Positions 1 to 56,983 of a DNA stretch of 56,983 bases are shown here, one piece after another. Positions within the stretch are counted from its first letter, which is position 1; each line of letters opens with the position of its first letter. Where the stretch lies: positions 1 to 56,983 of the IMG/VR virus record IMGVR_UViG_3300046007_005671. One strand, 5' to 3'. The DNA is from a virus (Duplodnaviria; Caudoviricetes). Made by a program: the position numbers and the translations under genes. The notes below the pieces were generated by a model, which was not told the origin of the DNA, searched no databases, and saw only the letters and a program-made list of their open reading frames with translations.

Positions 1-336
1 TTGCACGCCGTGGACGAATTAAACCACGAATTCGCGCAGTGCTACAAGTACGTCCTCGGTGCTACAGGCTTTTTTGTCGAGTCGCACGCTGTACGAACGC
101 CACTCGGCTTGAGTCCAGTCGTTGGTTGCCAGCTCCGCCGCGTTGAACACGAAGACTTCGTCCCCGATTTGGACCACGAGCCACGTGTTGCCGCCGTACG
201 TTTGGTGCCGGATCGCCCAGTAGCGTTGGCCGTTGGTCCAGTGCGCAAGCTTCACGGTGGTGGTGGCTTTCGCGGGGAAGGCGTCGAGGCATTTCAGTTC
301 GATCCAGCCGGTGAGCGGGCGGTCGTCGGTGCTGGA
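1..336. repeat. Left copy of terminal direct repeat (circular overlap)
   Basis: Matches 56648-56983 with about 7 mismatches by eye. Confidence 0.95.
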
Positions 337-465
337 CGACGCTCGGACGCTGATGTACAGGTCCGGGGTGTCTTTTTTCACCCGGTTCTCGACACGCTCC
401 AGCAGTGCCCAGTGGCCGATTTTGCGGACCAGCCAGTCGTAGAGCTTCTGCTCAGGCAAGCGCAT
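19..465 (-). CDS. PD-(D/E)XK nuclease, Holliday junction resolvase/VRR-NUC-like
   Basis: E(Q)..., RVEN...TPDL...GWIELK...Q..W motif pattern typical of phage resolvase-like nucleases. Confidence 0.7.
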   Translation of the reverse strand: MRLPEQKLYDWLVRKIGHWALLERVENRVKKDTPDLYISVRASSSTDDRPLTGWIELKCLDAFPAKATTTVKLAHWTNGQRYWAIRHQTYGGNTWLVVQIGDEVFVFNAAELATNDWTQAEWRSYSVRLDKKACSTEDVLVALREFVV

Positions 466-553
466 ACACGCTCCGATACCTCTCCGAGGCCTTCCTTGGG
501 GTCTTCCTTGCGTTGGGGGATATAGTACCGGTATGGTAATAGCTTAGCATATC

Positions 554-691
554 TCAAGCGTCTTCCGTGGGCTTCCGTGGGTGGTCGTCACGATCTTCTC
601 GCAGATCCTGCCGCAGTTCGTGAATCGCCCACAACAGCGTGCCCACCCCGAACGCGAGGAAGGCAAGCAGAATGATGATGTGGTCGGCCAT
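554..691 (-). CDS. Small membrane protein (45 aa, below ORF track cutoff)
   Basis: Manual translation MADHIIILLAFLAFGVGTLLWAIHELRQDLRE...; one hydrophobic helix. Confidence 0.45.
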   Translation of the reverse strand: MADHIIILLAFLAFGVGTLLWAIHELRQDLREDRDDHPRKPTEDA

Positions 692-706
692 GGGGCCGAT
701 TGTACC

Positions 707-1138
707 CTACGAGGCCTTTTCACGCAAGGCCTTGCGTAGTGCGTTCAGCAGTCGCATTGTCGCGACGCCGTTGTTCGGGGCGTCCAGCAGAATCGCCGGA
801 TCGATGCCGTACTCGTTGCACAGGGCGACGCGCAAGACGGGGAAGGGGCACTGGGCCACCAGCCGCTGGGCCAGATCCGGTTCCCGAGGGGTCGCCGGGG
901 CCTTCCTTGGGGTCTCGGGGACGCTCGCCACCCGGGGTTGGGCCTTAGGTACCGGGGCGGGTCTCGGTGCCACGGGAAGCCTTCCGGTGGCCTTGCCGCC
1001 GACGATTACGACGCCCGACTCGGTGGTGTATTTCGTGCCGTTGGCACGGGCGTACTCGCCCTTTGCCCACCATGGCACGTAGTCGGGGTCTGCCACGGGA
1101 CGGGGAGAGTGCTCGGTCAGAGGTGCGAAGTCGATCAT
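707..1138 (-). CDS. Hypothetical protein
   Basis: ATGA overlap with upstream gene; C-terminal motif shared with 2014-2523. Confidence 0.7.
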   Translation of the reverse strand: MIDFAPLTEHSPRPVADPDYVPWWAKGEYARANGTKYTTESGVVIVGGKATGRLPVAPRPAPVPKAQPRVASVPETPRKAPATPREPDLAQRLVAQCPFPVLRVALCNEYGIDPAILLDAPNNGVATMRLLNALRKALREKAS

Positions 1139-1410
1139 TGGTTCACCGCCTCTCCGATTTCTTCGGCGGCCGTGTCGAGGTCGTCGATCGCGGACTCGAG
1201 CGAATCGTTGGCCGACTCGAACGCTTGGGCGATCTCTTCGATGCGCTGGCCGTTGTCGGACGCTTGCAGACCTTCGGGCATGTTGTCGAAGCAGTCTTGC
1301 TCTTCAGTCGCGAGGTCTTGCAGGTTCTGCAGAGCGAAGCGCAGATTCCCGAGTGCGGTACGGACGGCGAGCAGTTCGGCTTCTACTTTGGCGCGGCGTT
1401 GCTTGTTCAT
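1135..1410 (-). CDS. Phage hypothetical protein (helical, EEQxxFDNMPEGLQ type)
   Basis: ATAGAGGAC RBS and consensus promoter directly upstream. Confidence 0.8.
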   Translation of the reverse strand: MNKQRRAKVEAELLAVRTALGNLRFALQNLQDLATEEQDCFDNMPEGLQASDNGQRIEEIAQAFESANDSLESAIDDLDTAAEEIGEAVNQ

Positions 1411-1445
1411 GGCGTTGTCCTCTATCTGTTGGTTGAAAAGGTTCT

Positions 1446-1475
1446 ATTATAACACAGGTGCCATACCTTTGTCAA
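1446..1475 (-). promoter_or_regulatory. sigma70-type promoter TTGACA-18-TATAAT, extended -10
   Basis: Perfect hexamers; followed by ATAGAGGAC RBS. Confidence 0.85.
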
Positions 1476-1599
1476 TCCCCCCCATCTTCCGTTGGGAGAA
1501 CCGGAGCCAGCATTTCGCACACAGCCACCGGCCGGGACGGGTTTGGACCCCGCCTTCGGCCAGCCGCTGGGCTTGGCATTTCGCGCAGAAGTGCGTCAT
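1447..1599 (-). CDS. Small Zn-finger protein (50 aa, CAKC...CAKC)
   Basis: Manual translation MTHFCAKCQ...WLCAKCW...GGIDKGMAPVL; ATGA overlap with 1596-1808. Confidence 0.6.
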   Translation of the reverse strand: MTHFCAKCQAQRLAEGGVQTRPGRWLCAKCWLRFSQRKMGGIDKGMAPVL

Positions 1600-1808
1600 A
1601 CCGGACGCTTCAGATCGAGCGGCAGGGCGTCGAGCTTCGCGTCGTCAACGAGCCGGTTCCGGATCTTTGCCAGCTGGATGCGCACGTCGCGCTGGACAGC
1701 TGGGGTCAGATCGCTCAAATCGGCCGTTTTGCCGTAGAAGGCGTCGTCAATCCAGCCCACCGCGATCAGGTGCGCGATGGTCCGAGGTGTCATTTTGTCG
1801 TATTGCAT
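1596..1808 (-). CDS. Hypothetical protein
   Basis: GAGGA RBS; tightly packed in operon. Confidence 0.65.
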   Translation of the reverse strand: MQYDKMTPRTIAHLIAVGWIDDAFYGKTADLSDLTPAVQRDVRIQLAKIRNRLVDDAKLDALPLDLKRPV

Positions 1809-1811
1809 GGT

Positions 1812-2027
1812 TCATCCTCTCAAGTTGTCGTCAATCCATCGGTCCAAGGCGCGGAACGCTAGCCAGCGGTCCACCTCTTGGCCGTCCTTGGTCGGATCGA
1901 ACCACGCATCCACCTTGCCGCCGTTGATTTCGGCGCGGAAGGCGATGCGCTGGCCGTCCAGTAGCATTTCACCCGTGAGGGTGGCCGAGTGCAAGCGCAC
2001 CCGGACTTCTTTTTTAGAATCCAGCAT
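1812..2027 (-). CDS. Hypothetical protein
   Basis: AAGGAGG RBS upstream; operon packing. Confidence 0.7.
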   Translation of the reverse strand: MLDSKKEVRVRLHSATLTGEMLLDGQRIAFRAEINGGKVDAWFDPTKDGQEVDRWLAFRALDRWIDDNLRG

Positions 2028-2523
2028 TGAGTGCCTCCTTGAGTGCTTTGCGGATCATGTTGCCGAGGTTCATGCGTTGCATGCCGGGGTTCAGGTGAGC
2101 GAAGCGGTCGCGCAGATTGGCTTGGGCGATGCCGGTGGAGCTTGCCGCTGTCGAGTAGACCGCGTCGAGGGTCAGCTTGCGCAGAGCCAGTGCCACGTCG
2201 TCGCCTTTGTCGATCGAACGCTTCTTGGAGCCGTCGGCCAACTCGGTGGTGTACGCGGTGTACTGGGGCAAGTACAGCGGATCGACTTTGCCGTTTTTGC
2301 GCTCGTTGATGTCCATCTTGACGCGGGCAGTGGCGCGGGCTTTTGCAATCACGAGTTCGGCGGTCACGGGCGTGGCCTTGGTGATCTCGGTGTGGCCGGT
2401 CAGCTCGCCATTGCGGACCTTGAGGGTCGCGGTTTGGCCGATGGCGCGGATCGTGGTCCAGCCGCCGTTTACGGCGACGATTTCGACTTGGGTCTTAGTA
2501 GCTGTGCGTGTTGCGATTTTCAT
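2014..2523 (-). CDS. Hypothetical protein
   Basis: ATAGAGGAC RBS; promoter upstream. Confidence 0.8.
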   Translation of the reverse strand: MKIATRTATKTQVEIVAVNGGWTTIRAIGQTATLKVRNGELTGHTEITKATPVTAELVIAKARATARVKMDINERKNGKVDPLYLPQYTAYTTELADGSKKRSIDKGDDVALALRKLTLDAVYSTAASSTGIAQANLRDRFAHLNPGMQRMNLGNMIRKALKEALNAGF

Positions 2524-2588
2524 GGTGTGTCCTCTATAAGATTATGGGGTTGTGGATCTCCGGATCTTTTTATCGATCCAGAAACTGA

Positions 2589-2618
2589 ATTATAACACGG
2601 GGGCGATAGGTCTGTCAA
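2589..2618 (-). promoter_or_regulatory. sigma70-type promoter TTGACA-18-TATAAT
   Basis: Perfect hexamers, TG extended -10. Confidence 0.85.
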
Positions 2619-2652
2619 GTACCCCCCTCAAATGACCCTACTGCGAATAGGG

Positions 2653-2925
2653 TCATTCGGCCTTTCCCGAGGGGTCGCGGATCGTGTCGACATACTCTTG
2701 CACCCCGTCGGTCCACTCTTCCTCGGGCCAGTAAACGAGGTACCCTTTGCCCAGCTGGTCCACCATCGCGCCCACTTTGGGCAGACCTTCGAGGTCCGAG
2801 CCGTGGTCCAGCTTGCACGCCACGCACCGGCGTCCATACATGAAGCGGCCGGTGTAGGGGAAAGGTACCAATTCGCGATTCGCGATCGCGTCGATTAGGT
2901 CAGCAGTGGTGTTAAGTATCATCAT
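2653..2925 (-). CDS. Hypothetical protein (YTGRFMYGRRC motif)
   Basis: Start reassigned to 2925 (GGAG RBS, ATGA overlap). Confidence 0.65.
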   Translation of the reverse strand: MMILNTTADLIDAIANRELVPFPYTGRFMYGRRCVACKLDHGSDLEGLPKVGAMVDQLGKGYLVYWPEEEWTDGVQEYVDTIRDPSGKAE

Positions 2926-3143
2926 GCGTAGGCTCCTTTTTTCTTCAGTAGCATTTGGCGGTCGCGGATGGCGTCGATTTCGCACCACAACTTCCGGGCG
3001 TATTCGGGGTCGCGGGTTTCACCGACGGCGAGCATCGCGTCGTAGCAGTCGCGCAGAGCACGATCGCACATATGGGCGTCGTACTCGGCGAACTTGCGGC
3101 GAAAGAGGGCCGCGAGGTCAGTGTAAGAGATCGTGCGGATCAT
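2922..3143 (-). CDS. Hypothetical protein
   Basis: ATGA overlaps on both sides. Confidence 0.65.
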   Translation of the reverse strand: MIRTISYTDLAALFRRKFAEYDAHMCDRALRDCYDAMLAVGETRDPEYARKLWCEIDAIRDRQMLLKKKGAYA

Positions 3144-3436
3144 CGTGTGCCCTCGGGTGTGCCGACGAGGTCGCCGTCCATGATGCGGAAAAGGATCGAC
3201 TTCGCGATGTTGAGCGTCTTGCGTGCGCTCTCATCGTGTCCAGCCGCCATCAGCTCTTGAGCGTCGGACATCAGGCCCGCGACGACCATGTGGCCACCTG
3301 AGACCTTGTAGGTGATCGAGTCCATCACCGCGATGGTGTAGTCTTCGATGCTGGGTACGCCGTAGACGAGCATACTGCGCTTCTCGTCCGTGGTCATGTG
3401 CTGGATGTCTTGTCCTCTGCGGAGTGCTTGTACCAT
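3140..3436 (-). CDS. Hypothetical protein
   Basis: ATAGAGGAC RBS; promoter upstream. Confidence 0.75.
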   Translation of the reverse strand: MVQALRRGQDIQHMTTDEKRSMLVYGVPSIEDYTIAVMDSITYKVSGGHMVVAGLMSDAQELMAAGHDESARKTLNIAKSILFRIMDGDLVGTPEGTR

Positions 3437-3470
3437 TGTGTTGTCCTCTATGTGTTGTTGAAAAGGTTAT

Positions 3471-3500
3471 ATTATAACACAGGTGCTACATATCTGTCAA
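3471..3500 (-). promoter_or_regulatory. sigma70-type promoter TTGACA-18-TATAAT
   Basis: Perfect hexamers; -35 overlaps stop codon of 3497-4267. Confidence 0.85.
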
Positions 3501-4267
3501 GTACCCCTTGCCGCTAGGTAGATCTTTTCGAGCATGCCCACCAGCACAGCCACGCTTCCGTTGCAGTAGTGGAGCTTCGGGGCTTTCCGGTATTTGTCCT
3601 GCACGGCGTGCGAAATGAACTTGGTCATCAGGACAGTGTGCGCTCGTAGGATCTTCGGCCGGTTCACGGCGTCTTCGGCGGTGAAGAAGTACAGGTCCAG
3701 CTTGTCGGCCAGCAGATTGCTCACGTAGTGCGCTTGGGCGGGGATGAGTCCGATCACTAGCACGCCGGGTTTGGCATAGCCAGTCGGGTGCGGGATTGGC
3801 TGGGGGTCGTGCTTCGGGCGTTTCGCGTACTCAGCGTCGAACTGGTCGTCCACGCGTTGCCGGAGTTCCTCCCGGAGCATCGGGGGCCGCATATTTGCCG
3901 CGACCTTAGCCGCCACGGACTCGGCGACGACATCCAGTAGTAGCTCGAGTATATCCGCGAGCCTTCCCTTGGGGGTCTCCTTGCGTTCAGGCGCGAGGGT
4001 TGGGGCTAGTATAGGGGCGGGGACTTCGACGGTCTCCGGGGGCTTCTTCCTTGACTCTTGCAAAGCCTTTTGCCGAGCGACCTCGATACGGTCTTTGTAG
4101 TTGAATACGCGCTGGTCAGTAGCTACGATCCGGCGATCGAATCGAAGCACAGACTGCGCTCGGGTTAATGCCTCTTTGCGAGGAAGATTCGGGAACTGCT
4201 TAAAGACCTCGACCATGTTGGCGAAGACCGCGCCTTTTTCGATTACGGACCAGACTATTCGAGCCAT
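3497..4267 (-). CDS. Hypothetical protein, C-terminal alpha/beta domain
   Basis: ATAGAGGA RBS; 256 aa ORF. Confidence 0.75.
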   Translation of the reverse strand: MARIVWSVIEKGAVFANMVEVFKQFPNLPRKEALTRAQSVLRFDRRIVATDQRVFNYKDRIEVARQKALQESRKKPPETVEVPAPILAPTLAPERKETPKGRLADILELLLDVVAESVAAKVAANMRPPMLREELRQRVDDQFDAEYAKRPKHDPQPIPHPTGYAKPGVLVIGLIPAQAHYVSNLLADKLDLYFFTAEDAVNRPKILRAHTVLMTKFISHAVQDKYRKAPKLHYCNGSVAVLVGMLEKIYLAARGT

Positions 4268-4289
4268 ATTATGTTTCCTCTATGTGTTT

Positions 4290-4315
4290 AAAAAGAGGGG
4301 GCCGAAGCCCCCTTT
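4290..4315 (-). terminator. Intrinsic terminator
   Basis: GGGGGC-TTCG-GCCCCC stem followed by TCTTTTT on minus strand. Confidence 0.8.
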
Positions 4316-4354
4316 AAGATCTCATGGCAACTGCGGAGAACCATGGACACCACG

Positions 4355-4382
4355 ATTATACCAGAGCCATCGCCTGTGTCAA
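4355..4382 (-). promoter_or_regulatory. sigma70-type promoter TTGACA-16-TATAAT
   Basis: Perfect hexamers, TG extended -10, short spacer; -10 contains stop codon of 4356-5336. Confidence 0.6.
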
Positions 4383-5336
4383 TGCGTCGCGTTTCAGACG
4401 AGCACCAGCACCGAACCAAGCGGACTGCAAGCGAGTGTCGCGAGATGCGGCCTTGCGCTCGTGATCGGCGAAGCGGGTGACGGCGTTCAAGAGTCCCCAC
4501 GCTGTGCCTTGGGCGGTCTTGGCTCGCTGGCCCACGCCATCGAGGTAAATCTTCGTCACCAGCTCGATCATCGGACGCTTGGCTTCGACGTCGATCGACT
4601 CGGCTTCGTCGCCGTAGAACACGTCGAGGAAGTAGCGGGTGGCTTCTTCTTTCGACACCTTGCGCTTGGACAGCGAGGTAGCACTGGTCTTGAACTGGCT
4701 CCAAGTGTCCGCGCACAGGCCGAGTTCTGCCTTGAACTTGTCGGCGTTGAACTGGGTGCTGTGCGGCACACGGATTTGGCCGGTCTTGTTCGCCACGGCG
4801 AGCGACAGTGTGTTATTGCACACGACACGAGTGGTCGTGAACTGGGCAGTGTTCGACATCGAGCCGTCGCAAGACGTCGCAAGCAGTAGGTAAGGCAGGA
4901 CCACGTCACCGCCGCCCACGTCGAACGAATCTTCAGCCTTGGCCAACGCCCAGTAGGTGGAGCCGTTGCGCAAGACACCAGCGGTCTCCATCTTGAAGTC
5001 GCCGCCTTCGGTCAAGTCGCGGAAGAATTCCATCACGGCGCGGGGCTGGGTGATGTGGTAGTTGCTCGACATGACGGACAGGGGTTCGCCAGTGTCGGAG
5101 CGGTACAATGCCCAGCGTGCTGGTACGGTCTGCATGCGGACGGGGTTATTTTCCTCGTCGCGCACCTCGTAGGCGATCGCGCCCTTTTTGACTTCCCAGT
5201 CTAGGCCCGCTTCGCGAGTCCAAACGTCGAGGGGAGCGTCCGGGGTGAGCTGTTGTCCGAGTCCGTGCCAAGGTGTCTCTCCTGCGTACGCCATTGAAGC
5301 TTTACCAGCGGAATTGAAGTTAAGTTCGTGTGCCAT
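4356..5336 (-). CDS. DUF932 / TIGR03299-like phage-plasmid protein
   Basis: MAHE...PWHGLG, METAGVL, YLLLATSCDGS, RVVCNNTL, GTAWGLLNAVT motifs. Confidence 0.85.
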   Translation of the reverse strand: MAHELNFNSAGKASMAYAGETPWHGLGQQLTPDAPLDVWTREAGLDWEVKKGAIAYEVRDEENNPVRMQTVPARWALYRSDTGEPLSVMSSNYHITQPRAVMEFFRDLTEGGDFKMETAGVLRNGSTYWALAKAEDSFDVGGGDVVLPYLLLATSCDGSMSNTAQFTTTRVVCNNTLSLAVANKTGQIRVPHSTQFNADKFKAELGLCADTWSQFKTSATSLSKRKVSKEEATRYFLDVFYGDEAESIDVEAKRPMIELVTKIYLDGVGQRAKTAQGTAWGLLNAVTRFADHERKAASRDTRLQSAWFGAGARLKRDALTQAMALV

Positions 5337-5372
5337 GATCTGAAGTGTCCTCTATGTGTTGATGAAGAATGA

Positions 5373-5401
5373 ATTATAACACAGGTGCGATAACCTGTCA
5401 A
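5373..5401 (-). promoter_or_regulatory. sigma70-type promoter TTGACA-17-TATAAT
   Basis: Perfect consensus; ATAGAGGAC RBS downstream. Confidence 0.9.
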
Positions 5402-5408
5402 GTATCGT

Positions 5409-5594
5409 CTAATCGCCCAGTACTTCCCAAGTGTCGCCTTGGTGACCACACTCTTCGCACTGGTAGCCGTATTTCGCCCAAAAGATGTCGTGCCGTGGGT
5501 CGGTCTTTGACTCCAAGCACTTGGTGGCCATACCTGCATTGCAGACGGGGCAAGTGTTCGCGCCCTCGTCCACCTCGACGTCGTCGTCATGCAT
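5409..5594 (-). CDS. Small Zn-ribbon protein (CPVC...CEEC)
   Basis: Two CxxC pairs; AGGAG RBS. Confidence 0.65.
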   Translation of the reverse strand: MHDDDVEVDEGANTCPVCNAGMATKCLESKTDPRHDIFWAKYGYQCEECGHQGDTWEVLGD

Positions 5595-5805
5595 AGTGTA
5601 CTCCTATGATTAACATCGCAAGCAGTGCGACACTGAGGGTCCAAAGGATAGCGTCCCAAAAGCGTTCGGCCGTTGGGCGGTACTCGGGATCGAGCAACGA
5701 GGACTGGAGCCTTTCCATGTCAGCACTCGGCTCCCACGTCTGTGGGGGCTGGTAGTCGCACCCGATCCGGATGCCGGTTTTGGTAGTATACGGGGTAGGC
5801 TTCAT
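5587..5805 (-). CDS. Small membrane protein
   Basis: Start reassigned (MKPTPYTTKTG, ATGA overlap); C-terminal hydrophobic helix. Confidence 0.65.
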   Translation of the reverse strand: MKPTPYTTKTGIRIGCDYQPPQTWEPSADMERLQSSLLDPEYRPTAERFWDAILWTLSVALLAMLIIGVHYA

Positions 5806-6098
5806 TTTACGATCTCCATCTGACGAATGTTCATCACCTCGACTTCGCCGGTGTTCTCGGCAATCCACTCGGCCGGGAGCTTCGCACGGACGGCGTCCAT
5901 GTCGAGCTGGGGACGCTTGGTGAATTTGATCTCGATCTGGTGCTGGTCGCCACGGTAGATAGCGTCGCCACCGGCGCGGAAGATCTCCTTTAGGTGCTTC
6001 TCGCGGGCGGTCAACGCCTTGAGCTGATCACGCACGCTGGCGAGTTCGTCCACCATGTCAGTGGTGATCGCGACGGGTTTAGTAGTAGTCTTTGCCAT
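5802..6098 (-). CDS. Hypothetical protein
   Basis: Start reassigned to MAKTTT after ATAGAGGAC RBS. Confidence 0.75.
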   Translation of the reverse strand: MAKTTTKPVAITTDMVDELASVRDQLKALTAREKHLKEIFRAGGDAIYRGDQHQIEIKFTKRPQLDMDAVRAKLPAEWIAENTGEVEVMNIRQMEIVK

Positions 6099-6161
6099 GA
6101 TTATGTGTCCTCTATGTGGTCTATCGGTTGGTCCGGATCGTCTCACTGATCCAGTCCCTGT

Positions 6162-6191
6162 ATTATAACACAGGTGGGGTAGCCTTGTCAA
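6162..6191 (-). promoter_or_regulatory. sigma70-type promoter TTGACA-18-TATAAT
   Basis: Perfect hexamers encoded in last codons of 6163-6468. Confidence 0.85.
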
Positions 6192-6468
6192 TACCCCCCT
6201 TTGGTATTCGTGTTGCCACGATGGTCGCGTACCCCGCGATGTCCACCCACGAGTCAAGGTGGTTCGGGTCGCCGTTCAAAATGCGGGACGCCTTGCACGC
6301 GATCATATCGAGCGATTCGCGCTGGTGGTACTCCAGCCGGTCCCAGCCCGGGCATTCGCGAAAGAGATCCTTCAGCGTTTGTGCGATCTCGGCTTGGATC
6401 GTGTAGTCGCCGTACGCACCCCCGCGCTCGGTAACTATACCGTCTATATCAAGAGATGACTGCGGCAT
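6163..6468 (-). CDS. DUF6378-like phage protein
   Basis: ERGGAYG ... KASRILNGDPNHLDSWVDIAGYA motifs. Confidence 0.75.
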   Translation of the reverse strand: MPQSSLDIDGIVTERGGAYGDYTIQAEIAQTLKDLFRECPGWDRLEYHQRESLDMIACKASRILNGDPNHLDSWVDIAGYATIVATRIPKGGIDKATPPVL

Positions 6469-7696
6469 GAGCTAGTCCTCCCTTTTTGTACCGGTTCTTG
6501 TACCCGCCCGGAGGTGCATCTTCCAACAAACGCTGGACGATCTCGTCGGGGTCGTACCCTTTAAGCATGCCACGGATTAGGGCTTCGGTCGTGGCCTGTC
6601 GTCCGAGCGTTGCAGGACCCATTGCCCCCTCGATTCGTCCGGGGTTCGCTACCACTTGCGGCTCGGCCAAGTTCTTGAGCAAAGCGTTCTCGTGCGGGCG
6701 TACTTGGCTGAATCGCAGAGGCGACGCCGTACCCGTGCCGGGGCCGTAGGCACCAGCCAGTTGCGCTTCGCGTGTGAGGAGCGTTCCGATCGTCTGCTCG
6801 GGTGTCATCGATAGAAAATCCGGCGTGCGAAGCTCCGACGCCGCGTCCATAAATTCGTCGGTCTTGCGATTTGCGACCATGCCCGGACCGCCGAATAGCT
6901 TCTTCAGGTAGTAATCCTCGCTTTGCGCGGAGCTGATCGGTGCGGAGAATAGCTGGCCGGACATCCCGGGCATGTGACTCATCTCCTCTACTGGAGAAAT
7001 GAACCGCAAGTCGCCGTGTCCGAGTGAGTGCGACGCCACGTTGCCGAGTCGCCGCGCTTGATTCACATCGGTCAAGTGCGACGCCACGTTGCCGTGACCC
7101 TGTGCTCGCATCATGTCGTACGCCAGCGCGTACATCTCTTTGCCTTTCGCTGGCAGACTCTTCCACCACGCGGCACTGGGGTCTCGCATTCCGTACCCTT
7201 CGGGCTTGACATCCATCGCGTAAAGCTCGGTCATCACTGGATCGGGCATTGACGGAGTCCGGCGAAGATCGTTAGCGGCGGCTTGTTCCATGAACTTTTG
7301 GATACCGTACCCTAGGTCTTCTTTACCGGGGCGAGCGCGGCCGTAGGTCCAAGTGATATTGGGATATTGACCCATCGCGTGCGCTTGATCTATATCTTTC
7401 GGAGCTTTGCTCTCGGGATCGAGCCGAAGCTTACCGGTTCTAGGCATGAATCCCTTGGCCACCGCATCTTCATCGGTACTCGACATCGTCGCACGAATCG
7501 GTTCGCCGGTGGAAGTCTTGCCAAAAATCCCGGCCTTGTTATACTGCTCCACGATTTCTGCCGGGAGCATGCCCTTTTGCGCTTGACGCATCCCAAGCGG
7601 AATGCGCTGGGCGTCCGGAGTGCGGGCAATGGCACGATGGCCCCTACCCACCCCCTCCATTAGGTCAGCGAACGAGAGATTCTTGATTGGCGGCAT
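6449..7696 (-). CDS. Hypothetical protein, possible GNAT-like region, C-terminal YKKGG motif
   Basis: Long ORF overlapping HDAC gene; start MPPIKNL follows GAGG; function is inference. Confidence 0.7.
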   Translation of the reverse strand: MPPIKNLSFADLMEGVGRGHRAIARTPDAQRIPLGMRQAQKGMLPAEIVEQYNKAGIFGKTSTGEPIRATMSSTDEDAVAKGFMPRTGKLRLDPESKAPKDIDQAHAMGQYPNITWTYGRARPGKEDLGYGIQKFMEQAAANDLRRTPSMPDPVMTELYAMDVKPEGYGMRDPSAAWWKSLPAKGKEMYALAYDMMRAQGHGNVASHLTDVNQARRLGNVASHSLGHGDLRFISPVEEMSHMPGMSGQLFSAPISSAQSEDYYLKKLFGGPGMVANRKTDEFMDAASELRTPDFLSMTPEQTIGTLLTREAQLAGAYGPGTGTASPLRFSQVRPHENALLKNLAEPQVVANPGRIEGAMGPATLGRQATTEALIRGMLKGYDPDEIVQRLLEDAPPGGYKNRYKKGGLAHAAVIS

Positions 7697-8531
7697 AATA
7701 GACCTCATCGCTGATCGCCAGCGTTTGCAGGTGGATGTCGATCGTGTGTTGCATCGGCTTCGAGTATCCCCCTGCTAGATTCCAGACTAATGGGACCCCG
7801 GCTTCGCGTGCGGCGGTGAAGATGCCACGATCGCGGGCCGCTAGACCCTCCTTGGACAGGTACCCGGCACCGTAGGGATCTTGGTCCCAAGCGTCAGCAC
7901 CGGCCTGATATAGTATTATACCCGCCTTCGAGCTTCGAATCAATCCCTTAGCAAACGACTGCCACATCTCAGCGTTCCAGTGCGAATGGACTGGGCGTCC
8001 GATATCCGGGCGAGTGATGTTCGTAACGCGACCCCGGATCATCAGGTGGTCCAGTACGTCCTCAGTGCCATCGCCGTGGTGCCCGTCCCCGTCGATAATC
8101 AGCACGTTCGTCGCGCCGTTCCGGAGTGCCTTCATCGCGGTGATCATCAGCCCGTTGAACGTGCAGAACCCGTAGCCATCCTCGAAGTGCGCATGGTGGA
8201 AGCCCTGAGTCGCGGAGCACGCCACGCCACCACGTACGCCACCTTGCTGGAGTACATGTTTAGCCGCCGCCCAGTGGCCAGCGTTCGAGTAGAGAAGCGA
8301 GTTGGTGATCTCGGGATCGATCGTGCCGAACCCGTTGGGGGCGACATTCTTCAGCACACCACGGACGTACTCGCGGTGATGGGCCTCTTCGAAGTCAACC
8401 GCCGTGTACGGCTCGAAGTTCGATCGCACATCGCCCTCCAACTGGTGGATGAATTCGGGGATCTTCGCTACCGAGATGAAGTCGTAGGAGACCTCTTGGG
8501 CCGGGTGGTAGAATATGGGGGTACTAGTCAT
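7665..8531 (-). CDS. Histone deacetylase (HDAC/AcuC/APAH) family Zn-dependent amidohydrolase
   Basis: GFHHA, GFC, DGDGHHGDGT, YQAGAD, GGY motifs all present. Confidence 0.92.
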   Translation of the reverse strand: MTSTPIFYHPAQEVSYDFISVAKIPEFIHQLEGDVRSNFEPYTAVDFEEAHHREYVRGVLKNVAPNGFGTIDPEITNSLLYSNAGHWAAAKHVLQQGGVRGGVACSATQGFHHAHFEDGYGFCTFNGLMITAMKALRNGATNVLIIDGDGHHGDGTEDVLDHLMIRGRVTNITRPDIGRPVHSHWNAEMWQSFAKGLIRSSKAGIILYQAGADAWDQDPYGAGYLSKEGLAARDRGIFTAAREAGVPLVWNLAGGYSKPMQHTIDIHLQTLAISDEVYYAANQESLVR

Positions 8532-8542
8532 GGTGATGTCCT

Positions 8543-8758
8543 CTATGGTTTATTGGTCGGGGATCCATTATACCACACGTGGGACAGGTTGTCAAGTCCC
8601 TCCCTCTCCTCCTCGGGTAATTCGGGCATTTCGGCCCTTTCGCGTGTGGTGAATCGAAATTCGCAGTGATTGCAGGTTCGGCGACGGCGGGTAACGCCGT
8701 TCGCATTTTGGTAGGTAGTACTTACCCGGGTGTCCTCGCCGCACTTAATACAATTCAT
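8543..8758 (-). CDS. NrdR-like N-terminal Zn-ribbon protein (no ATP-cone)
   Basis: MNCIKC...TRV...RRRRTCNHC..RFTT.E pattern; ATGA overlap with datZ. Confidence 0.75.
   Translation of the reverse strand: MNCIKCGEDTRVSTTYQNANGVTRRRRTCNHCEFRFTTRERAEMPELPEEEREGLDNLSHVWYNGSPTNKP
8567..8595 (-). promoter_or_regulatory. sigma70-type promoter TTGACA-17-TATAAT for HDAC gene
   Basis: Perfect consensus with TG; ATAGAGGAC RBS downstream. Confidence 0.85.
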
Positions 8759-9318
8759 AACCATCCCCCTGTAATTCCTATATCGTTGCAAACGCGGCGA
8801 ACCGACTCGCGCACGTTCAATGTCGGATGCAAACGCTCGGTCTCGTTCACCATGTCGGCGAGGATCGCCCGAAGGCCATCTAGCACTTGCTTGGCGTGTG
8901 CCCCCACACCATTATCCTGCAGGAAAAAGATCGCCTCGATTTGGTCCGCGAGCTTGACTATGGCTTCTATATCGGAGCCTTTCACCTGCCGGTACGCCCC
9001 CATTGTCTCGCTGTCCACTCGGTCCTCGGCCTTTTCCACAATGCCCTTACCCCCTACCGCTTCTAGGTCTCGCTTGAACGGCGTCGGCATGTCCCCGGTA
9101 CGCACCTCGATTATGTCGTGCGCGAGTGACCACTGCAAGAGCTTGAGCTTGCCCGAGTCTTGTAAGAGGCCTTTCCAGCGCATAGCGGCCGCGAGGGATC
9201 CCGCAATTACTGCTACAGCGAAAGAATGCTCGGCCAGCGTCTGCTCCCGCGACGTCTGCACTATGTGCCACCGCTTGACGTGGCAAGCGCGAAGCTGTTC
9301 GTATACTGTCAGGCTCAT
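8755..9318 (-). CDS. datZ: HD-domain dATP triphosphohydrolase (DatZ-like)
   Basis: RWH...EHS...HD..E..TGD.PTP.K...KLAD motifs of YfbR/DatZ HD family; located in purZ cluster. Confidence 0.82.
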   Translation of the reverse strand: MSLTVYEQLRACHVKRWHIVQTSREQTLAEHSFAVAVIAGSLAAAMRWKGLLQDSGKLKLLQWSLAHDIIEVRTGDMPTPFKRDLEAVGGKGIVEKAEDRVDSETMGAYRQVKGSDIEAIVKLADQIEAIFFLQDNGVGAHAKQVLDGLRAILADMVNETERLHPTLNVRESVRRVCNDIGITGGWL

Positions 9319-9950
9319 GCGTTTTTCTCCTTAATATCGTAGAACCAGTCGTCCCCAGCACTCCATTTGCGTGTACCATCGACGGTCCACATGCGTTGTG
9401 CCGCTTGGAAGTCTGGGAATTTAGTCTCAGCCGGAATTAGGCTTTGATCGTACCATAGGCACCGATTGTTCGGCTGGCAAGCGAACTGGCCGTTGTCCAG
9501 CGCGATGAAGTTGAAGCTCTTGTGCTCCTCGGCTTGTTCGGTAAATCCCGTGTCTATATCCATGCCGTCAGCACAGAAGTCCACAGTGAACAGGTATCGG
9601 CCGAAATGCCATTCCCGGTCTTTGCCGAGGAACTTCACGCCTAGATTACGCAAGCCGATCTTCTCGACGATTGTGAACCGATATCCCATGCAGTCCCACA
9701 ATTGCAGAACGTCGATGGGCAGATTCCCGGTGTAGTTCGACTGCCAAACGTAGGCGTGGATGGGTAGCTTATCGTACAGTGCACCATAATTGGGCAAGAG
9801 CGACTCGATCCGGAACACTTGGCCTCGCAGGGCTTTAATGCTAACCCAAATCGCGGGTTCCAGTTCCCCATGACCCTTATGGTCGTTGTACAAGAACTCG
9901 CGCCGCACGAAGCACTTCATGGGCGGGAGGGATGCGACTATGTAACTCAT
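9315..9950 (-). CDS. Phage hypothetical protein within Z cluster
   Basis: 211 aa ORF with ATGA overlaps on both sides. Confidence 0.8.
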   Translation of the reverse strand: MSYIVASLPPMKCFVRREFLYNDHKGHGELEPAIWVSIKALRGQVFRIESLLPNYGALYDKLPIHAYVWQSNYTGNLPIDVLQLWDCMGYRFTIVEKIGLRNLGVKFLGKDREWHFGRYLFTVDFCADGMDIDTGFTEQAEEHKSFNFIALDNGQFACQPNNRCLWYDQSLIPAETKFPDFQAAQRMWTVDGTRKWSAGDDWFYDIKEKNA

Positions 9951-10162
9951 GATTTAACCGCCTGTAAACGCCGAATCTGGTCCGCTATCTGATCACCCGA
10001 TAGCTGATCGAAGAGCTGGAACTCGTACTTGCGAGCGATGTGCTCCAGTGCTCCGTTCCAGATCTGTTTCACCGCTTCGCGGTTCTCGTCGTCCTCGGAC
10101 CCCAGCACGTGGCCGTAGGATTCATTGTACCAACTGTTGAATTCATCATTTCGGTTCGACAT
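9947..10162 (-). CDS. Hypothetical protein
   Basis: AAGGA RBS, overlaps neighbours. Confidence 0.65.
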   Translation of the reverse strand: MSNRNDEFNSWYNESYGHVLGSEDDENREAVKQIWNGALEHIARKYEFQLFDQLSGDQIADQIRRLQAVKS

Positions 10163-10649
10163 GGCGCATGATCCTTGTGTTAACGTCCACTTCCCATTCG
10201 CGTCCTTCGTTAATATCCATCTTGTCCTCTACCGCCTTATGTACGTCTATACCGTTCATGTGCGCGACGTCCAGCAACAGGATCATGATGTCACCCATTT
10301 CGAGAGCGGCTTTTGGGTTACGAGCGTACTCGCCCACTTCCTCGTAGAGCTTGAGTAGGATGTCCGCAGTGGTACGCGCCGGAAAACGCGAGTCTGCCCA
10401 CTTGGTGATTCGATCCTGTAGCTGTCGGATGTCAGCCCCACCACGCTTCTTGTAGGCGTTGACCGCCCGGACCGCAAGGTCGGCATTTTTATCGCAGTTC
10501 CCCATAACGCCACGCAAGTGGTGACGGACTTCGAAAGTCGCGATGGTTGCGCCGTGCGCATCAACAACTTCTGCCGCCCGTTCGGGGTGTACCGCCCAAG
10601 GGGTCTCATTGAGTTCATCCGTGTGTACTGTTGATTCTACCTGTAGCAT
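10146..10649 (-). CDS. mazZ: MazG-like/DUF550 nucleotide pyrophosphohydrolase (MazZ-like) with extra N-terminal domain
   Basis: WADSRFP...KLYEEVGE...EMGDIMILLLD...KMDINEGREW; immediately downstream of purZ; start reassigned after GGAG. Confidence 0.78.
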   Translation of the reverse strand: MLQVESTVHTDELNETPWAVHPERAAEVVDAHGATIATFEVRHHLRGVMGNCDKNADLAVRAVNAYKKRGGADIRQLQDRITKWADSRFPARTTADILLKLYEEVGEYARNPKAALEMGDIMILLLDVAHMNGIDVHKAVEDKMDINEGREWEVDVNTRIMRHVEPK

Positions 10650-11742
10650 ATGCTCTCCAAAGTTCAAGAATTCGCGCCATTCGTGTCTCTTTTCCGTACT
10701 GAGGCATCGAGTATACGTCTTTATATTCAGGTCCAAGTCCGATCCAACGCACGAACGTGTTCGGCGAACGCTCGATCGACTCGACAATATCCTGCACCTC
10801 TTCCTCGGTCTTGCAGTAATTGACGAAGTTCAGGAAGATCTCCCGGGCACCATTATACTCGATCGCTTCCCCAATCTGCTTGCGGCTGAATGTGAAAATC
10901 CGGCGTGGGAGCTTGGTGACGGTGGTAAGCTCCGTCTTTTGTCCGATCTCCTCGAACGTGATCTCCAACTGGTCGTCGTAGCACGGGCCGGAGTATCCGA
11001 CTTGAGTGCCGTGTGTGTCGAATCGGTTAGCCACGCGTATCGGGTAAGTGCGGCAAGTACCAACAACGGTTATGTCCGGCAGGTCCATCACTGTGGGCAA
11101 TAGGTCGTGCGGGATGCCGCAGTCGGCGAGGATTTGCCACAGACTCACGTCACGCGAGGTGGTGTAGGGATAAAAGCCGTGGTACATCGAGAGTCCGTAC
11201 CCCTGTGCACCTTCCACCAGCACGTGCTCGGCTTCGCGCAGAAGCGCACGATAGGTGGACACTGTAACCACGTATTTCGACAGCCCCTCACAATTAGCGG
11301 CTATATTCAAGTCGTCCGGATCGCGTCGAATGCGTTGAATCATCGCGGCACCAACACCCTTTTTAGTCGAACCGATCTTAGTCATCGGCCCAGCCTCCTC
11401 TTCGATGTGACGATCCGTCACCACGGCGGCGTGCGGGTGGATCGCGATGCGAACATTCTTTAGCAGGTCTGCGCACGAGGCGATCTCTTCGAGCAGTTGC
11501 ACCGGGTTGATCAGCGAGCCGGGGCCGAGTAGCACCTGCTTTAGCATAGGCGACACGATGCTGTTCGCAAGGTGCGTGTGAATGAACTTGCGTCCAGTCT
11601 TGCTGATGTACGTGTGCCCCGCGTTTGGTGCCCACGCGGTGATTACCGTATCGGGTTCTTCGTCCTCCGCGATCTTGCCCACGATCAGCCCCTTGCCGGT
11701 GCTCCCGTATTGTAGATCGACTACCACTTTAATCTTGTCCAT
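10615..11742 (-). CDS. purZ: 2-aminodeoxyadenylosuccinate synthetase PurZ
   Basis: PurA fold (NAGHT, EGAQG, YPYTTSR) with GSTGKG in place of GDEGKG and NFVN in place of TKLD. Confidence 0.92.
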   Translation of the reverse strand: MDKIKVVVDLQYGSTGKGLIVGKIAEDEEPDTVITAWAPNAGHTYISKTGRKFIHTHLANSIVSPMLKQVLLGPGSLINPVQLLEEIASCADLLKNVRIAIHPHAAVVTDRHIEEEAGPMTKIGSTKKGVGAAMIQRIRRDPDDLNIAANCEGLSKYVVTVSTYRALLREAEHVLVEGAQGYGLSMYHGFYPYTTSRDVSLWQILADCGIPHDLLPTVMDLPDITVVGTCRTYPIRVANRFDTHGTQVGYSGPCYDDQLEITFEEIGQKTELTTVTKLPRRIFTFSRKQIGEAIEYNGAREIFLNFVNYCKTEEEVQDIVESIERSPNTFVRWIGLGPEYKDVYSMPQYGKETRMARILELWRAYATGRINSTHG

Positions 11743-11747
11743 TACCT

Positions 11748-13583
11748 CTATCCTTTCGCTTCATACCAGTCTTCGCCTATGCCCCACTCGCACGTGATCG
11801 GAACACGTAGGTGAATAGGGCATTCTACACCATCAAAGGTCGTGTAGATTCGTGCTACCTCTTGCGCTTTGTCGAGTGAGTCATTATCGAGCGATATGCC
11901 CACCTCGTCGTGTACCGTCAACAGTAGTCGCCCACAGCCTTCGGCGGTTAAATACTTGTGCAGTTCGATGAGCTTTTGCTTCATGCAGTCCGCGCTGGTA
12001 GCTTGGTAGATCAGCCCCGACGCCTTGTGCACGAATTGCCCGCCCGGAAAGCGGAGCCTCCGGCCCATCACTGAATGCACTGAGCCGCGTTCCTTGGCGA
12101 TGTTACTCGCCTTCTGCGCGGTGTTGCGCATCCCGGGGTTCGCGGCGTGATACTTGTCGAACAGCTCCATCGCTTCGGGTCCAGCCTTTAGGAACACGTT
12201 ACCGCTCGGCCCCACTTCCTCGGTATAGGGCAGTCCGCATTCCTGCGCTAGCCGCCCCGACCCCATATTGAACGCCAGCCCGAGATTAATCGCCTTCGAA
12301 GACGGGCCACCCGCGTACTGAGCGTTTCGGGGGATACCGGTGAGGTCAGACACCAACTGGTGAAAGTCGAGCTTAGGATTAGCGCGATAGGCCTCAATAA
12401 TCGAGGGCACCTGACCGTAATGGTTAGCCACTCGAAATTCAAATTGTGACCAATCCAGCCCCATCCATTTAGCACCCACATCAGCCTTGAAAATCGGCCG
12501 GATAAGCGATTTGATGGCAACGTCTCTAGATGGTATCTGCTGGAGAGCGGGATTGGTAACTGATAGGCGTCCAGTGCCAGTTCCCGCTTCAGCGTCGTTT
12601 TTAGTCTGGTTATAGTTGCAGTGAATGATGCCATCGTGTTCGTGCCCCAAAATATGACCCGACAGAAAAGTATCCCGGGTCTTCAGCATTTTACGCAAGT
12701 CGAGGATCATCTTCGCGGCGGGGTGCTTCATGCGTCGCAAGCAGTCGGCGTTGATCGAGGCTTTGCCGCCATCAGTCTTGTCCGCTTTCGTGCCGTCGAT
12801 CAAGTACCATTCATTATCGTCCGCGAGTGTCGGCTTGAATAGATCCGCGATCGATCCGGACGGGTTCGGGTTGACCTCGAAACCGGCCAAGCTATTCAGA
12901 TCCCTCTGCATATTGTCAACGCGCACGGTGAGGTCGCGGACGGCCTTCTCAGCCAGCCCCACATCCACCCGCACGCCCTGCTCTTCCATGTCCATGATCA
13001 CGGGCATCAAGTCGCGCTCTAGCCGGTGGACTTGGGCGAGATTCTGCGTCCGCATCTGCTCCTCTTGCCAGTCGTAGAGTGCCAGTGTAACTACAGCGTC
13101 CTGAATAGCGTATTTCGACACCATGCTGATCGGAGCACGCGAAATGTTCGGCATCTGCGCATTCCGAGTCGAGCGGCCACCGAAGAGTCGCGCCATCTCC
13201 TCGTAGATCTCGTCGTCCTTTTTCATGCCGCAGTATTTGCGGGCGAGGAAGTCAAGGGCGTAGGTGGGTTCGTGTTCCGAGATCAGAGCGGCACGGGTCA
13301 TCGTGCAGTCGATTCGGTCGAGGGGGATCGCCACCCCAGCTTCCCGGAGGAAGTGGAGGTCGAATTTAAGATTGTGGCCGACCCACACATCGACACGCTT
13401 CTCGTCGATAAGGTCGTTGAGCCACTTGATAACATGAGGGTCGGACCGTACATCCCAGTACCCCGAGAAGCCGGGGAGCGCGATGGAAATGCCGAACAGC
13501 TTGTCGGCCCACCATTTCAGTCCCGTGGTCTCGGTGTCAATGACCACCACCGGAGCGTGGTCAATGCGTGGGAAAGCGGTCAT
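11748..13583 (-). CDS. dpoZ: Family A DNA polymerase with 3'-5' exonuclease (DpoZ-like)
   Basis: DTETTG, HNLKFD, YAIQD exonuclease motifs; TGRLS, DWSQFEFR, KAINLG, VHDE polymerase motifs; adjacent to purZ. Confidence 0.85.
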   Translation of the reverse strand: MTAFPRIDHAPVVVIDTETTGLKWWADKLFGISIALPGFSGYWDVRSDPHVIKWLNDLIDEKRVDVWVGHNLKFDLHFLREAGVAIPLDRIDCTMTRAALISEHEPTYALDFLARKYCGMKKDDEIYEEMARLFGGRSTRNAQMPNISRAPISMVSKYAIQDAVVTLALYDWQEEQMRTQNLAQVHRLERDLMPVIMDMEEQGVRVDVGLAEKAVRDLTVRVDNMQRDLNSLAGFEVNPNPSGSIADLFKPTLADDNEWYLIDGTKADKTDGGKASINADCLRRMKHPAAKMILDLRKMLKTRDTFLSGHILGHEHDGIIHCNYNQTKNDAEAGTGTGRLSVTNPALQQIPSRDVAIKSLIRPIFKADVGAKWMGLDWSQFEFRVANHYGQVPSIIEAYRANPKLDFHQLVSDLTGIPRNAQYAGGPSSKAINLGLAFNMGSGRLAQECGLPYTEEVGPSGNVFLKAGPEAMELFDKYHAANPGMRNTAQKASNIAKERGSVHSVMGRRLRFPGGQFVHKASGLIYQATSADCMKQKLIELHKYLTAEGCGRLLLTVHDEVGISLDNDSLDKAQEVARIYTTFDGVECPIHLRVPITCEWGIGEDWYEAKG

Positions 13584-13843
13584 CAGAACGGGATGTCGTC
13601 AGACACGAAGTGCGAATCGCTGGCTGGTCGGCCAGTCATAGAACCGCCCTCTTTCCGATTGATCTTGATGGAGAAGAACTTCTTGCCTTCCATCTTGCCA
13701 CCCGGTTTACCGTCGTTTACCCAAGCCGAGACCCAGTAGTCTACGCCCTCGACGTTAAGTGAGCCAGTGAATTCCGGGTGCTTGTCTGTCTTGCGACTAT
13801 CGGCACGGGCCATCATGCCCTTATTGGTATTGTCGTATTCCAT
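13583..13843 (-). CDS. Small SSB-like protein with DDIPF acidic tail
   Basis: HPEFTG...YWVSAW...FFSI beta-rich core; C-terminal DDIPF. Confidence 0.65.
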   Translation of the reverse strand: MEYDNTNKGMMARADSRKTDKHPEFTGSLNVEGVDYWVSAWVNDGKPGGKMEGKKFFSIKINRKEGGSMTGRPASDSHFVSDDIPF

Positions 13844-13879
13844 ATTAATGTCCTCTATCTGTTGGTTAATGAAGGTATT

Positions 13880-13908
13880 ATTATACCACCCGCGCTACTG
13901 TCTGTCAA
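13880..13908 (-). promoter_or_regulatory. sigma70-type promoter TTGACA-17-TATAAT upstream of SSB-like/pol/Z operon
   Basis: Perfect consensus with TG; ATAGAGGAC RBS. Confidence 0.88.
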
Positions 13909-14072
13909 TCCTCGTCGTTTTGCCCAATTAACTGCCGGACCATATCTACCATTGATGCCAAGCACCACTCGCAAAAGGTAACGGGCAGAATGCCGAATTC
14001 ACCTTTGATGCCACCACAGTCCGGGTTGTAATCCGCGCCGCAGACGTTGCATTTGTCAGAGTCGGTATCCAT
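13905..14072 (-). CDS. Small Cys-rich protein (55 aa, CNVC...CEWC)
   Basis: Manual translation MDTDSDKCNVCGADY...GILPVTFCEWC...; GGAGG RBS. Confidence 0.65.
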   Translation of the reverse strand: MDTDSDKCNVCGADYNPDCGGIKGEFGILPVTFCEWCLASMVDMVRQLIGQNDED

Positions 14073-15474
14073 TGTATCCCTCCACTATATCTAGCACTCG
14101 CTTGGAGCGGGTCATCCCGACGTAGAACACTCGGACCTCGTCGTCCGGTGACTTCTCGGCGGTCTGCTGTACCCGCGTGGTCATATCAGTGAGAAGAATG
14201 ACACGATCCGCTTCGTGACCCTTTGCCGCATGAATCGTAGAGAGTCGAATAGTCGGCTCAGTATCGAGGTCGGCGTCGGAATAGAAATCCACGACCCGGC
14301 CGGGTATTTGGAGGGCCACGTAGAATGGGGTGCGACCGAGAGCGGCGTGGTCGCCCGCTTCAAGAAGCCTGCGAGTCTCAGCGCTGGAAATGGTGAATAT
14401 TGCATTTCGCTCCCCCTCTGTGACTCGCTCACCCCGCCCAAGCTTGCGGAACGCTCGGATACCGGAGGCATAACGATTTTGATAAAGTCCGGGGCGGCCC
14501 GACTCTCGCGTGTACGGGATGCGGCGTTCAATGAGCGATTGCTCAACCTCGCGGAGGACTGAATGCGTCCGTCCCAATAGTAGTATATCTTCCCCGTGGA
14601 CGATCTCCACCGAGTTGATCGATCCATGTACTCGGACCAATCCCAGATCTGCTTTGGGACTAAACTCCTTATCCACGCGGAATGCGACTCGACGGATAAG
14701 TTCTTGTGATCGTGCGTGGACTGAAGCAGGAAGTCGATGCGAGTACGAGAGCACATGGCTATCACCCTTGTGCTTGTCCGTAAATCTTGCCATACCATGT
14801 ACATCCGCACCGGCCCATGTATAAATCGCCTGATCGTCGTCCCCTGCGATATGCACTTCGTGAGAACGTCTGACGAGCTTTTCGATAACAGCCCACTGAA
14901 GAGGTGATAGGTCTTGAGCTTCGTCGACAAATACAACCTCTGCGTCTGCTCGCACTGCGCCCCGGGCGGCACGTTCAAGCATATCGGTGAAATCGTAATA
15001 TCCGAACGTAGATTTCCAATCAGCGTATGCCCGAACAAACGCATTGAACTCGGCCCGAGTACCCGGCCGGTCCGAGATGTCGTAAACTTCTGCCGGACTG
15101 GAAAAGGTGTTCCGGGCATAATTGAGTAAGTCAAGGTAGAAGTCTCCATCGGCACGCTCCTCATCATCTTCCGGGGATTTCCCGATAATCGGTATTCCCA
15201 TTACTGTTGAAAATTCGCGAAGCTTCATCGCGTCCACGACTTGCGTCTGCCGCAAGCCCATGTGACGGAAGGCCATCGCGTGAATAGTGGACACATTGTC
15301 CGAACGCTTCAGACCTAGTCGGGAGAGTGCCTCGGAAGCCGCCGCGCGGGTGAAAGATACGAAGGCCACGCGTTCGGCTTGAACGCCTGAATCCCTAGTC
15401 TCTTTCACACGCCGGAGTAGCTCCGTGGTCTTGCCAGTCCCGGGGGGTCCGTAGATGGCGTTAACTTGCATCAA
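14056..15474 (-). CDS. UvrD/Rep-like SF1 helicase
   Basis: GPPGTGKT, DEAQD, GDDDQAIY, STIHAAKGHE, YVGMTR. Confidence 0.92.
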   Translation of the reverse strand: MMQVNAIYGPPGTGKTTELLRRVKETRDSGVQAERVAFVSFTRAAASEALSRLGLKRSDNVSTIHAMAFRHMGLRQTQVVDAMKLREFSTVMGIPIIGKSPEDDEERADGDFYLDLLNYARNTFSSPAEVYDISDRPGTRAEFNAFVRAYADWKSTFGYYDFTDMLERAARGAVRADAEVVFVDEAQDLSPLQWAVIEKLVRRSHEVHIAGDDDQAIYTWAGADVHGMARFTDKHKGDSHVLSYSHRLPASVHARSQELIRRVAFRVDKEFSPKADLGLVRVHGSINSVEIVHGEDILLLGRTHSVLREVEQSLIERRIPYTRESGRPGLYQNRYASGIRAFRKLGRGERVTEGERNAIFTISSAETRRLLEAGDHAALGRTPFYVALQIPGRVVDFYSDADLDTEPTIRLSTIHAAKGHEADRVILLTDMTTRVQQTAEKSPDDEVRVFYVGMTRSKRVLDIVEGYNGYRL

Positions 15475-16214
15475 TACTCGGATTCTGCGACTTCATTCAC
15501 TTCACCGTCGTAGTCGTTCGAGACCTTGACGCCGCCGGAACGGATCGTTTCGTACAGCTTCTCGGCACGCTCGTACAGCTCTTTGTTCACGAACCCGAGG
15601 GCCGCGACGTTGAAGTTGAAGTAGCTCTCATTCCGCGCATTGGTCTCGGTCGTAGCCGACAGCTTGTAGGCGCGGCTGAACGAATCCGTGTTCGAGAGTC
15701 GCATCAGCGAGTTCCAACGCTTGGATACCTTGACCTTGGACTTGGCCATCGAGATCACCGCTTCTTGCCAGTCGTCGCCATTGCGCACCAGCACGAAGTG
15801 TTGAGCCGTATCGGACACTTCCAACGCTTCTTCGGCCAGCTCCGCGATCGCGCGATCTGCGAGTTCTTTACTGGCGAACGCTCCACGAAAGCCGTTACTG
15901 CCACCACCGCCCGCTTTACGGTCTTTCCACACGAGGAACTGCTTCGTGTAGTACACCGGCACCACAGTCACTTCAGTGCCGTACAGCGTGCGGGTGACGT
16001 TATTGTACAGCATGCCTTCTTCCGCGCCTTCGATGTAGGCGGGGTCGCTTTTCTTGCGCACTGGGGACAGTGCTTGGATCAGCTCAATGCGGGGGATAAT
16101 CATGTCATCAGTGCCGACATTCTCCGCGCCGCGATTGCCTTGCTTCATGAAATCCGGGATCTCGTTAGTTACGAGTTCGAACTCTTCTTTTACTGCTACT
16201 TGATTTTTAGCCAT
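15471..16214 (-). CDS. Putative ssDNA-binding/recombination-associated protein
   Basis: IPRIELIQALSP motif, acidic C-terminus ending in aromatic residue, replication context. Confidence 0.55.
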   Translation of the reverse strand: MAKNQVAVKEEFELVTNEIPDFMKQGNRGAENVGTDDMIIPRIELIQALSPVRKKSDPAYIEGAEEGMLYNNVTRTLYGTEVTVVPVYYTKQFLVWKDRKAGGGGSNGFRGAFASKELADRAIAELAEEALEVSDTAQHFVLVRNGDDWQEAVISMAKSKVKVSKRWNSLMRLSNTDSFSRAYKLSATTETNARNESYFNFNVAALGFVNKELYERAEKLYETIRSGGVKVSNDYDGEVNEVAESEY

Positions 16215-16273
16215 TACTAGCTCCTAGTTACATGCACGCATTGCGTGCGGGATATCCGGCACCATTGCCGAAT

Positions 16274-16711
16274 TCATGTTCGCGTGATCGAGGCACGCGT
16301 AAAAGGTGACACGTTCAGAAGAGTATCCGGCACTTCTTCGCCTTCGCGGAACATCTTCTTGACTGCCGCCTTAAGTGTTGAGGGGTTAATATTCTCCTGC
16401 AAAAGGTCGCCGCGCCCGTTGTCGCGGAGCCATGTGAAAAATTCGGACTTCTGGTCCGCTTTCACCGACACGTGCATGTCAGCCGTCAACGACACGCGGC
16501 CAATGCCAGTAACGTTGATGCGGTCCACTCCATCTTCTTCCATCTTGCTCGGCACCTTCGTGATGCGGAGGAAGTCGAACTCTCGATTGATCAGCTTCAG
16601 CTGGTCTTCCAGTGCCTCTTTGCGATTCTGCATCGTGGACATCGCGTGGACCAGATCCACCAACGACATCGGGTCGTACTTCTTGAATTCGCTCTCGATC
16701 TCAATAGACAT
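16274..16711 (-). CDS. Phage replication-region hypothetical protein
   Basis: Coiled-coil N-terminus, WLRDNG...INPSTLKA motif; RBS. Confidence 0.75.
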   Translation of the reverse strand: MSIEIESEFKKYDPMSLVDLVHAMSTMQNRKEALEDQLKLINREFDFLRITKVPSKMEEDGVDRINVTGIGRVSLTADMHVSVKADQKSEFFTWLRDNGRGDLLQENINPSTLKAAVKKMFREGEEVPDTLLNVSPFTRASITRT

Positions 16712-17042
16712 TCTTCTCTCCCTTTACTCCGATTCGGATCGCTGTGTATTGCCTGTCGCGGTTGTTCCACTTGAGGATGTTGAAGGTGTCTCCTTTTTCT
16801 CGAGCCATCGCAAATACCAACCCCGCGACGATAGGACTTCCACTGGGGGCGATGAAGTCAACGCCGGGGTCGTACTTATCGAATCGGCTTCGGATGAAGG
16901 AGATGAGCTTTTGGTTGTGGAGGGAATCCGGGACATTCGACACCTCGCTGGTGGAAAGGAATACGGGTTCGCCAAAGCGTTCCACATCCTGATAATTGGC
17001 TGTCGTGACCTCTTGTGTCACGAATACTACGGGTTTTTGCAT
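16701..17042 (-). CDS. Phage hypothetical protein
   Basis: ATAGAGGA RBS and promoter upstream. Confidence 0.75.
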   Translation of the reverse strand: MQKPVVFVTQEVTTANYQDVERFGEPVFLSTSEVSNVPDSLHNQKLISFIRSRFDKYDPGVDFIAPSGSPIVAGLVFAMAREKGDTFNILKWNNRDRQYTAIRIGVKGEKNVY

Positions 17043-17074
17043 ACTTCCTCTATGTTCTAATCTCTATGTATCCT

Positions 17075-17103
17075 ATTATACACTACGCGAGCATTCCTAG
17101 CAA
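17075..17103 (-). promoter_or_regulatory. sigma70-type promoter TTGCTA-17-TATAAT
   Basis: Near-consensus; followed by ATAGAG(G) leader motifs. Confidence 0.65.
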
Positions 17104-18825
17104 GTTCCGATCGTTTCGGTCGTTGATGCTTGTCCGCACGAACTCGCTCACATCTTTCTTCTCTCGCAACGCCTGATTTACGGCCGCATCTACAGTGCCC
17201 TCGGCAATGATGTCGATGTAGGTCACACTCCGCGTCTGCCCGATCCGGTGTGCGCGATCTTCGGACTGCTCGCGATCGGTGAAAGAGAACGAGTTCGAGT
17301 AGTACACCACAAGCTCTGCGCGGGTCATGTTAAGACCCACACCGCCAGTGGCCGCGTTACCCACAAGAAACCGCGCCTTGCCGGTTTGGAACAGGTTCTG
17401 CACGTTGTGGTCGCGGTCGTTCTCGGAAATGCCGCCGTGAATCTCTACCACCGCGTCGCGGCCGTACCTTTCGCGCAAAGCCTCGCACACCATCCGAATC
17501 TCCTCGATGAACCGGCACCACACGATCGTGCTGGCGTCGTTCTCCTCGGCTATAGCGAGTAGCTCCTCGACTTTCGGATTCTTTCCTGCAATGCGGTTAT
17601 GCGTGAACTTCGCCGCGTCGTAAAGGTCTGGGTTACGCTCAAAGGTGATGATACCTCCGGCGATCTCTTGGAGCCGGAGCATTCGCTCGAGCACTGTCTT
17701 GACGGTGATTCCTTGATCTCCAGATACCGTTTTGTCACGCTTAGCAATGTCTTTATATAGTCGTTTTTGTTCATCTGTCAGTTCAACCTCTCGGGTCTGG
17801 TACACTTTAGGTGGTAGCTCCGTCAGCACCTCGGATTTGCGGACTTGATAGATGAACGGCGAGATCAGCTCGATAAGCTCTTCCATATTCTGGTAGCCTA
17901 CCACTTGCCGATCCTCATACCCACCCATGATCGCATACCGATTGCGGAAAGAGTAGAAATCCCCGATCCCAATAATGTTTGGATCGAGGAACTCGAATTG
18001 CATGAAAATGTCCATCGGGCCATTCGCTACTGGCGTGCCTGTCATGATCACTTTGTAATTCGCGGATTTACCCAACTTCACGCAGTTCTTACTGCGCACG
18101 GCCGAGTGGTTTTTAATCATGTGTGCTTCGTCCACAATCATCCCGACACGGGTACTGCAGTCCACGAACTTCTGCGCAAGATGCACCGCGCCACCAGCCG
18201 CAAGCGACTCGGTGCCGACGATTAGGAACTTCAGCCGCCCATCGGTCGTGGTATTCCACTCCTCGAATGCCTTGGGCTTGCTGGTGTTTAGGATCATCGT
18301 GTCGCACTCCATCGGGCAGTGGATTAGCACCTCGCGCTCCCAGTTCTTACGCGTACTGAACTTGGTGACAATCAGCACCCGATCCACCTTGCTGTCCATG
18401 AAGTAGGCGGCAAAGAGATCGAGCGAGGTCTTGGTCTTTCCCGTACCCATGTCCATGTAGAACGCGAACGTGCTCTTATTCCACGCATGGTCAAGTCCCT
18501 TGAGCTGGTACGGCCGGGGTGTGGTCTTGAACGTGTAGACGGGCGGGAACGCCGCTACTTGATTCGTGCGTACGCGCTCGATAGTCGAAGTTGCAACCGT
18601 GCGAGCATCGTCTGTGAATGTGTCAGCATCAAAATTACCCAGCAGAAACTCGCTATTAGCCCGAAGAGCAGGAGCTGTCCACACGCGGCGACGAGAATCC
18701 CAACGCCGATTGGGAATGCGGCGAATCTTGTCCACCATCCACGGCGGGGAGTGAATAACGAATCGGCTGGTCTTTGCGTCATATGCGATCTGCACCTTAG
18801 AATTCTGATCGGAACTTGGGTTCAT
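17083..18825 (-). CDS. SNF2-family (SF2) helicase
   Basis: MDMGTGKT, DEAH, TGTP, GLN, QSEDRAHRIGQ. Confidence 0.92.
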   Translation of the reverse strand: MNPSSDQNSKVQIAYDAKTSRFVIHSPPWMVDKIRRIPNRRWDSRRRVWTAPALRANSEFLLGNFDADTFTDDARTVATSTIERVRTNQVAAFPPVYTFKTTPRPYQLKGLDHAWNKSTFAFYMDMGTGKTKTSLDLFAAYFMDSKVDRVLIVTKFSTRKNWEREVLIHCPMECDTMILNTSKPKAFEEWNTTTDGRLKFLIVGTESLAAGGAVHLAQKFVDCSTRVGMIVDEAHMIKNHSAVRSKNCVKLGKSANYKVIMTGTPVANGPMDIFMQFEFLDPNIIGIGDFYSFRNRYAIMGGYEDRQVVGYQNMEELIELISPFIYQVRKSEVLTELPPKVYQTREVELTDEQKRLYKDIAKRDKTVSGDQGITVKTVLERMLRLQEIAGGIITFERNPDLYDAAKFTHNRIAGKNPKVEELLAIAEENDASTIVWCRFIEEIRMVCEALRERYGRDAVVEIHGGISENDRDHNVQNLFQTGKARFLVGNAATGGVGLNMTRAELVVYYSNSFSFTDREQSEDRAHRIGQTRSVTYIDIIAEGTVDAAVNQALREKKDVSEFVRTSINDRNDRNLLGMLA

Positions 18826-20359
18826 CGACTTTCACCTCATGATCTTCGGTTATGGGGGCATACCAAACGTTGATGGGCTTGCCGCCCGGGATTCGGAGCT
18901 TGTCGTGGTCCGCGCCGCAGTCACGCCGGAGCGACGTCCACAGATCCATCCCCGTCATCACCTCGGCCTTGTTGCGCTTCAGGAATTCGGAGAATGCAGT
19001 GCCCCGGAACACGATGCACCGCGTGCCGTTGATGACCTGCACCACCGGGATGTTGCGGGTGAGTGCCTTGCGATCTTCGATGTTAGTGCCATCGGAAGTG
19101 AGGTCGGCTTTTTGCACGAACTCGTTGAACTTGGCGGCAATGATACCCGACGCGCTGGCCTCCTTTGGTACTTCAATCACTCGCAGTGTTGGAATGAGCG
19201 GGTCAAGGATACGACGTCGCCACGAGTCCTGCGTGATTTTCGGTATATTGATCTTGAGCTGTTCGAAGATCAGTGTGCCCATCGCGGCGGGGTCACGTAG
19301 GATAATAGTCGGGATGTTCGCGATGAGCTTCCCGTTGACGTGGATACCCCAGCGCGGGGGTTCGGATTGATACTCAATCAGCTCGGTGAACTGGGGCAGT
19401 TGGTCCTGCGCATCCAGCTCTTTACTCTCGTCGGTCGAGATCCCGAACTCGCGGGTGACACACACCTTGCGGTCGCAGAGCGATTTGCATGGCTCCTCGC
19501 TACATTTGTACAGGTAGTCCCGGCGCGACGCGGAGCGAATCACCTTCTTAGCCTCGGCGGGTCCCAGCGGCTTGTCGAACATCGTGCGGTTCAGGGCCAT
19601 CGCATCGTCAAAGAATGTGTCGGGACGGGCACGTTTGAGGTACACCACCACGTTGTACATCGAGTCATTGCGGGAGCCGGACTCCACACCCGTGTGAATC
19701 ATTTTCTGAATGCACGGCGGGGCTTCCAAATGCTCCCGGTGGGCCATTTCCTGAAGTGCCGCCACTGTTACCCGACGCGACTGGGCGTACGAGATGAACA
19801 GCTCGAACGACATCTTCTGCCCTTTGTCGTCGATCGCGTACCGCACCGTCTTGTCTTTGTCAAAAAACGGCAGGTTGATCCAGTTCCCCAGCGACTTTTC
19901 GCCACTGGACGTGGTCAGCGAGTCCTGCTTGGGGAAGATGTCCACGTGGTTCGGAATTTGAAGCATGTCGCGCCACGAATTCAGAAGCCGGATCACGAGC
20001 TTAGCCGGAAGGTACTCCTCGCCAAATAGGTACAGGTGCGCCCCGCCCGATTTGCTACGGGTCGCCACTAGCGGGAGCCGGTAATGCTCGATTTTCTCCA
20101 CGAGCTTGGGGATGTCGATGTCGGACCCATCCGAGCCTTTGCCGTGATTATCCACGTCGATACAGCCGAACAGCACCGTACCCCCATCCGTGATTGGGAC
20201 TATGCCCAGCCCCATCACCCCATCCAAATGGTCCGTGTAATGTTGTAATGTAACCTCGCTCTTCTCGGTCACCATATTGCCTGTCGCCGGGTCCCACTGT
20301 CCAAAGGACCGGAGATTCCCAGCGAACAGATTCGCGTAGTCCTGAACTAGACTAGTCAT
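18797..20359 (-). CDS. AEP-superfamily primase with PriCT-like region
   Basis: CIDVD, RSKSGGAHLY, FPKQ, GNWINLP; PPC...GSRND helical domain and Cys cluster; no P-loop seen. Confidence 0.75.
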   Translation of the reverse strand: MTSLVQDYANLFAGNLRSFGQWDPATGNMVTEKSEVTLQHYTDHLDGVMGLGIVPITDGGTVLFGCIDVDNHGKGSDGSDIDIPKLVEKIEHYRLPLVATRSKSGGAHLYLFGEEYLPAKLVIRLLNSWRDMLQIPNHVDIFPKQDSLTTSSGEKSLGNWINLPFFDKDKTVRYAIDDKGQKMSFELFISYAQSRRVTVAALQEMAHREHLEAPPCIQKMIHTGVESGSRNDSMYNVVVYLKRARPDTFFDDAMALNRTMFDKPLGPAEAKKVIRSASRRDYLYKCSEEPCKSLCDRKVCVTREFGISTDESKELDAQDQLPQFTELIEYQSEPPRWGIHVNGKLIANIPTIILRDPAAMGTLIFEQLKINIPKITQDSWRRRILDPLIPTLRVIEVPKEASASGIIAAKFNEFVQKADLTSDGTNIEDRKALTRNIPVVQVINGTRCIVFRGTAFSEFLKRNKAEVMTGMDLWTSLRRDCGADHDKLRIPGGKPINVWYAPITEDHEVKVDEPKFRSEF

Positions 20360-20386
20360 CGTTTCACCTCTCTATACGTCTATGTA

Positions 20387-20415
20387 TTGACACCACCTCT
20401 GTGGGCTGGTATAAT
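20387..20415 (+). promoter_or_regulatory. Plus-strand sigma70 promoter TTGACA-17-TATAAT firing into non-coding element A
   Basis: Perfect consensus with TG extended -10. Confidence 0.75.
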
Positions 20416-20442
20416 TATAACATCTCGCCATCGGAACAGCAA
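20414..20442 (-). promoter_or_regulatory. Minus-strand promoter TTGCTG-17-TATAAT for primase operon
   Basis: -10 overlaps the plus-strand -10 (TATAATTATA). Confidence 0.6.
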
Positions 20443-20451
20443 CCCCCACCG

Positions 20452-20692
20452 TTTGTTCCACCGTTCCATAGCAATGGAACACATGATGGAACACCCTCCC
20501 CCATTCGACAGACGGCATAGCTGTTCCACCGTTCCATGCGCACGCGGGGAATTCTCTGTCAACGCCGTGGTTCGATACGGGGGGTATATGATGGAACGGG
20601 GGGTACAACGGAACACGGCACATTCAAGCCCCGAAGGACGCGGGCTTCGAGACACCAGAGCGTTCCAGACGCCGTACCATCTTGATGGTACA
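20452..20692 (+). repeat. Element A: GTTCCA/TGGAAC hairpin array, inverted paralog of 56361-56615
   Basis: 8 exact hexamers plus variants; collinear shared blocks with reverse complement of element B. Confidence 0.85.
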
Positions 20693-20782
20693 GGTAGTCG
20701 ATTCTAGGGTCTTCTCGTGCGTACGCATGTAAGCGGAAGCCTCTCCGAGCGCATCGAAGAGGTGGGGAGCTATATTAGTAGC

Positions 20783-22837
20783 TTACTGGCCCATGGAACT
20801 CAAGGGAGAGGGCGGAGGACCGGCTGGCGGGGTCACCATACCGGATAGCTCCACCCTCGGCGGCCGTGTGGGGGCCATTGAGTCTTCGGGATATTGATCT
20901 TTGGGATCTCGAGAGGCGGCAAGGCCCCCGATTAGTGTGGCTCCGGCATTCGTAGCACGGCTCGAGGTGAGCAATGACTCCTCCTGCTGTTTGAGCGACT
21001 GCATTATACTGTCAATTACCGTGTCCACCTTAGCGGTCGGGGTCAGGAGCTTCTGAGTAGTTTGGCGAGCAACCCGGGGCGGCATTCCAATCATGTTCGG
21101 AAATTGGGCGCGGAGCGCATCCCCGGCGGCGGTGAAAGGACGACCAGCCATCAAGTTCGCGGCGGCACCCACCCCTGCGGCACCTTGGTCAAGGTCGGTA
21201 TCCAGTGGCGTCCGGCGGAACCCGGCCTTTTCAGTCTGGAGCATCCGTTGCTCTTGCATCAAGCGATCCTTGAACTCGTCAAATGCGGCGTCGTCACGGA
21301 AAGCGCGGCGTAGCTTCTGCTCGGCATCACGGGACAGAATCGACTTCACCGGATCGGCCGTAGGTCCCGCGACGCGAAGCTTCTCCAGCATCGCTTGGGA
21401 GATACCGGAGCGGAAAGCGTCGTACTCGGATGGTGAATCCTTGAATCGGTCGATAAGCTTGCGCATATCTAGCTCGGGCATCGTGTAAATCTGCTGGCCC
21501 TCTTTCATCGCTGTTAACAGCTCGGAGTCACCGGCAAATGTCTGCCGTGCGATTCTGTACTCGGGTGACGCCTTTTCCATATCGGCGAGCAGTCGCCGTT
21601 TCATATTCAGAAGTGTCGCGGCTTGGCCACCGCTACCTTCGCGCATCGCGTTTTCGATCATGTCGTCCAGCGCGATCTTGGTCTCGTGCAATCCGCGCAG
21701 GGTGTTGCGGGGGTCGGTGATGTCGATCTCGTTGTCGGCCATCCGCTTCGCGCCGATCTTCATCGCCTCTTTGAATGTAGGCAAGTTCCGGAGTCGAGCG
21801 ATGTCGGGCGCGGTCGCGGGACTGAAAGTCGGAGCACTCGCATAAGCCGCTTTGTAGAGCGGGTCAGCCTCGTCACTACGCTTCTTAATGAGGTCTAGCA
21901 CGTCTGTGTAGAAGTCTTTAGAACCTGACATCAACGTACGTAAATCTTCCGATACACGGGGGATGCGTTCCATCTCGCGGGTGACGAGTTCGGATTTACC
22001 AATGCGTCGCGCTGGCGATGGGGCGGCGGTTGCGTTGCGGAGCAGTGCGGCGGTGTTCTCGCCTAGATCAGCTAGTGTGATCTCGCCACGAGACATCGAT
22101 TGCATTTTGGCCAGTGCTTGGTCGGGTGTCATCCCGTCCTTTTCCAGTGCCTTAACTATCGCAAGATCAGCCGCCTTATTCGCATCGCCGAAACCCAGTG
22201 ATTGCTTGATCTTGCTAAACGCTGGCATCGCCACGTACTTGCCGAGCAGTCCCAACGTACCAGTGGTCACAGCACCGACAGTCGCGCCTTTGACTGCTTC
22301 TCCGCCCAATTCGCTGGGAGGCTTTTCGCTCGTACCGACAGCGGTCACGGCACCAGACCCAGCACCATAGCCCATCATTCGGGGAATACTTGGGGCTTTG
22401 CCAAAGAGCATACCAGCGAGCTTCGGGCCGACAGCTTTGGAGACCGATGGGACCGCGCCAGCACCACCGGTGAACAGAGCCGGAACCAATGCGCCACCAA
22501 ACTCTGAGGCAACCGCAGTGCGGGGATTTTCTTCTGCGTATTTGCGTAGGCCTTCGCGTTCGGCTTTTACTAAGTCTTCGTAGCTTTGATTGCCACCCAT
22601 CGAGCGCAACCGAGCGATAGCTTCATCCGAGAAGCCCATAGAGAGACCTTGGAGTGCCTGACCAGCCGCACCCGGAAGCATCGCGTTGGGGCGTGGGGCT
22701 TGTGGGCGTACCGGCGCGGCGGGGGCTTGAGTATCGGGTGTACCCGCCTTGTTCAGCGTGAACCTGCGAATCGTAGCCTCAGGCGTACCAGCGGGGAATT
22801 CGTAGATCTTGCCGTCAATCACTCGTTCGATGGTCAT
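20783..22837 (-). CDS. Putative internal virion/DNA ejection protein
   Basis: Ala/Gly-rich helical protein at end of structural operon. Confidence 0.6.
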   Translation of the reverse strand: MTIERVIDGKIYEFPAGTPEATIRRFTLNKAGTPDTQAPAAPVRPQAPRPNAMLPGAAGQALQGLSMGFSDEAIARLRSMGGNQSYEDLVKAEREGLRKYAEENPRTAVASEFGGALVPALFTGGAGAVPSVSKAVGPKLAGMLFGKAPSIPRMMGYGAGSGAVTAVGTSEKPPSELGGEAVKGATVGAVTTGTLGLLGKYVAMPAFSKIKQSLGFGDANKAADLAIVKALEKDGMTPDQALAKMQSMSRGEITLADLGENTAALLRNATAAPSPARRIGKSELVTREMERIPRVSEDLRTLMSGSKDFYTDVLDLIKKRSDEADPLYKAAYASAPTFSPATAPDIARLRNLPTFKEAMKIGAKRMADNEIDITDPRNTLRGLHETKIALDDMIENAMREGSGGQAATLLNMKRRLLADMEKASPEYRIARQTFAGDSELLTAMKEGQQIYTMPELDMRKLIDRFKDSPSEYDAFRSGISQAMLEKLRVAGPTADPVKSILSRDAEQKLRRAFRDDAAFDEFKDRLMQEQRMLQTEKAGFRRTPLDTDLDQGAAGVGAAANLMAGRPFTAAGDALRAQFPNMIGMPPRVARQTTQKLLTPTAKVDTVIDSIMQSLKQQEESLLTSSRATNAGATLIGGLAASRDPKDQYPEDSMAPTRPPRVELSGMVTPPAGPPPSPLSSMGQ

Positions 22838-24453
22838 TGGGGAGTCTCCCGTCCTTGGCTATCAACACGCACTCGGGGCATGCTGAAATATTGCTGGTAA
22901 GTCATGCGGTTTGGATTGATTGATACTCGGCCTTTGTCGTCACGTACCGTAATTGGGTTCGAATCTAAATACCTGCGCCATTGAGCTTCGGCGTAAGGCG
23001 TGATAGCACCATTTACGGCGGCGTAGTCGGCCATGTACTTGTTAAACTCCGCGTCGCGGCGGCGTTGAGCGATTTGGAACTCGAGCAGGGTTTTGTTCGT
23101 AGATGGTTCTTTATCGGAGCTGAACGTTCCGAGTTGCATCATCTTCACGTCCAAGTTCGACACATTGGAATCGCCGGGGATGCGGTTTTGCTTCGCGGCA
23201 AGTGCGGACAGTGAGTCGAACTCGTTGATCTTAGCGCGGTCGCCAGAGGAAAGCTTCGCAATGTCGCCGATCCCGAACCCGATTCCGTAGGTGTACCCAG
23301 TGCTGATCTCGGAGTTAAGCTTCAGAGCACGTTCAAGGTTTCGAATATCATCTTCAATTCCGGCAGTGAACGGCGAGATTTTTTCGCGAATATACTTGCC
23401 CGATTCGGTCAGGTCACTCTCGCGCTTCTTAGCCATCTCGATCTTGTTCAAACCCCGATAGGAAGTCTTTGGATCTATCGGCACACCGACATCCATGGCT
23501 TTAGTCACCACCGCGTTAATGTCGCCATTGCGGATGTGGTCGTCGATCTCTTGCTTTGTTCGAGTGGTTTGTGCAACTTGTGCCGCGATAGACGTGCGTT
23601 TGCTAGTCTGGTCCAGACGCACGTTTTCGTCCACGATCTTCTGTGCACGGGCACGGTCCCTCTCGTTAAGTGGGTCGCCACCGAATGTCTGCAATGCATC
23701 CGACACGAGCTTATTCTCGGCACGGAATTTCTCGCGTTGAGCTTCCTGTTGCGCTGTGACTAGTTGCGCGGGATCATTGAGGTTCAAGTTCAAGCGGGTT
23801 GCAATGTCGCGTAGGCTTTTGGTGTCCTCGAACATCTTGAACTTCATAGCGAACTGAGGGTCAGTCAGTGATACTCCGGATTGACCGGCGAATGCTTTCA
23901 TCTCAGGTGTCGCTTTGTCTATCGCAAGCAGTTCTTTGACGCGGTTAATACCTTCTGGCGATCGTGGGTTCAAACCCTCGGATTGCACTTGCTTTTGGTA
24001 TGCGGTCATCTGCGGGGTGAGCTTGGACACCACATTCAGGCCGAGGCGGGCGGCTTCTTTCTCTTCTTCGACGGCCTTGAGCGACAGCTCGTAGCGCATC
24101 TTGGCAAGCTGAGCATTGCGGTCGGCTTCAGCTTCTTGCGCTTTTCCAAATGCACCAGCGGCAGTGCCAAGTGATTCGCCAAAAGAGCCAGTGCGGGTGG
24201 GCGCTAAAAAGCCTTGAGCCAACGCGAGGTAGGTGGGGTCAATCCGGCCCTTGCGGTCTTGCAACGCTTGCTTCATGGTCTCGCGTGCGGCGTCCACTTC
24301 GGCTTTCGCGGCCTTGTAAGCGTCAGAATCGGCACCCATCGCCTGTCGTCCTAGAGCCGAAAGCGAGACACTCCCAATCTTCTCGGGGTCGATCTTCATC
24401 ATCTGCGCGAGCAGTGGGCTGTAGCCGCTTGTGTCTTCAGTAGGTTCTGCCAT
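22834..24453 (-). CDS. Putative internal virion/ejection protein
   Basis: Helical coiled-coil; position in operon. Confidence 0.55.
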   Translation of the reverse strand: MAEPTEDTSGYSPLLAQMMKIDPEKIGSVSLSALGRQAMGADSDAYKAAKAEVDAARETMKQALQDRKGRIDPTYLALAQGFLAPTRTGSFGESLGTAAGAFGKAQEAEADRNAQLAKMRYELSLKAVEEEKEAARLGLNVVSKLTPQMTAYQKQVQSEGLNPRSPEGINRVKELLAIDKATPEMKAFAGQSGVSLTDPQFAMKFKMFEDTKSLRDIATRLNLNLNDPAQLVTAQQEAQREKFRAENKLVSDALQTFGGDPLNERDRARAQKIVDENVRLDQTSKRTSIAAQVAQTTRTKQEIDDHIRNGDINAVVTKAMDVGVPIDPKTSYRGLNKIEMAKKRESDLTESGKYIREKISPFTAGIEDDIRNLERALKLNSEISTGYTYGIGFGIGDIAKLSSGDRAKINEFDSLSALAAKQNRIPGDSNVSNLDVKMMQLGTFSSDKEPSTNKTLLEFQIAQRRRDAEFNKYMADYAAVNGAITPYAEAQWRRYLDSNPITVRDDKGRVSINPNRMTYQQYFSMPRVRVDSQGRETPQ

Positions 24454-24484
24454 AATTGACCTTTACTTGATGCCACCGAACTCG

Positions 24485-25501
24485 TTAGTTCGGGTCGTAT
24501 TCTGTGAAGCCACTGTTACTCCCCGAGAAGTAATCATTGAAGCCCGGGCTACTGAACAAATTGCTGAGTGACGTGCCGAGCGAACTGAATGCGTTGCCGA
24601 ATCCAGCGGCGGCACTAGTACCACCTTGAGGTCCGGAAGCGAAGAGAGAGCCGAGACCGGCGATTTGGGCGAGTGGCGACGTGGAGTAGGCACCGGGAAT
24701 CGGGGCACTGGCCTTCTCGGACACTGTGCTCGGCACTTTAACATTCGAGAACACGTTGGCCGCACCAGTAGCGGCGGCAAGCGGTGCCATAATCCCGGTC
24801 TGCTCGAGCTTCTGCTCTTCACTGCCGAGACTGTACAGACGTTCGAGTTCTTTGAGCTTCAAGTCGAGTTCCGAGGACGCTAAATTGCGTTGAGTCTCGG
24901 CGGCGTTACGGTACAAGCCCGATTGCTCCATCGCGGCTTTCAATGCACTGTCGTAGCCCGATGCCATCTGCTTTGTTTGTGCACCCAGCAGGTTCGCTTG
25001 AGTATCGGCTCCTAACTGGCCCATAGCGTCGAACATCCGCTTGCCACCCAATCCACCAGTACCGGCGAATGCGCCTTTGAGTGATGGTATCAACGAGCGT
25101 TGAAGGCTCTGCTGTTGGAGTCTTTCCATTTCGTCCACCACACCGGGCATCTTCACACCTTTTGCATTGGTGTAACCCGAAATGTAGGGATTCATGAAGC
25201 TTTGAATCATCTCCGGCGTGATTCCAGCGGCGGCAAGCGCGGCGGTGTCGCCAGCGTCGCCCAGCATAGTCTCGTAACCGCGAAGCCCAGTGCCTTCACC
25301 ATCTTCGCCTTTAGCGTAGTCGAGAACGCTCGTCTGCAGGTCCGACATTGGAGCGACAAGCTCTTCGCCGGTCTTTTTCAGCAGTTCCGTGCCGGGTTCA
25401 GCGAGACCTTCAAGGTACGTCGTGTACCAGTCCGGACCAGTGGTATCGACTACCTTGGTCGTGTCAATATTCGGTAGGGGATCGCCTTGAAGCAAGCTCA
25501 T
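24485..25501 (-). CDS. Putative DNA-transfer/pilot protein
   Basis: FMNPY, Q/A/G-rich, GAFAGTGG segment resembling podovirus ejection proteins. Confidence 0.55.
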   Translation of the reverse strand: MSLLQGDPLPNIDTTKVVDTTGPDWYTTYLEGLAEPGTELLKKTGEELVAPMSDLQTSVLDYAKGEDGEGTGLRGYETMLGDAGDTAALAAAGITPEMIQSFMNPYISGYTNAKGVKMPGVVDEMERLQQQSLQRSLIPSLKGAFAGTGGLGGKRMFDAMGQLGADTQANLLGAQTKQMASGYDSALKAAMEQSGLYRNAAETQRNLASSELDLKLKELERLYSLGSEEQKLEQTGIMAPLAAATGAANVFSNVKVPSTVSEKASAPIPGAYSTSPLAQIAGLGSLFASGPQGGTSAAAGFGNAFSSLGTSLSNLFSSPGFNDYFSGSNSGFTEYDPN

Positions 25502-28500
25502 AATACACCTTTCAGATATGCCAAGGGCGATTTAGCCGCTGGGGGAATTGATTTAATGGAGCCGCCGCGTTTGTGCTTGCGGATTGCTTCCCGCATCGCA
25601 TCCAGCTTCTTGGCACCCTCTTTGTTCGAACCGTCGCCCAGTGCCGCCACAATATCCGCGTCGAACACGTATTCGCCGTCAGCGAGCTTCGCGGGGATGA
25701 GATCGTCCTGACCGCCGCCCGCGCCCTGTACGTAGTGTGAACCTTTGTGTGGTACATCGCCGCCCGACGCCGCCATTAGTGGAGAAGCCATTATTTTACC
25801 ACCGTCGGCATATTTCTGTACAGTCCCCCCATTCATGAACGGTTCGAGGACCTTGGAATAGGAGGGTTCAGTACCGTAGGCGTAATAATCGGCTCCGGGT
25901 TTCTCAGCCCCGTCTTCGATTCCGGAGGCTCGGCGTAGGGCCGAAAGTGCTTGTGCTTCTTGGAACATAGGGGTGTCTTGTGGAAGTAGTGCGCCGAGTC
26001 CGGCAAGTGGCGCGAGGTTGCGGAATCGACCACCGAGCCATGTCTCGGCGATGTCGCTGTCTTTGGCTTTGTACGTAGGTTCGCTGAACGATGGCCCAGC
26101 CATCATACCCGGCGTCTGTTTTTTGGGCGTAGCTAACTTAAGCTTGGCCGCTTCGATGCGTTTGTTAACCTCATCGGGCGTCAAGACTTCTCCAGTAGTG
26201 ACGTCGATTGCTGTACCATCCACCACCACTGTATTGCTATCGATGACTTTACCGGGACCGTCCACGCTAATAATTTCGCCTGTGTCCGTGTTTACGTTGA
26301 GCGTCGTAGTGAGATCAGTGTTCGTGCCCACCACGGTGTTAGTGGTGACGCCGGTAGTCGTGTTATTGGTCGAGGTCGTACCGACACCCGTGGCCGCGTT
26401 GTTGTTAGTCGTGGTCGTAATGCCGGTGGTGTTATTCGTGCTCACGGCAGTAGTTGTACCTGTCGTCGCGTTCGAAGTTGTAGTCGTCGTCGTACCAGTA
26501 TTAGCGTCCGAGGTAGTGCTGGAGGTCACACCCGTCGCCGCATTGGAGCTGGTCGTAGCCCCAGTCGCCGCATTGGTGCTCGTGGTCGTACCAGTAGTCG
26601 CTGTGGTGTTAGCACCAGTCGCTGTGGTTGCCCCCGTTCCAGCTGTGGTGTTAGCACCAGTCGCTGTGGTTGCCCCCGTTCCAGCTGTGGTGTTAGCACC
26701 AGTCGCTGTGGTTGCCCCCGTTCCAGCAGTCACATTAGACACGGCAGTAGTCGCGGCATTGGACGCAGTCGCAACGTCAGCTCCAGCGGCAACTGCGGCA
26801 TTTGTAGCAGTAGCGGCCACTACGTTTGCATTAGCACCAGTGGCATTTGCGGCGTCGACTACCGAGGTAATTGTGTTGTTAACGTCAGCACCGTTGTTTA
26901 TAGCTGTACCAACCGATGTGTCGACGGCTTGGGTCGTGTTACCGGTGGTGGTGAAGATCGATGCAAAATCCGTGGCGGCGGCTGTGTCGGCACCAGTCGC
27001 GGCAGAGCTGGCCGTGGCGGTCGTGTCAGCTCCCGCTGTTGCAGTGCCACTACCCGCGACATCAGTCGCAGTGGTTCCAGCGGTTCCAGCGGTCCCAGTC
27101 GCACCCGTGTCGGTGATTTTGGTAATTGTCTCTGGACGGAATGAGCCATCGGTGGACGTCAGGCCTTCAGACGCGAATGCTTGTTGAATATCTGAGGAGA
27201 CGCTCGAACCAGCGGTAAGTGATCCGGAGGTTTTAGAACCGATTGTACTACCCGCGATAGATTTGGACAAAGCGGTCGCTAGGTCATCACCAGTGGCAAG
27301 TGCGACTGCTAGTTCCTCAAATCCTTCTTCTGCCCATTCTTTGCCGACCGACGTGGTGGTCTTGCCAAAGACTTTTTCCATCGCCTTTTCATAACCTTTG
27401 ATAAGTGCCGCATCCGCGAGAGTTGCTGTTCCAGCGGTAATTGCGAACGCCTTCCATCCATCAGCGTTGGCCAGCCTTTCAGCCTCATCGACTGGTGTTC
27501 CCTTAGCGATCTCTTCGTTAAACTTTTGGCGGGATTGTGAACCCATGGATTCCGAAGCGTTCATTAGAACGTCAGTGGCGATACCTGCGCCTTTGCCAAG
27601 TATTTTGAACACCGCACCGCCGGTAACGATTGGGAGAACCTCTTGAAGGCCTTCTTTAGCGACTTGAGTTAGCACCAGTGGGTTGTTTAGCACAGACTTG
27701 ATCGCGGCGGCCGCTTTTCCAGCGTACGTATCCGCTCCTTGGATGTCGTTCCAGAAGTTCTCGGTAGCTTGAGTGACACCGGGTATTTCAAGATTTTGCC
27801 CAGTACCTTCGAGTGACTGGCCCAGTTGCACAAGCAAGTTATAACGCTCGGCCACTCCCATGTTGGCTAGTGCAGTACCAAGGTCAGCGATTTGTTCGCC
27901 ACCCGCTCCGATCAACGTTGAAAGTGTTTGACGAACCACATCACCTGATGTGCCTTCGAGCGTGTTCGCCCAATTCACCAAGTCGCTACCGGCCACGTCG
28001 AGATTCTGAGCCGCTGTAGGCACACCTCTATCGCCTACACCGGCGATGTCGATCATTGGAACCGTGCTACCCGGAGCGTATTTTAGCCCGCGTTCATCAT
28101 AGGCGAAGCCCTTGTCATCAACCCACCGGTCTTGATCATCCTTACCGACGATAGCGGGTGCTTTGTTTAAGATGTCTTGGATCGACGCGTTTTTGAGCTG
28201 ATCAACGGTCATCGAGTTGGCCGTATACGCTAACGCCGCCACTTCTTGGTCGGTGAGCTTATCGAAGGATTTTCCAGTCGTCTTTTCATAGGAGGTTACC
28301 AACCTATCGACTTCAGTGTTGCGAGACTGCTGATCAATCGCTTGATCAACACCTTCGAATTCACCCTGATCAAATGTGCCAGTCGTTCCGGCCGTGACGC
28401 CATCATTACCAGCACCGCCAGTCACCGTATTATTGGTAGTTTGGGTATTAGTGGTAGTGCTAACGCTTGTACCAGTATCAGTACCCGTGCCAGTCACAGA

Positions 28501-30114
28501 ATTCGCGGCGATGAGTGCCTCTTCATCAGTCGCACCAGCGGTTTTTGCGGCAACGAACGCCCCAGCACCATCAGTTACGCTATTCGTAATAGATTTTGCA
28601 ACGGTGGCATTCGACAAGTTATTGGCCGCATTGATGGTGTTGTTAAGTCCCGCCGCCGCGTTGATAATGGCGGCTCCGTTACCCGTGCCTAGTGCGTTAG
28701 TGAGGTTTAGTGCGGCTCCGGCGGTCTTGAGATCGGAGCTGTTGGTAAGTGTACCAAGTGATCCTAGCGCACCTGCATAATTACCAGCGTCAATATTCGC
28801 CACCACATTGTAAGCGTTCCCGGCATCAGCCAGCGAAATTGTGTCGGTGAGCATTGTACTGCCAGCTAATGCGCCCACCGTGGAATTTTGCAACAGCGAA
28901 GACGCCAGTGCGCCCAAGTTGCCTTGATCAATAGCGTTCGCGACGCGAAGGCCAGTAGCTACATCACTAAACCCGCCAACACCCGCAAGACTCGCAAGTC
29001 CACCGAGAACATCACCATTATCAATAGCAATCGCGGCATTAATCGCCTGTGCAAAAGGCGCGACTCCGGGTACGAAAGAGGCTATAGCCAACAATGGGGC
29101 AAAGTCGCCTATGTTACTGCTAGAAGCCCCGGTGGTGTAAAAAATCGGATTGCCCTTAGCGTCGAATGTAGTGCGAAACGCTGTATTACCCGAACCAGCG
29201 TAGGTACCCGACCAAGCGTCGCCCACACCACCACGTTCGCCGTAATCATTGATTAACGCCTTGCCAGTAGCTTTGTTACCAATGACTGTAGTCGTGCCGA
29301 TTGGTGCGACGTAGGCAGTCGAAGATGTTCCACTTTCGCCACCCTCGTATATCTGTTCGGCTTTAACCAACGCCGCATCGACTTCTTTACCATTTTGATC
29401 CACATACCCGACCAGCGTTGCGGTTTGAATGGGCTGGCCGTCTTGATCGACTTGGCCAGTGTAGGAATACTCGTATTGCGGCGTGACTGTTACATCGACT
29501 TTTTGCTCGACTTTACCGACTTGATTGATATCTGTTACGCCGTTCGCTACCAACTGCTCAGCCATAGCCCTAGCGTTAGCTTCAGCAGACCCGAATCCTT
29601 CACCAGTCCACCTAGAAGTGGTACCTTGGGCAAGGATTTGCTGAGTGACTTTATCGACTGCGGCATTGCTGATATTAAAACTCTGGCCAGCGAGTTCAAT
29701 GGTACTATTCGCCGCGTTGTTAGCGGCAATTTGATCAGCTTGCGCTTGTGCTTGACTGTCTAGAAAGGCATCTTCACCGGTGTAGGCTTGGGCTAATGCA
29801 CCAGTTCCAGCCGTGGTTGTGGTGTCTGCGGTAGCACCGGTAGTATTGGAAGTATCGGTAGTCGCTTGAGTCAGTGCACCAGTACCAGACGTAGTTGAAG
29901 TATCCGCCGTTACTGTGTAACCGTTTGCCGGAGCCGTGTAAATGCCGTAAGCACTCTGAATTGTAGGTGTGCCAATGCCGAGGTTGGTCAGGTAATCAAT
30001 CGCTACCTTTTGATTTGCGGCTGTATCTCCCCCTACGAGTCCGATAAATTCCTCGTACGCGTTTGCGATATCTTCAGCCGAGCTTGATGAGGAAAGTCGT
30101 TCGTAGAGTGGCAT
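25498..30114 (-). CDS. 1538-aa Thr/Ala/Gly-rich putative virion protein with C-terminal DDLIPA..GEYV domain
   Basis: Long ORF; low-complexity tract; YADGG...GQDDLIPAKLADGEYVF. Confidence 0.7.
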   Translation of the reverse strand: MPLYERLSSSSSAEDIANAYEEFIGLVGGDTAANQKVAIDYLTNLGIGTPTIQSAYGIYTAPANGYTVTADTSTTSGTGALTQATTDTSNTTGATADTTTTAGTGALAQAYTGEDAFLDSQAQAQADQIAANNAANSTIELAGQSFNISNAAVDKVTQQILAQGTTSRWTGEGFGSAEANARAMAEQLVANGVTDINQVGKVEQKVDVTVTPQYEYSYTGQVDQDGQPIQTATLVGYVDQNGKEVDAALVKAEQIYEGGESGTSSTAYVAPIGTTTVIGNKATGKALINDYGERGGVGDAWSGTYAGSGNTAFRTTFDAKGNPIFYTTGASSSNIGDFAPLLAIASFVPGVAPFAQAINAAIAIDNGDVLGGLASLAGVGGFSDVATGLRVANAIDQGNLGALASSLLQNSTVGALAGSTMLTDTISLADAGNAYNVVANIDAGNYAGALGSLGTLTNSSDLKTAGAALNLTNALGTGNGAAIINAAAGLNNTINAANNLSNATVAKSITNSVTDGAGAFVAAKTAGATDEEALIAANSVTGTGTDTGTSVSTTTNTQTTNNTVTGGAGNDGVTAGTTGTFDQGEFEGVDQAIDQQSRNTEVDRLVTSYEKTTGKSFDKLTDQEVAALAYTANSMTVDQLKNASIQDILNKAPAIVGKDDQDRWVDDKGFAYDERGLKYAPGSTVPMIDIAGVGDRGVPTAAQNLDVAGSDLVNWANTLEGTSGDVVRQTLSTLIGAGGEQIADLGTALANMGVAERYNLLVQLGQSLEGTGQNLEIPGVTQATENFWNDIQGADTYAGKAAAAIKSVLNNPLVLTQVAKEGLQEVLPIVTGGAVFKILGKGAGIATDVLMNASESMGSQSRQKFNEEIAKGTPVDEAERLANADGWKAFAITAGTATLADAALIKGYEKAMEKVFGKTTTSVGKEWAEEGFEELAVALATGDDLATALSKSIAGSTIGSKTSGSLTAGSSVSSDIQQAFASEGLTSTDGSFRPETITKITDTGATGTAGTAGTTATDVAGSGTATAGADTTATASSAATGADTAAATDFASIFTTTGNTTQAVDTSVGTAINNGADVNNTITSVVDAANATGANANVVAATATNAAVAAGADVATASNAATTAVSNVTAGTGATTATGANTTAGTGATTATGANTTAGTGATTATGANTTATTGTTTSTNAATGATTSSNAATGVTSSTTSDANTGTTTTTTSNATTGTTTAVSTNNTTGITTTTNNNAATGVGTTSTNNTTTGVTTNTVVGTNTDLTTTLNVNTDTGEIISVDGPGKVIDSNTVVVDGTAIDVTTGEVLTPDEVNKRIEAAKLKLATPKKQTPGMMAGPSFSEPTYKAKDSDIAETWLGGRFRNLAPLAGLGALLPQDTPMFQEAQALSALRRASGIEDGAEKPGADYYAYGTEPSYSKVLEPFMNGGTVQKYADGGKIMASPLMAASGGDVPHKGSHYVQGAGGGQDDLIPAKLADGEYVFDADIVAALGDGSNKEGAKKLDAMREAIRKHKRGGSIKSIPPAAKSPLAYLKGVL
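26600..26725. repeat. Perfect 42-bp tandem repeat x3 (GTGATTATGANTTA)
   Basis: gctgtggtgttagcaccagtcgctgtggttgcccccgttcca at 26600, 26642, 26684. Confidence 0.95.
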
Positions 30115-30115
30115 G

Positions 30116-30376
30116 TCAGTTCACCGCAGGGTTAACAGCATTGACGAGATGCTCGGCCCACACCTGCCAGTCGTCGTACTGGTAAGGTCCCGGAATGCCT
30201 TCATTTGTGAACACATCTATAGCCTTGAGTCCCGCACCCCAGTCTTGCCAGTCAGTGCTCGCATCAGGAATCGAGAGTTGTTGAGGAGCGTAAAGCTCGC
30301 ACATAAGACTCGCCCACGACTCGAAAGTGTGATAGCGAGGATCGTAGACTTGCGCGGGGTTAAGTATTTCAGCCAT
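30116..30376 (-). CDS. Hypothetical structural-region protein
   Basis: Tight packing between tail genes. Confidence 0.75.
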   Translation of the reverse strand: MAEILNPAQVYDPRYHTFESWASLMCELYAPQQLSIPDASTDWQDWGAGLKAIDVFTNEGIPGPYQYDDWQVWAEHLVNAVNPAVN

Positions 30377-32358
30377 CAGGGTCTCGAGTCGCCGAGATCG
30401 GCGTTTAGAATGACTTTACCAAGCTGGTAGTTGCCGCCCGCCACATTGGACACGAATTTCAAGCGCAATTCGCGGCGTTGCTCGAGCATATCAATTTTGC
30501 CAGTATTAGGACCGAATATGTAGGCCGCACTAGTAGTGTCAGTGGTTTGCGCGTACGGCCGTCCAGTGACGTACAGTTCCATGTCGCCGCTCTGCACGAA
30601 ATCGGGTTCGACACGCTCTAACGCCAGCAACCTGTTGTCGCCTACCGGAGCGGGTTGTGAAGGTCCACCAGCGACCCATCCAAGATCGTTAGTCTCGAAG
30701 AATGACTCAATAGCGATTGCGGTAGCACCCGACACCTTGTCCGTCCCGATTTCGTTCTGGTACAACGATACGAAGTTCATTAACGTGGCGACAGTCAGCA
30801 CGAACCCCGCACCCCCAGCTAGCGCGGCTGAAAGTGTGTTGCCGACTACGTAGTTAACGCCGTGGCCATTGATAACTACGGCAGTCACAATACCGCCAGC
30901 TACTGTAATGTTAGCTGTCGCTCCCGTCCCGGCCCCACCAGTAAGAGGTGTGTTATTAAAAGTGCCATTTGTATAGCCGGAACCCGCGTTGGTGATCGTG
31001 GCAGTTAGAATACCGCCGGATGAATTCACGTTCCATTCAGCGGCTATGGGGAAAGGGAAAATCTGCGAAAAGAATCCGGCAGATCTTTGTGCCCCAGTCG
31101 CTTCGCCCGCGTCGTACCAGCAGTTTTCGCGAACGTTATAGATCACCGCGTCTGTACACTCCGTAGCGTTGCCGCGTGGGTAGAACCACCAAATCTCGCC
31201 GAATCGCGGAACTTTAGTAACCCACACCTTCTCGCGGGCGTCGTAGTTCAAGTTATCAAAGAAGTAATTCTGGTTAAACGTGTTCGGGATCTCTTTAACG
31301 ACACCATTGTAGAGCAAGAACCGGTCAACGCCGCACCAATAGTACACGCCGTCGTACTCGATAACGGATTGTGAGGACAAGATCGAGGACTGGCTCGAAA
31401 TCAAATCGTATCGCCAAAACTGCGGAGGAGTGCCCACGCCACCTATGTAGGATACCCGTATGAGCGAGTCCAAGCTCCAAAAGAGGCCGGATGGGGCGTT
31501 CGATCCGCCGCGAACTGGGAGTCCCTGCACGATCTTGCCGGTGGCAACAGACACTTCGTTAGCGTCGGCCGATACCCAATCATTGGCATTACCAGCTGAT
31601 GAATTCCTAATCAATCCGTCATTACCGTACACGAACACGTAGGGGTGAAGTGTTACCACGCCGCCCGATACTGACACGTTGTTGTCAAATGTTAACGTAA
31701 TCGAGGACCCATTGGCCGTAGCTGGTGCAGATATGACTAATGCAGTCGTCGAAATTGATACGACAGTCGCGCCAGAGGGTATGCCAGTGCCGGACACTGA
31801 CTGCCCCGCGCCGATTAATACATTGGCCGTTGACAGCGTGATATTCGGCGATCCCGATGTTATCGTGGCCGCGACTTGCGTAAACACGCCGATCGGTGCC
31901 ATGCTAGTACCAGTTATGTTGCCACCAAGCACTGGTGTGTTAACGTTGTTATCGATAAGTGTAAGGTTCTGACCGGGGTGTGCAAGCAAGAGGTTATTAC
32001 CCGAGCCGCTCACGTCGTAAAATGCGTCAAATTGCCACAAATTGTTAGAATTCGCTGTGAACCCGGAGAGGGTCATGTCAGTGATTCCAGATCCGATGCC
32101 CGCGTTGCTGATTGGGAGCAACTGCAAGCCGCCCGAATAACCGCTGAACACGTTATTGAAATTCTGCTGTGGGTTCAGGTAGATGCCACGCGATGGCCCC
32201 GCCAAGTCGTTGACGATTTCGCGGAATCCGCCTATTTTACGCGGACGACCACGCTGGAAGCGAACCCAACGGCCGGAATTGTAGAACTGCTTGTCGAATA
32301 CTGTACCATCCCGCTGGACGCCGGGTTTGGTGTCGAGGGCGAAGACCTTTTTAGTCAT
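30376..32358 (-). CDS. Tail hub/nozzle (tail tubular B / stabilisation protein-like)
   Basis: WVRFQRGRPRKIGG N-terminus, GEIWWFYP, beta-propeller-like composition; position. Confidence 0.65.
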   Translation of the reverse strand: MTKKVFALDTKPGVQRDGTVFDKQFYNSGRWVRFQRGRPRKIGGFREIVNDLAGPSRGIYLNPQQNFNNVFSGYSGGLQLLPISNAGIGSGITDMTLSGFTANSNNLWQFDAFYDVSGSGNNLLLAHPGQNLTLIDNNVNTPVLGGNITGTSMAPIGVFTQVAATITSGSPNITLSTANVLIGAGQSVSGTGIPSGATVVSISTTALVISAPATANGSSITLTFDNNVSVSGGVVTLHPYVFVYGNDGLIRNSSAGNANDWVSADANEVSVATGKIVQGLPVRGGSNAPSGLFWSLDSLIRVSYIGGVGTPPQFWRYDLISSQSSILSSQSVIEYDGVYYWCGVDRFLLYNGVVKEIPNTFNQNYFFDNLNYDAREKVWVTKVPRFGEIWWFYPRGNATECTDAVIYNVRENCWYDAGEATGAQRSAGFFSQIFPFPIAAEWNVNSSGGILTATITNAGSGYTNGTFNNTPLTGGAGTGATANITVAGGIVTAVVINGHGVNYVVGNTLSAALAGGAGFVLTVATLMNFVSLYQNEIGTDKVSGATAIAIESFFETNDLGWVAGGPSQPAPVGDNRLLALERVEPDFVQSGDMELYVTGRPYAQTTDTTSAAYIFGPNTGKIDMLEQRRELRLKFVSNVAGGNYQLGKVILNADLGDSRP

Positions 32359-33572
32359 GGGAACGTACCTCCAGCGATTCCTACCGGAACCTTCATCCCA
32401 CTGCTAGAAATATCTACTGCGACCGCACCACCCACCGCGATTCCAAATTGGCCGACGCCGGGACGGTAGACACCAGTACTAGTGTCTGCCGCGAAGTTTA
32501 AGGATGGGGTGCCGACTGTCCCATCTACCAAGCTGACCACGGTAGCACCCGCTTGCGTGGTATTAGCATTTAAAAAGTTTACACCATCGCAAATCAGTGT
32601 CGCTTGCTGACCCGGCGGCACTACTGCAGTAAAGCCGAGGCCGGTCGTTACTGTGAATGTGAACCCACCGGCAGTGGTTTGATTAGAGATTACGTACAAG
32701 TTAACGACAGGTGGAAATGTTACCGTAACGTTACTAGTCAGCGTTCCGACGTATTCTTGAATGTTATTCGCCGCTTCATTGTTGGTGAGGAGCACCGAGC
32801 CACCAGTCACGTTTTTAGTCAAAGCAGTGAAAAAGAATTGTGAGCTAACGCCGTAGCCGACGGTCACGTAGGCCGTTCCCGTGCACACGATAAACGCAGA
32901 CTCTGTCGGGTTGAACGTTTTCGAGCTATTGCCGTCAATTAGTTCCGCGCCGGTACAGGAGATCGTGAAAGACCCAGTACCATTATTTTTGAAAAGTACG
33001 AACCAGTTATTACCTAGCGTCGCGGCGGCGGGGAGCGTCGCGGTTCCGGAGCCACTGCCGAAGACTCGAGTTTGCGCTCGATCCGTTGTAGCGAATGTGG
33101 TCCCAGTTGTAATGGCCGTGCTCGGATGACTTTGGTTTAGTGTAGCACCACTAGCAACCAGCCCAAATCCAGCGAGCGTTGCGGCGTCAGCTGAAGACGT
33201 CCCGGCACCGAAAGCGATTACGCCCCAAGTGCCTTGAGCGTTAGCATTAGTGGTGATGTATATATACTTCGATTCACCCGCCGCTACTGAGACAATGGTG
33301 TTTACTCCCGAGTAATCTTTAACGGTAAAAGTGTTCGCGCCGATATTGCGGATTAATGCGTCGTTGCCTACCGAGGTTTGGTTAGCTGGCGGCATGAACA
33401 GGTTTAAGCCTGCAGTGCTAGCCGTCACTTGCATAATCCGGGCGGCGTAGTCAGCGTTCGTAGTGCTGTTGGATGGCCAGTTTAGTTGAGTATTGGCCGT
33501 CAGAGTTACAGCGCGGAAGCTTACGTCCGTCGGCTGAATGACGTCACCAGTAAAGGGGCTGACGTAACTCAT
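32355..33572 (-). CDS. Tail structural protein
   Basis: Beta-rich, Thr/Gly-rich; C-terminal GGTF shared with 38903-41908. Confidence 0.6.
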   Translation of the reverse strand: MSYVSPFTGDVIQPTDVSFRAVTLTANTQLNWPSNSTTNADYAARIMQVTASTAGLNLFMPPANQTSVGNDALIRNIGANTFTVKDYSGVNTIVSVAAGESKYIYITTNANAQGTWGVIAFGAGTSSADAATLAGFGLVASGATLNQSHPSTAITTGTTFATTDRAQTRVFGSGSGTATLPAAATLGNNWFVLFKNNGTGSFTISCTGAELIDGNSSKTFNPTESAFIVCTGTAYVTVGYGVSSQFFFTALTKNVTGGSVLLTNNEAANNIQEYVGTLTSNVTVTFPPVVNLYVISNQTTAGGFTFTVTTGLGFTAVVPPGQQATLICDGVNFLNANTTQAGATVVSLVDGTVGTPSLNFAADTSTGVYRPGVGQFGIAVGGAVAVDISSSGMKVPVGIAGGTFP

Positions 33573-34204
33573 GCATCCACCGCAATTGCTTGACGGTCAG
33601 CGATACGGAGTTTATCCTCCTCGGCCAGCGTCCCCATAATAGCGTCGTACTGCGACTGCCACATTGGAATGCGCTCGTCGTTCTTGAGGAATGGCATCGC
33701 TTGCAGGAGCGAACCGTAAAGCAATGCCTGTGGAGCGTAGATCGTAAACCAGTTGGTTTGATTGCTCGAATCCAGCGGCTGGACTCGCTCGTAGTAAAGC
33801 ACCTCGAACGCATAGGCGGCGGCGGGTGTGGGGGCCACGAGCCAATTCGTGTAGTCGTAATCCGCGTAATACTCGGGGATTCCGGTGGCCGTGGGGTCCG
33901 GCGAATAATTACGGAGATACTCGTACTTGCGCAGAAGCACCGGCCGACGCTCACCCGCTACTGTAATATTCATTGATACCGTCTTGTGCCACCGGGAGGG
34001 CTTCGCAATCACCGCCGTACCAATCACCATGCTACTGGTGTTGACTGTCAGGTTACCGAGGAATTTAATCCGGGACGCAATCACCTGCTCGGCGAGCATG
34101 ATGAAGAGGGGAATCTTGTCGAGTGTAGCGGTGTCAGTACGGTTAAGATATGACTGAATGTTTTCAACAAGAGAGTCGTAGGTCATCACCGACGCGGCAG
34201 TCAT
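33569..34204 (-). CDS. Head-tail adaptor-like protein
   Basis: TYDSL...IPLFI..AE, P.YYA, APTP, LLYGSL..A pattern. Confidence 0.65.
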   Translation of the reverse strand: MTAASVMTYDSLVENIQSYLNRTDTATLDKIPLFIMLAEQVIASRIKFLGNLTVNTSSMVIGTAVIAKPSRWHKTVSMNITVAGERRPVLLRKYEYLRNYSPDPTATGIPEYYADYDYTNWLVAPTPAAAYAFEVLYYERVQPLDSSNQTNWFTIYAPQALLYGSLLQAMPFLKNDERIPMWQSQYDAIMGTLAEEDKLRIADRQAIAVDA

Positions 34205-34239
34205 AGAAGTCCTTCACACGAATGGCTACGTTGGACGAA

Positions 34240-34268
34240 ATTATACCACGCCTTTAGCATTTGGTCAA
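34240..34268 (-). promoter_or_regulatory. Internal promoter TTGACC-17-TATAAT for distal tail/ejection genes
   Basis: Near-consensus with TG; -35 overlaps lysozyme stop codon. Confidence 0.7.
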
Positions 34269-34708
34269 TCCAGCAAAGCACACTCAGAGGTGCGCCTCTT
34301 GAGTAGCCCCGGCAACACCTTGCCGCCGCCTCGGGTCCATAGCATCAACTGCTCTTTCGCACCTTCCCAGTCTCCGGCGTTAACCTTGCGCTTGAGCGTC
34401 GAGGTCTGGAGTCGCCCGACACCGAGGTTGTAAGCGAAGTCAACGATCGCATTGCACTTCCGGACGTCCGTAATCAACCCCGGGCAGTTTCGGAGAACCC
34501 CGGGAAGGTAGGTGTGCTCAAGCTCGATCATCAGTAGCTCTCGTGCCGTAGGTTCGTCCATCGGGGGATCCTCGAGAGTCACCTTTCGCTTGTCGGCGTA
34601 GTAAGTGCTTCCGTACCCGATCGTGGCTACGTTAGCTGGGCAGAGGTAGGGCTTGGCTCGATACCCCTCGTACCGGCGGCAGAGTTCGGCGGCAAGCTCC
34701 AGATTCAT
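34265..34708 (-). CDS. GH24 lysozyme (endolysin)
   Basis: EG...Y.CPA...TIGYG, FAYNLG, W...GG..LPGL..RR..E. Confidence 0.92.
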   Translation of the reverse strand: MNLELAAELCRRYEGYRAKPYLCPANVATIGYGSTYYADKRKVTLEDPPMDEPTARELLMIELEHTYLPGVLRNCPGLITDVRKCNAIVDFAYNLGVGRLQTSTLKRKVNAGDWEGAKEQLMLWTRGGGKVLPGLLKRRTSECALLD

Positions 34709-35199
34709 ATGCCACGTTGCTTCAGAGTACGGTCAAGGAACCAGTAGTTAATGGTGCCGGACAGCAAAGCGGAGAAGTCGGGGGTCATCATAGTCTTAAA
34801 CACTTCGACGGCGGGTGCTCCGGCGAGCCAAGCGTTCCAAGCGAACCAGATGTGGATGAAGGACCAGACGAACAGTATCCAGTAGGTCACTAGGGGTCGG
34901 ACGGATGCCGAAAGCCCTGCCACCCAACCACCAGCGGCTTTAACCATCTCGGCTTGCTGGATGATTGCATTGTTAAAAGCATCCATCACCCCGACGTCCA
35001 CTGCCGCTTCGCGCTGTGCTCCGATCTCGGCGAGCTTTTGCTGACCCCGGAGCTGTTCCAGCTCGCACTGACGGGCGAACATGTTTAGTTCGTGCATCCG
35101 TTCATTCTTTTTGTCGAAGAACTTCAGCACTTCGGGGGCCAAGCGGAACACGCCGCCGAAGATGGAGCCGAGTAAGCCCCCAGATAATATATCAAGCAT
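34705..35199 (-). CDS. Putative holin-like membrane protein
   Basis: Hydrophobic segments, SVRP motif, YWF..R; adjacent to endolysin. Confidence 0.5.
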   Translation of the reverse strand: MLDILSGGLLGSIFGGVFRLAPEVLKFFDKKNERMHELNMFARQCELEQLRGQQKLAEIGAQREAAVDVGVMDAFNNAIIQQAEMVKAAGGWVAGLSASVRPLVTYWILFVWSFIHIWFAWNAWLAGAPAVEVFKTMMTPDFSALLSGTINYWFLDRTLKQRGI

Positions 35200-35665
35200 T
35201 GGATTCCTTTATCGTAAACATCAGGTTTTTATGCGCAGGGTAATTGACAATTACTTCACCCTCAGGGCACTTGTACTTAATGTGAGCCATCAGAGTGGCA
35301 ACGCCGGGAGTCACTTGAGCAGTGGTGTCAAGCTTGAACTTGTATCCGAACTTGTCCACTGTGTCGCTGGCTGGACCTGAAAACGTCGCGATACTGGGCT
35401 TTGCTGGGTGTACGACCAATTCAGAATCCCGCACCTCCAGCTTGAACGCCGTAACTTCGCAGTTGTCCCTAATCTTCTGACGAGCTACTACGACCTTAAA
35501 CTCACCATTGGCGGGTGCATCGGATATTTGAAAGTGTTCCGGTGCCCACTTGAGAATATCTTTGTGAAATACGCCGAACTTGTCAGCTAACGTGTACCCA
35601 CCACCAATCATTGCAGTAGACGCGGTCACCGCGCCAATTACTTTGGTGTAATACTCGAGTTCCAC
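35192..35665 (-). CDS. Hypothetical protein with N-terminal hydrophobic segment
   Basis: GTG start; lysis cassette position. Confidence 0.6.
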   Translation of the reverse strand: MELEYYTKVIGAVTASTAMIGGGYTLADKFGVFHKDILKWAPEHFQISDAPANGEFKVVVARQKIRDNCEVTAFKLEVRDSELVVHPAKPSIATFSGPASDTVDKFGYKFKLDTTAQVTPGVATLMAHIKYKCPEGEVIVNYPAHKNLMFTIKESNA

Positions 35666-35860
35666 TTAGATCCCCAGTAACTTCTTCACGAATTCGGCGG
35701 CAACGCCCGGTCCGAGAAGCACTGCGGCAATAGTGATGTAGAGCAATATCTCGATTGTCTTCATCCGCTTCTTGCCGCTATCGAGCGATTCGTTGATTCG
35801 CTCGTAACGCTGTGCACAAATCGCTTCGTGCACCGACAATTTAGTCTCCATTGATTCCAT
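35666..35860 (-). CDS. Small coiled-coil plus TM protein (possible holin/antiholin)
   Basis: HEAICAQRY...C-terminal hydrophobic helix. Confidence 0.65.
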   Translation of the reverse strand: MESMETKLSVHEAICAQRYERINESLDSGKKRMKTIEILLYITIAAVLLGPGVAAEFVKKLLGI

Positions 35861-36005
35861 CGTCAGCCTTAGGAGCTTCGGGCATCTCAGGAGGTTTAGC
35901 GGCTTCTTGAATTGCTTGGATTAGTTGGAAGACTTCTTGGTAGGGGCGTGTGCCCAAGTAACCTAAGATTTGATTGGCTGTCTCAATTGGAAGTTGTAAG
36001 ATCAT
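35841..36005 (-). CDS. Small protein (54 aa, LGTRPYQEV)
   Basis: Manual translation; ATGA overlap with 36002 gene. Confidence 0.6.
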   Translation of the reverse strand: MILQLPIETANQILGYLGTRPYQEVFQLIQAIQEAAKPPEMPEAPKADDGINGD

Positions 36006-36406
36006 GCCAACACCTTGTCCATCGTTGCTTGTGTGATTGCACCAGAGTCAACCAACATCTGCAAAACAGGGCCAATCATCTCAAGGGTCTGAGCACTTGC
36101 TGTCTCAATCTTTGCAGTCTTGATAATGTTTGATTCATCGTTGTCCCACTTCACACGCTCAAGCAGAGTCATAGCAGAACGCAGATCGTTGGCTGTCCAA
36201 AGCCTTGGAAGTACAGGTCTTTCCGCTGGCTCAACATGCACAACAGGCGGATTAGTCCATGTACCACTAACAAGCGTAGCACCCATTTGGATGTCATCAC
36301 CTACTTGCGTGTTGTAAAACGCCGCAATCTCTGGGGTGTAGTGCAAATCGGGGTGTCCGGGGCAGATGTCGCGAACCGTATTTTCTTCAATCCATGCGTA
36401 TTTCAT
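36002..36406 (-). CDS. Putative tail fibre assembly/chaperone protein
   Basis: MKYAWIE start after GGAGAGG; follows Gly-rich fibre gene. Confidence 0.55.
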   Translation of the reverse strand: MKYAWIEENTVRDICPGHPDLHYTPEIAAFYNTQVGDDIQMGATLVSGTWTNPPVVHVEPAERPVLPRLWTANDLRSAMTLLERVKWDNDESNIIKTAKIETASAQTLEMIGPVLQMLVDSGAITQATMDKVLA

Positions 36407-36408
36407 AA

Positions 36409-37719
36409 TTAACCTCTCCAAAAAACCATTACACAGCCATTGCCACCGTTGCCGCCCACAACTATGGAGTTGGTTGAATATCCGTTCGATACCCCACCAC
36501 CGCCACCACCTGCTGGGCCACCTTTACCCCCCTGACAATTACTATTAGCGCCAGTGTTGTTTCCGTAGCAACCGCCACCTCCACCCCCAAGTCCGCCAGA
36601 GCCACCAATCAGGTATATGTCATTTTGATTTCCGTAAGTGCCACCACCGCCGCCACCAGTGCCACCAGTTCCACCGTAAACCATCTGACTAGCCGCCCAA
36701 GCCGCCGCGCCGCCACCACCACTGCCGGGGCCACCGTTACCCGCGAAGATAAAATTACTGTTAACAGCACTTGCGGCTCCGTAACCTCCTACACCTTTAA
36801 GAGAGCAATTAACAATATCGAAATAAGATTCAGGAACAAATCCTTGACTTTGCGCGGCATAACCAGCATAAGAAGAAACATTACTCTGACCAAAGAAGCC
36901 GTAGTAGTCACCGCCACCACCTTTCATTCCACTGTTACCTTCGGTGTTAGCTTTACCTGACCAGTTGTAGCTAATATTGCTAGTGTTAACTGGGTACTGT
37001 CCATATCCATGAGACCCGCCACCACCTGAATTCGTAGACTCCATAGCATCAAATATTCCTCCACCACCAGTACCTTGCGCGACATTGTTAATGTTCGTAA
37101 CGCTTTGGATGCTACCGAAGTAATTTGCGCCACCACCGTTTCCTACCCATCCACCGCCCCCTGTACCTCGAGCTTCGGTAATACCAGTTGAGACAGCAAA
37201 ACCACCCCTACCACCTTGTCCGTAAGGTGAACCCGAACCGCCACCACCACAACCGCGACCTACAGAACCACCTGCTGTACCATTATCCCCGCCTCTACCA
37301 CCGCTGTAGGTAACTGACCAAGCCGCGCCAGATGAACTACCTGCTCCGCCAGCACCGCCTGTAGCGCTTAAAGCACCAAGTCCGCCGCCAGTAGCGGTTA
37401 AAAAAGTACTAAAGGATGAAGTTCCACCTGCTGTAGCGGCTCTAATGCCTGCGGCGTAATTACCAACACCACCAGTACCGATGGTTACTGAGTAGCCAGT
37501 GCCGGGAGTCACGTTAATAATTCCCATAGCAAACCCACCACCGCCACCGCCAGAAGAATTGCCTGCGTTAATGTTGGAAGCACCGCCACCACCACCGCCC
37601 CAAACGAGCACCATGACCTCGGTGATGCCGGGAGGCGCAGTAAACGTACCGCTTGCAAAGAAAGGCTGAACAGCGTTAAACCGCTGTGCCAATGGTTGGA
37701 AGTTGCTTAAATTGCTCAT
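36409..37719 (-). CDS. Glycine-rich tail/receptor-binding protein
   Basis: SGTFTAP..V.V..WGGGGGG and many GGxGG repeats. Confidence 0.7.
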   Translation of the reverse strand: MSNLSNFQPLAQRFNAVQPFFASGTFTAPPGITEVMVLVWGGGGGGASNINAGNSSGGGGGGFAMGIINVTPGTGYSVTIGTGGVGNYAAGIRAATAGGTSSFSTFLTATGGGLGALSATGGAGGAGSSSGAAWSVTYSGGRGGDNGTAGGSVGRGCGGGGSGSPYGQGGRGGFAVSTGITEARGTGGGGWVGNGGGANYFGSIQSVTNINNVAQGTGGGGIFDAMESTNSGGGGSHGYGQYPVNTSNISYNWSGKANTEGNSGMKGGGGDYYGFFGQSNVSSYAGYAAQSQGFVPESYFDIVNCSLKGVGGYGAASAVNSNFIFAGNGGPGSGGGGAAAWAASQMVYGGTGGTGGGGGGTYGNQNDIYLIGGSGGLGGGGGGCYGNNTGANSNCQGGKGGPAGGGGGGVSNGYSTNSIVVGGNGGNGCVMVFWRG

Positions 37720-38903
37720 TAGATTACTCTCCAAGTAGAACCGTTGTAAACGAAAGTTGTTGCCGCGCCATTAACTGCCATGGTCATGTTTTCTGCCGCA
37801 CCCATGATAGTAGATCCGTTACGAGCGACTGTCAGTGGGTACTGTCCAAAAGTTCCAATGCTGTCCATCACCTGTACTGCGTTACCAGTTGAGGGTGAAG
37901 AGGGCAGTGTCAATGTCCATGATCCTGAGCTTGTGTTAGCCAAGATGTTGTCGCCTGATACGGCTGTGTAGTTTGCAGTCTTTGCTGTGAAGCCGCTACC
38001 ACCACCTGCTGACGCCCAAGTAGGTGCAGAACTTGAACCAGAGGATGTTAACACTTGACCTGCTAATCCGTAGTTAGCACCTGATAAGCCAAATGCGCCA
38101 TTTGCCGCAATGCGGAGACGTTCACTGCCACTTGTAATAAACGCTATTGGTTGATAAGAGCCAGTAGCTGACCACGTTGCTTCAATGTTAAAAACAGAAG
38201 CATTGTTATAAAGACTTAGAAAACTGTCGTTGGCAGACGCTTCAACTGCAAAGCCTTGAGTTGATGACGAACCAGTTGATTTGACAGAAACTTTTGACGA
38301 ATCAATACGCATGCGTTCTGTTGTTGTTGACCCATTTGTACTTGTTAAAAATTGAATTGTCGGAGTACCAATAGCGGCTTCAACAGCAGTAATAGCCAAG
38401 CCACCATTGTTTGTAATAGTGCCGTATTGAAGATTACCGCCTGTATAGCGACTAACTCTTAAACCACCAGTAAAGAAACTGTCTGACGTTGGCACTATTT
38501 CAAACTTTTGCGCATCCCAAGTAAGCGCTGAGCTAGTAGCTAATGCGCTTGACGATGAGGCGTAAACAACTCCATTCGCATTGAATGATGTTAGACCTGT
38601 ACCGCCGCTAGTCGTAGGCAGGGCAGAGCCTGACAAACTGATCGCCAAAGTTCCGCTGGTTGTAATCGGCGAACCTGTGATCGACAAGAACGCTGGAACC
38701 GTAGCCGCAACGCTAGAAACAGTACCAGTTGCGCCACCAGAAGATGCCAACAAAGTAACCGTACCTGCGCTGTTCTTTGCATACAGCTTCATGTCGGCAG
38801 TGTTGAGAGCTAACTCTCCATTGACAAGGTTGCCAGACGAAGGAACAGCCGCCGCAGTGCTACTGAAGTAAAGGGATATGGGCGTAAAGCCTGCTTGTGC
38901 CAT
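37719..38903 (-). CDS. Tail fibre protein
   Basis: GELALNTAD.KLY, ERMRIDSS, ERLRI, GQVLTS motifs. Confidence 0.75.
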   Translation of the reverse strand: MAQAGFTPISLYFSSTAAAVPSSGNLVNGELALNTADMKLYAKNSAGTVTLLASSGGATGTVSSVAATVPAFLSITGSPITTSGTLAISLSGSALPTTSGGTGLTSFNANGVVYASSSSALATSSALTWDAQKFEIVPTSDSFFTGGLRVSRYTGGNLQYGTITNNGGLAITAVEAAIGTPTIQFLTSTNGSTTTERMRIDSSKVSVKSTGSSSTQGFAVEASANDSFLSLYNNASVFNIEATWSATGSYQPIAFITSGSERLRIAANGAFGLSGANYGLAGQVLTSSGSSSAPTWASAGGGSGFTAKTANYTAVSGDNILANTSSGSWTLTLPSSPSTGNAVQVMDSIGTFGQYPLTVARNGSTIMGAAENMTMAVNGAATTFVYNGSTWRVI

Positions 38904-41900
38904 TAGAAGGTTCCTCCGAAGATGCCAGTCGTGGCATTCAATGTTGTAAATGCGCCAGTTGACGTCGTCGTCGCACCAATTGATGTTCCGTCAATTGTCC
39001 CACCAGTAATAGCCACAGTACCAGCGTTTTGTGTCGACATTGTGCCGAGTCCAGTGATCGCTGTATTGGGGATCGTGGTGGAGGCGGACATTGCGCTTGT
39101 GCCGTTGCCGAACACATAGCCGGATAGTGTGGTTGCACCTGTACCACCGTTAGCGACGACCAATGTCCCAGCTAGGGTGATGGTTCCTGTTACGGTAACA
39201 GGGCCACCAGATGTTGTCAGTCCAGTTGTACCGCCAGACACATCCACGCTTTGCACCGTACCACCAGCGGCGGGGGTTGCAGAGATTGTGATGCCACCAG
39301 CAGTGTTGGAGATGCTAACGTTCGTACCAGCAGTCAAAGTCGCTAGGGAGTAGCCTGTACCGTTACCAATAGCCAACTGACCATTAGAAGGCGTAGCGGT
39401 TAATCCTGTGCCGCCGTAAGCGACACCAATAGCTGTACCGTTCCATGTACCAGCAGTGAGAGTTCCCACACCGGTTATACCAGTGTAAGAGCCGCTCAAA
39501 CGGCCTGTAGGTAGAGTACCCGAGGTAATGTTGGCGGCGTTGGTCGTGTCGGTAGTCGCAGAAGGTGCAAGACCCGATACAGCACCAGCGGCAATCGCAA
39601 TCGCTGTGTTGGTAACCGAAGTCACGCGACCGTAGGTATCGACGGCGAACACTGGAACCTGTGATGCGGAGCCGTAGGTAGCGGCGGAGACTCCCGAAGT
39701 CGCTAAAGCTATTGTAACAGCCGCTGAGCCGTCATAGCTCGTTCCCGTGAGTCCCGTACCTATAGTCAATGCATTCGGATTCGCGGCAGTGATCGTGCCA
39801 GATGCACCCAAAGCGATGGATGTACCGTTTACCGTTACCGTACTATTCGCCAATTGTGCGTTTGTCACAGCTCCAGACGTGATCTGGTTTGCGTTTATTG
39901 CGATTGATGTGTCGCTGGCGCTGGTAATCTGACCTTGTGCGTTGATCGCCAAAGTGGGAACTTGAGAGGCAGTTCCGTAAGAGGCGGCGGTAACACCAGT
40001 ATTGGTAATACTGAAAGTTGTGCCAGACAACGTAAGACCAGTTCCTGCGCTATAAATTTGCGCAGAGCTGATTTGAGCGAACGTGATATTTGTCGTGCCA
40101 AAAACAATAACGCCAGAAGTGTTGCAGGTGTAGGTTTCTCCAGCACCAGTTGCGCCTTGTTGGACGAAGAAAGTTGAACCTTCACCTAGCGTTGATGCAC
40201 TAGTAAGTCCGTATGTATCGGTATCGGAAGAACGAGTTAAAACCCAATTCGTTGAAACAGAGCCTACGCTAGTCACAACGTACACGCCGTTCTGAGTTTG
40301 GTTCGTCTGCGAGTAAATTAAAACACGGTCGCTGACTGAAAGGGTAACGCCATCGATTACCAATGCGGCTTGTGTTCCTGCGTTGGTCAATGTAGCACCA
40401 ACGCCGACTCCAGCCCCGCCCGGTTGGTTGTAGGTCGCATTCAGATTGATGGGCGACTCGACGCGCACTGGCGCATGAAAGTGAATTCCCGAAGCAACAA
40501 GACCGTCTACATACTGCTTGTTGGCAATGTCTGTTGCGGCAGTAGGTGCAGTGGTAACCGTACCAGTCGTCGTCGCCAGCGCGGTGAACGTACCCGCCGC
40601 AGGGGTCGAAGCTCCGACTGTCGTCCCGTTGATCGTCCCGCCCGTGATCGCGACAGCAGTCGCGTTTTGGGTAGACATAGTCCCGAGACCAGAAACCTGC
40701 GTGTTGGCAATCGCAATATTTGTATCAGCCAAAGCTGTTAAGCGACCTTGCGCATCAACAGTAGCGGTTAATGTTTTGGATGCCGCGCCATAAGAGCCTG
40801 CTGTCACAGCAGTGTTGGCAAGGTTGATCGTAGTCGCGGTCGAGCCATTGAAAGATCCTGCATCGAATCCAGTGCCAAACGTCAACGCATTTGTTGTGTT
40901 TGACGTGATCGTGCCCGATGCACCAAGTGCTACTGTAACTCCGTTGAAAGTAACGGAGCTGTTGGCCAGTTGCGCATTGGAGATTGAGCCGGACAGATCG
41001 GTGGTGGGAACAGTAGCCGAGGCCGTCATTGGCGAAGTGCCGGAACCCTTAACGTATCCAGTTAAGGAATTCGCGCCCGTGCCACCGCTCGCGACATTCA
41101 GAGTCCCCCCGAGCGTCACCGGACCACCAGTAGTCGATGATGGCGTGAGTCCAGTCGAACCCGCAGTAAAGGATGTAACACCACCAACCAGCGAGAATTG
41201 GTTCCAACTACCCGAGGCGAAGCCGTCGAAAGTCTGGGTGTCGGTGTTGAATCTGAATTGCCCTGCGATACCAGCTGGTTGCTGTGCACTTGTACCTTTA
41301 GGGAGGACGACGCCTCCCGTGCCGGGTAATACCGGGTCGCTCGCGATACTAAATACTGGAGCACTCGCCGCGCCGTCAGCGTTCGCGATATCGATCTGGT
41401 TCGCAGTCCCGGCCAGCGTCCGACCCGAGACTGAGGTTCCGCCGCCAGTTAGAGCCAATATGCCCGTGCCGGAGAGTGCCGCTACAGATGCGGCGACACC
41501 AGTGAGTGCTAATGTGGGGTTCCCGCCAGTACCGTCGGCGTTAGAAACGCCCAATCCGCTACCGGATACAGCGATAGAACGGTTAATTACCGTGTTTGCG
41601 CTGTCTTTGACTACGATACCACCGGCCGCCGCGTTTAAGCTGGCCGCCGCGCCATCCATCGAGATACGGTAGAAAGACTGCGCTCCGCCGTCAGTCAACA
41701 CCAAGCCGGTATTGGTCGAAAGGTAACGGCTATTTGGTAGCGTAGTCTCCTGATTCTTAGTCAGAAACGTCTGATTCTGCGAGGGCGAAGCCGAGATCGC
41801 GCCGGTCGTCGTCTGAACCGTCACACCATTCTGAACAATCGGGACCGCCTCTGTACCTGTAATTGCACCGGCGGCGGGTAATTGGGTAATGGCTACTTGT

Positions 41901-41908
41901 GCTGACAT
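38903..41908 (-). CDS. Long tail fibre protein
   Basis: ITQLPAA N-terminus, repeated GGTG, VDAQGR and GLGTMSTQNA units, ANKQYVD. Confidence 0.8.
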   Translation of the reverse strand: MSAQVAITQLPAAGAITGTEAVPIVQNGVTVQTTTGAISASPSQNQTFLTKNQETTLPNSRYLSTNTGLVLTDGGAQSFYRISMDGAAASLNAAAGGIVVKDSANTVINRSIAVSGSGLGVSNADGTGGNPTLALTGVAASVAALSGTGILALTGGGTSVSGRTLAGTANQIDIANADGAASAPVFSIASDPVLPGTGGVVLPKGTSAQQPAGIAGQFRFNTDTQTFDGFASGSWNQFSLVGGVTSFTAGSTGLTPSSTTGGPVTLGGTLNVASGGTGANSLTGYVKGSGTSPMTASATVPTTDLSGSISNAQLANSSVTFNGVTVALGASGTITSNTTNALTFGTGFDAGSFNGSTATTINLANTAVTAGSYGAASKTLTATVDAQGRLTALADTNIAIANTQVSGLGTMSTQNATAVAITGGTINGTTVGASTPAAGTFTALATTTGTVTTAPTAATDIANKQYVDGLVASGIHFHAPVRVESPINLNATYNQPGGAGVGVGATLTNAGTQAALVIDGVTLSVSDRVLIYSQTNQTQNGVYVVTSVGSVSTNWVLTRSSDTDTYGLTSASTLGEGSTFFVQQGATGAGETYTCNTSGVIVFGTTNITFAQISSAQIYSAGTGLTLSGTTFSITNTGVTAASYGTASQVPTLAINAQGQITSASDTSIAINANQITSGAVTNAQLANSTVTVNGTSIALGASGTITAANPNALTIGTGLTGTSYDGSAAVTIALATSGVSAATYGSASQVPVFAVDTYGRVTSVTNTAIAIAAGAVSGLAPSATTDTTNAANITSGTLPTGRLSGSYTGITGVGTLTAGTWNGTAIGVAYGGTGLTATPSNGQLAIGNGTGYSLATLTAGTNVSISNTAGGITISATPAAGGTVQSVDVSGGTTGLTTSGGPVTVTGTITLAGTLVVANGGTGATTLSGYVFGNGTSAMSASTTIPNTAITGLGTMSTQNAGTVAITGGTIDGTSIGATTTSTGAFTTLNATTGIFGGTF

Positions 41909-42282
41909 TATGTACTCGTATTGTTAGGTGGACTCGGAGCGATAGTGTCCCGGTTGCCATTAGTGGACGGCGTCTGCGTGTTCCCCTCGGTGGAGATCTG
42001 GAACTGGCTGGAGCCATCCATCGACTGACTGCCGGTCATCAGGTAATCATCGTTAGCCGCCACGCTGACGTCCGGACGTGGAAAGCGCAAGTTAATGCGC
42101 TCAGTCTTGCGGGCGGGCAGACGGTACGGGTCGAACTGGTCGCGGCATCCCGTGTCGCAGACTCGCAGTCCGGGGAAATTTGGGTCGGGCCCAAGGCGTA
42201 CGAATGCATACTTCATCTTGCACCGGTCGCACACACCGATGGCGACCGAGGCCAATCCGCGAGTGTCGAGGAATCTTGGCAT
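41908..42282 (-). CDS. Structural-region protein with CDRC...C...C
   Basis: Overlapping start/stop with neighbours. Confidence 0.7.
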   Translation of the reverse strand: MPRFLDTRGLASVAIGVCDRCKMKYAFVRLGPDPNFPGLRVCDTGCRDQFDPYRLPARKTERINLRFPRPDVSVAANDDYLMTGSQSMDGSSQFQISTEGNTQTPSTNGNRDTIAPSPPNNTST

Positions 42283-43355
42283 TACGTCGTGTACACCGAG
42301 ATATTCGGTGCCCAGTAAATCGGGGACTTATCGCGCTCTTCCTGCTCGGCGTCGTTAAAATTCCGGTCAGCTTGGCCTTCAAGATATTTTACGCGTTCGA
42401 GTGGGACGGCGGGGAGTATCAGCGACATCCGGTGCGCAAGCATTGACTCGACGGCGAGGAGCCAGCGATCGGGGATCGCAAGTTCACCGGAAAGTGCTCC
42501 AATGTCCTCGATTTGAGCCGAGTACCAGACCGTCATTTGGATGAAGGGGTCCGAAGGTACTGGCCACAGGTAAATCGAGGGGACCGGGATGGTACGGTCG
42601 AACCAAAACTGGTAGGGCTGGTTCGCCGTGAAATTCTTGTTGGGTAAGTTCGTGTAGTCGTCACGGTTCAGGCGGGCCATCTGAATCTCTCGGCTATTAT
42701 TACCAAGATAGAATTCACGAAGCGCAAGCGTAGTACCTCCGGAGGCCCGAACGCGGTATGCGATCACATCCTGCCCGGGGTCAATGTCGGTCCAGACCCA
42801 TTCATTGTCCGAGACTGCTATTGTCCCAAGGCTTTGCAAAGTGTTCCACGTGGAACCGTCCACGGAATATTCAAACGTTATTGTCCAAGAGGCACTGCCA
42901 CCACCACTAACATATGGCAAAATACCAATAGAGCCAATGTAGATAGGATTACTAGTGCCGTAGTTAACAGAGATGTTGCCATCGGCCGATGTTTGCTGAC
43001 AAAACGTACTAGTGTCGCCGTCGTATACATTTGCTACTACTCCACCGGCCGAAGAAGTGTACCCCCCGGTCGGACGTTCCATCTGCCGGTACAGAACGTT
43101 GAGGGCGTCGTTGGACCCCACGGGCATATTGTAGATGTACTGGTCCGCATTCAGTCCGATCACTTTTTTCTTGATCGCAAAATACTGAATGCCCTTATTA
43201 ATGATCGACGAGAGGACGTAAAAAAGATTACGCTTCGACGATTGCACCTGCTCCACCGTAAGCTCTTCGGCGAGCTTGCCTGAAGCCCGAGCCGCGTCGT
43301 CAATCAGGTTCTGTACGCTGACTGTCGTTAACCCTACTGTGCCAGATGTTGCCAT
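42282..43355 (-). CDS. Head-tail connector (tail tubular A-like) with inserted beta-sandwich domain
   Basis: MATSGT start, Y..LPNK...P.QFW.DR, LWPVP; central EYSVDGSTW discoidin-like segment. Confidence 0.6.
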   Translation of the reverse strand: MATSGTVGLTTVSVQNLIDDAARASGKLAEELTVEQVQSSKRNLFYVLSSIINKGIQYFAIKKKVIGLNADQYIYNMPVGSNDALNVLYRQMERPTGGYTSSAGGVVANVYDGDTSTFCQQTSADGNISVNYGTSNPIYIGSIGILPYVSGGGSASWTITFEYSVDGSTWNTLQSLGTIAVSDNEWVWTDIDPGQDVIAYRVRASGGTTLALREFYLGNNSREIQMARLNRDDYTNLPNKNFTANQPYQFWFDRTIPVPSIYLWPVPSDPFIQMTVWYSAQIEDIGALSGELAIPDRWLLAVESMLAHRMSLILPAVPLERVKYLEGQADRNFNDAEQEERDKSPIYWAPNISVYTT

Positions 43356-43358
43356 TTA

Positions 43359-43880
43359 TTACCACCCCGGGCAATTCCAACGTTTAAGTGATGCGGCTTT
43401 CCGGGTCGGACGCCCTTGGTCGTCTTTCAATGGCCCCGGATTGCCCTCCATCCTAGCGCAAAATGAATCCCGACGAGGTCCCCCTTGGGGCTGTGGAGCT
43501 TTCAAATTACTGCCAGTTTCCCGATTATACTTTGCCCGACCCTTTTCTGTCAATCCTGCGCCTTTTTCGACCGAGAGCTTCTCGCCCCGACCTATCGCGA
43601 GACTCGGGCCGCCGTCCTTCATTCGGACGGTTTTTGCGGACTGCTTGAAGGCTTCAGCCGTTGGCGCACCTTTGCTACCCACTCGACGCATCTTTTCGCC
43701 AGAGCCTTCAGCGATTCTCGCACGTTTTGCATTAATGTTGTCATACAGTCCACCATCCTTCATATTCTTGTCGGCCTTGATGAATTCCTTGCCGACCTTC
43801 TGAGGTACACCGCCGAACCCGCCTTTAGTATGAGCGGCGGCTTGCATCAATCGATGCTGGGCAGGTGATTTGCTTGGCAT
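43359..43880 (-). CDS. Basic multi-module protein with C-terminal DUF6321-like domain
   Basis: GLTEKGRAKYNRETGSNLKAP...RRDSFCARM; modules separated by MKDGG. Confidence 0.7.
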   Translation of the reverse strand: MPSKSPAQHRLMQAAAHTKGGFGGVPQKVGKEFIKADKNMKDGGLYDNINAKRARIAEGSGEKMRRVGSKGAPTAEAFKQSAKTVRMKDGGPSLAIGRGEKLSVEKGAGLTEKGRAKYNRETGSNLKAPQPQGGPRRDSFCARMEGNPGPLKDDQGRPTRKAASLKRWNCPGW

Positions 43881-43882
43881 GA

Positions 43883-44287
43883 TCAGGCGTACGACTTAAC
43901 CATCTCGAGCACAATGGTGTACTCATCTCCCGCAGATGCATCTGAGGTGCTAAACAAGATGTCTCCATTCTTACCTGCTCCAGCATTGTTAGTTAATCCA
44001 CCGAATTTTTCGTAATCTAAGGTGTACATATTATTTTGCGGAATGGTTTGAATGAGTACATCTGCTGTTGCATCCCAGTACATCAACACCTCCAAACCGT
44101 GGGTAGATGCATGAATTTTTGTAATCGTGACACCATCGCATGCACCACCAGCGGCACTGGGGTTCAAGGCTGACACGTCCACTTTCAACACCTTGTTTTC
44201 ACCAGTTCCGTCGGAAATATTGGTGAATTTCATAATCGCCACGCGCTCACCATCAAAGAGCGTTTGACTTGCAACTGCGTCAGCCAT
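43883..44287 (-). CDS. Putative virion structural protein
   Basis: MADAVASQTL..., SDGTGE..V.KVDVSAL; AAGGA RBS. Confidence 0.7.
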   Translation of the reverse strand: MADAVASQTLFDGERVAIMKFTNISDGTGENKVLKVDVSALNPSAAGGACDGVTITKIHASTHGLEVLMYWDATADVLIQTIPQNNMYTLDYEKFGGLTNNAGAGKNGDILFSTSDASAGDEYTIVLEMVKSYA

Positions 44288-44299
44288 AATTCATCCTTT

Positions 44300-44328
44300 A
44301 AAAGGACGGGAGCCGAAGCCCCCGCCTT
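44300..44328 (-). terminator. Intrinsic terminator
   Basis: GGCGGGGGC-TTCG-GCTCCCGTC stem then CTTTT on minus strand. Confidence 0.7.
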
Positions 44329-44330
44329 AA

Positions 44331-45155
44331 TTAACAGACCCGACCGCCCTTTTTGAACGTTCCCGAGAGTTCGGAAATCGCTACAGGCTTACTCGGAGCT
44401 TTTTTGGGCATTGCTACGGCGTGGCCGCTGTTATTAACAGCTCCCCCCGTAGCGAAGTGCTTTTTTGTAGCACCGCCTTTTTTCATCTTGCCTACGCCAT
44501 CAGCCGCGAAGTTGGGAACCATCTTCCCACCCTTCTCAACCATGGCCATGCCGCCATTTTTGTAACCACCAGCGTTACCCATCTTGACGTCACCAGTAGG
44601 AGCCGAATTGTTGTCGGGTTTCGCACCCACAACCTTCGTAGTCTTATTGGTCATCGTCTTGATGATACCGCCGCTCTTGTAGCCACCTTGTCCGTCCACT
44701 ACGCCGCCGGTCTTGTAACCGCCGGGTTTTGTGGACTTGGCAATACCGCCAGTCTTCAAGCCTTTGTGGGCTTTAGACGCGGGCATGCTCTCGTGCTTCT
44801 TCAGCTCGGCTTCAACACCGCCACCACCTTTACGCATCATGGGGCGACCCATGGGAGCGGCAGTGGGCATTGGAGGACGAGAAGGTGCAGGCAGACCGCG
44901 AGTTGGAGGAGTAGGCTTGGCGGCCATCCGCTTTGCGGCCATCGCACGCGCCGCAACGGGGTTACCCATCGGCATCGCTGAACTGCCCGCCATACTGCCC
45001 ATCATCCCACCGTCCATCTTTTTCACGGGCTTGAAGCCCGCTTTAGCACCCTCGGCGTGCATACGCTTATGAGTGGCTGAACCACCTTTCTTCAGCTTCA
45101 ATTCCACTGAAGGTTCGGTAGTCATCATCTTCACCATCGGTTTGAATTCACCCAT
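44331..45155 (-). CDS. Lys/Gly/Met-rich disordered protein with 9+ [FYML][AKR]xGG repeats
   Basis: LKKGG, MRKGG, LKTGG, YKTGG, YKSGG, YKNGG, MKKGG, FATGG, FKKGG. Confidence 0.8.
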   Translation of the reverse strand: MGEFKPMVKMMTTEPSVELKLKKGGSATHKRMHAEGAKAGFKPVKKMDGGMMGSMAGSSAMPMGNPVAARAMAAKRMAAKPTPPTRGLPAPSRPPMPTAAPMGRPMMRKGGGGVEAELKKHESMPASKAHKGLKTGGIAKSTKPGGYKTGGVVDGQGGYKSGGIIKTMTNKTTKVVGAKPDNNSAPTGDVKMGNAGGYKNGGMAMVEKGGKMVPNFAADGVGKMKKGGATKKHFATGGAVNNSGHAVAMPKKAPSKPVAISELSGTFKKGGRVC

Positions 45156-45166
45156 GATCGTACTCC

Positions 45167-45616
45167 TTAGACTTTCTGAGCATACACAACCGTCAAGCGA
45201 ATAACGCCTTGGGTCGTGCTGATCGTGCCGTTAGGGTCAAGCGTAACAACAACAGAGGTATTAGTACCAATGTCGCTCATTGCAAGCAATTGCGCGGCTG
45301 TAAAAGTTAAGGCGATGCGACCACCAGCGAACACATCAGTCGAAGACACATATTCTGTGCCTGCGGCGGCTGTGCCAATGGTCATCGGGATCGTCGTAGC
45401 GGTACCGCCACCCACTGCTTCGTTCACAACCATATCAGCGAAAAAGCTAATAATCTGTGAAGAAGCCGGGAGAGTCAAAGTCGCGCTAGTAGCAGTGCCT
45501 GCGGCGGCGGTTGTAACAGTGGTAGTCTGAGACATCACGACGAAACCGCCGTCTACTGTATCAGTTAACGCCGTAGAACCTGCACGCAGGGTAGAACCGA
45601 AATAGGTTTGTGCCAT
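45167..45616 (-). CDS. Putative capsid decoration/minor capsid protein
   Basis: Follows MCP; start MAQTYF after AAGGAG; LPA.SQI beta-sandwich pattern. Confidence 0.6.
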   Translation of the reverse strand: MAQTYFGSTLRAGSTALTDTVDGGFVVMSQTTTVTTAAAGTATSATLTLPASSQIISFFADMVVNEAVGGGTATTIPMTIGTAAAGTEYVSSTDVFAGGRIALTFTAAQLLAMSDIGTNTSVVVTLDPNGTISTTQGVIRLTVVYAQKV

Positions 45617-45629
45617 TGTCTTTCTCCTT

Positions 45630-45658
45630 AATGTAGCGGGGGGCGAACCCCCCACATT
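45630..45658 (-). terminator. Stem-loop after major capsid gene (weak terminator or stabiliser)
   Basis: AATGT-GGGGGG-TTCG-CCCCCC-GCT-ACATT; no U-tract. Confidence 0.45.
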
Positions 45659-45661
45659 GGT

Positions 45662-46576
45662 TTAGACGCCAGCTGTGCCGAACAAGCTACGGGGATCAGT
45701 CCAGCCCACTTGATAACGCTCAGTTGCCTTGTAGCGCATCGAGTCAGTCTCGAAATCACCTTCCATGGTCTTCTCCAAAGCACGACGCATCAAGAGCTTC
45801 AAGCCCTCGGGAGCATCGGTCTGGACCCACCATGCGTTAGCATTGGTCAAACGGCTCAAGACTGCGGCACCTTCGTCCAACAAGCCGATAGACTTGACGG
45901 GGTTGATGTCGTTGTTCGTCGTGCCAGCGCGGAGCACTGACTTCAACAGAACTTCAGCTTGGAAGATGTTGCCGGGGGCGACCACCAACTGGCGGGGCAC
46001 CAAACGAATCTTCTTGCCGTTGTTATCCACTGCTTGGCGAATCTGGATCAACATCTGCTCAAGCGATGTCTGTGACAGATTGGCGGCTGTGGTCAACTGG
46101 TTAGAGAAAGTACCATTCACGATTGGGTGAGAGGTGTTGATAAGCGACACGCCGTCACCACCAACGTATGAACCGTTAAATGCGCGGTTCAAAACGTTAG
46201 CGGACAAAGTCTCTTTAGTCTCAATCAGCGATTGAGCCAAATGCTTAGCATACACCTGACCGATACGGATGTGGTCGCCGTCTTCCACCAACACTTTGGT
46301 CAATGCGAAGGCGAGGCCATACACATTGTACACATAGCGTTGCAAGAAGAGCACACCACCCTGTTGGTAGCTGACGGGAGTACCATCAGGCAACTGGGGA
46401 GCGGCACCAAAACCGTACAAGACGGGTTCTTCATGGTAGTTACGGGGAATGCCCTGTTCTTCACGGAAGACACGGGACCATTCATCTTTACGCTGTTCGT
46501 AGATACCGTCGAAGCATTCGTTCAGAATAGGTTCGACAATACTACGAAAGTCGGTACTGCGCATTGGAGCGGCCAT
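45662..46576 (-). CDS. Major capsid protein
   Basis: 304 aa; DGVSL....HP, P.QLVV, EGDFET...RYKATERY..GW.DPR...G motifs; strong RBS. Confidence 0.85.
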   Translation of the reverse strand: MAAPMRSTDFRSIVEPILNECFDGIYEQRKDEWSRVFREEQGIPRNYHEEPVLYGFGAAPQLPDGTPVSYQQGGVLFLQRYVYNVYGLAFALTKVLVEDGDHIRIGQVYAKHLAQSLIETKETLSANVLNRAFNGSYVGGDGVSLINTSHPIVNGTFSNQLTTAANLSQTSLEQMLIQIRQAVDNNGKKIRLVPRQLVVAPGNIFQAEVLLKSVLRAGTTNNDINPVKSIGLLDEGAAVLSRLTNANAWWVQTDAPEGLKLLMRRALEKTMEGDFETDSMRYKATERYQVGWTDPRSLFGTAGV

Positions 46577-46590
46577 GGTTCATGTCCTCC

Positions 46591-47163
46591 TTAAATAGCG
46601 TTAACGGACGCATTGAACTGCGACTCGTTAACTTGAACTTGTACAACTGTGTACGCATCTCCCCATGCGTTATCAACGCCGGGGGTCAAACCAATAATCT
46701 TCAATTGCGCAGAAGAACCAGCGGCAACAACCGAGGTGCTAATGGTGCACTGAGACAATCCAGTGGTCGTGGAACCTGCAGTCACATTACTAAAATCTGA
46801 CTGTGCACCCAACGTAGTTTGTGCCATCGAGCCATCGGCCTGAATGTCATAAACGATCGCGGGATCTTGGTAGTAATAAGCCACGAGCGAGCCAGTCACG
46901 TAGGCAGTATTGGCGGGCCAATAGTTGCTGATACGTGGACGGCCGGTGGTGTCGGTCCATTGAACGCCTGCGAAGGCACCCAAGAACGCGTCGCCAGCGG
47001 CGGCGGCTTGCAAAAGGCCGGTGGTAGCCAACTTGACGGGCTGGCCCTTCAAGATGTCGCTGGTATAACCAGACAGAATACCGTCAGTCAAAGCGACCGC
47101 ACGGTCCAAACCGGAAGGATGGAACGAGGGGCGCAAACCGAACGGTGCATTTGTTGAAGACAT
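46591..47163 (-). CDS. Putative capsid cement/minor head protein
   Basis: NAPFGLRP N-terminus; directly upstream of MCP. Confidence 0.6.
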   Translation of the reverse strand: MSSTNAPFGLRPSFHPSGLDRAVALTDGILSGYTSDILKGQPVKLATTGLLQAAAAGDAFLGAFAGVQWTDTTGRPRISNYWPANTAYVTGSLVAYYYQDPAIVYDIQADGSMAQTTLGAQSDFSNVTAGSTTTGLSQCTISTSVVAAGSSAQLKIIGLTPGVDNAWGDAYTVVQVQVNESQFNASVNAI

Positions 47164-47195
47164 ATTAGTCACTCCAAATCATAGTTCAGAATCCA

Positions 47196-47735
47196 TCACC
47201 GGAACACGGGGATGGGCATAGGTTTATCAAGTTCATTTATGCCTTCACCTTCTACCTGACCAAGACGCCTGCCATTACTGTCTCGTCCCATCGTCTGCTC
47301 AGCCTGAACGCGGATTTTGTCCGCTTCATCCTGAGGTGCGTGATGGTGCAACTCTGCCATGATATCCTGATATACTTCCTCAGGTAACTTGTAGAGCAAC
47401 ATTTCATTGCAAGCGACGAATCCAGTGTGCTCACCGGCTTTAACTTTGTAGTTCTCAAAGCCCGGAACATCTTCTACTTTTACTGGTTCGTAACCCATGC
47501 GCATGCGCTTGTGGATAGGGTCGTACCCATTGGTCGTCGAAAGCCAACATACATGAAATCCCGGAATATCCGGAGGTTTTGGAAGGGATTCTTGAATCCA
47601 TTCCGAACTGAACATCCTACGACGTTCTTGCGCGCTCGCCAGTTTCTCAGTCGCTGGACCGCGTTCACTATCCTGCTGTGCGCGGGATTCACGGCCACCA
47701 CCTGAAAGGTCTTTTTTCAATCGGTCATCTCTCAT
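47196..47735 (-). CDS. Head-region hypothetical protein
   Basis: PPDIPGFHVCW...GYEPV...MLLYKLPEE. Confidence 0.75.
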   Translation of the reverse strand: MRDDRLKKDLSGGGRESRAQQDSERGPATEKLASAQERRRMFSSEWIQESLPKPPDIPGFHVCWLSTTNGYDPIHKRMRMGYEPVKVEDVPGFENYKVKAGEHTGFVACNEMLLYKLPEEVYQDIMAELHHHAPQDEADKIRVQAEQTMGRDSNGRRLGQVEGEGINELDKPMPIPVFR

Positions 47736-47741
47736 AATCTG

Positions 47742-48737
47742 TTACCCCTTATTCACATTCATGCGGTCATATTCCGCGTATTTACGAATCATCTTGTTAC
47801 GCTCGGTGATGTTATCCCATCTCCCGGCGTCCTTGATGGCGCGGACTCGCTCAGGTGACAACCGGAACTCGTTTCCACGAGCTGTCGATTGTGATTCACG
47901 GCCTGAACTTGTTACCACGGTGCGAGGTCTCCGATTTGACGACTGATTGTCGTTGCCGCTATTATAACGGTGCGGCAGGTATTTTGTCAATCTATTATCT
48001 AATTCTTCCCAGTAATCGGCAGTCTTCGGATCCCATCCGTCGGCCACGAGAGCCTCGTCCACCTTAGTGGCGACTTGGGAGTCCATATCCTTGCCGTTTG
48101 GGTCGTACCAATCGTTCCGAGCCATCCAGTCCGAAGCGTGACGCTTGAGGAGAGGGTCCGGAGCTTGGGGTACGGAATTACGGTTGGGTTCTGAGGCCAC
48201 GGCACGCTTCTTGAGCGATTCGAGAGCCTCCACTTGGCGGCGGGCTTCATACCACGCCTCCTGCGCCTCGACGACGGAAGTGCCGTCGGCCATCTCGGTG
48301 GCCTCTTTCACCTTCATCTTGGCGTACTGAAGTCGCAAATTACCGTCTTCGATCGCCTTGTCCAGTCGAGCGAGGTCCGAACCGGCCGTGCGCTTTTCCA
48401 GAACCGCAAGGCGTTCAGCCATGTGGTCATTCTGACGTTTCAGCGAGGTGATCAGGTGGTTGGACTCACTTGCCTTGGCCTTCTGAAGCTTCTTCTTGAG
48501 CTGTCGCTCCTCGCGACGGGCCAGTCGAATAGCTTCGCGCTCGGGATCAGCGTGAGGTATATTATCGGCGGGATTATCATCATCGTCGCCATCATCCGAA
48601 TCTACTCGGCCACCAGTCCGGAGACCGTCGCCGCTATTTTCGGGGGTATTTGGTGCCTCGCCATCGGGTAAAGACACCACTGCGGACCCATCGGGTTCTT
48701 CCGCGAGTTGCAAATCGAGTTTGTCGTTCGAGGTCAT
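47742..48737 (-). CDS. Putative scaffolding protein
   Basis: Acidic N-terminus, coiled coil, W..RN.W motif; between portal and MCP. Confidence 0.6.
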   Translation of the reverse strand: MTSNDKLDLQLAEEPDGSAVVSLPDGEAPNTPENSGDGLRTGGRVDSDDGDDDDNPADNIPHADPEREAIRLARREERQLKKKLQKAKASESNHLITSLKRQNDHMAERLAVLEKRTAGSDLARLDKAIEDGNLRLQYAKMKVKEATEMADGTSVVEAQEAWYEARRQVEALESLKKRAVASEPNRNSVPQAPDPLLKRHASDWMARNDWYDPNGKDMDSQVATKVDEALVADGWDPKTADYWEELDNRLTKYLPHRYNSGNDNQSSNRRPRTVVTSSGRESQSTARGNEFRLSPERVRAIKDAGRWDNITERNKMIRKYAEYDRMNVNKG

Positions 48738-49168
48738 AGGAAAGCCTTTACTTTCAAGGGGTCACCAGTAACTTTTGCAATTACTTCGTGATCATTAAAC
48801 ACACTGAAAAGTGCGGTCTCGCCTATCGTTGGGTCCCCGTAAGGTACTTCCCAGCGATCGCCGCCCCACTTTGGCATGCGAACATAGTCGCCGACATCGA
48901 TCCAGTTGCCCTCGGGCCACGATTCGAGTGTATCGCGTTTCTTGAAAGCCAGTGGACCCACCGCAATGACTTTCGCCACTTGGTTATTCCACTTCTCTGT
49001 TTCCTTCGTCTCTTCGACGAGTACAATTCCTGACGATGTAACGGTCTTCTTGGCGGCTCTCCACTGCACAAGAATACGCCCACCTACAGGCAAAGCACCG
49101 GGGTCTACTGCGGGAAATGCTTCCTGCAACGCGGCTTCATGCGAAGCCACCGGTTGAGTATCACTCAT
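48734..49168 (-). CDS. groES: GroES-like co-chaperonin
   Basis: PVGGRILV, TSSGIVL, KVIAVGP, VGDYV, NDHEVIA. Confidence 0.85.
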   Translation of the reverse strand: MSDTQPVASHEAALQEAFPAVDPGALPVGGRILVQWRAAKKTVTSSGIVLVEETKETEKWNNQVAKVIAVGPLAFKKRDTLESWPEGNWIDVGDYVRMPKWGGDRWEVPYGDPTIGETALFSVFNDHEVIAKVTGDPLKVKAFL

Positions 49169-49346
49169 TATCATCTTCCTCTTTTAAAAGGTCGTTTAAA
49201 ATTACCAGAGCTTCTTCAAGCCCTTGGTGCTGGCCAACTAAGCGTTGGTAGGCCTCAAAGGTGACGGCATTGCCGTTCACCAATGACTGCGCGATCGCCG
49301 ATTTGCGGACCTCAATAGCACCAATGAGGTCACTGACGTATCGCAT
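49161..49346 (-). CDS. Hypothetical protein
   Basis: 61 aa, YQRLVG...GL; operon packing. Confidence 0.7.
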   Translation of the reverse strand: MRYVSDLIGAIEVRKSAIAQSLVNGNAVTFEAYQRLVGQHQGLEEALVILNDLLKEEDDNE

Positions 49347-49513
49347 TATTTCTTTTTAGCTTGCGCTAGTGCCCCACCACCACGCTTGGGCGCACTGGGC
49401 GTCTTCGCGGGTTCTTTTGCACCAAGCGAGGAGCCGTCGAGCTTCGCGCCCATGGCTATCCGCTTGTGGTAAGGTACATCTTGGCCCATTTGGGCAGAGT
49501 CGTTGGTAGCCAT
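49346..49513 (-). CDS. Small basic protein (55 aa)
   Basis: Manual translation MATNDSAQMGQDVPYHKRIAMG...; AGGAG RBS, TAATG overlap. Confidence 0.6.
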   Translation of the reverse strand: MATNDSAQMGQDVPYHKRIAMGAKLDGSSLGAKEPAKTPSAPKRGGGALAQAKKK

Positions 49514-49514
49514 A

Positions 49515-52013
49515 TTACACTCCTAAAGTTCGTTGTGCGCTCTCTTGCGCGGCCAATGCAGTCTGCTCCTGCTCGCTCTTCAGAACTGCCGCGTCTTGCG
49601 TCAATTCTGCAGTCTTGATCCGTTCTTCGGTCAAGTTGTCCGATGCGTTCAGCGCGATCTTGATCTGCTGTTCGCGGTTTTTGCTCAGTGCGTCGTTCTT
49701 CAGACGCTCTGCTTGTAACTGTAACTCCACTGCGTCGCGCTCTGCACGTCGCTTGGTCTCGGCCATCGATGTCTGCAGGATCACCTGATCCGAGCCGTCC
49801 ATCTGTGGCTTCGGCTTGAGCTTCTGCACAGTCTCTAAGATCTGTTGCATCGCGGGCATGACCTTCGCGAACGCATCTTTTGCGTCCATCTGTGTGTGCT
49901 GGGACGCCAACGCGTACAGCTTGTCGATCTCGCCGGTGATTCCCGCAATGTCGTAATCCTTTACGGGACGTCCGAGCGACTCCTCGACATAGCCGTTCAT
50001 ATGGCCGAGATACCAGAGCATCAAGTGTTGCTTGAAATGCTCGAGGAATGCGGGCAAGAATGCTGGCGCGATAATCGGGTTGGACCCCAGCATAGGGTTC
50101 AGCGCAAAATCGAGGTGGCTCTGAATATGCGCCAACTGGTTCTGGTGCGGGTAAGCAAACGCGGCACGACCAATCGACATCGCCGCATTCTCTTCTGCCG
50201 CATTGATTTCCATCGGCTCGGCCGTCGCGGGCATCAGCTCCTGCACGTTCGGTATCTTCATCTGCTTCAGCGCACGCTGGATGACGGCACGACGATCGAA
50301 AAGATCGGGGTACTTGTCCATGTAGGCCATCACCGCTTGGGTCTGAGCCATCCGCTGAGTCTCGGAGAAGATGTGCGGATCGCTCACCGGAATCACGTCG
50401 GTATTCCGATTAAAATCTTCGCGGCGGATGTCCAGCTCTTGGACCACATCGCCCATTCGCATTTCGTCCAGATACCAGCGATTAATACGCTGAAGTACCT
50501 TCAACACTCGCGATTGAGAGTCGTGAAGTCGTGCGTGAATCGCTGAGAATACCTTCGAACCCTGCTCGATCAACGCTTGAGTCGTTCCGACTGGCGTGTT
50601 GGCATTCATCTCCGCGATTTTCTCCTCGGAAGTGGTCACCACACCCTTAGCCGCGTCCGTCAGGAACCCGACGAGCTTGAACAACACCTCGCTCGGTGGG
50701 TTGAAAGGCATCGGCATTGCGATCTTGCGAATGTCGTCAACGCCCGGAGCACCTTCGATCTCGGTGATTTGCGTCACCTCGACATTCTGCGACTGTCCGG
50801 AGATCTTCGCGCCCTTGATCTTGAGCATTGTGGCGGCGTTGTTAATGTGCGCAGTGTCCAGCAATGCACGCAGACCGCCAGTGATAGCGGCAGAGAGGCC
50901 ACCGATAAGTTGCGGCAGTCCGATCGCGTATGCACCACGCCACGGGATGAACTTGAACTCGATCATCCAGTCGAGCTTCGCCATCGCTTCGTCGCCTTGC
51001 TCCCAGTTCCGGTACATGCCGACGACTTCCGTATTGTTCTCGTCGATCATCAAAATGTAGGGAGCCAATTCGCCTTTCGAGTGCGAATCGTCCTCTTCGG
51101 CGATGTACGCATATATGTGGTACACGCGACGCAGTCCATCGGTGTCGTCACTCCACTGCTTACCCTCGATCTTGTTATTCGCCTTCTCGGGAGAGGATGG
51201 TTCCGGCTCCATCACGGCGCGAGTGAACGTCACATCGCGGTACAGACCCGACGCCATCCGCGACTCGAATTCCTGCTGGGTGATGTCCTGCACCTCAGTC
51301 ACACGTTGCGCGGTGTAGAAATTCGCGGCGGAGAAAGGCAACAGGATGTTGTCGATCGATACGAACTCTGCGCAAGGACGTTTTTTGCGGTCGTCGTACC
51401 AGAGCTTCAGGAACTGCGAGCCGCCCAGTGGTAACTGCGTGAGCATCTGCTCCTGCTCATCGCGGAACTCCTCGATCTGCTCAGTCAACTGCCAGTTCAT
51501 GAAGTCGCGTTTGCGTTCGGCCCGCTTCGTTTCCTCTTCGGTGACTTTGCCCAAAATGTGCGTACGCACTGGGCCATCCGGTGGGAACAGCTCTTTAATG
51601 GCACGCGATTCGAAATCGATACAGGCTTCGGCCATCACAGGGTGCACGACTTTGCTGGCACCTTGGAACTGCGCACCACCGGGAGCGTCGTGCCCGAGTC
51701 CTGTGCGCTTCAGTCCCTCTTCGTACTGCTTGTCCCGCTCTTTGCGTGCCTCTTTGTCCTTCTCGATCAGGTCAAGGTAGTGCATCGCGAGCTTGTCCAG
51801 CTTCCACGAATCAATCTCGTCGGCCATGTTCGCGTAGAAGTCTTGATCCTCGCCCGGACCCTTGAATTCGTCCATCCGCACGATAGCTGAACCGTCCGGT
51901 TGTTCTTCCACTTCCGCAAACGGGTCCTCCATGTCGAGGTCGAACACCATACCCGCCGTGTCCTCAGGACCTTCGGGTGCTTCCATTTGCGGTTGTGGGA
52001 ATTCAGTTGCCAT
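49515..52013 (-). CDS. Portal protein
   Basis: 832 aa; HPVMAEA, ELFP..GPV, LPL.GS.F.K, PVGTT.ALIE, PVSDP motifs. Confidence 0.85.
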   Translation of the reverse strand: MATEFPQPQMEAPEGPEDTAGMVFDLDMEDPFAEVEEQPDGSAIVRMDEFKGPGEDQDFYANMADEIDSWKLDKLAMHYLDLIEKDKEARKERDKQYEEGLKRTGLGHDAPGGAQFQGASKVVHPVMAEACIDFESRAIKELFPPDGPVRTHILGKVTEEETKRAERKRDFMNWQLTEQIEEFRDEQEQMLTQLPLGGSQFLKLWYDDRKKRPCAEFVSIDNILLPFSAANFYTAQRVTEVQDITQQEFESRMASGLYRDVTFTRAVMEPEPSSPEKANNKIEGKQWSDDTDGLRRVYHIYAYIAEEDDSHSKGELAPYILMIDENNTEVVGMYRNWEQGDEAMAKLDWMIEFKFIPWRGAYAIGLPQLIGGLSAAITGGLRALLDTAHINNAATMLKIKGAKISGQSQNVEVTQITEIEGAPGVDDIRKIAMPMPFNPPSEVLFKLVGFLTDAAKGVVTTSEEKIAEMNANTPVGTTQALIEQGSKVFSAIHARLHDSQSRVLKVLQRINRWYLDEMRMGDVVQELDIRREDFNRNTDVIPVSDPHIFSETQRMAQTQAVMAYMDKYPDLFDRRAVIQRALKQMKIPNVQELMPATAEPMEINAAEENAAMSIGRAAFAYPHQNQLAHIQSHLDFALNPMLGSNPIIAPAFLPAFLEHFKQHLMLWYLGHMNGYVEESLGRPVKDYDIAGITGEIDKLYALASQHTQMDAKDAFAKVMPAMQQILETVQKLKPKPQMDGSDQVILQTSMAETKRRAERDAVELQLQAERLKNDALSKNREQQIKIALNASDNLTEERIKTAELTQDAAVLKSEQEQTALAAQESAQRTLGV

Positions 52014-52049
52014 TATCAGCCTTTAATATGTGCGATTTTAACACAGCTT

Positions 52050-54140
52050 TTAATCCCCGCCAAATCCTGCGTTGATGTTATCTATCTTACGCTGGTAATA
52101 CTGAGGCAGTTGATCGTAGTTGATTTCGCCCCGCATGAACTTATCAATCCACTTCTGCTTTAACCCGAGATTTGTCGCCTCTTCAGCCGACAGCATCGAA
52201 ATATCCTTCGCGGCCTCGATCATTCCTCTGTACGCGTCGGGATCCGCAGTTCGCAATTGACGCAACTCGGGTCTAAGCTTAATCGGGTGCACGTGGTCGT
52301 ATATGCCCTCGCCAAGATCAGCGATTTCACGCAATGCACCCGACGGGGTTTTCAATGTGGGTAAATCGCCTGCAAGGTAACCGGATGGATCATATACAGT
52401 GTCGATCATCCGATTAAGAGAGTACATATTGGTATCGGGCTTTTCCTTGGCGAACAACTTGATGATGTCCTCTTCGGATTTGCCTTGCTTTAGCATACTC
52501 ATGATCATCGCATATGGATTCGAAAACGCTGGCGCGGCGGCCGGTGCTACGGACTCAGCGACTTTGGCTACATTGCCCAAAGAACTCAAGCCGCCAAGAT
52601 CGGGCATCACACCACGCAACGCCTGTCCCGCCGCTGATTGCAAGACTTCACGCCGAGTCATAGGCGTTTCGCTAAGCGATTTGAGCGTAGACTTTGCCGC
52701 ACCCTTGCCGGGGTCGATAGTCACGGATTTCTCAATGATGGTCGGTGCGCCCTTTAACTCGGACTGCATTTTCTCCAGTGCCTTGGTATCGAGCTTGGCC
52801 AGTGGGAAATCCGACGCCTTACCGAGGCCGAGAAATCCACGGCGTGCGAGGTCCGGCTTGTCGGCTACCTTGGTGCCTTTTTGTGCCATCTCCGCCATCA
52901 TCTGGTCGAGCGTCTTTTTCACGCCGCCGCCTTTGTTGTAGGGCTGTGGGTCGGGAATGAATCGCCCACCGTCCTGCATATCGGGAATCGAGAAATCGAT
53001 CGCACCACCATTGGCGTACTTACGCAGTGGGTTCAGCTTCGGGAAATTCTTACCCACAGTCGGGTAATTCTTGCCGAGCCAATTGCCCCGCATAGCGAAC
53101 GCACGATCGAACACATCGGGGTACTTTTTCATCAGATCTTGGAACTCTTTAGTATCGTTCGCAGGTCCAATGCCGAAGCCCCGCGCAGTCTCCGCCGCGA
53201 GTCGTTCGATAGGCGACAATAATTCGGAGCCGTACTCCGCCTGATTCACACCCATCGGCCGAGTCGGATCTTTAGACAGTGCGTTCTGGTAATTCTCAAT
53301 GGTCATGCCGTAGAAGTTAGCGCGGCCTGTTAAATCGTTACCCGCATCTTTGCCGACTCGATACGTGGGGTTCGCCGCACCAATGTACTCCTCGAATGTA
53401 TCGAAATTGATTGGATCGACGTACCCGGGCCGGGATTTTTGCCACGTCTCCAACGCATTTGCGCGGTCCGCAGGACTCATCGCGTTCAACGACTCGGTCG
53501 TGGGCTGGGAAGTGAGCCAATCGAGCTTCTCTTTAGATGGTTGTTCAGCATAAGGACTAAAATACATTTCTCCTTGAGGAGTCATAATGCGTGACCCACC
53601 CGCCGCGTCGTAGTTCAAGCCCTCGTAGTCCGTGTGTGGCTGACCCCGCGCATTCTGGAACTCGGACAGGCCTACAAATGAATGGTCAATCGGACGGCCA
53701 TCAACGGTGAATTTCGCCCCAGTGCCTACGAATCCACCATTCGCGAATTTCTTTTTCTTCGGCGCGGCACTCATGTACTGCTGAGCCGACATTGGTGCCT
53801 CTTCGAAATCCCGGCGTCGCGTAGCAGTCGTCGCACTGAACGGATTGCGCGATTGCTTCAGCATCTCATCAATCAGCATCTGCCGAATCTTCGGGTCGGG
53901 GTACTGCATTTCGAAGTCCATCTGCGCACGGCGATTGGACTCCGCCGGATCAATAGTCGGTGCGGCTGGCGCGGCGGCTGGTCCACGACGTCTAGCCAGC
54001 TCCGCGTCGTTGTCAGCGTTCAATTCACCGGAACGAAACATCATGCCCAACGGCACTGAATTGCGAATACCGGCCAACAGTGTGGCCGCATCGATCGGGT
54101 CCAAGCCCTGCAGGAAGTCGTCAATCGGGTTACTGGGCAT
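52050..54140 (-). CDS. Mosaic hypothetical protein with FANGG/YANGG/YNKGG motifs
   Basis: Long ORF between terL and portal; start reassigned to MPSNP. Confidence 0.7.
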   Translation of the reverse strand: MPSNPIDDFLQGLDPIDAATLLAGIRNSVPLGMMFRSGELNADNDAELARRRGPAAAPAAPTIDPAESNRRAQMDFEMQYPDPKIRQMLIDEMLKQSRNPFSATTATRRRDFEEAPMSAQQYMSAAPKKKKFANGGFVGTGAKFTVDGRPIDHSFVGLSEFQNARGQPHTDYEGLNYDAAGGSRIMTPQGEMYFSPYAEQPSKEKLDWLTSQPTTESLNAMSPADRANALETWQKSRPGYVDPINFDTFEEYIGAANPTYRVGKDAGNDLTGRANFYGMTIENYQNALSKDPTRPMGVNQAEYGSELLSPIERLAAETARGFGIGPANDTKEFQDLMKKYPDVFDRAFAMRGNWLGKNYPTVGKNFPKLNPLRKYANGGAIDFSIPDMQDGGRFIPDPQPYNKGGGVKKTLDQMMAEMAQKGTKVADKPDLARRGFLGLGKASDFPLAKLDTKALEKMQSELKGAPTIIEKSVTIDPGKGAAKSTLKSLSETPMTRREVLQSAAGQALRGVMPDLGGLSSLGNVAKVAESVAPAAAPAFSNPYAMIMSMLKQGKSEEDIIKLFAKEKPDTNMYSLNRMIDTVYDPSGYLAGDLPTLKTPSGALREIADLGEGIYDHVHPIKLRPELRQLRTADPDAYRGMIEAAKDISMLSAEEATNLGLKQKWIDKFMRGEINYDQLPQYYQRKIDNINAGFGGD

Positions 54141-55566
54141 AAGGGTTCCCTCGGTTCGGTCTGTATTCATCGTCCACGTAATCGTTGTCCGGTGGGATCG
54201 GATCGATTTGCAGGAACGACATGTCTTTTAGCAATCGCAGTGCTTGGGACAGCGTGTCGGTCAGGTCGTCCCGATCTGCCTCGGGGAACGAGCACACTTG
54301 GGAGACCAGCGGCTCTGCCCAATCGCGCGGTTGGCCCGGATGGACGAGCGATTCGGGAATGTAGACGCGGCCGTGTGCGATGATGTTGGCCACCAGATGC
54401 AAACGCTGTACTTTGTCGGCGCGGCCCGGGTTGTAGGCGCGGCACGGCACTCCAGCACGCTGTAAGTCCTGCAAAATGCTGATGCCCGACGCCTTGTCCT
54501 CGACGAGCACGAGGTCCACCTTTTTGCCGGGGTCGCCGTAGATCGAGCCGTACTCGTCAATGATCTTGGGCCGCAGGTCCGGGTACGCGAGGAAGTCCTC
54601 CCAGCAGTCGATGAGCATTGCGCAAAGCCCGCTGTCCTCATTCGGCCGAAAGATGCCCCACACACTACACGCGGTCGGATCGTTTTGCGTCTTCTCAGTG
54701 TACGCGCAGTCGTAGGACTGGAGCACATAGAGGAAATCGGGCAGTGGCTTGCTCGCGTCCCACAGCTTGAACCACTCGCGCTTGACGATGCCGTAATCTT
54801 CGGGGTCGATGACCTCCGCGTACAGCTCCTGCCGCCCGATGCGTGTACCCTCGTACTGCGACACGATTTCGTCACGAAACGTGGGTGCGAGGTTATTGAA
54901 ATTCTCATGCGTCGTGCCCGTGGTGACGATGACACGCTCCTCACTAATCAGGCGACGGACGATCGGGATGGGCTTTGGTGTCGTAGTGATGCAAACGCGA
55001 GGCTTTTGCCCCAGTCGCAGACCGAACATCAGGTTGGACCACATGTCCTCCGCATTGCGGAATTTCGCCAGTTCGTCCACCCAAGCCAAATCGTGTTGTG
55101 GTCCGCGCAGTGTCTCGGGGTCGTTGTCCGAGTAGATCGTGGCAATCGCGCCATTGGGCCACTCGAGCCGCCGCTTCGATGGGACGAACACCGGCTTGCA
55201 TTTGGGGTGCGAGATGGCCAAAATGCCGGATTCGCCCTCGACCATCACGTCGCGTGCGTCGCCCGCGTCTTCGGCAATGAGTGCAATGCGGCCAGCCAGT
55301 CCGTTCTCAGCGTGATAACGCACGAATTCGGCACCACAGCGGGTTTTGCCCCAGCCACGTCCAGCGAGGATCATCCAAATGGTCCAGTCGTCACCCGGCG
55401 GGATCGTCTGGTTGTGCCTCGCCCACGTGGGCCAGTCGTAAAAAAGCTCGAGTGCTTCGCGGTCCGACAACTCGTCCACGAACTCGTGCCAGTTCGCCGA
55501 ATCGACGATAGTCGACTTTTTACTCCGCCTTTGAGCGCGAGTTAAGACGTTGGGCAAGGCGATCAC
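54130..55566 (-). CDS. terL: Terminase large subunit
   Basis: GRGWGKT Walker A, LRGPQ, WVDE Walker B, TTTP, EDKASG, DDLTD nuclease. Confidence 0.95.
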   Translation of the reverse strand: MIALPNVLTRAQRRSKKSTIVDSANWHEFVDELSDREALELFYDWPTWARHNQTIPPGDDWTIWMILAGRGWGKTRCGAEFVRYHAENGLAGRIALIAEDAGDARDVMVEGESGILAISHPKCKPVFVPSKRRLEWPNGAIATIYSDNDPETLRGPQHDLAWVDELAKFRNAEDMWSNLMFGLRLGQKPRVCITTTPKPIPIVRRLISEERVIVTTGTTHENFNNLAPTFRDEIVSQYEGTRIGRQELYAEVIDPEDYGIVKREWFKLWDASKPLPDFLYVLQSYDCAYTEKTQNDPTACSVWGIFRPNEDSGLCAMLIDCWEDFLAYPDLRPKIIDEYGSIYGDPGKKVDLVLVEDKASGISILQDLQRAGVPCRAYNPGRADKVQRLHLVANIIAHGRVYIPESLVHPGQPRDWAEPLVSQVCSFPEADRDDLTDTLSQALRLLKDMSFLQIDPIPPDNDYVDDEYRPNRGNPYAQ

Positions 55567-56179
55567 GGAGACCTTCGATGTTGATGTTCGAGTCCAGCTG
55601 GCCCGACACGTTCATATTGACGTCTTTCGAGCGGAATTTCGCGTCGTACCCCATGAGGGTGAACTGGAGCAGTGAATCACTGAACTTTTTCACAGTGTCG
55701 CCCGTCTTGACGCCCTGATGCACGATCGGCTCGTCGTGTCCCACCACTGAGCGACGATAAGCTTCGGCACGCATGGTATCGACCATTTCTTCCTGAATGC
55801 TGTCCATGATGCCGTCGAACAGCTTGTGGTCACCGCGCCAGCCGATCAGCGTTTGCCGGTGGATGCCCGCCGTGTTGTACGCATGGCGCAGAGAGAAACG
55901 CGATTCGGGTGGACCATCACGGAATTCGGCGATGATCTGGAGCATTTTGTATGCCCGCGTTTCTTCAAGCAATGCGAGATCGCCTATCGCCACGATGCTC
56001 GGGTCGTTGCACGTGGGAGAGTGAGCCAAGCGGCACGAATCACTCGGTGGATGTCGCACGCGGTCACGGACGATAGCGTCCAGCAGTGTTTGCACAGAGA
56101 TCCCAGCACGACGCTCGTATTCGGCGATCGTTTCGGGTCCGATGTCTTTCAACAGTTTGCGTTCGTCAGGTAAGGCCAT
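55520..56179 (-). CDS. terS: Terminase small subunit (putative)
   Basis: HTH-like region, EAYRR...G, KKFSDSLL.F.L motif; upstream of terL; start reassigned to MALPD. Confidence 0.7.
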   Translation of the reverse strand: MALPDERKLLKDIGPETIAEYERRAGISVQTLLDAIVRDRVRHPPSDSCRLAHSPTCNDPSIVAIGDLALLEETRAYKMLQIIAEFRDGPPESRFSLRHAYNTAGIHRQTLIGWRGDHKLFDGIMDSIQEEMVDTMRAEAYRRSVVGHDEPIVHQGVKTGDTVKKFSDSLLQFTLMGYDAKFRSKDVNMNVSGQLDSNINIEGLRDRLAQRLNSRSKAE

Positions 56180-56183
56180 GAAG

Positions 56184-56216
56184 CGAATTAAACCACAAAT
56201 GCCACACGGCACACAA
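56184..56216 (-). promoter_or_regulatory. Putative promoter TTGTGT-18-TTTAAT (GTGGTTTAATTCG box), possibly leaderless
   Basis: 13-mer identical to 56662-56674; ATG lies 7 nt after -10. Confidence 0.45.
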
Positions 56217-56360
56217 TCCCCGGCTTTGTATGACCAAGCGTTATGAGGAAGCGTCCGAACATAGCGCGGAGTTATAACGCTTTCGTGCGCACACGTGAGA
56301 AGCCCTGAGAGAAGCCCTGAGTGGTGGTGGAAGGATATTCGACGTCTGAAGACCCCCGTT

Positions 56361-56615
56361 TGTTCCACAATGATGGAACGGTGATGGAACGCACCACTGT
56401 CTCACAAGCCCCGTCCGACGCGGGTTTCGAGACACACAGCCCGTGTACCATTGTTCCATCTAATACCCCCCGCCTCGAACCATGCCGTTGACAGGGCAGT
56501 ACCCCCGCGTGCGCATGTAACAATGGAACACCGGGTCTTTTTTCGAATGGGAGGAGCGTTCCATTGTGCGTTCCATCTTGCTGGAACGGTGGAACGTGTC
56601 TTTTCTTGTTCCACC
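56361..56615 (-). repeat. Element B: GTTCCA/TGGAAC hairpin array, inverted paralog of 20452-20692
   Basis: 10 exact hexamers; shared blocks with element A. Confidence 0.85.
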
Positions 56616-56647
56616 AGCGTCGGGAGGTCCGACACGAGTACAGCGCA

Positions 56648-56983
56648 TTGCACGCCGTGGACGAATTAAACCACGAATTCGCGCAGTGCTACAAGTACGT
56701 CCTCGGTGCTACAGGCTTTTTTGTCGAGTCGCACGCTGTACGAACGCCACTCGGCTTGAGTCCAGTCGTTGGTAGCCAGCTCCGCCGCGTTGAACACGAA
56801 GACTTCGTCGCCGATTTGGACTACGAGCCACGTGTTGCCGCCGTACGTTTGGTGCCGGATCGCCCAGTAGCGTTGGCCGTTGGTCCAGTGCGCAAGCTTG
56901 ACGGTAGTGGTGGCTTTCGCGGGGAAGGCGTCGAGGCATTTCAGTTCGATCCAGCCGGTGAGCGGGCGGTCGTCGGTGCAGGG
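56648..56983. repeat. Right copy of terminal direct repeat (3' part of nuclease gene)
   Basis: Matches 1-336. Confidence 0.95.
56662..56694 (-). promoter_or_regulatory. Putative promoter TTGTAG-18-TTTAAT firing into element B
   Basis: GTGGTTTAATTCG box with TG extension; also at 15-47 in the repeat copy. Confidence 0.45.

Follow-up and report, generated by a model that had tools for sequence, protein, structure and literature searches.

Two non-coding elements of a lake phage genome, A (20452-20735, + strand) and B (56290-56615, - strand), each about 250-300 bp long, are arrays of 12-13 GTTCCA/TGGAAC words set at fixed spacings of 8/9 bp and 12 bp. Judging from their sequence, A and B may be double-stranded DNA iteron arrays for one replication-linked phage protein and may together form a two-site replication origin, a reading whose chances we put at about even. 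It is supported by the conservation of the words with fixed spacing, by the presence of two arrays per genome and by a concerted change of word in both arrays. Moreover, among the lineages compared, the replication module is the only constant companion of the arrays. The window, that is, the whole 56,983-nt stretch of DNA that was analysed, is a complete phage genome that closes as a circle of ~56.6 kb and contains the gene set for 2-aminoadenine ("Z-genome") as well as a gene for an AEP primase.

Two word arrays at the module junctions

As the first-pass annotation of this DNA had proposed, A is collinear with the reverse complement of B, and the shared blocks that it listed are all present at the places given. 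The local alignment of A(+) with the reverse complement of B scores 133, against 18.3±2.2 (maximum 27) in 300 dinucleotide shuffles. With every GT[TA][CA]CA hexamer masked, the pair still scores 64, against 17.5±2.3 (maximum 26) in shuffles, and the likeness outside the words therefore exceeds that of shuffled controls; 63/78 aligned columns outside the hexamers are identical. Mean column identity in a MAFFT alignment is 77%, and BLAST of A against B inside the genome returns an E of 2.9e-24. The homology extends beyond the limits first drawn, reaching ~20735 in A and ~56290 in B, and takes in palindromic box 2, near which B carries a ~45-nt insertion that is absent from A.

The window contains 62 copies of GTTCCA (30.4±5.6 expected), 8 of them in A and 10 in B. 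Tandem word pairs lie 8 bp apart and opposed pairs 12 bp apart. Three further features accompany the words in each element: a GC hairpin, a brief TATAT tract and a palindromic box. The gene-free gaps that hold A and B (20360-20782 and 56180-56665) are the two largest of the genome, as had been noted, when short ORFs overlapping the elements are set aside; these ORFs are non-coding because close relatives differ there by 1-nt indels. The A gap adjoins the AEP primase gene and the B gap adjoins terS, so placed that the elements are separated by about 20 and 36 kb on the circle, at two module junctions. A distant-mode blastn search with A against GenBank phages gave no match. The features of both elements, with word blocks read from the sequence, are as follows.

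18797..20359, - strand: gene of the AEP primase (520 aa), directly adjoining the A array in all cases; candidate word reader
20387..20415, + strand: consensus sigma-70 promoter TTGACA-N17-TATAAT with TG, directed into A and antisense to all genes; 12/12 matches
20407..20442, - strand: inferred primase-operon promoter, -35 TTGCTG at 20437-20442, extended -10 TGTTATAAT at 20414-20422
20455..20492, + strand: A block 1, GTTCCA cc GTTCCA, then TGGAAC N6 TGGAAC (a direct word pair at 8 bp and an inverted pair at 12 bp)
20500..20508, + strand: conserved CCCATTCGA box of A, nearly invariant among 35 copies
20523..20536, + strand: A block 2, direct pair GTTCCA cc GTTCCA
20535..20549, no strand: palindromic GC box 1 CATGCGCACGCGGGG, family consensus YGCGYRCGCR
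20556..20589, no strand: CTGTCAACG..TGGTTCGA..GGGGGGTATAT, a TGTC...GACA-type palindrome region, then a short AT tract
20592..20614, + strand: A block 2, inverted words TGGAAC / GGGTAC / CGGAAC in 9- and 8-bp steps
20626..20647, no strand: GC-rich stem-loop of A, AAGCCCCGAAGGACGCGGGCTT
20662..20691, + strand: A block 3, GTTCCA N6 GTACCA N6 TGGTAC
20716..20729, no strand: palindromic box 2 of A, CGTGCGTACGCATG, outside the element as first annotated
56284..56297, no strand: palindromic box 2 of B, CACGTGTGCGCACG, beyond the ~45-nt insertion CAGACGTCGAATATCC..CCACCACCAC
56362..56390, - strand: B block 3, GTTCCA N5 GTTCCA N6 TGGAAC
56406..56427, no strand: GC-rich stem-loop of B
56445..56529, - strand: B block 2, GTTCCA tt GTTACA ... 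TGGAAC aa TGGTAC, containing GC box 1 (56503-56517), then CTGTCAACG..TGGTTCGA..GGGGGGTAT
56543..56551, - strand: CCCATTCGA box of B
56558..56595, - strand: B block 1, GTTCCA cc GTTCCA, then TGGAAC N6 TGGAAC

Boxes resembling GC box 1 are present in phages SH-Ab 15497, K21lambda1 and PMBT28. The AT tract of the window is TATAT only, about 5 bp (20585-20589); relatives carry 10-25 bp TATATA-rich stretches at this position, and their counterpart of 20556..20589 is a true palindrome with a longer TATATA stretch. In more distant A-type copies, the inverted words of block 2 read TGGAAC x3.

Relatives, the replication module and the search for a reader

The word, with the same 8-bp and 12-bp steps, recurs in 35-37 distinct copies from related IMG/VR contigs. 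It also lies, at these steps, upstream of the primase gene in the Klebsiella phage K21lambda1, the Salmonella phage PMBT28 and the Providencia phage Kokobel2; their primases share 43-44% identity with that of the window. Among viral contigs of IMG/VR, 63 stretches show the exact block-1 pattern, with two occurrences in each of 9 long contigs (listing read by eye). The pattern had 0 matches in the bacterial and archaeal genome collection, which therefore gives no clue to a host or a prophage. Two arrays are present in all complete relatives examined, and at each locus inspected the primase gene has the A array directly upstream. Two clusters of the lineage's own word are present in K21lambda1, SH-Ab 15497 and the relatives G014 and G005, and also in G017-G020, where the reversed control pattern gave 0 matches. 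The copies are on opposite strands in 8/8 relatives in which both were found. In both arrays of K21lambda1, the first six words point the same way, and the inverted arrangement is thus not universal.

The word itself differs between lineages. In G005 and G003, GTTACA occupies 5-7 of the 10 positions scored in each of the two copies, and as many in the single A copy recovered from G010. Both clusters carry GTATCC in G017-G020, GGTTGC in SH-Ab 15497 and GTAAC in G014. Since the word switches in both arrays together, these data point to one DNA-binding protein acting on both sites. Outside the hexamers, concerted evolution of A and B is weak, with the B of the same genome being the best-matching B for only 3/9 A copies.

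We found only seven genes common to the window, K21lambda1, SH-Ab 15497 and G014 (tblastn, E<=1e-3), namely those for PolA, the UvrD helicase, the gp34-, gp33- and gp32-like (Pam3) proteins, the SNF2 helicase and the primase. The TerL of the window had no tblastn match in K21lambda1 or SH-Ab 15497, and the early genes are not shared. Altogether, the arrays travel with a replication module centred on the primase, and do so across phages with primases of only 35-44% identity. This company gives indirect backing to the link with replication that had been suggested from the window, though not to the specific mechanisms offered with it.

The primase contains AEP-TOTE (Pfam, 7.2e-13) and PriCT_1 domains and matches the PHROG primase family at 3e-125; its family counts 2554 database relatives. 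It has no helicase domain by Pfam, the SNF2 and UvrD helicases being separate genes. The full protein was modelled at a pLDDT of 86 and its C-terminal 200 aa at 85.7, and the C-terminal model suggests a middling likeness to winged-helix and origin-binding domains. Using VIA-align, the C-terminal 200 aa matched the pCW3 relaxosome oriT-binding protein (Z 7.3, rmsd 3.5, 91 residues) and winged helices of the Cch helicase (Z 6.4) and of ORC2 and MCM8 (Z 6.0-6.1), and residues 321-397 of the model matched the N-terminal part of SaPIbov1 Rep (8tch; Z 6.5, rmsd 2.4, 74 residues); all of these lie below a Z of 8, where a match may, according to the tool, mean only a common arrangement. Foldseek returned AEP domains only with the full model and nothing at E<=0.001 with the C-terminal one.

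Comparison across loci gave no support to the primase as a word reader, as no segment of it tracks the word. Word similarity and identity of primase segments gave Spearman coefficients of -0.19 to 0.05 over 654 distant pairs of 703. This comparison covered 35 loci picked from 80, together with K21lambda1, SH-Ab 15497 and L051; near-identical loci were excluded by hand, and L049 was left out of the C-terminal alignment because of a frame error. Group-specific residues are scattered along the protein, and differences in segment identity between word groups are not concentrated in the C-terminal domains. The predicted recognition helices of the winged helix are identical in the mixed-word locus L116 and the GTATCC locus L129. 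When genome-wide orthologs of the GTATCC genome G017 were compared with those of GTTCCA and GTTACA genomes, no protein tracked the word. The ORF 19-465 beside B looked fast-evolving, and was set aside when the protein atlas pointed, as a lead only, to Hjc/RecU-type nucleases (scores 0.93-0.94, the family being found in only 12-56% of the members of those clusters). A PDB sequence search with the gp32-, gp33- and gp34-like proteins gave no match below an E of 0.13, and the protein atlas returned for the gp34-like protein its own family only.

Promoters next to the arrays were also compared. In the promoter directed into A, the -35 is TTGACA in 15/17 distinct A-type copies (TTGACT and TTGACG in the remaining two), and the -10 is TATAAT, TAGAAT or TGTAAT in 17/17. 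No gene lies downstream of it. Reading by eye, a promoter in this direction is also found, displaced, in the GTATCC lineage, and neither K21lambda1 nor PMBT28 shows an evident consensus promoter into A. The primase-operon promoter keeps TGnTAnnAT in 17/17 A-type copies (by eye); it went uncalled by the consensus scan, which demands 4/6 matches in the -35. The promoter scan found no consensus promoter at B. As B lies downstream of the last early gene in the sense direction, read-through would yield a same-sense transcript. Thus, the candidate promoter claimed for each copy is borne out for A, with 12/12 consensus matches and conservation, and not for B.

Reads from 24 sequencing runs were available as contigs, in which a stretch without cover carries no information. 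One contig from an RNA-library run spans 20349-20688 at a depth of 32.7, where the neighbouring contigs listed have 5-12. In a second RNA-library run of the same study, contigs break at 20417-20421, among the contigs listed. Because the runs exist as contigs only, the strand, start and end of an RNA from A are unreadable, and, DNA carry-over being possible, contigs over A do not prove a transcript.

A proposed two-site origin and other explanations

If A and B form an origin, one sequence-specific phage protein, part of the replication module or travelling with it, would read both arrays, and the two sites would bracket the early/replication arm of the circular genome. In each array, the words surround the GC-rich palindromic box, the TGTC...GACA-type palindrome and the short AT tract. 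The replication protein would load on the words and melt or remodel the central AT tract and palindrome, and once loaded it may bridge A and B. The best candidate for the loader would be the AEP primase, through its winged-helix-like C-terminal region, and an alternative would be one of the three small Pam3 gp32-34-like proteins. Copy A is inverted relative to all genes, and its own consensus promoter would provide transcription in the same relative direction as in B, which would be transcribed by read-through from the early genes. Transcription across the arrays would help to open or prime the origin. The anatomy of the arrays in relatives is origin-like, with iteron groups flanking a palindrome and an AT-rich TATATA tract. 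Such AT-rich DNA would melt less easily in this phage if its DNA really carries 2-aminoadenine. Counting against an origin, both arrays lie just upstream of the promoters of two major operons, a position that fits a transcriptional role equally well.

The arrays could instead be operators or enhancers through which a transcription factor of the phage sets the timing of the replication (primase) and late (terS) operons, a possible explanation that we nevertheless regard as doubtful. In this case, a factor at A would arbitrate between overlapping and exclusive promoters, the strong antisense one on the + strand and the weaker one of the primase operon. The geometry is suitable, as the -10 elements of these two promoters overlap and A block 1 begins 13 bp past the inferred -35 of the primase promoter. 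At B, block 3 lies about 50-70 bp upstream of the promoter-like sequence TTCTCA-N18-TTATAA, which, read by eye, includes palindromic box 2, and the second array of K21lambda1 is directly followed by a TTGACA-N17-TATAAT promoter. The concerted word change would suit any trans-acting DNA-binding protein. However, the four lineages share replication proteins only and no regulator recognisable by tblastn, a search that a small fast-evolving one could escape. In addition, 12-13 sites within 250 bp, with an AT tract and palindromes, exceed typical operator needs, and the arrays go with the replication module even where the terminase and the early genes are unrelated.

Returning to a two-site origin, a version opened by transcription seems unlikely to us as formulated. 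Here, replication would start at a looped pair of iteron arrays bracketing the module, and Z:T DNA would be opened by transcription. The family is one of AEP-primase siphophages, many of them with 2-aminoadenine replacing adenine. Opening would not proceed by an AT-rich unwinding element, triple-bonded Z:T DNA being presumably hard to melt, and the dedicated, fully consensus antisense promoter of A would serve solely to drive RNA polymerase through the array, in the relative direction that read-through takes across B.

The first-pass annotation had read the hexamers as nested inverted pairs with compensatory changes, and had proposed from this either strand-specific priming origins or a pair of structured RNAs. 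Both of the changes that it described are present in the window, but the pairing fails across relatives, in which variant partner pairs are broken in 38/53 cases, though words match in 28% of partners against 12% of non-partners. H6:H7 of the 'long stem' is broken in 19/35 copies, and H5:H8 is mostly unpaired. The GC stem-loop, with fixed columns, is paired in 66% of cells, and the asymmetric GC stem of B is flipped relative to its flanks (read by eye). RNAalifold gave a covariation term of -0.7 kcal/mol, and its predicted structure contained no more than hairpins I and III, a single short hairpin and another two short helices, the long stem being absent. At six loci the 5' arm of hairpin I reads GTATCC and the 3' arm is still TGGAAC; L128, L129 and L133 have different words on the two arms. 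These data indicate that what is conserved in the hexamers is the sequence word and not the pairing.

That A(+) and B(-) are paralogous structured non-coding RNAs, with hexamers forming nested hairpins, is accordingly improbable, although several observations would suit them. A conserved consensus promoter drives the A(+) strand, B sits in the sense direction behind the early genes, and RNA-library contigs of one study cover A, with the strand unreadable and DNA carry-over possible. In the structure first proposed, 85.5% of cells pair (83.4% in shuffles), and 38 cells are changed on both sides against 16.9 expected, a number reached by 0/500 shuffles. Moreover, the spacer pair CC:GG has become UU:AA in 7-8 copies and U:G in 7-9. 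On the other hand, the cells with both sides changed belong mostly to a small number of lineages that switched nearly all their words together. Opposite strands fold about equally well or better (fold z-scores on the two strands of -2.0 and -1.8 for A, and of -4.0 and -4.9 for B), and Rfam gave no match for the whole window at the gathering score and none for A or B at E<=1. The words are also kept as sequence between phages with 44% identical primases, which is unusual for RNA stems. The arrays offer a cautionary case, in which opposed iterons mimic RNA hairpins with 'compensatory' changes.

About as improbable is that the elements are single-strand initiation (ssi) signals, whose unwound strands would fold to hairpins recognised by the AEP primase. 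The primase gene beside A would fit, RepB' is among the fold matches of the full primase model, if weakly (Foldseek E 2.9e-3, rank 8), and single-stranded hexamers can form hairpins; because the copies are inverted, equivalent strands of A and B face opposite ways. Yet covariation fails here as it does for an RNA, hairpin I is recoded on one arm, the copies lie tens of kb apart and not adjacent within one origin, and the shared orientation in K21lambda1 breaks the inverted layout. In several phages, tandem 8-bp-phased triplets (CCGTTCCA x3) outnumber opposed partners.

We give hardly any credence to packaging sites bound by TerS or to site-specific inversion sites: B lies just upstream of terS and inverted repeats dividing a circle resemble invertible-segment systems, but some phages with arrays have a TerL without detectable similarity to that of the window, A/B identity is only 77%, the ORFs scanned (part of the genome) include no recombinase, and no inversion isomers were seen, one strand bearing both TerL and the primase in the window as well as in 5/5 complete or near-complete relatives tested.

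On the start of replication in 2-aminoadenine (PurZ) phages, we found no description in the literature searched, which yielded general reviews only and nothing linking 2-aminoadenine with iterons. The arrays represent concrete, testable candidate origins in four cultured phages, PMBT28, K21lambda1, Kokobel2 and the Acinetobacter phage SH-Ab 15497. A ready specificity series for finding the reader protein is provided by the word changes found in nature (GTTCCA, GTTACA, GTATCC, GGTTGC and GTAAC).

Comparison with known systems

Satellite phage P4 resembles the window in that ori and crr are two separate cis elements with the same short iteron in one replicon. In both, a primase-type gene lies nearby and its product ends in a winged-helix-like domain, a middling assignment from the model in the case of the window. 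Both ori and crr are bound by the alpha primase-helicase, and the P4 iteron is an octamer. Alpha is a DnaG-type primase fused to an SF3 helicase, whereas the primase of the window is an AEP with PriCT_1 and no helicase. Alpha binds the origin through a winged-helix domain (PMC2777425). Unlike those of P4, the elements of the window lie about 20 and 36 kb apart at module junctions and comprise ~300 bp each, with 12-13 words, palindromic boxes and a hairpin, and one copy has its own antisense consensus promoter. A further difference is that the primase of the window is a candidate binder only, as the word/primase covariation tests gave no support.

The SaPI/PICI origins, served by Rep or PriRep, are like the arrays in that two iteron groups flank a meltable centre and the initiator/primase gene is adjacent. 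These elements have a single origin, and their initiator carries a helicase. Unlike the window, SaPI origins have neither a second distant array nor an antisense promoter.

The oriV of RSF1010, with ssiA/ssiB and RepB', shares with the window an AEP-like primase and an inverted element pair. The ssi sites are ~40-nt hairpins side by side in one origin, and function as single strands. In the window, unlike in RSF1010, pairing is not conserved and tens of kb separate the copies.

That the transcript into A acts as a primer or in an R-loop would be pure surmise. The T7 primary origin, T4 oriF/oriG and ColE1 are transcription-primed or transcription-activated, without iteron arrays of this kind. 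Their likeness to the window is that a strong gene-less promoter fires into the candidate origin.

Two inverted word arrays at the module junctions

Iteron arrays, conserved as a pair in a large family of AEP-primase siphophages, are the best description of elements A (20452-20735, +) and B (56290-56615, -). The first-pass annotation had noticed inverted copies at the two module junctions, an observation that is confirmed and extended here. A(+) is collinear with B read as its reverse complement, with a local alignment score of 133 against 18.3±2.2 in 300 dinucleotide shuffles. The likeness holds outside the repeated hexamer GTTCCA/TGGAAC (the word): the masked score is 64 against 17.5±2.3 in shuffles, and 63 of 78 non-hexamer columns are identical. 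Homology also reaches past the ranges first proposed, to palindromic box 2 (20716-20729; 56284-56297). GTTCCA occurs 62 times in the window, twice the expectation (30.4±5.6), and 18 of these copies lie inside the two elements. Three others sit in tandem 42-bp/30-bp repeats (26473-26730), unrelated to the arrays, within a 1538-aa ORF (25498-30114, -). As had been proposed, the elements occupy the largest gene-free gaps (20360-20782; 56180-56665), discounting short ORFs that overlap them and are not genes, because they carry single-base indels among close relatives. In A(+) orientation, each element comprises, in order:

1. Block 1: a direct word pair at 8-bp spacing, followed by an inverted pair at 12-bp spacing
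2. CCCATTCGA box
3. Block 2: another direct pair, followed by a palindromic, GC-rich box (CATGCGCACGCGGGG)
4. CTGTCAACG..TGGTTCGA, plus a G-run with a short TATAT
5. Two to three inverted words at 8-9-bp spacing
6. GC hairpin
7. Block 3: a pair of direct words with one or two inverted ones
8. Palindromic box 2

The window is one whole self-closing phage genome of ~56.6 kb, since its first 336 bases repeat as its last 336 (1-336; 56648-56983; 7 mismatches) and the record is rated 100% complete. The overlap probably reflects population variants merged during assembly and not a physical repeat at the genome ends; relatives' contig ends fall at other places relative to B. All long ORFs are on the - strand. 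Transcription would lead from terS (55520-56179) across the structural genes as far as 20783, and in a second arm from the primase through replication genes and small early genes to position 19. Features of this arm include:

Starts 20359, -: AEP primase (Pfam AEP-TOTE 7.2e-13, PriCT_1; PHROG primase 3e-125)
11748-13583, -: family-A DNA polymerase with exonuclease
10615-11742, -: adenylosuccinate-synthetase homologue
10146-10787, -: dATP/dGTP pyrophosphohydrolase-like domain
8755-9318, -: HD phosphohydrolase

The arm also encodes an SNF2 helicase, three Pam3 gp32/33/34-like proteins, a UvrD-type helicase and an SSB. We take the genes at 8755-13583 (-) to be the typical set of phages replacing adenine by 2-aminoadenine (Z-genome). 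The names PurZ, MazZ, DatZ and DpoZ are presumed from general knowledge and from the annotation of phage K21lambda1, whose record labels the corresponding genes '2-aminooxy adenylosuccinate synthetase' and 'dATP triphosphohydrolase'. In primase sequence, the nearest cultured phages (40-44% identity) include Acinetobacter phage SH-Ab 15497 and Salmonella phage PMBT28, and sequencing runs containing near-identical DNA are labelled lake water metagenomes.

Pattern and primase-based scans of IMG/VR recovered 37 distinct element copies. Where both copies of a genome were found, they lie on opposite strands (8/8 relatives), ~20-22 kb apart. IMG/VR viral contigs contain the exact block-1 pattern in 63 stretches, nine long contigs having it twice, and the bacterial genome collection has no match. 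The architecture recurs upstream of the primase gene in distant cultured phages, and these arrays too combine a GC box and a TGTC...GACA palindrome with opposed word copies. In all complete genomes examined, the genome's own word forms a second cluster at another place.

Array words and word clusters in relatives
K21lambda1: CCGTTCCA x3; 22028-22120 and 45042-45301
PMBT28: CCGTTCCA x3
Kokobel2: GGTTCCA x3
SH-Ab 15497: GGTTGCTC x3; 20891-21062 and 43040-43237
L051/L052 (loci with primase 35-36% identical): AAGTAAC
L049 (locus): TGGAAT
G014 (genome): 6589-6922 and 27054-27493
G005 (genome): 16201-16429 and 53442-53670

Two B-type copies (L077 of genome G001, L078 of G011) are themselves large palindromes, with oppositely oriented copies of block 1 at either end. 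The motif GCTATAT(A/T)nGTAGC (20771-20790) lies over the last tail gene's stop codon, where the A gap ends on its far side; by eye, it takes the same position in K21lambda1, PMBT28 and several metagenomic relatives (L084, L092, L117, L128, L133).

Replication and transcription around the arrays

By tblastn of all window ORFs, only seven proteins are common to the four array-bearing lineages (window, K21lambda1, SH-Ab 15497, G014): primase, SNF2 helicase, the gp32-, gp33- and gp34-like proteins, UvrD helicase and PolA. The window TerL has no tblastn match in K21lambda1 or SH-Ab 15497, the nucleotide-modification genes are absent from G014, and the early genes are not common to the four. Hence, it is the replication module that the arrays accompany, and not the functions of packaging, base modification or early regulation. 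This sharing, the constant primase adjacency and the arrangement of iterons, palindrome and AT tract lead us to read the pair as a putative two-site origin.

The primase may be the protein that reads the word, a reasonable candidate rather than a finding; an association between word and primase sequence was looked for and none was established. Its model (pLDDT 86) comprises an AEP domain, a PriCT helix bundle, a Cys-rich stretch and 200 C-terminal residues. For the AEP domain, Foldseek gives CAPP Prim-Pol (E 7.7e-12), with weak matches to RepB' and pRN1. Modelled alone (pLDDT 85.7), the C-terminal part has no Foldseek match at E<=0.001. VIA-align, at Z values that the tool itself regards as common, pairs its residues 82-192 with the pCW3 oriT-binding accessory protein (Z 7.3, rmsd 3.5, 91 aligned), its residues 1-77 with the N-terminal part of SaPIbov1 Rep (Z 6.5, rmsd 2.4, 74 aligned), and the model with winged-helix domains of Cch helicase, ORC2 and MCM8 (Z 6.0-6.4).

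The arrays may instead act in transcription, as both lie just upstream of the two operon starts. The candidate promoter initially assigned to each copy holds for A, where a 12/12 consensus (TTGACA-N17-TATAAT, +) points into the array, and fails for B, which has no consensus promoter and lies in sense direction behind the last early gene. Left of A, this promoter overlaps one on the opposite strand, the inferred primase-operon promoter (-; extended -10 TGTTATAAT, -35 TTGCTG). Both are conserved: of 17 distinct A-type copies, 15 have TTGACA as the + strand -35, and all 17 retain TGnTAnnAT on the - strand. The 24 sequencing runs identified are all in contig form. In two RNA-library runs of the same study, unstranded contigs cover A, and DNA carry-over may contribute. 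Among the contigs listed, a 340-nt one (20349-20688) has a depth of 32.7 against 5-12 for its neighbours, and in the second run two contigs meet at 20417-20421, within the overlapping -10 region. These data weakly hint that the A region is present in RNA, with some change at the promoters. Elsewhere, five early promoters (-; TTGACA-N18-TATAAT with TGT in front; 1432-1482, 2575-2625, 3457-3507, 5370-5396, 6148-6198) each precede a small gene, with a conserved leader after them (+ strand sequence GTCCTCTATCTGTTG).

The surroundings of B have features of their own. The 13-mer GTGGTTTAATTCG flanks the B gap as a direct repeat (56184-56196 and 56662-56674, also 15-27). One copy, preceded by a terminator-like hairpin (56199-56212, -), lies 4 nt ahead of the ATG of terS and is kept in 13/13 B-type relatives; the other overlaps the last early gene's stop codon and is retained in the closest relatives only. 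Between B and terS (56230-56280, -) lies a second word family, unrelated to the array word (GTTATAAC / GTTATG / CATAAC, replaced at the same position by CATAGT / ACTATC / GATAGT in G001 and G003), which resembles a set of operators for another protein where the late operon begins. The ORF adjoining B (19-465, -, 148 aa) is named 'DNA helicase' by PHROG 2165, yet has a D...ELK motif. Its protein-atlas neighbours offer a Hjc/RecU-type junction resolvase as a lead only, from clusters in which only 12-56% of members carry that family; the protein is 35-58% identical among relatives with primases 69-86% identical.

Word identity and base pairing

The first-pass annotation had proposed ssi-like strand-specific priming origins or paralogous structured RNAs, with the hexamers as pairing arms. 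Within the close family the word reads GTTCCA, GTACCA or GTTACA. GTTACA fills 5-7 of 10 scored positions in both copies of G005 and G003, likewise in the single A copy recovered from G010, and 0-1 positions in other copies. GTATCC arrays appeared at six loci in a scan of 80 primase loci; tandem GTATCC-N3-GTATCC is confined to two clusters per genome in four genomes of this kind, and the reversed control pattern gave 0 matches. In this lineage block 1 reads GTATCC..GTATCC..TGGAAC..TGGAAC, so the arms of the proposed first hairpin are mismatched, yet arm number and layout are retained.

In an alignment of 35 copies, 15/53 variant partner pairs are complementary, against 38/328 for non-partner pairs of the same sequences, and H6:H7, the hexamers at the core of the proposed long stem, are mismatched in 19. 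The compensatory change in the last hairpin (GTACCA/TGGTAC) is matched in seven near-identical copies and mismatched (GTACCA/TGGAAC) in eight. RNAalifold returns hairpins I and III of the proposal plus three short helices; its covariation term is -0.7 kcal/mol. The proposed structure has 85.5% paired cells against 83.4% in shuffles, and 38 double changes against 16.9, an excess that kinship alone can yield. These come mostly from lineages with a wholesale word switch and from one shared CC:GG to TT:AA spacer change, common to near-identical B copies. Folding energies show no strand preference (A: z -2.0 on +, -1.8 on -; B: -4.0 on -, -4.9 on +), and Rfam gave no match for the window at gathering score, nor for either element even at E<=1. 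Altogether, the words are kept as sequence while pairing is often broken. Structured-RNA and ssi-hairpin mechanisms are not supported; the replication link stays plausible. There is no sign of site-specific inversion, since TerL and primase share a strand in the window and in 5/5 relatives tested.

Relation to known origins

We found no description of these arrays in the main texts of the searchable literature. Among known concepts, P4 ori/crr comes nearest, along with SaPI-type origins. Unlike in those systems, the initiator architecture is different here, the two copies occupy module junctions, and one of them has a dedicated antisense consensus promoter.
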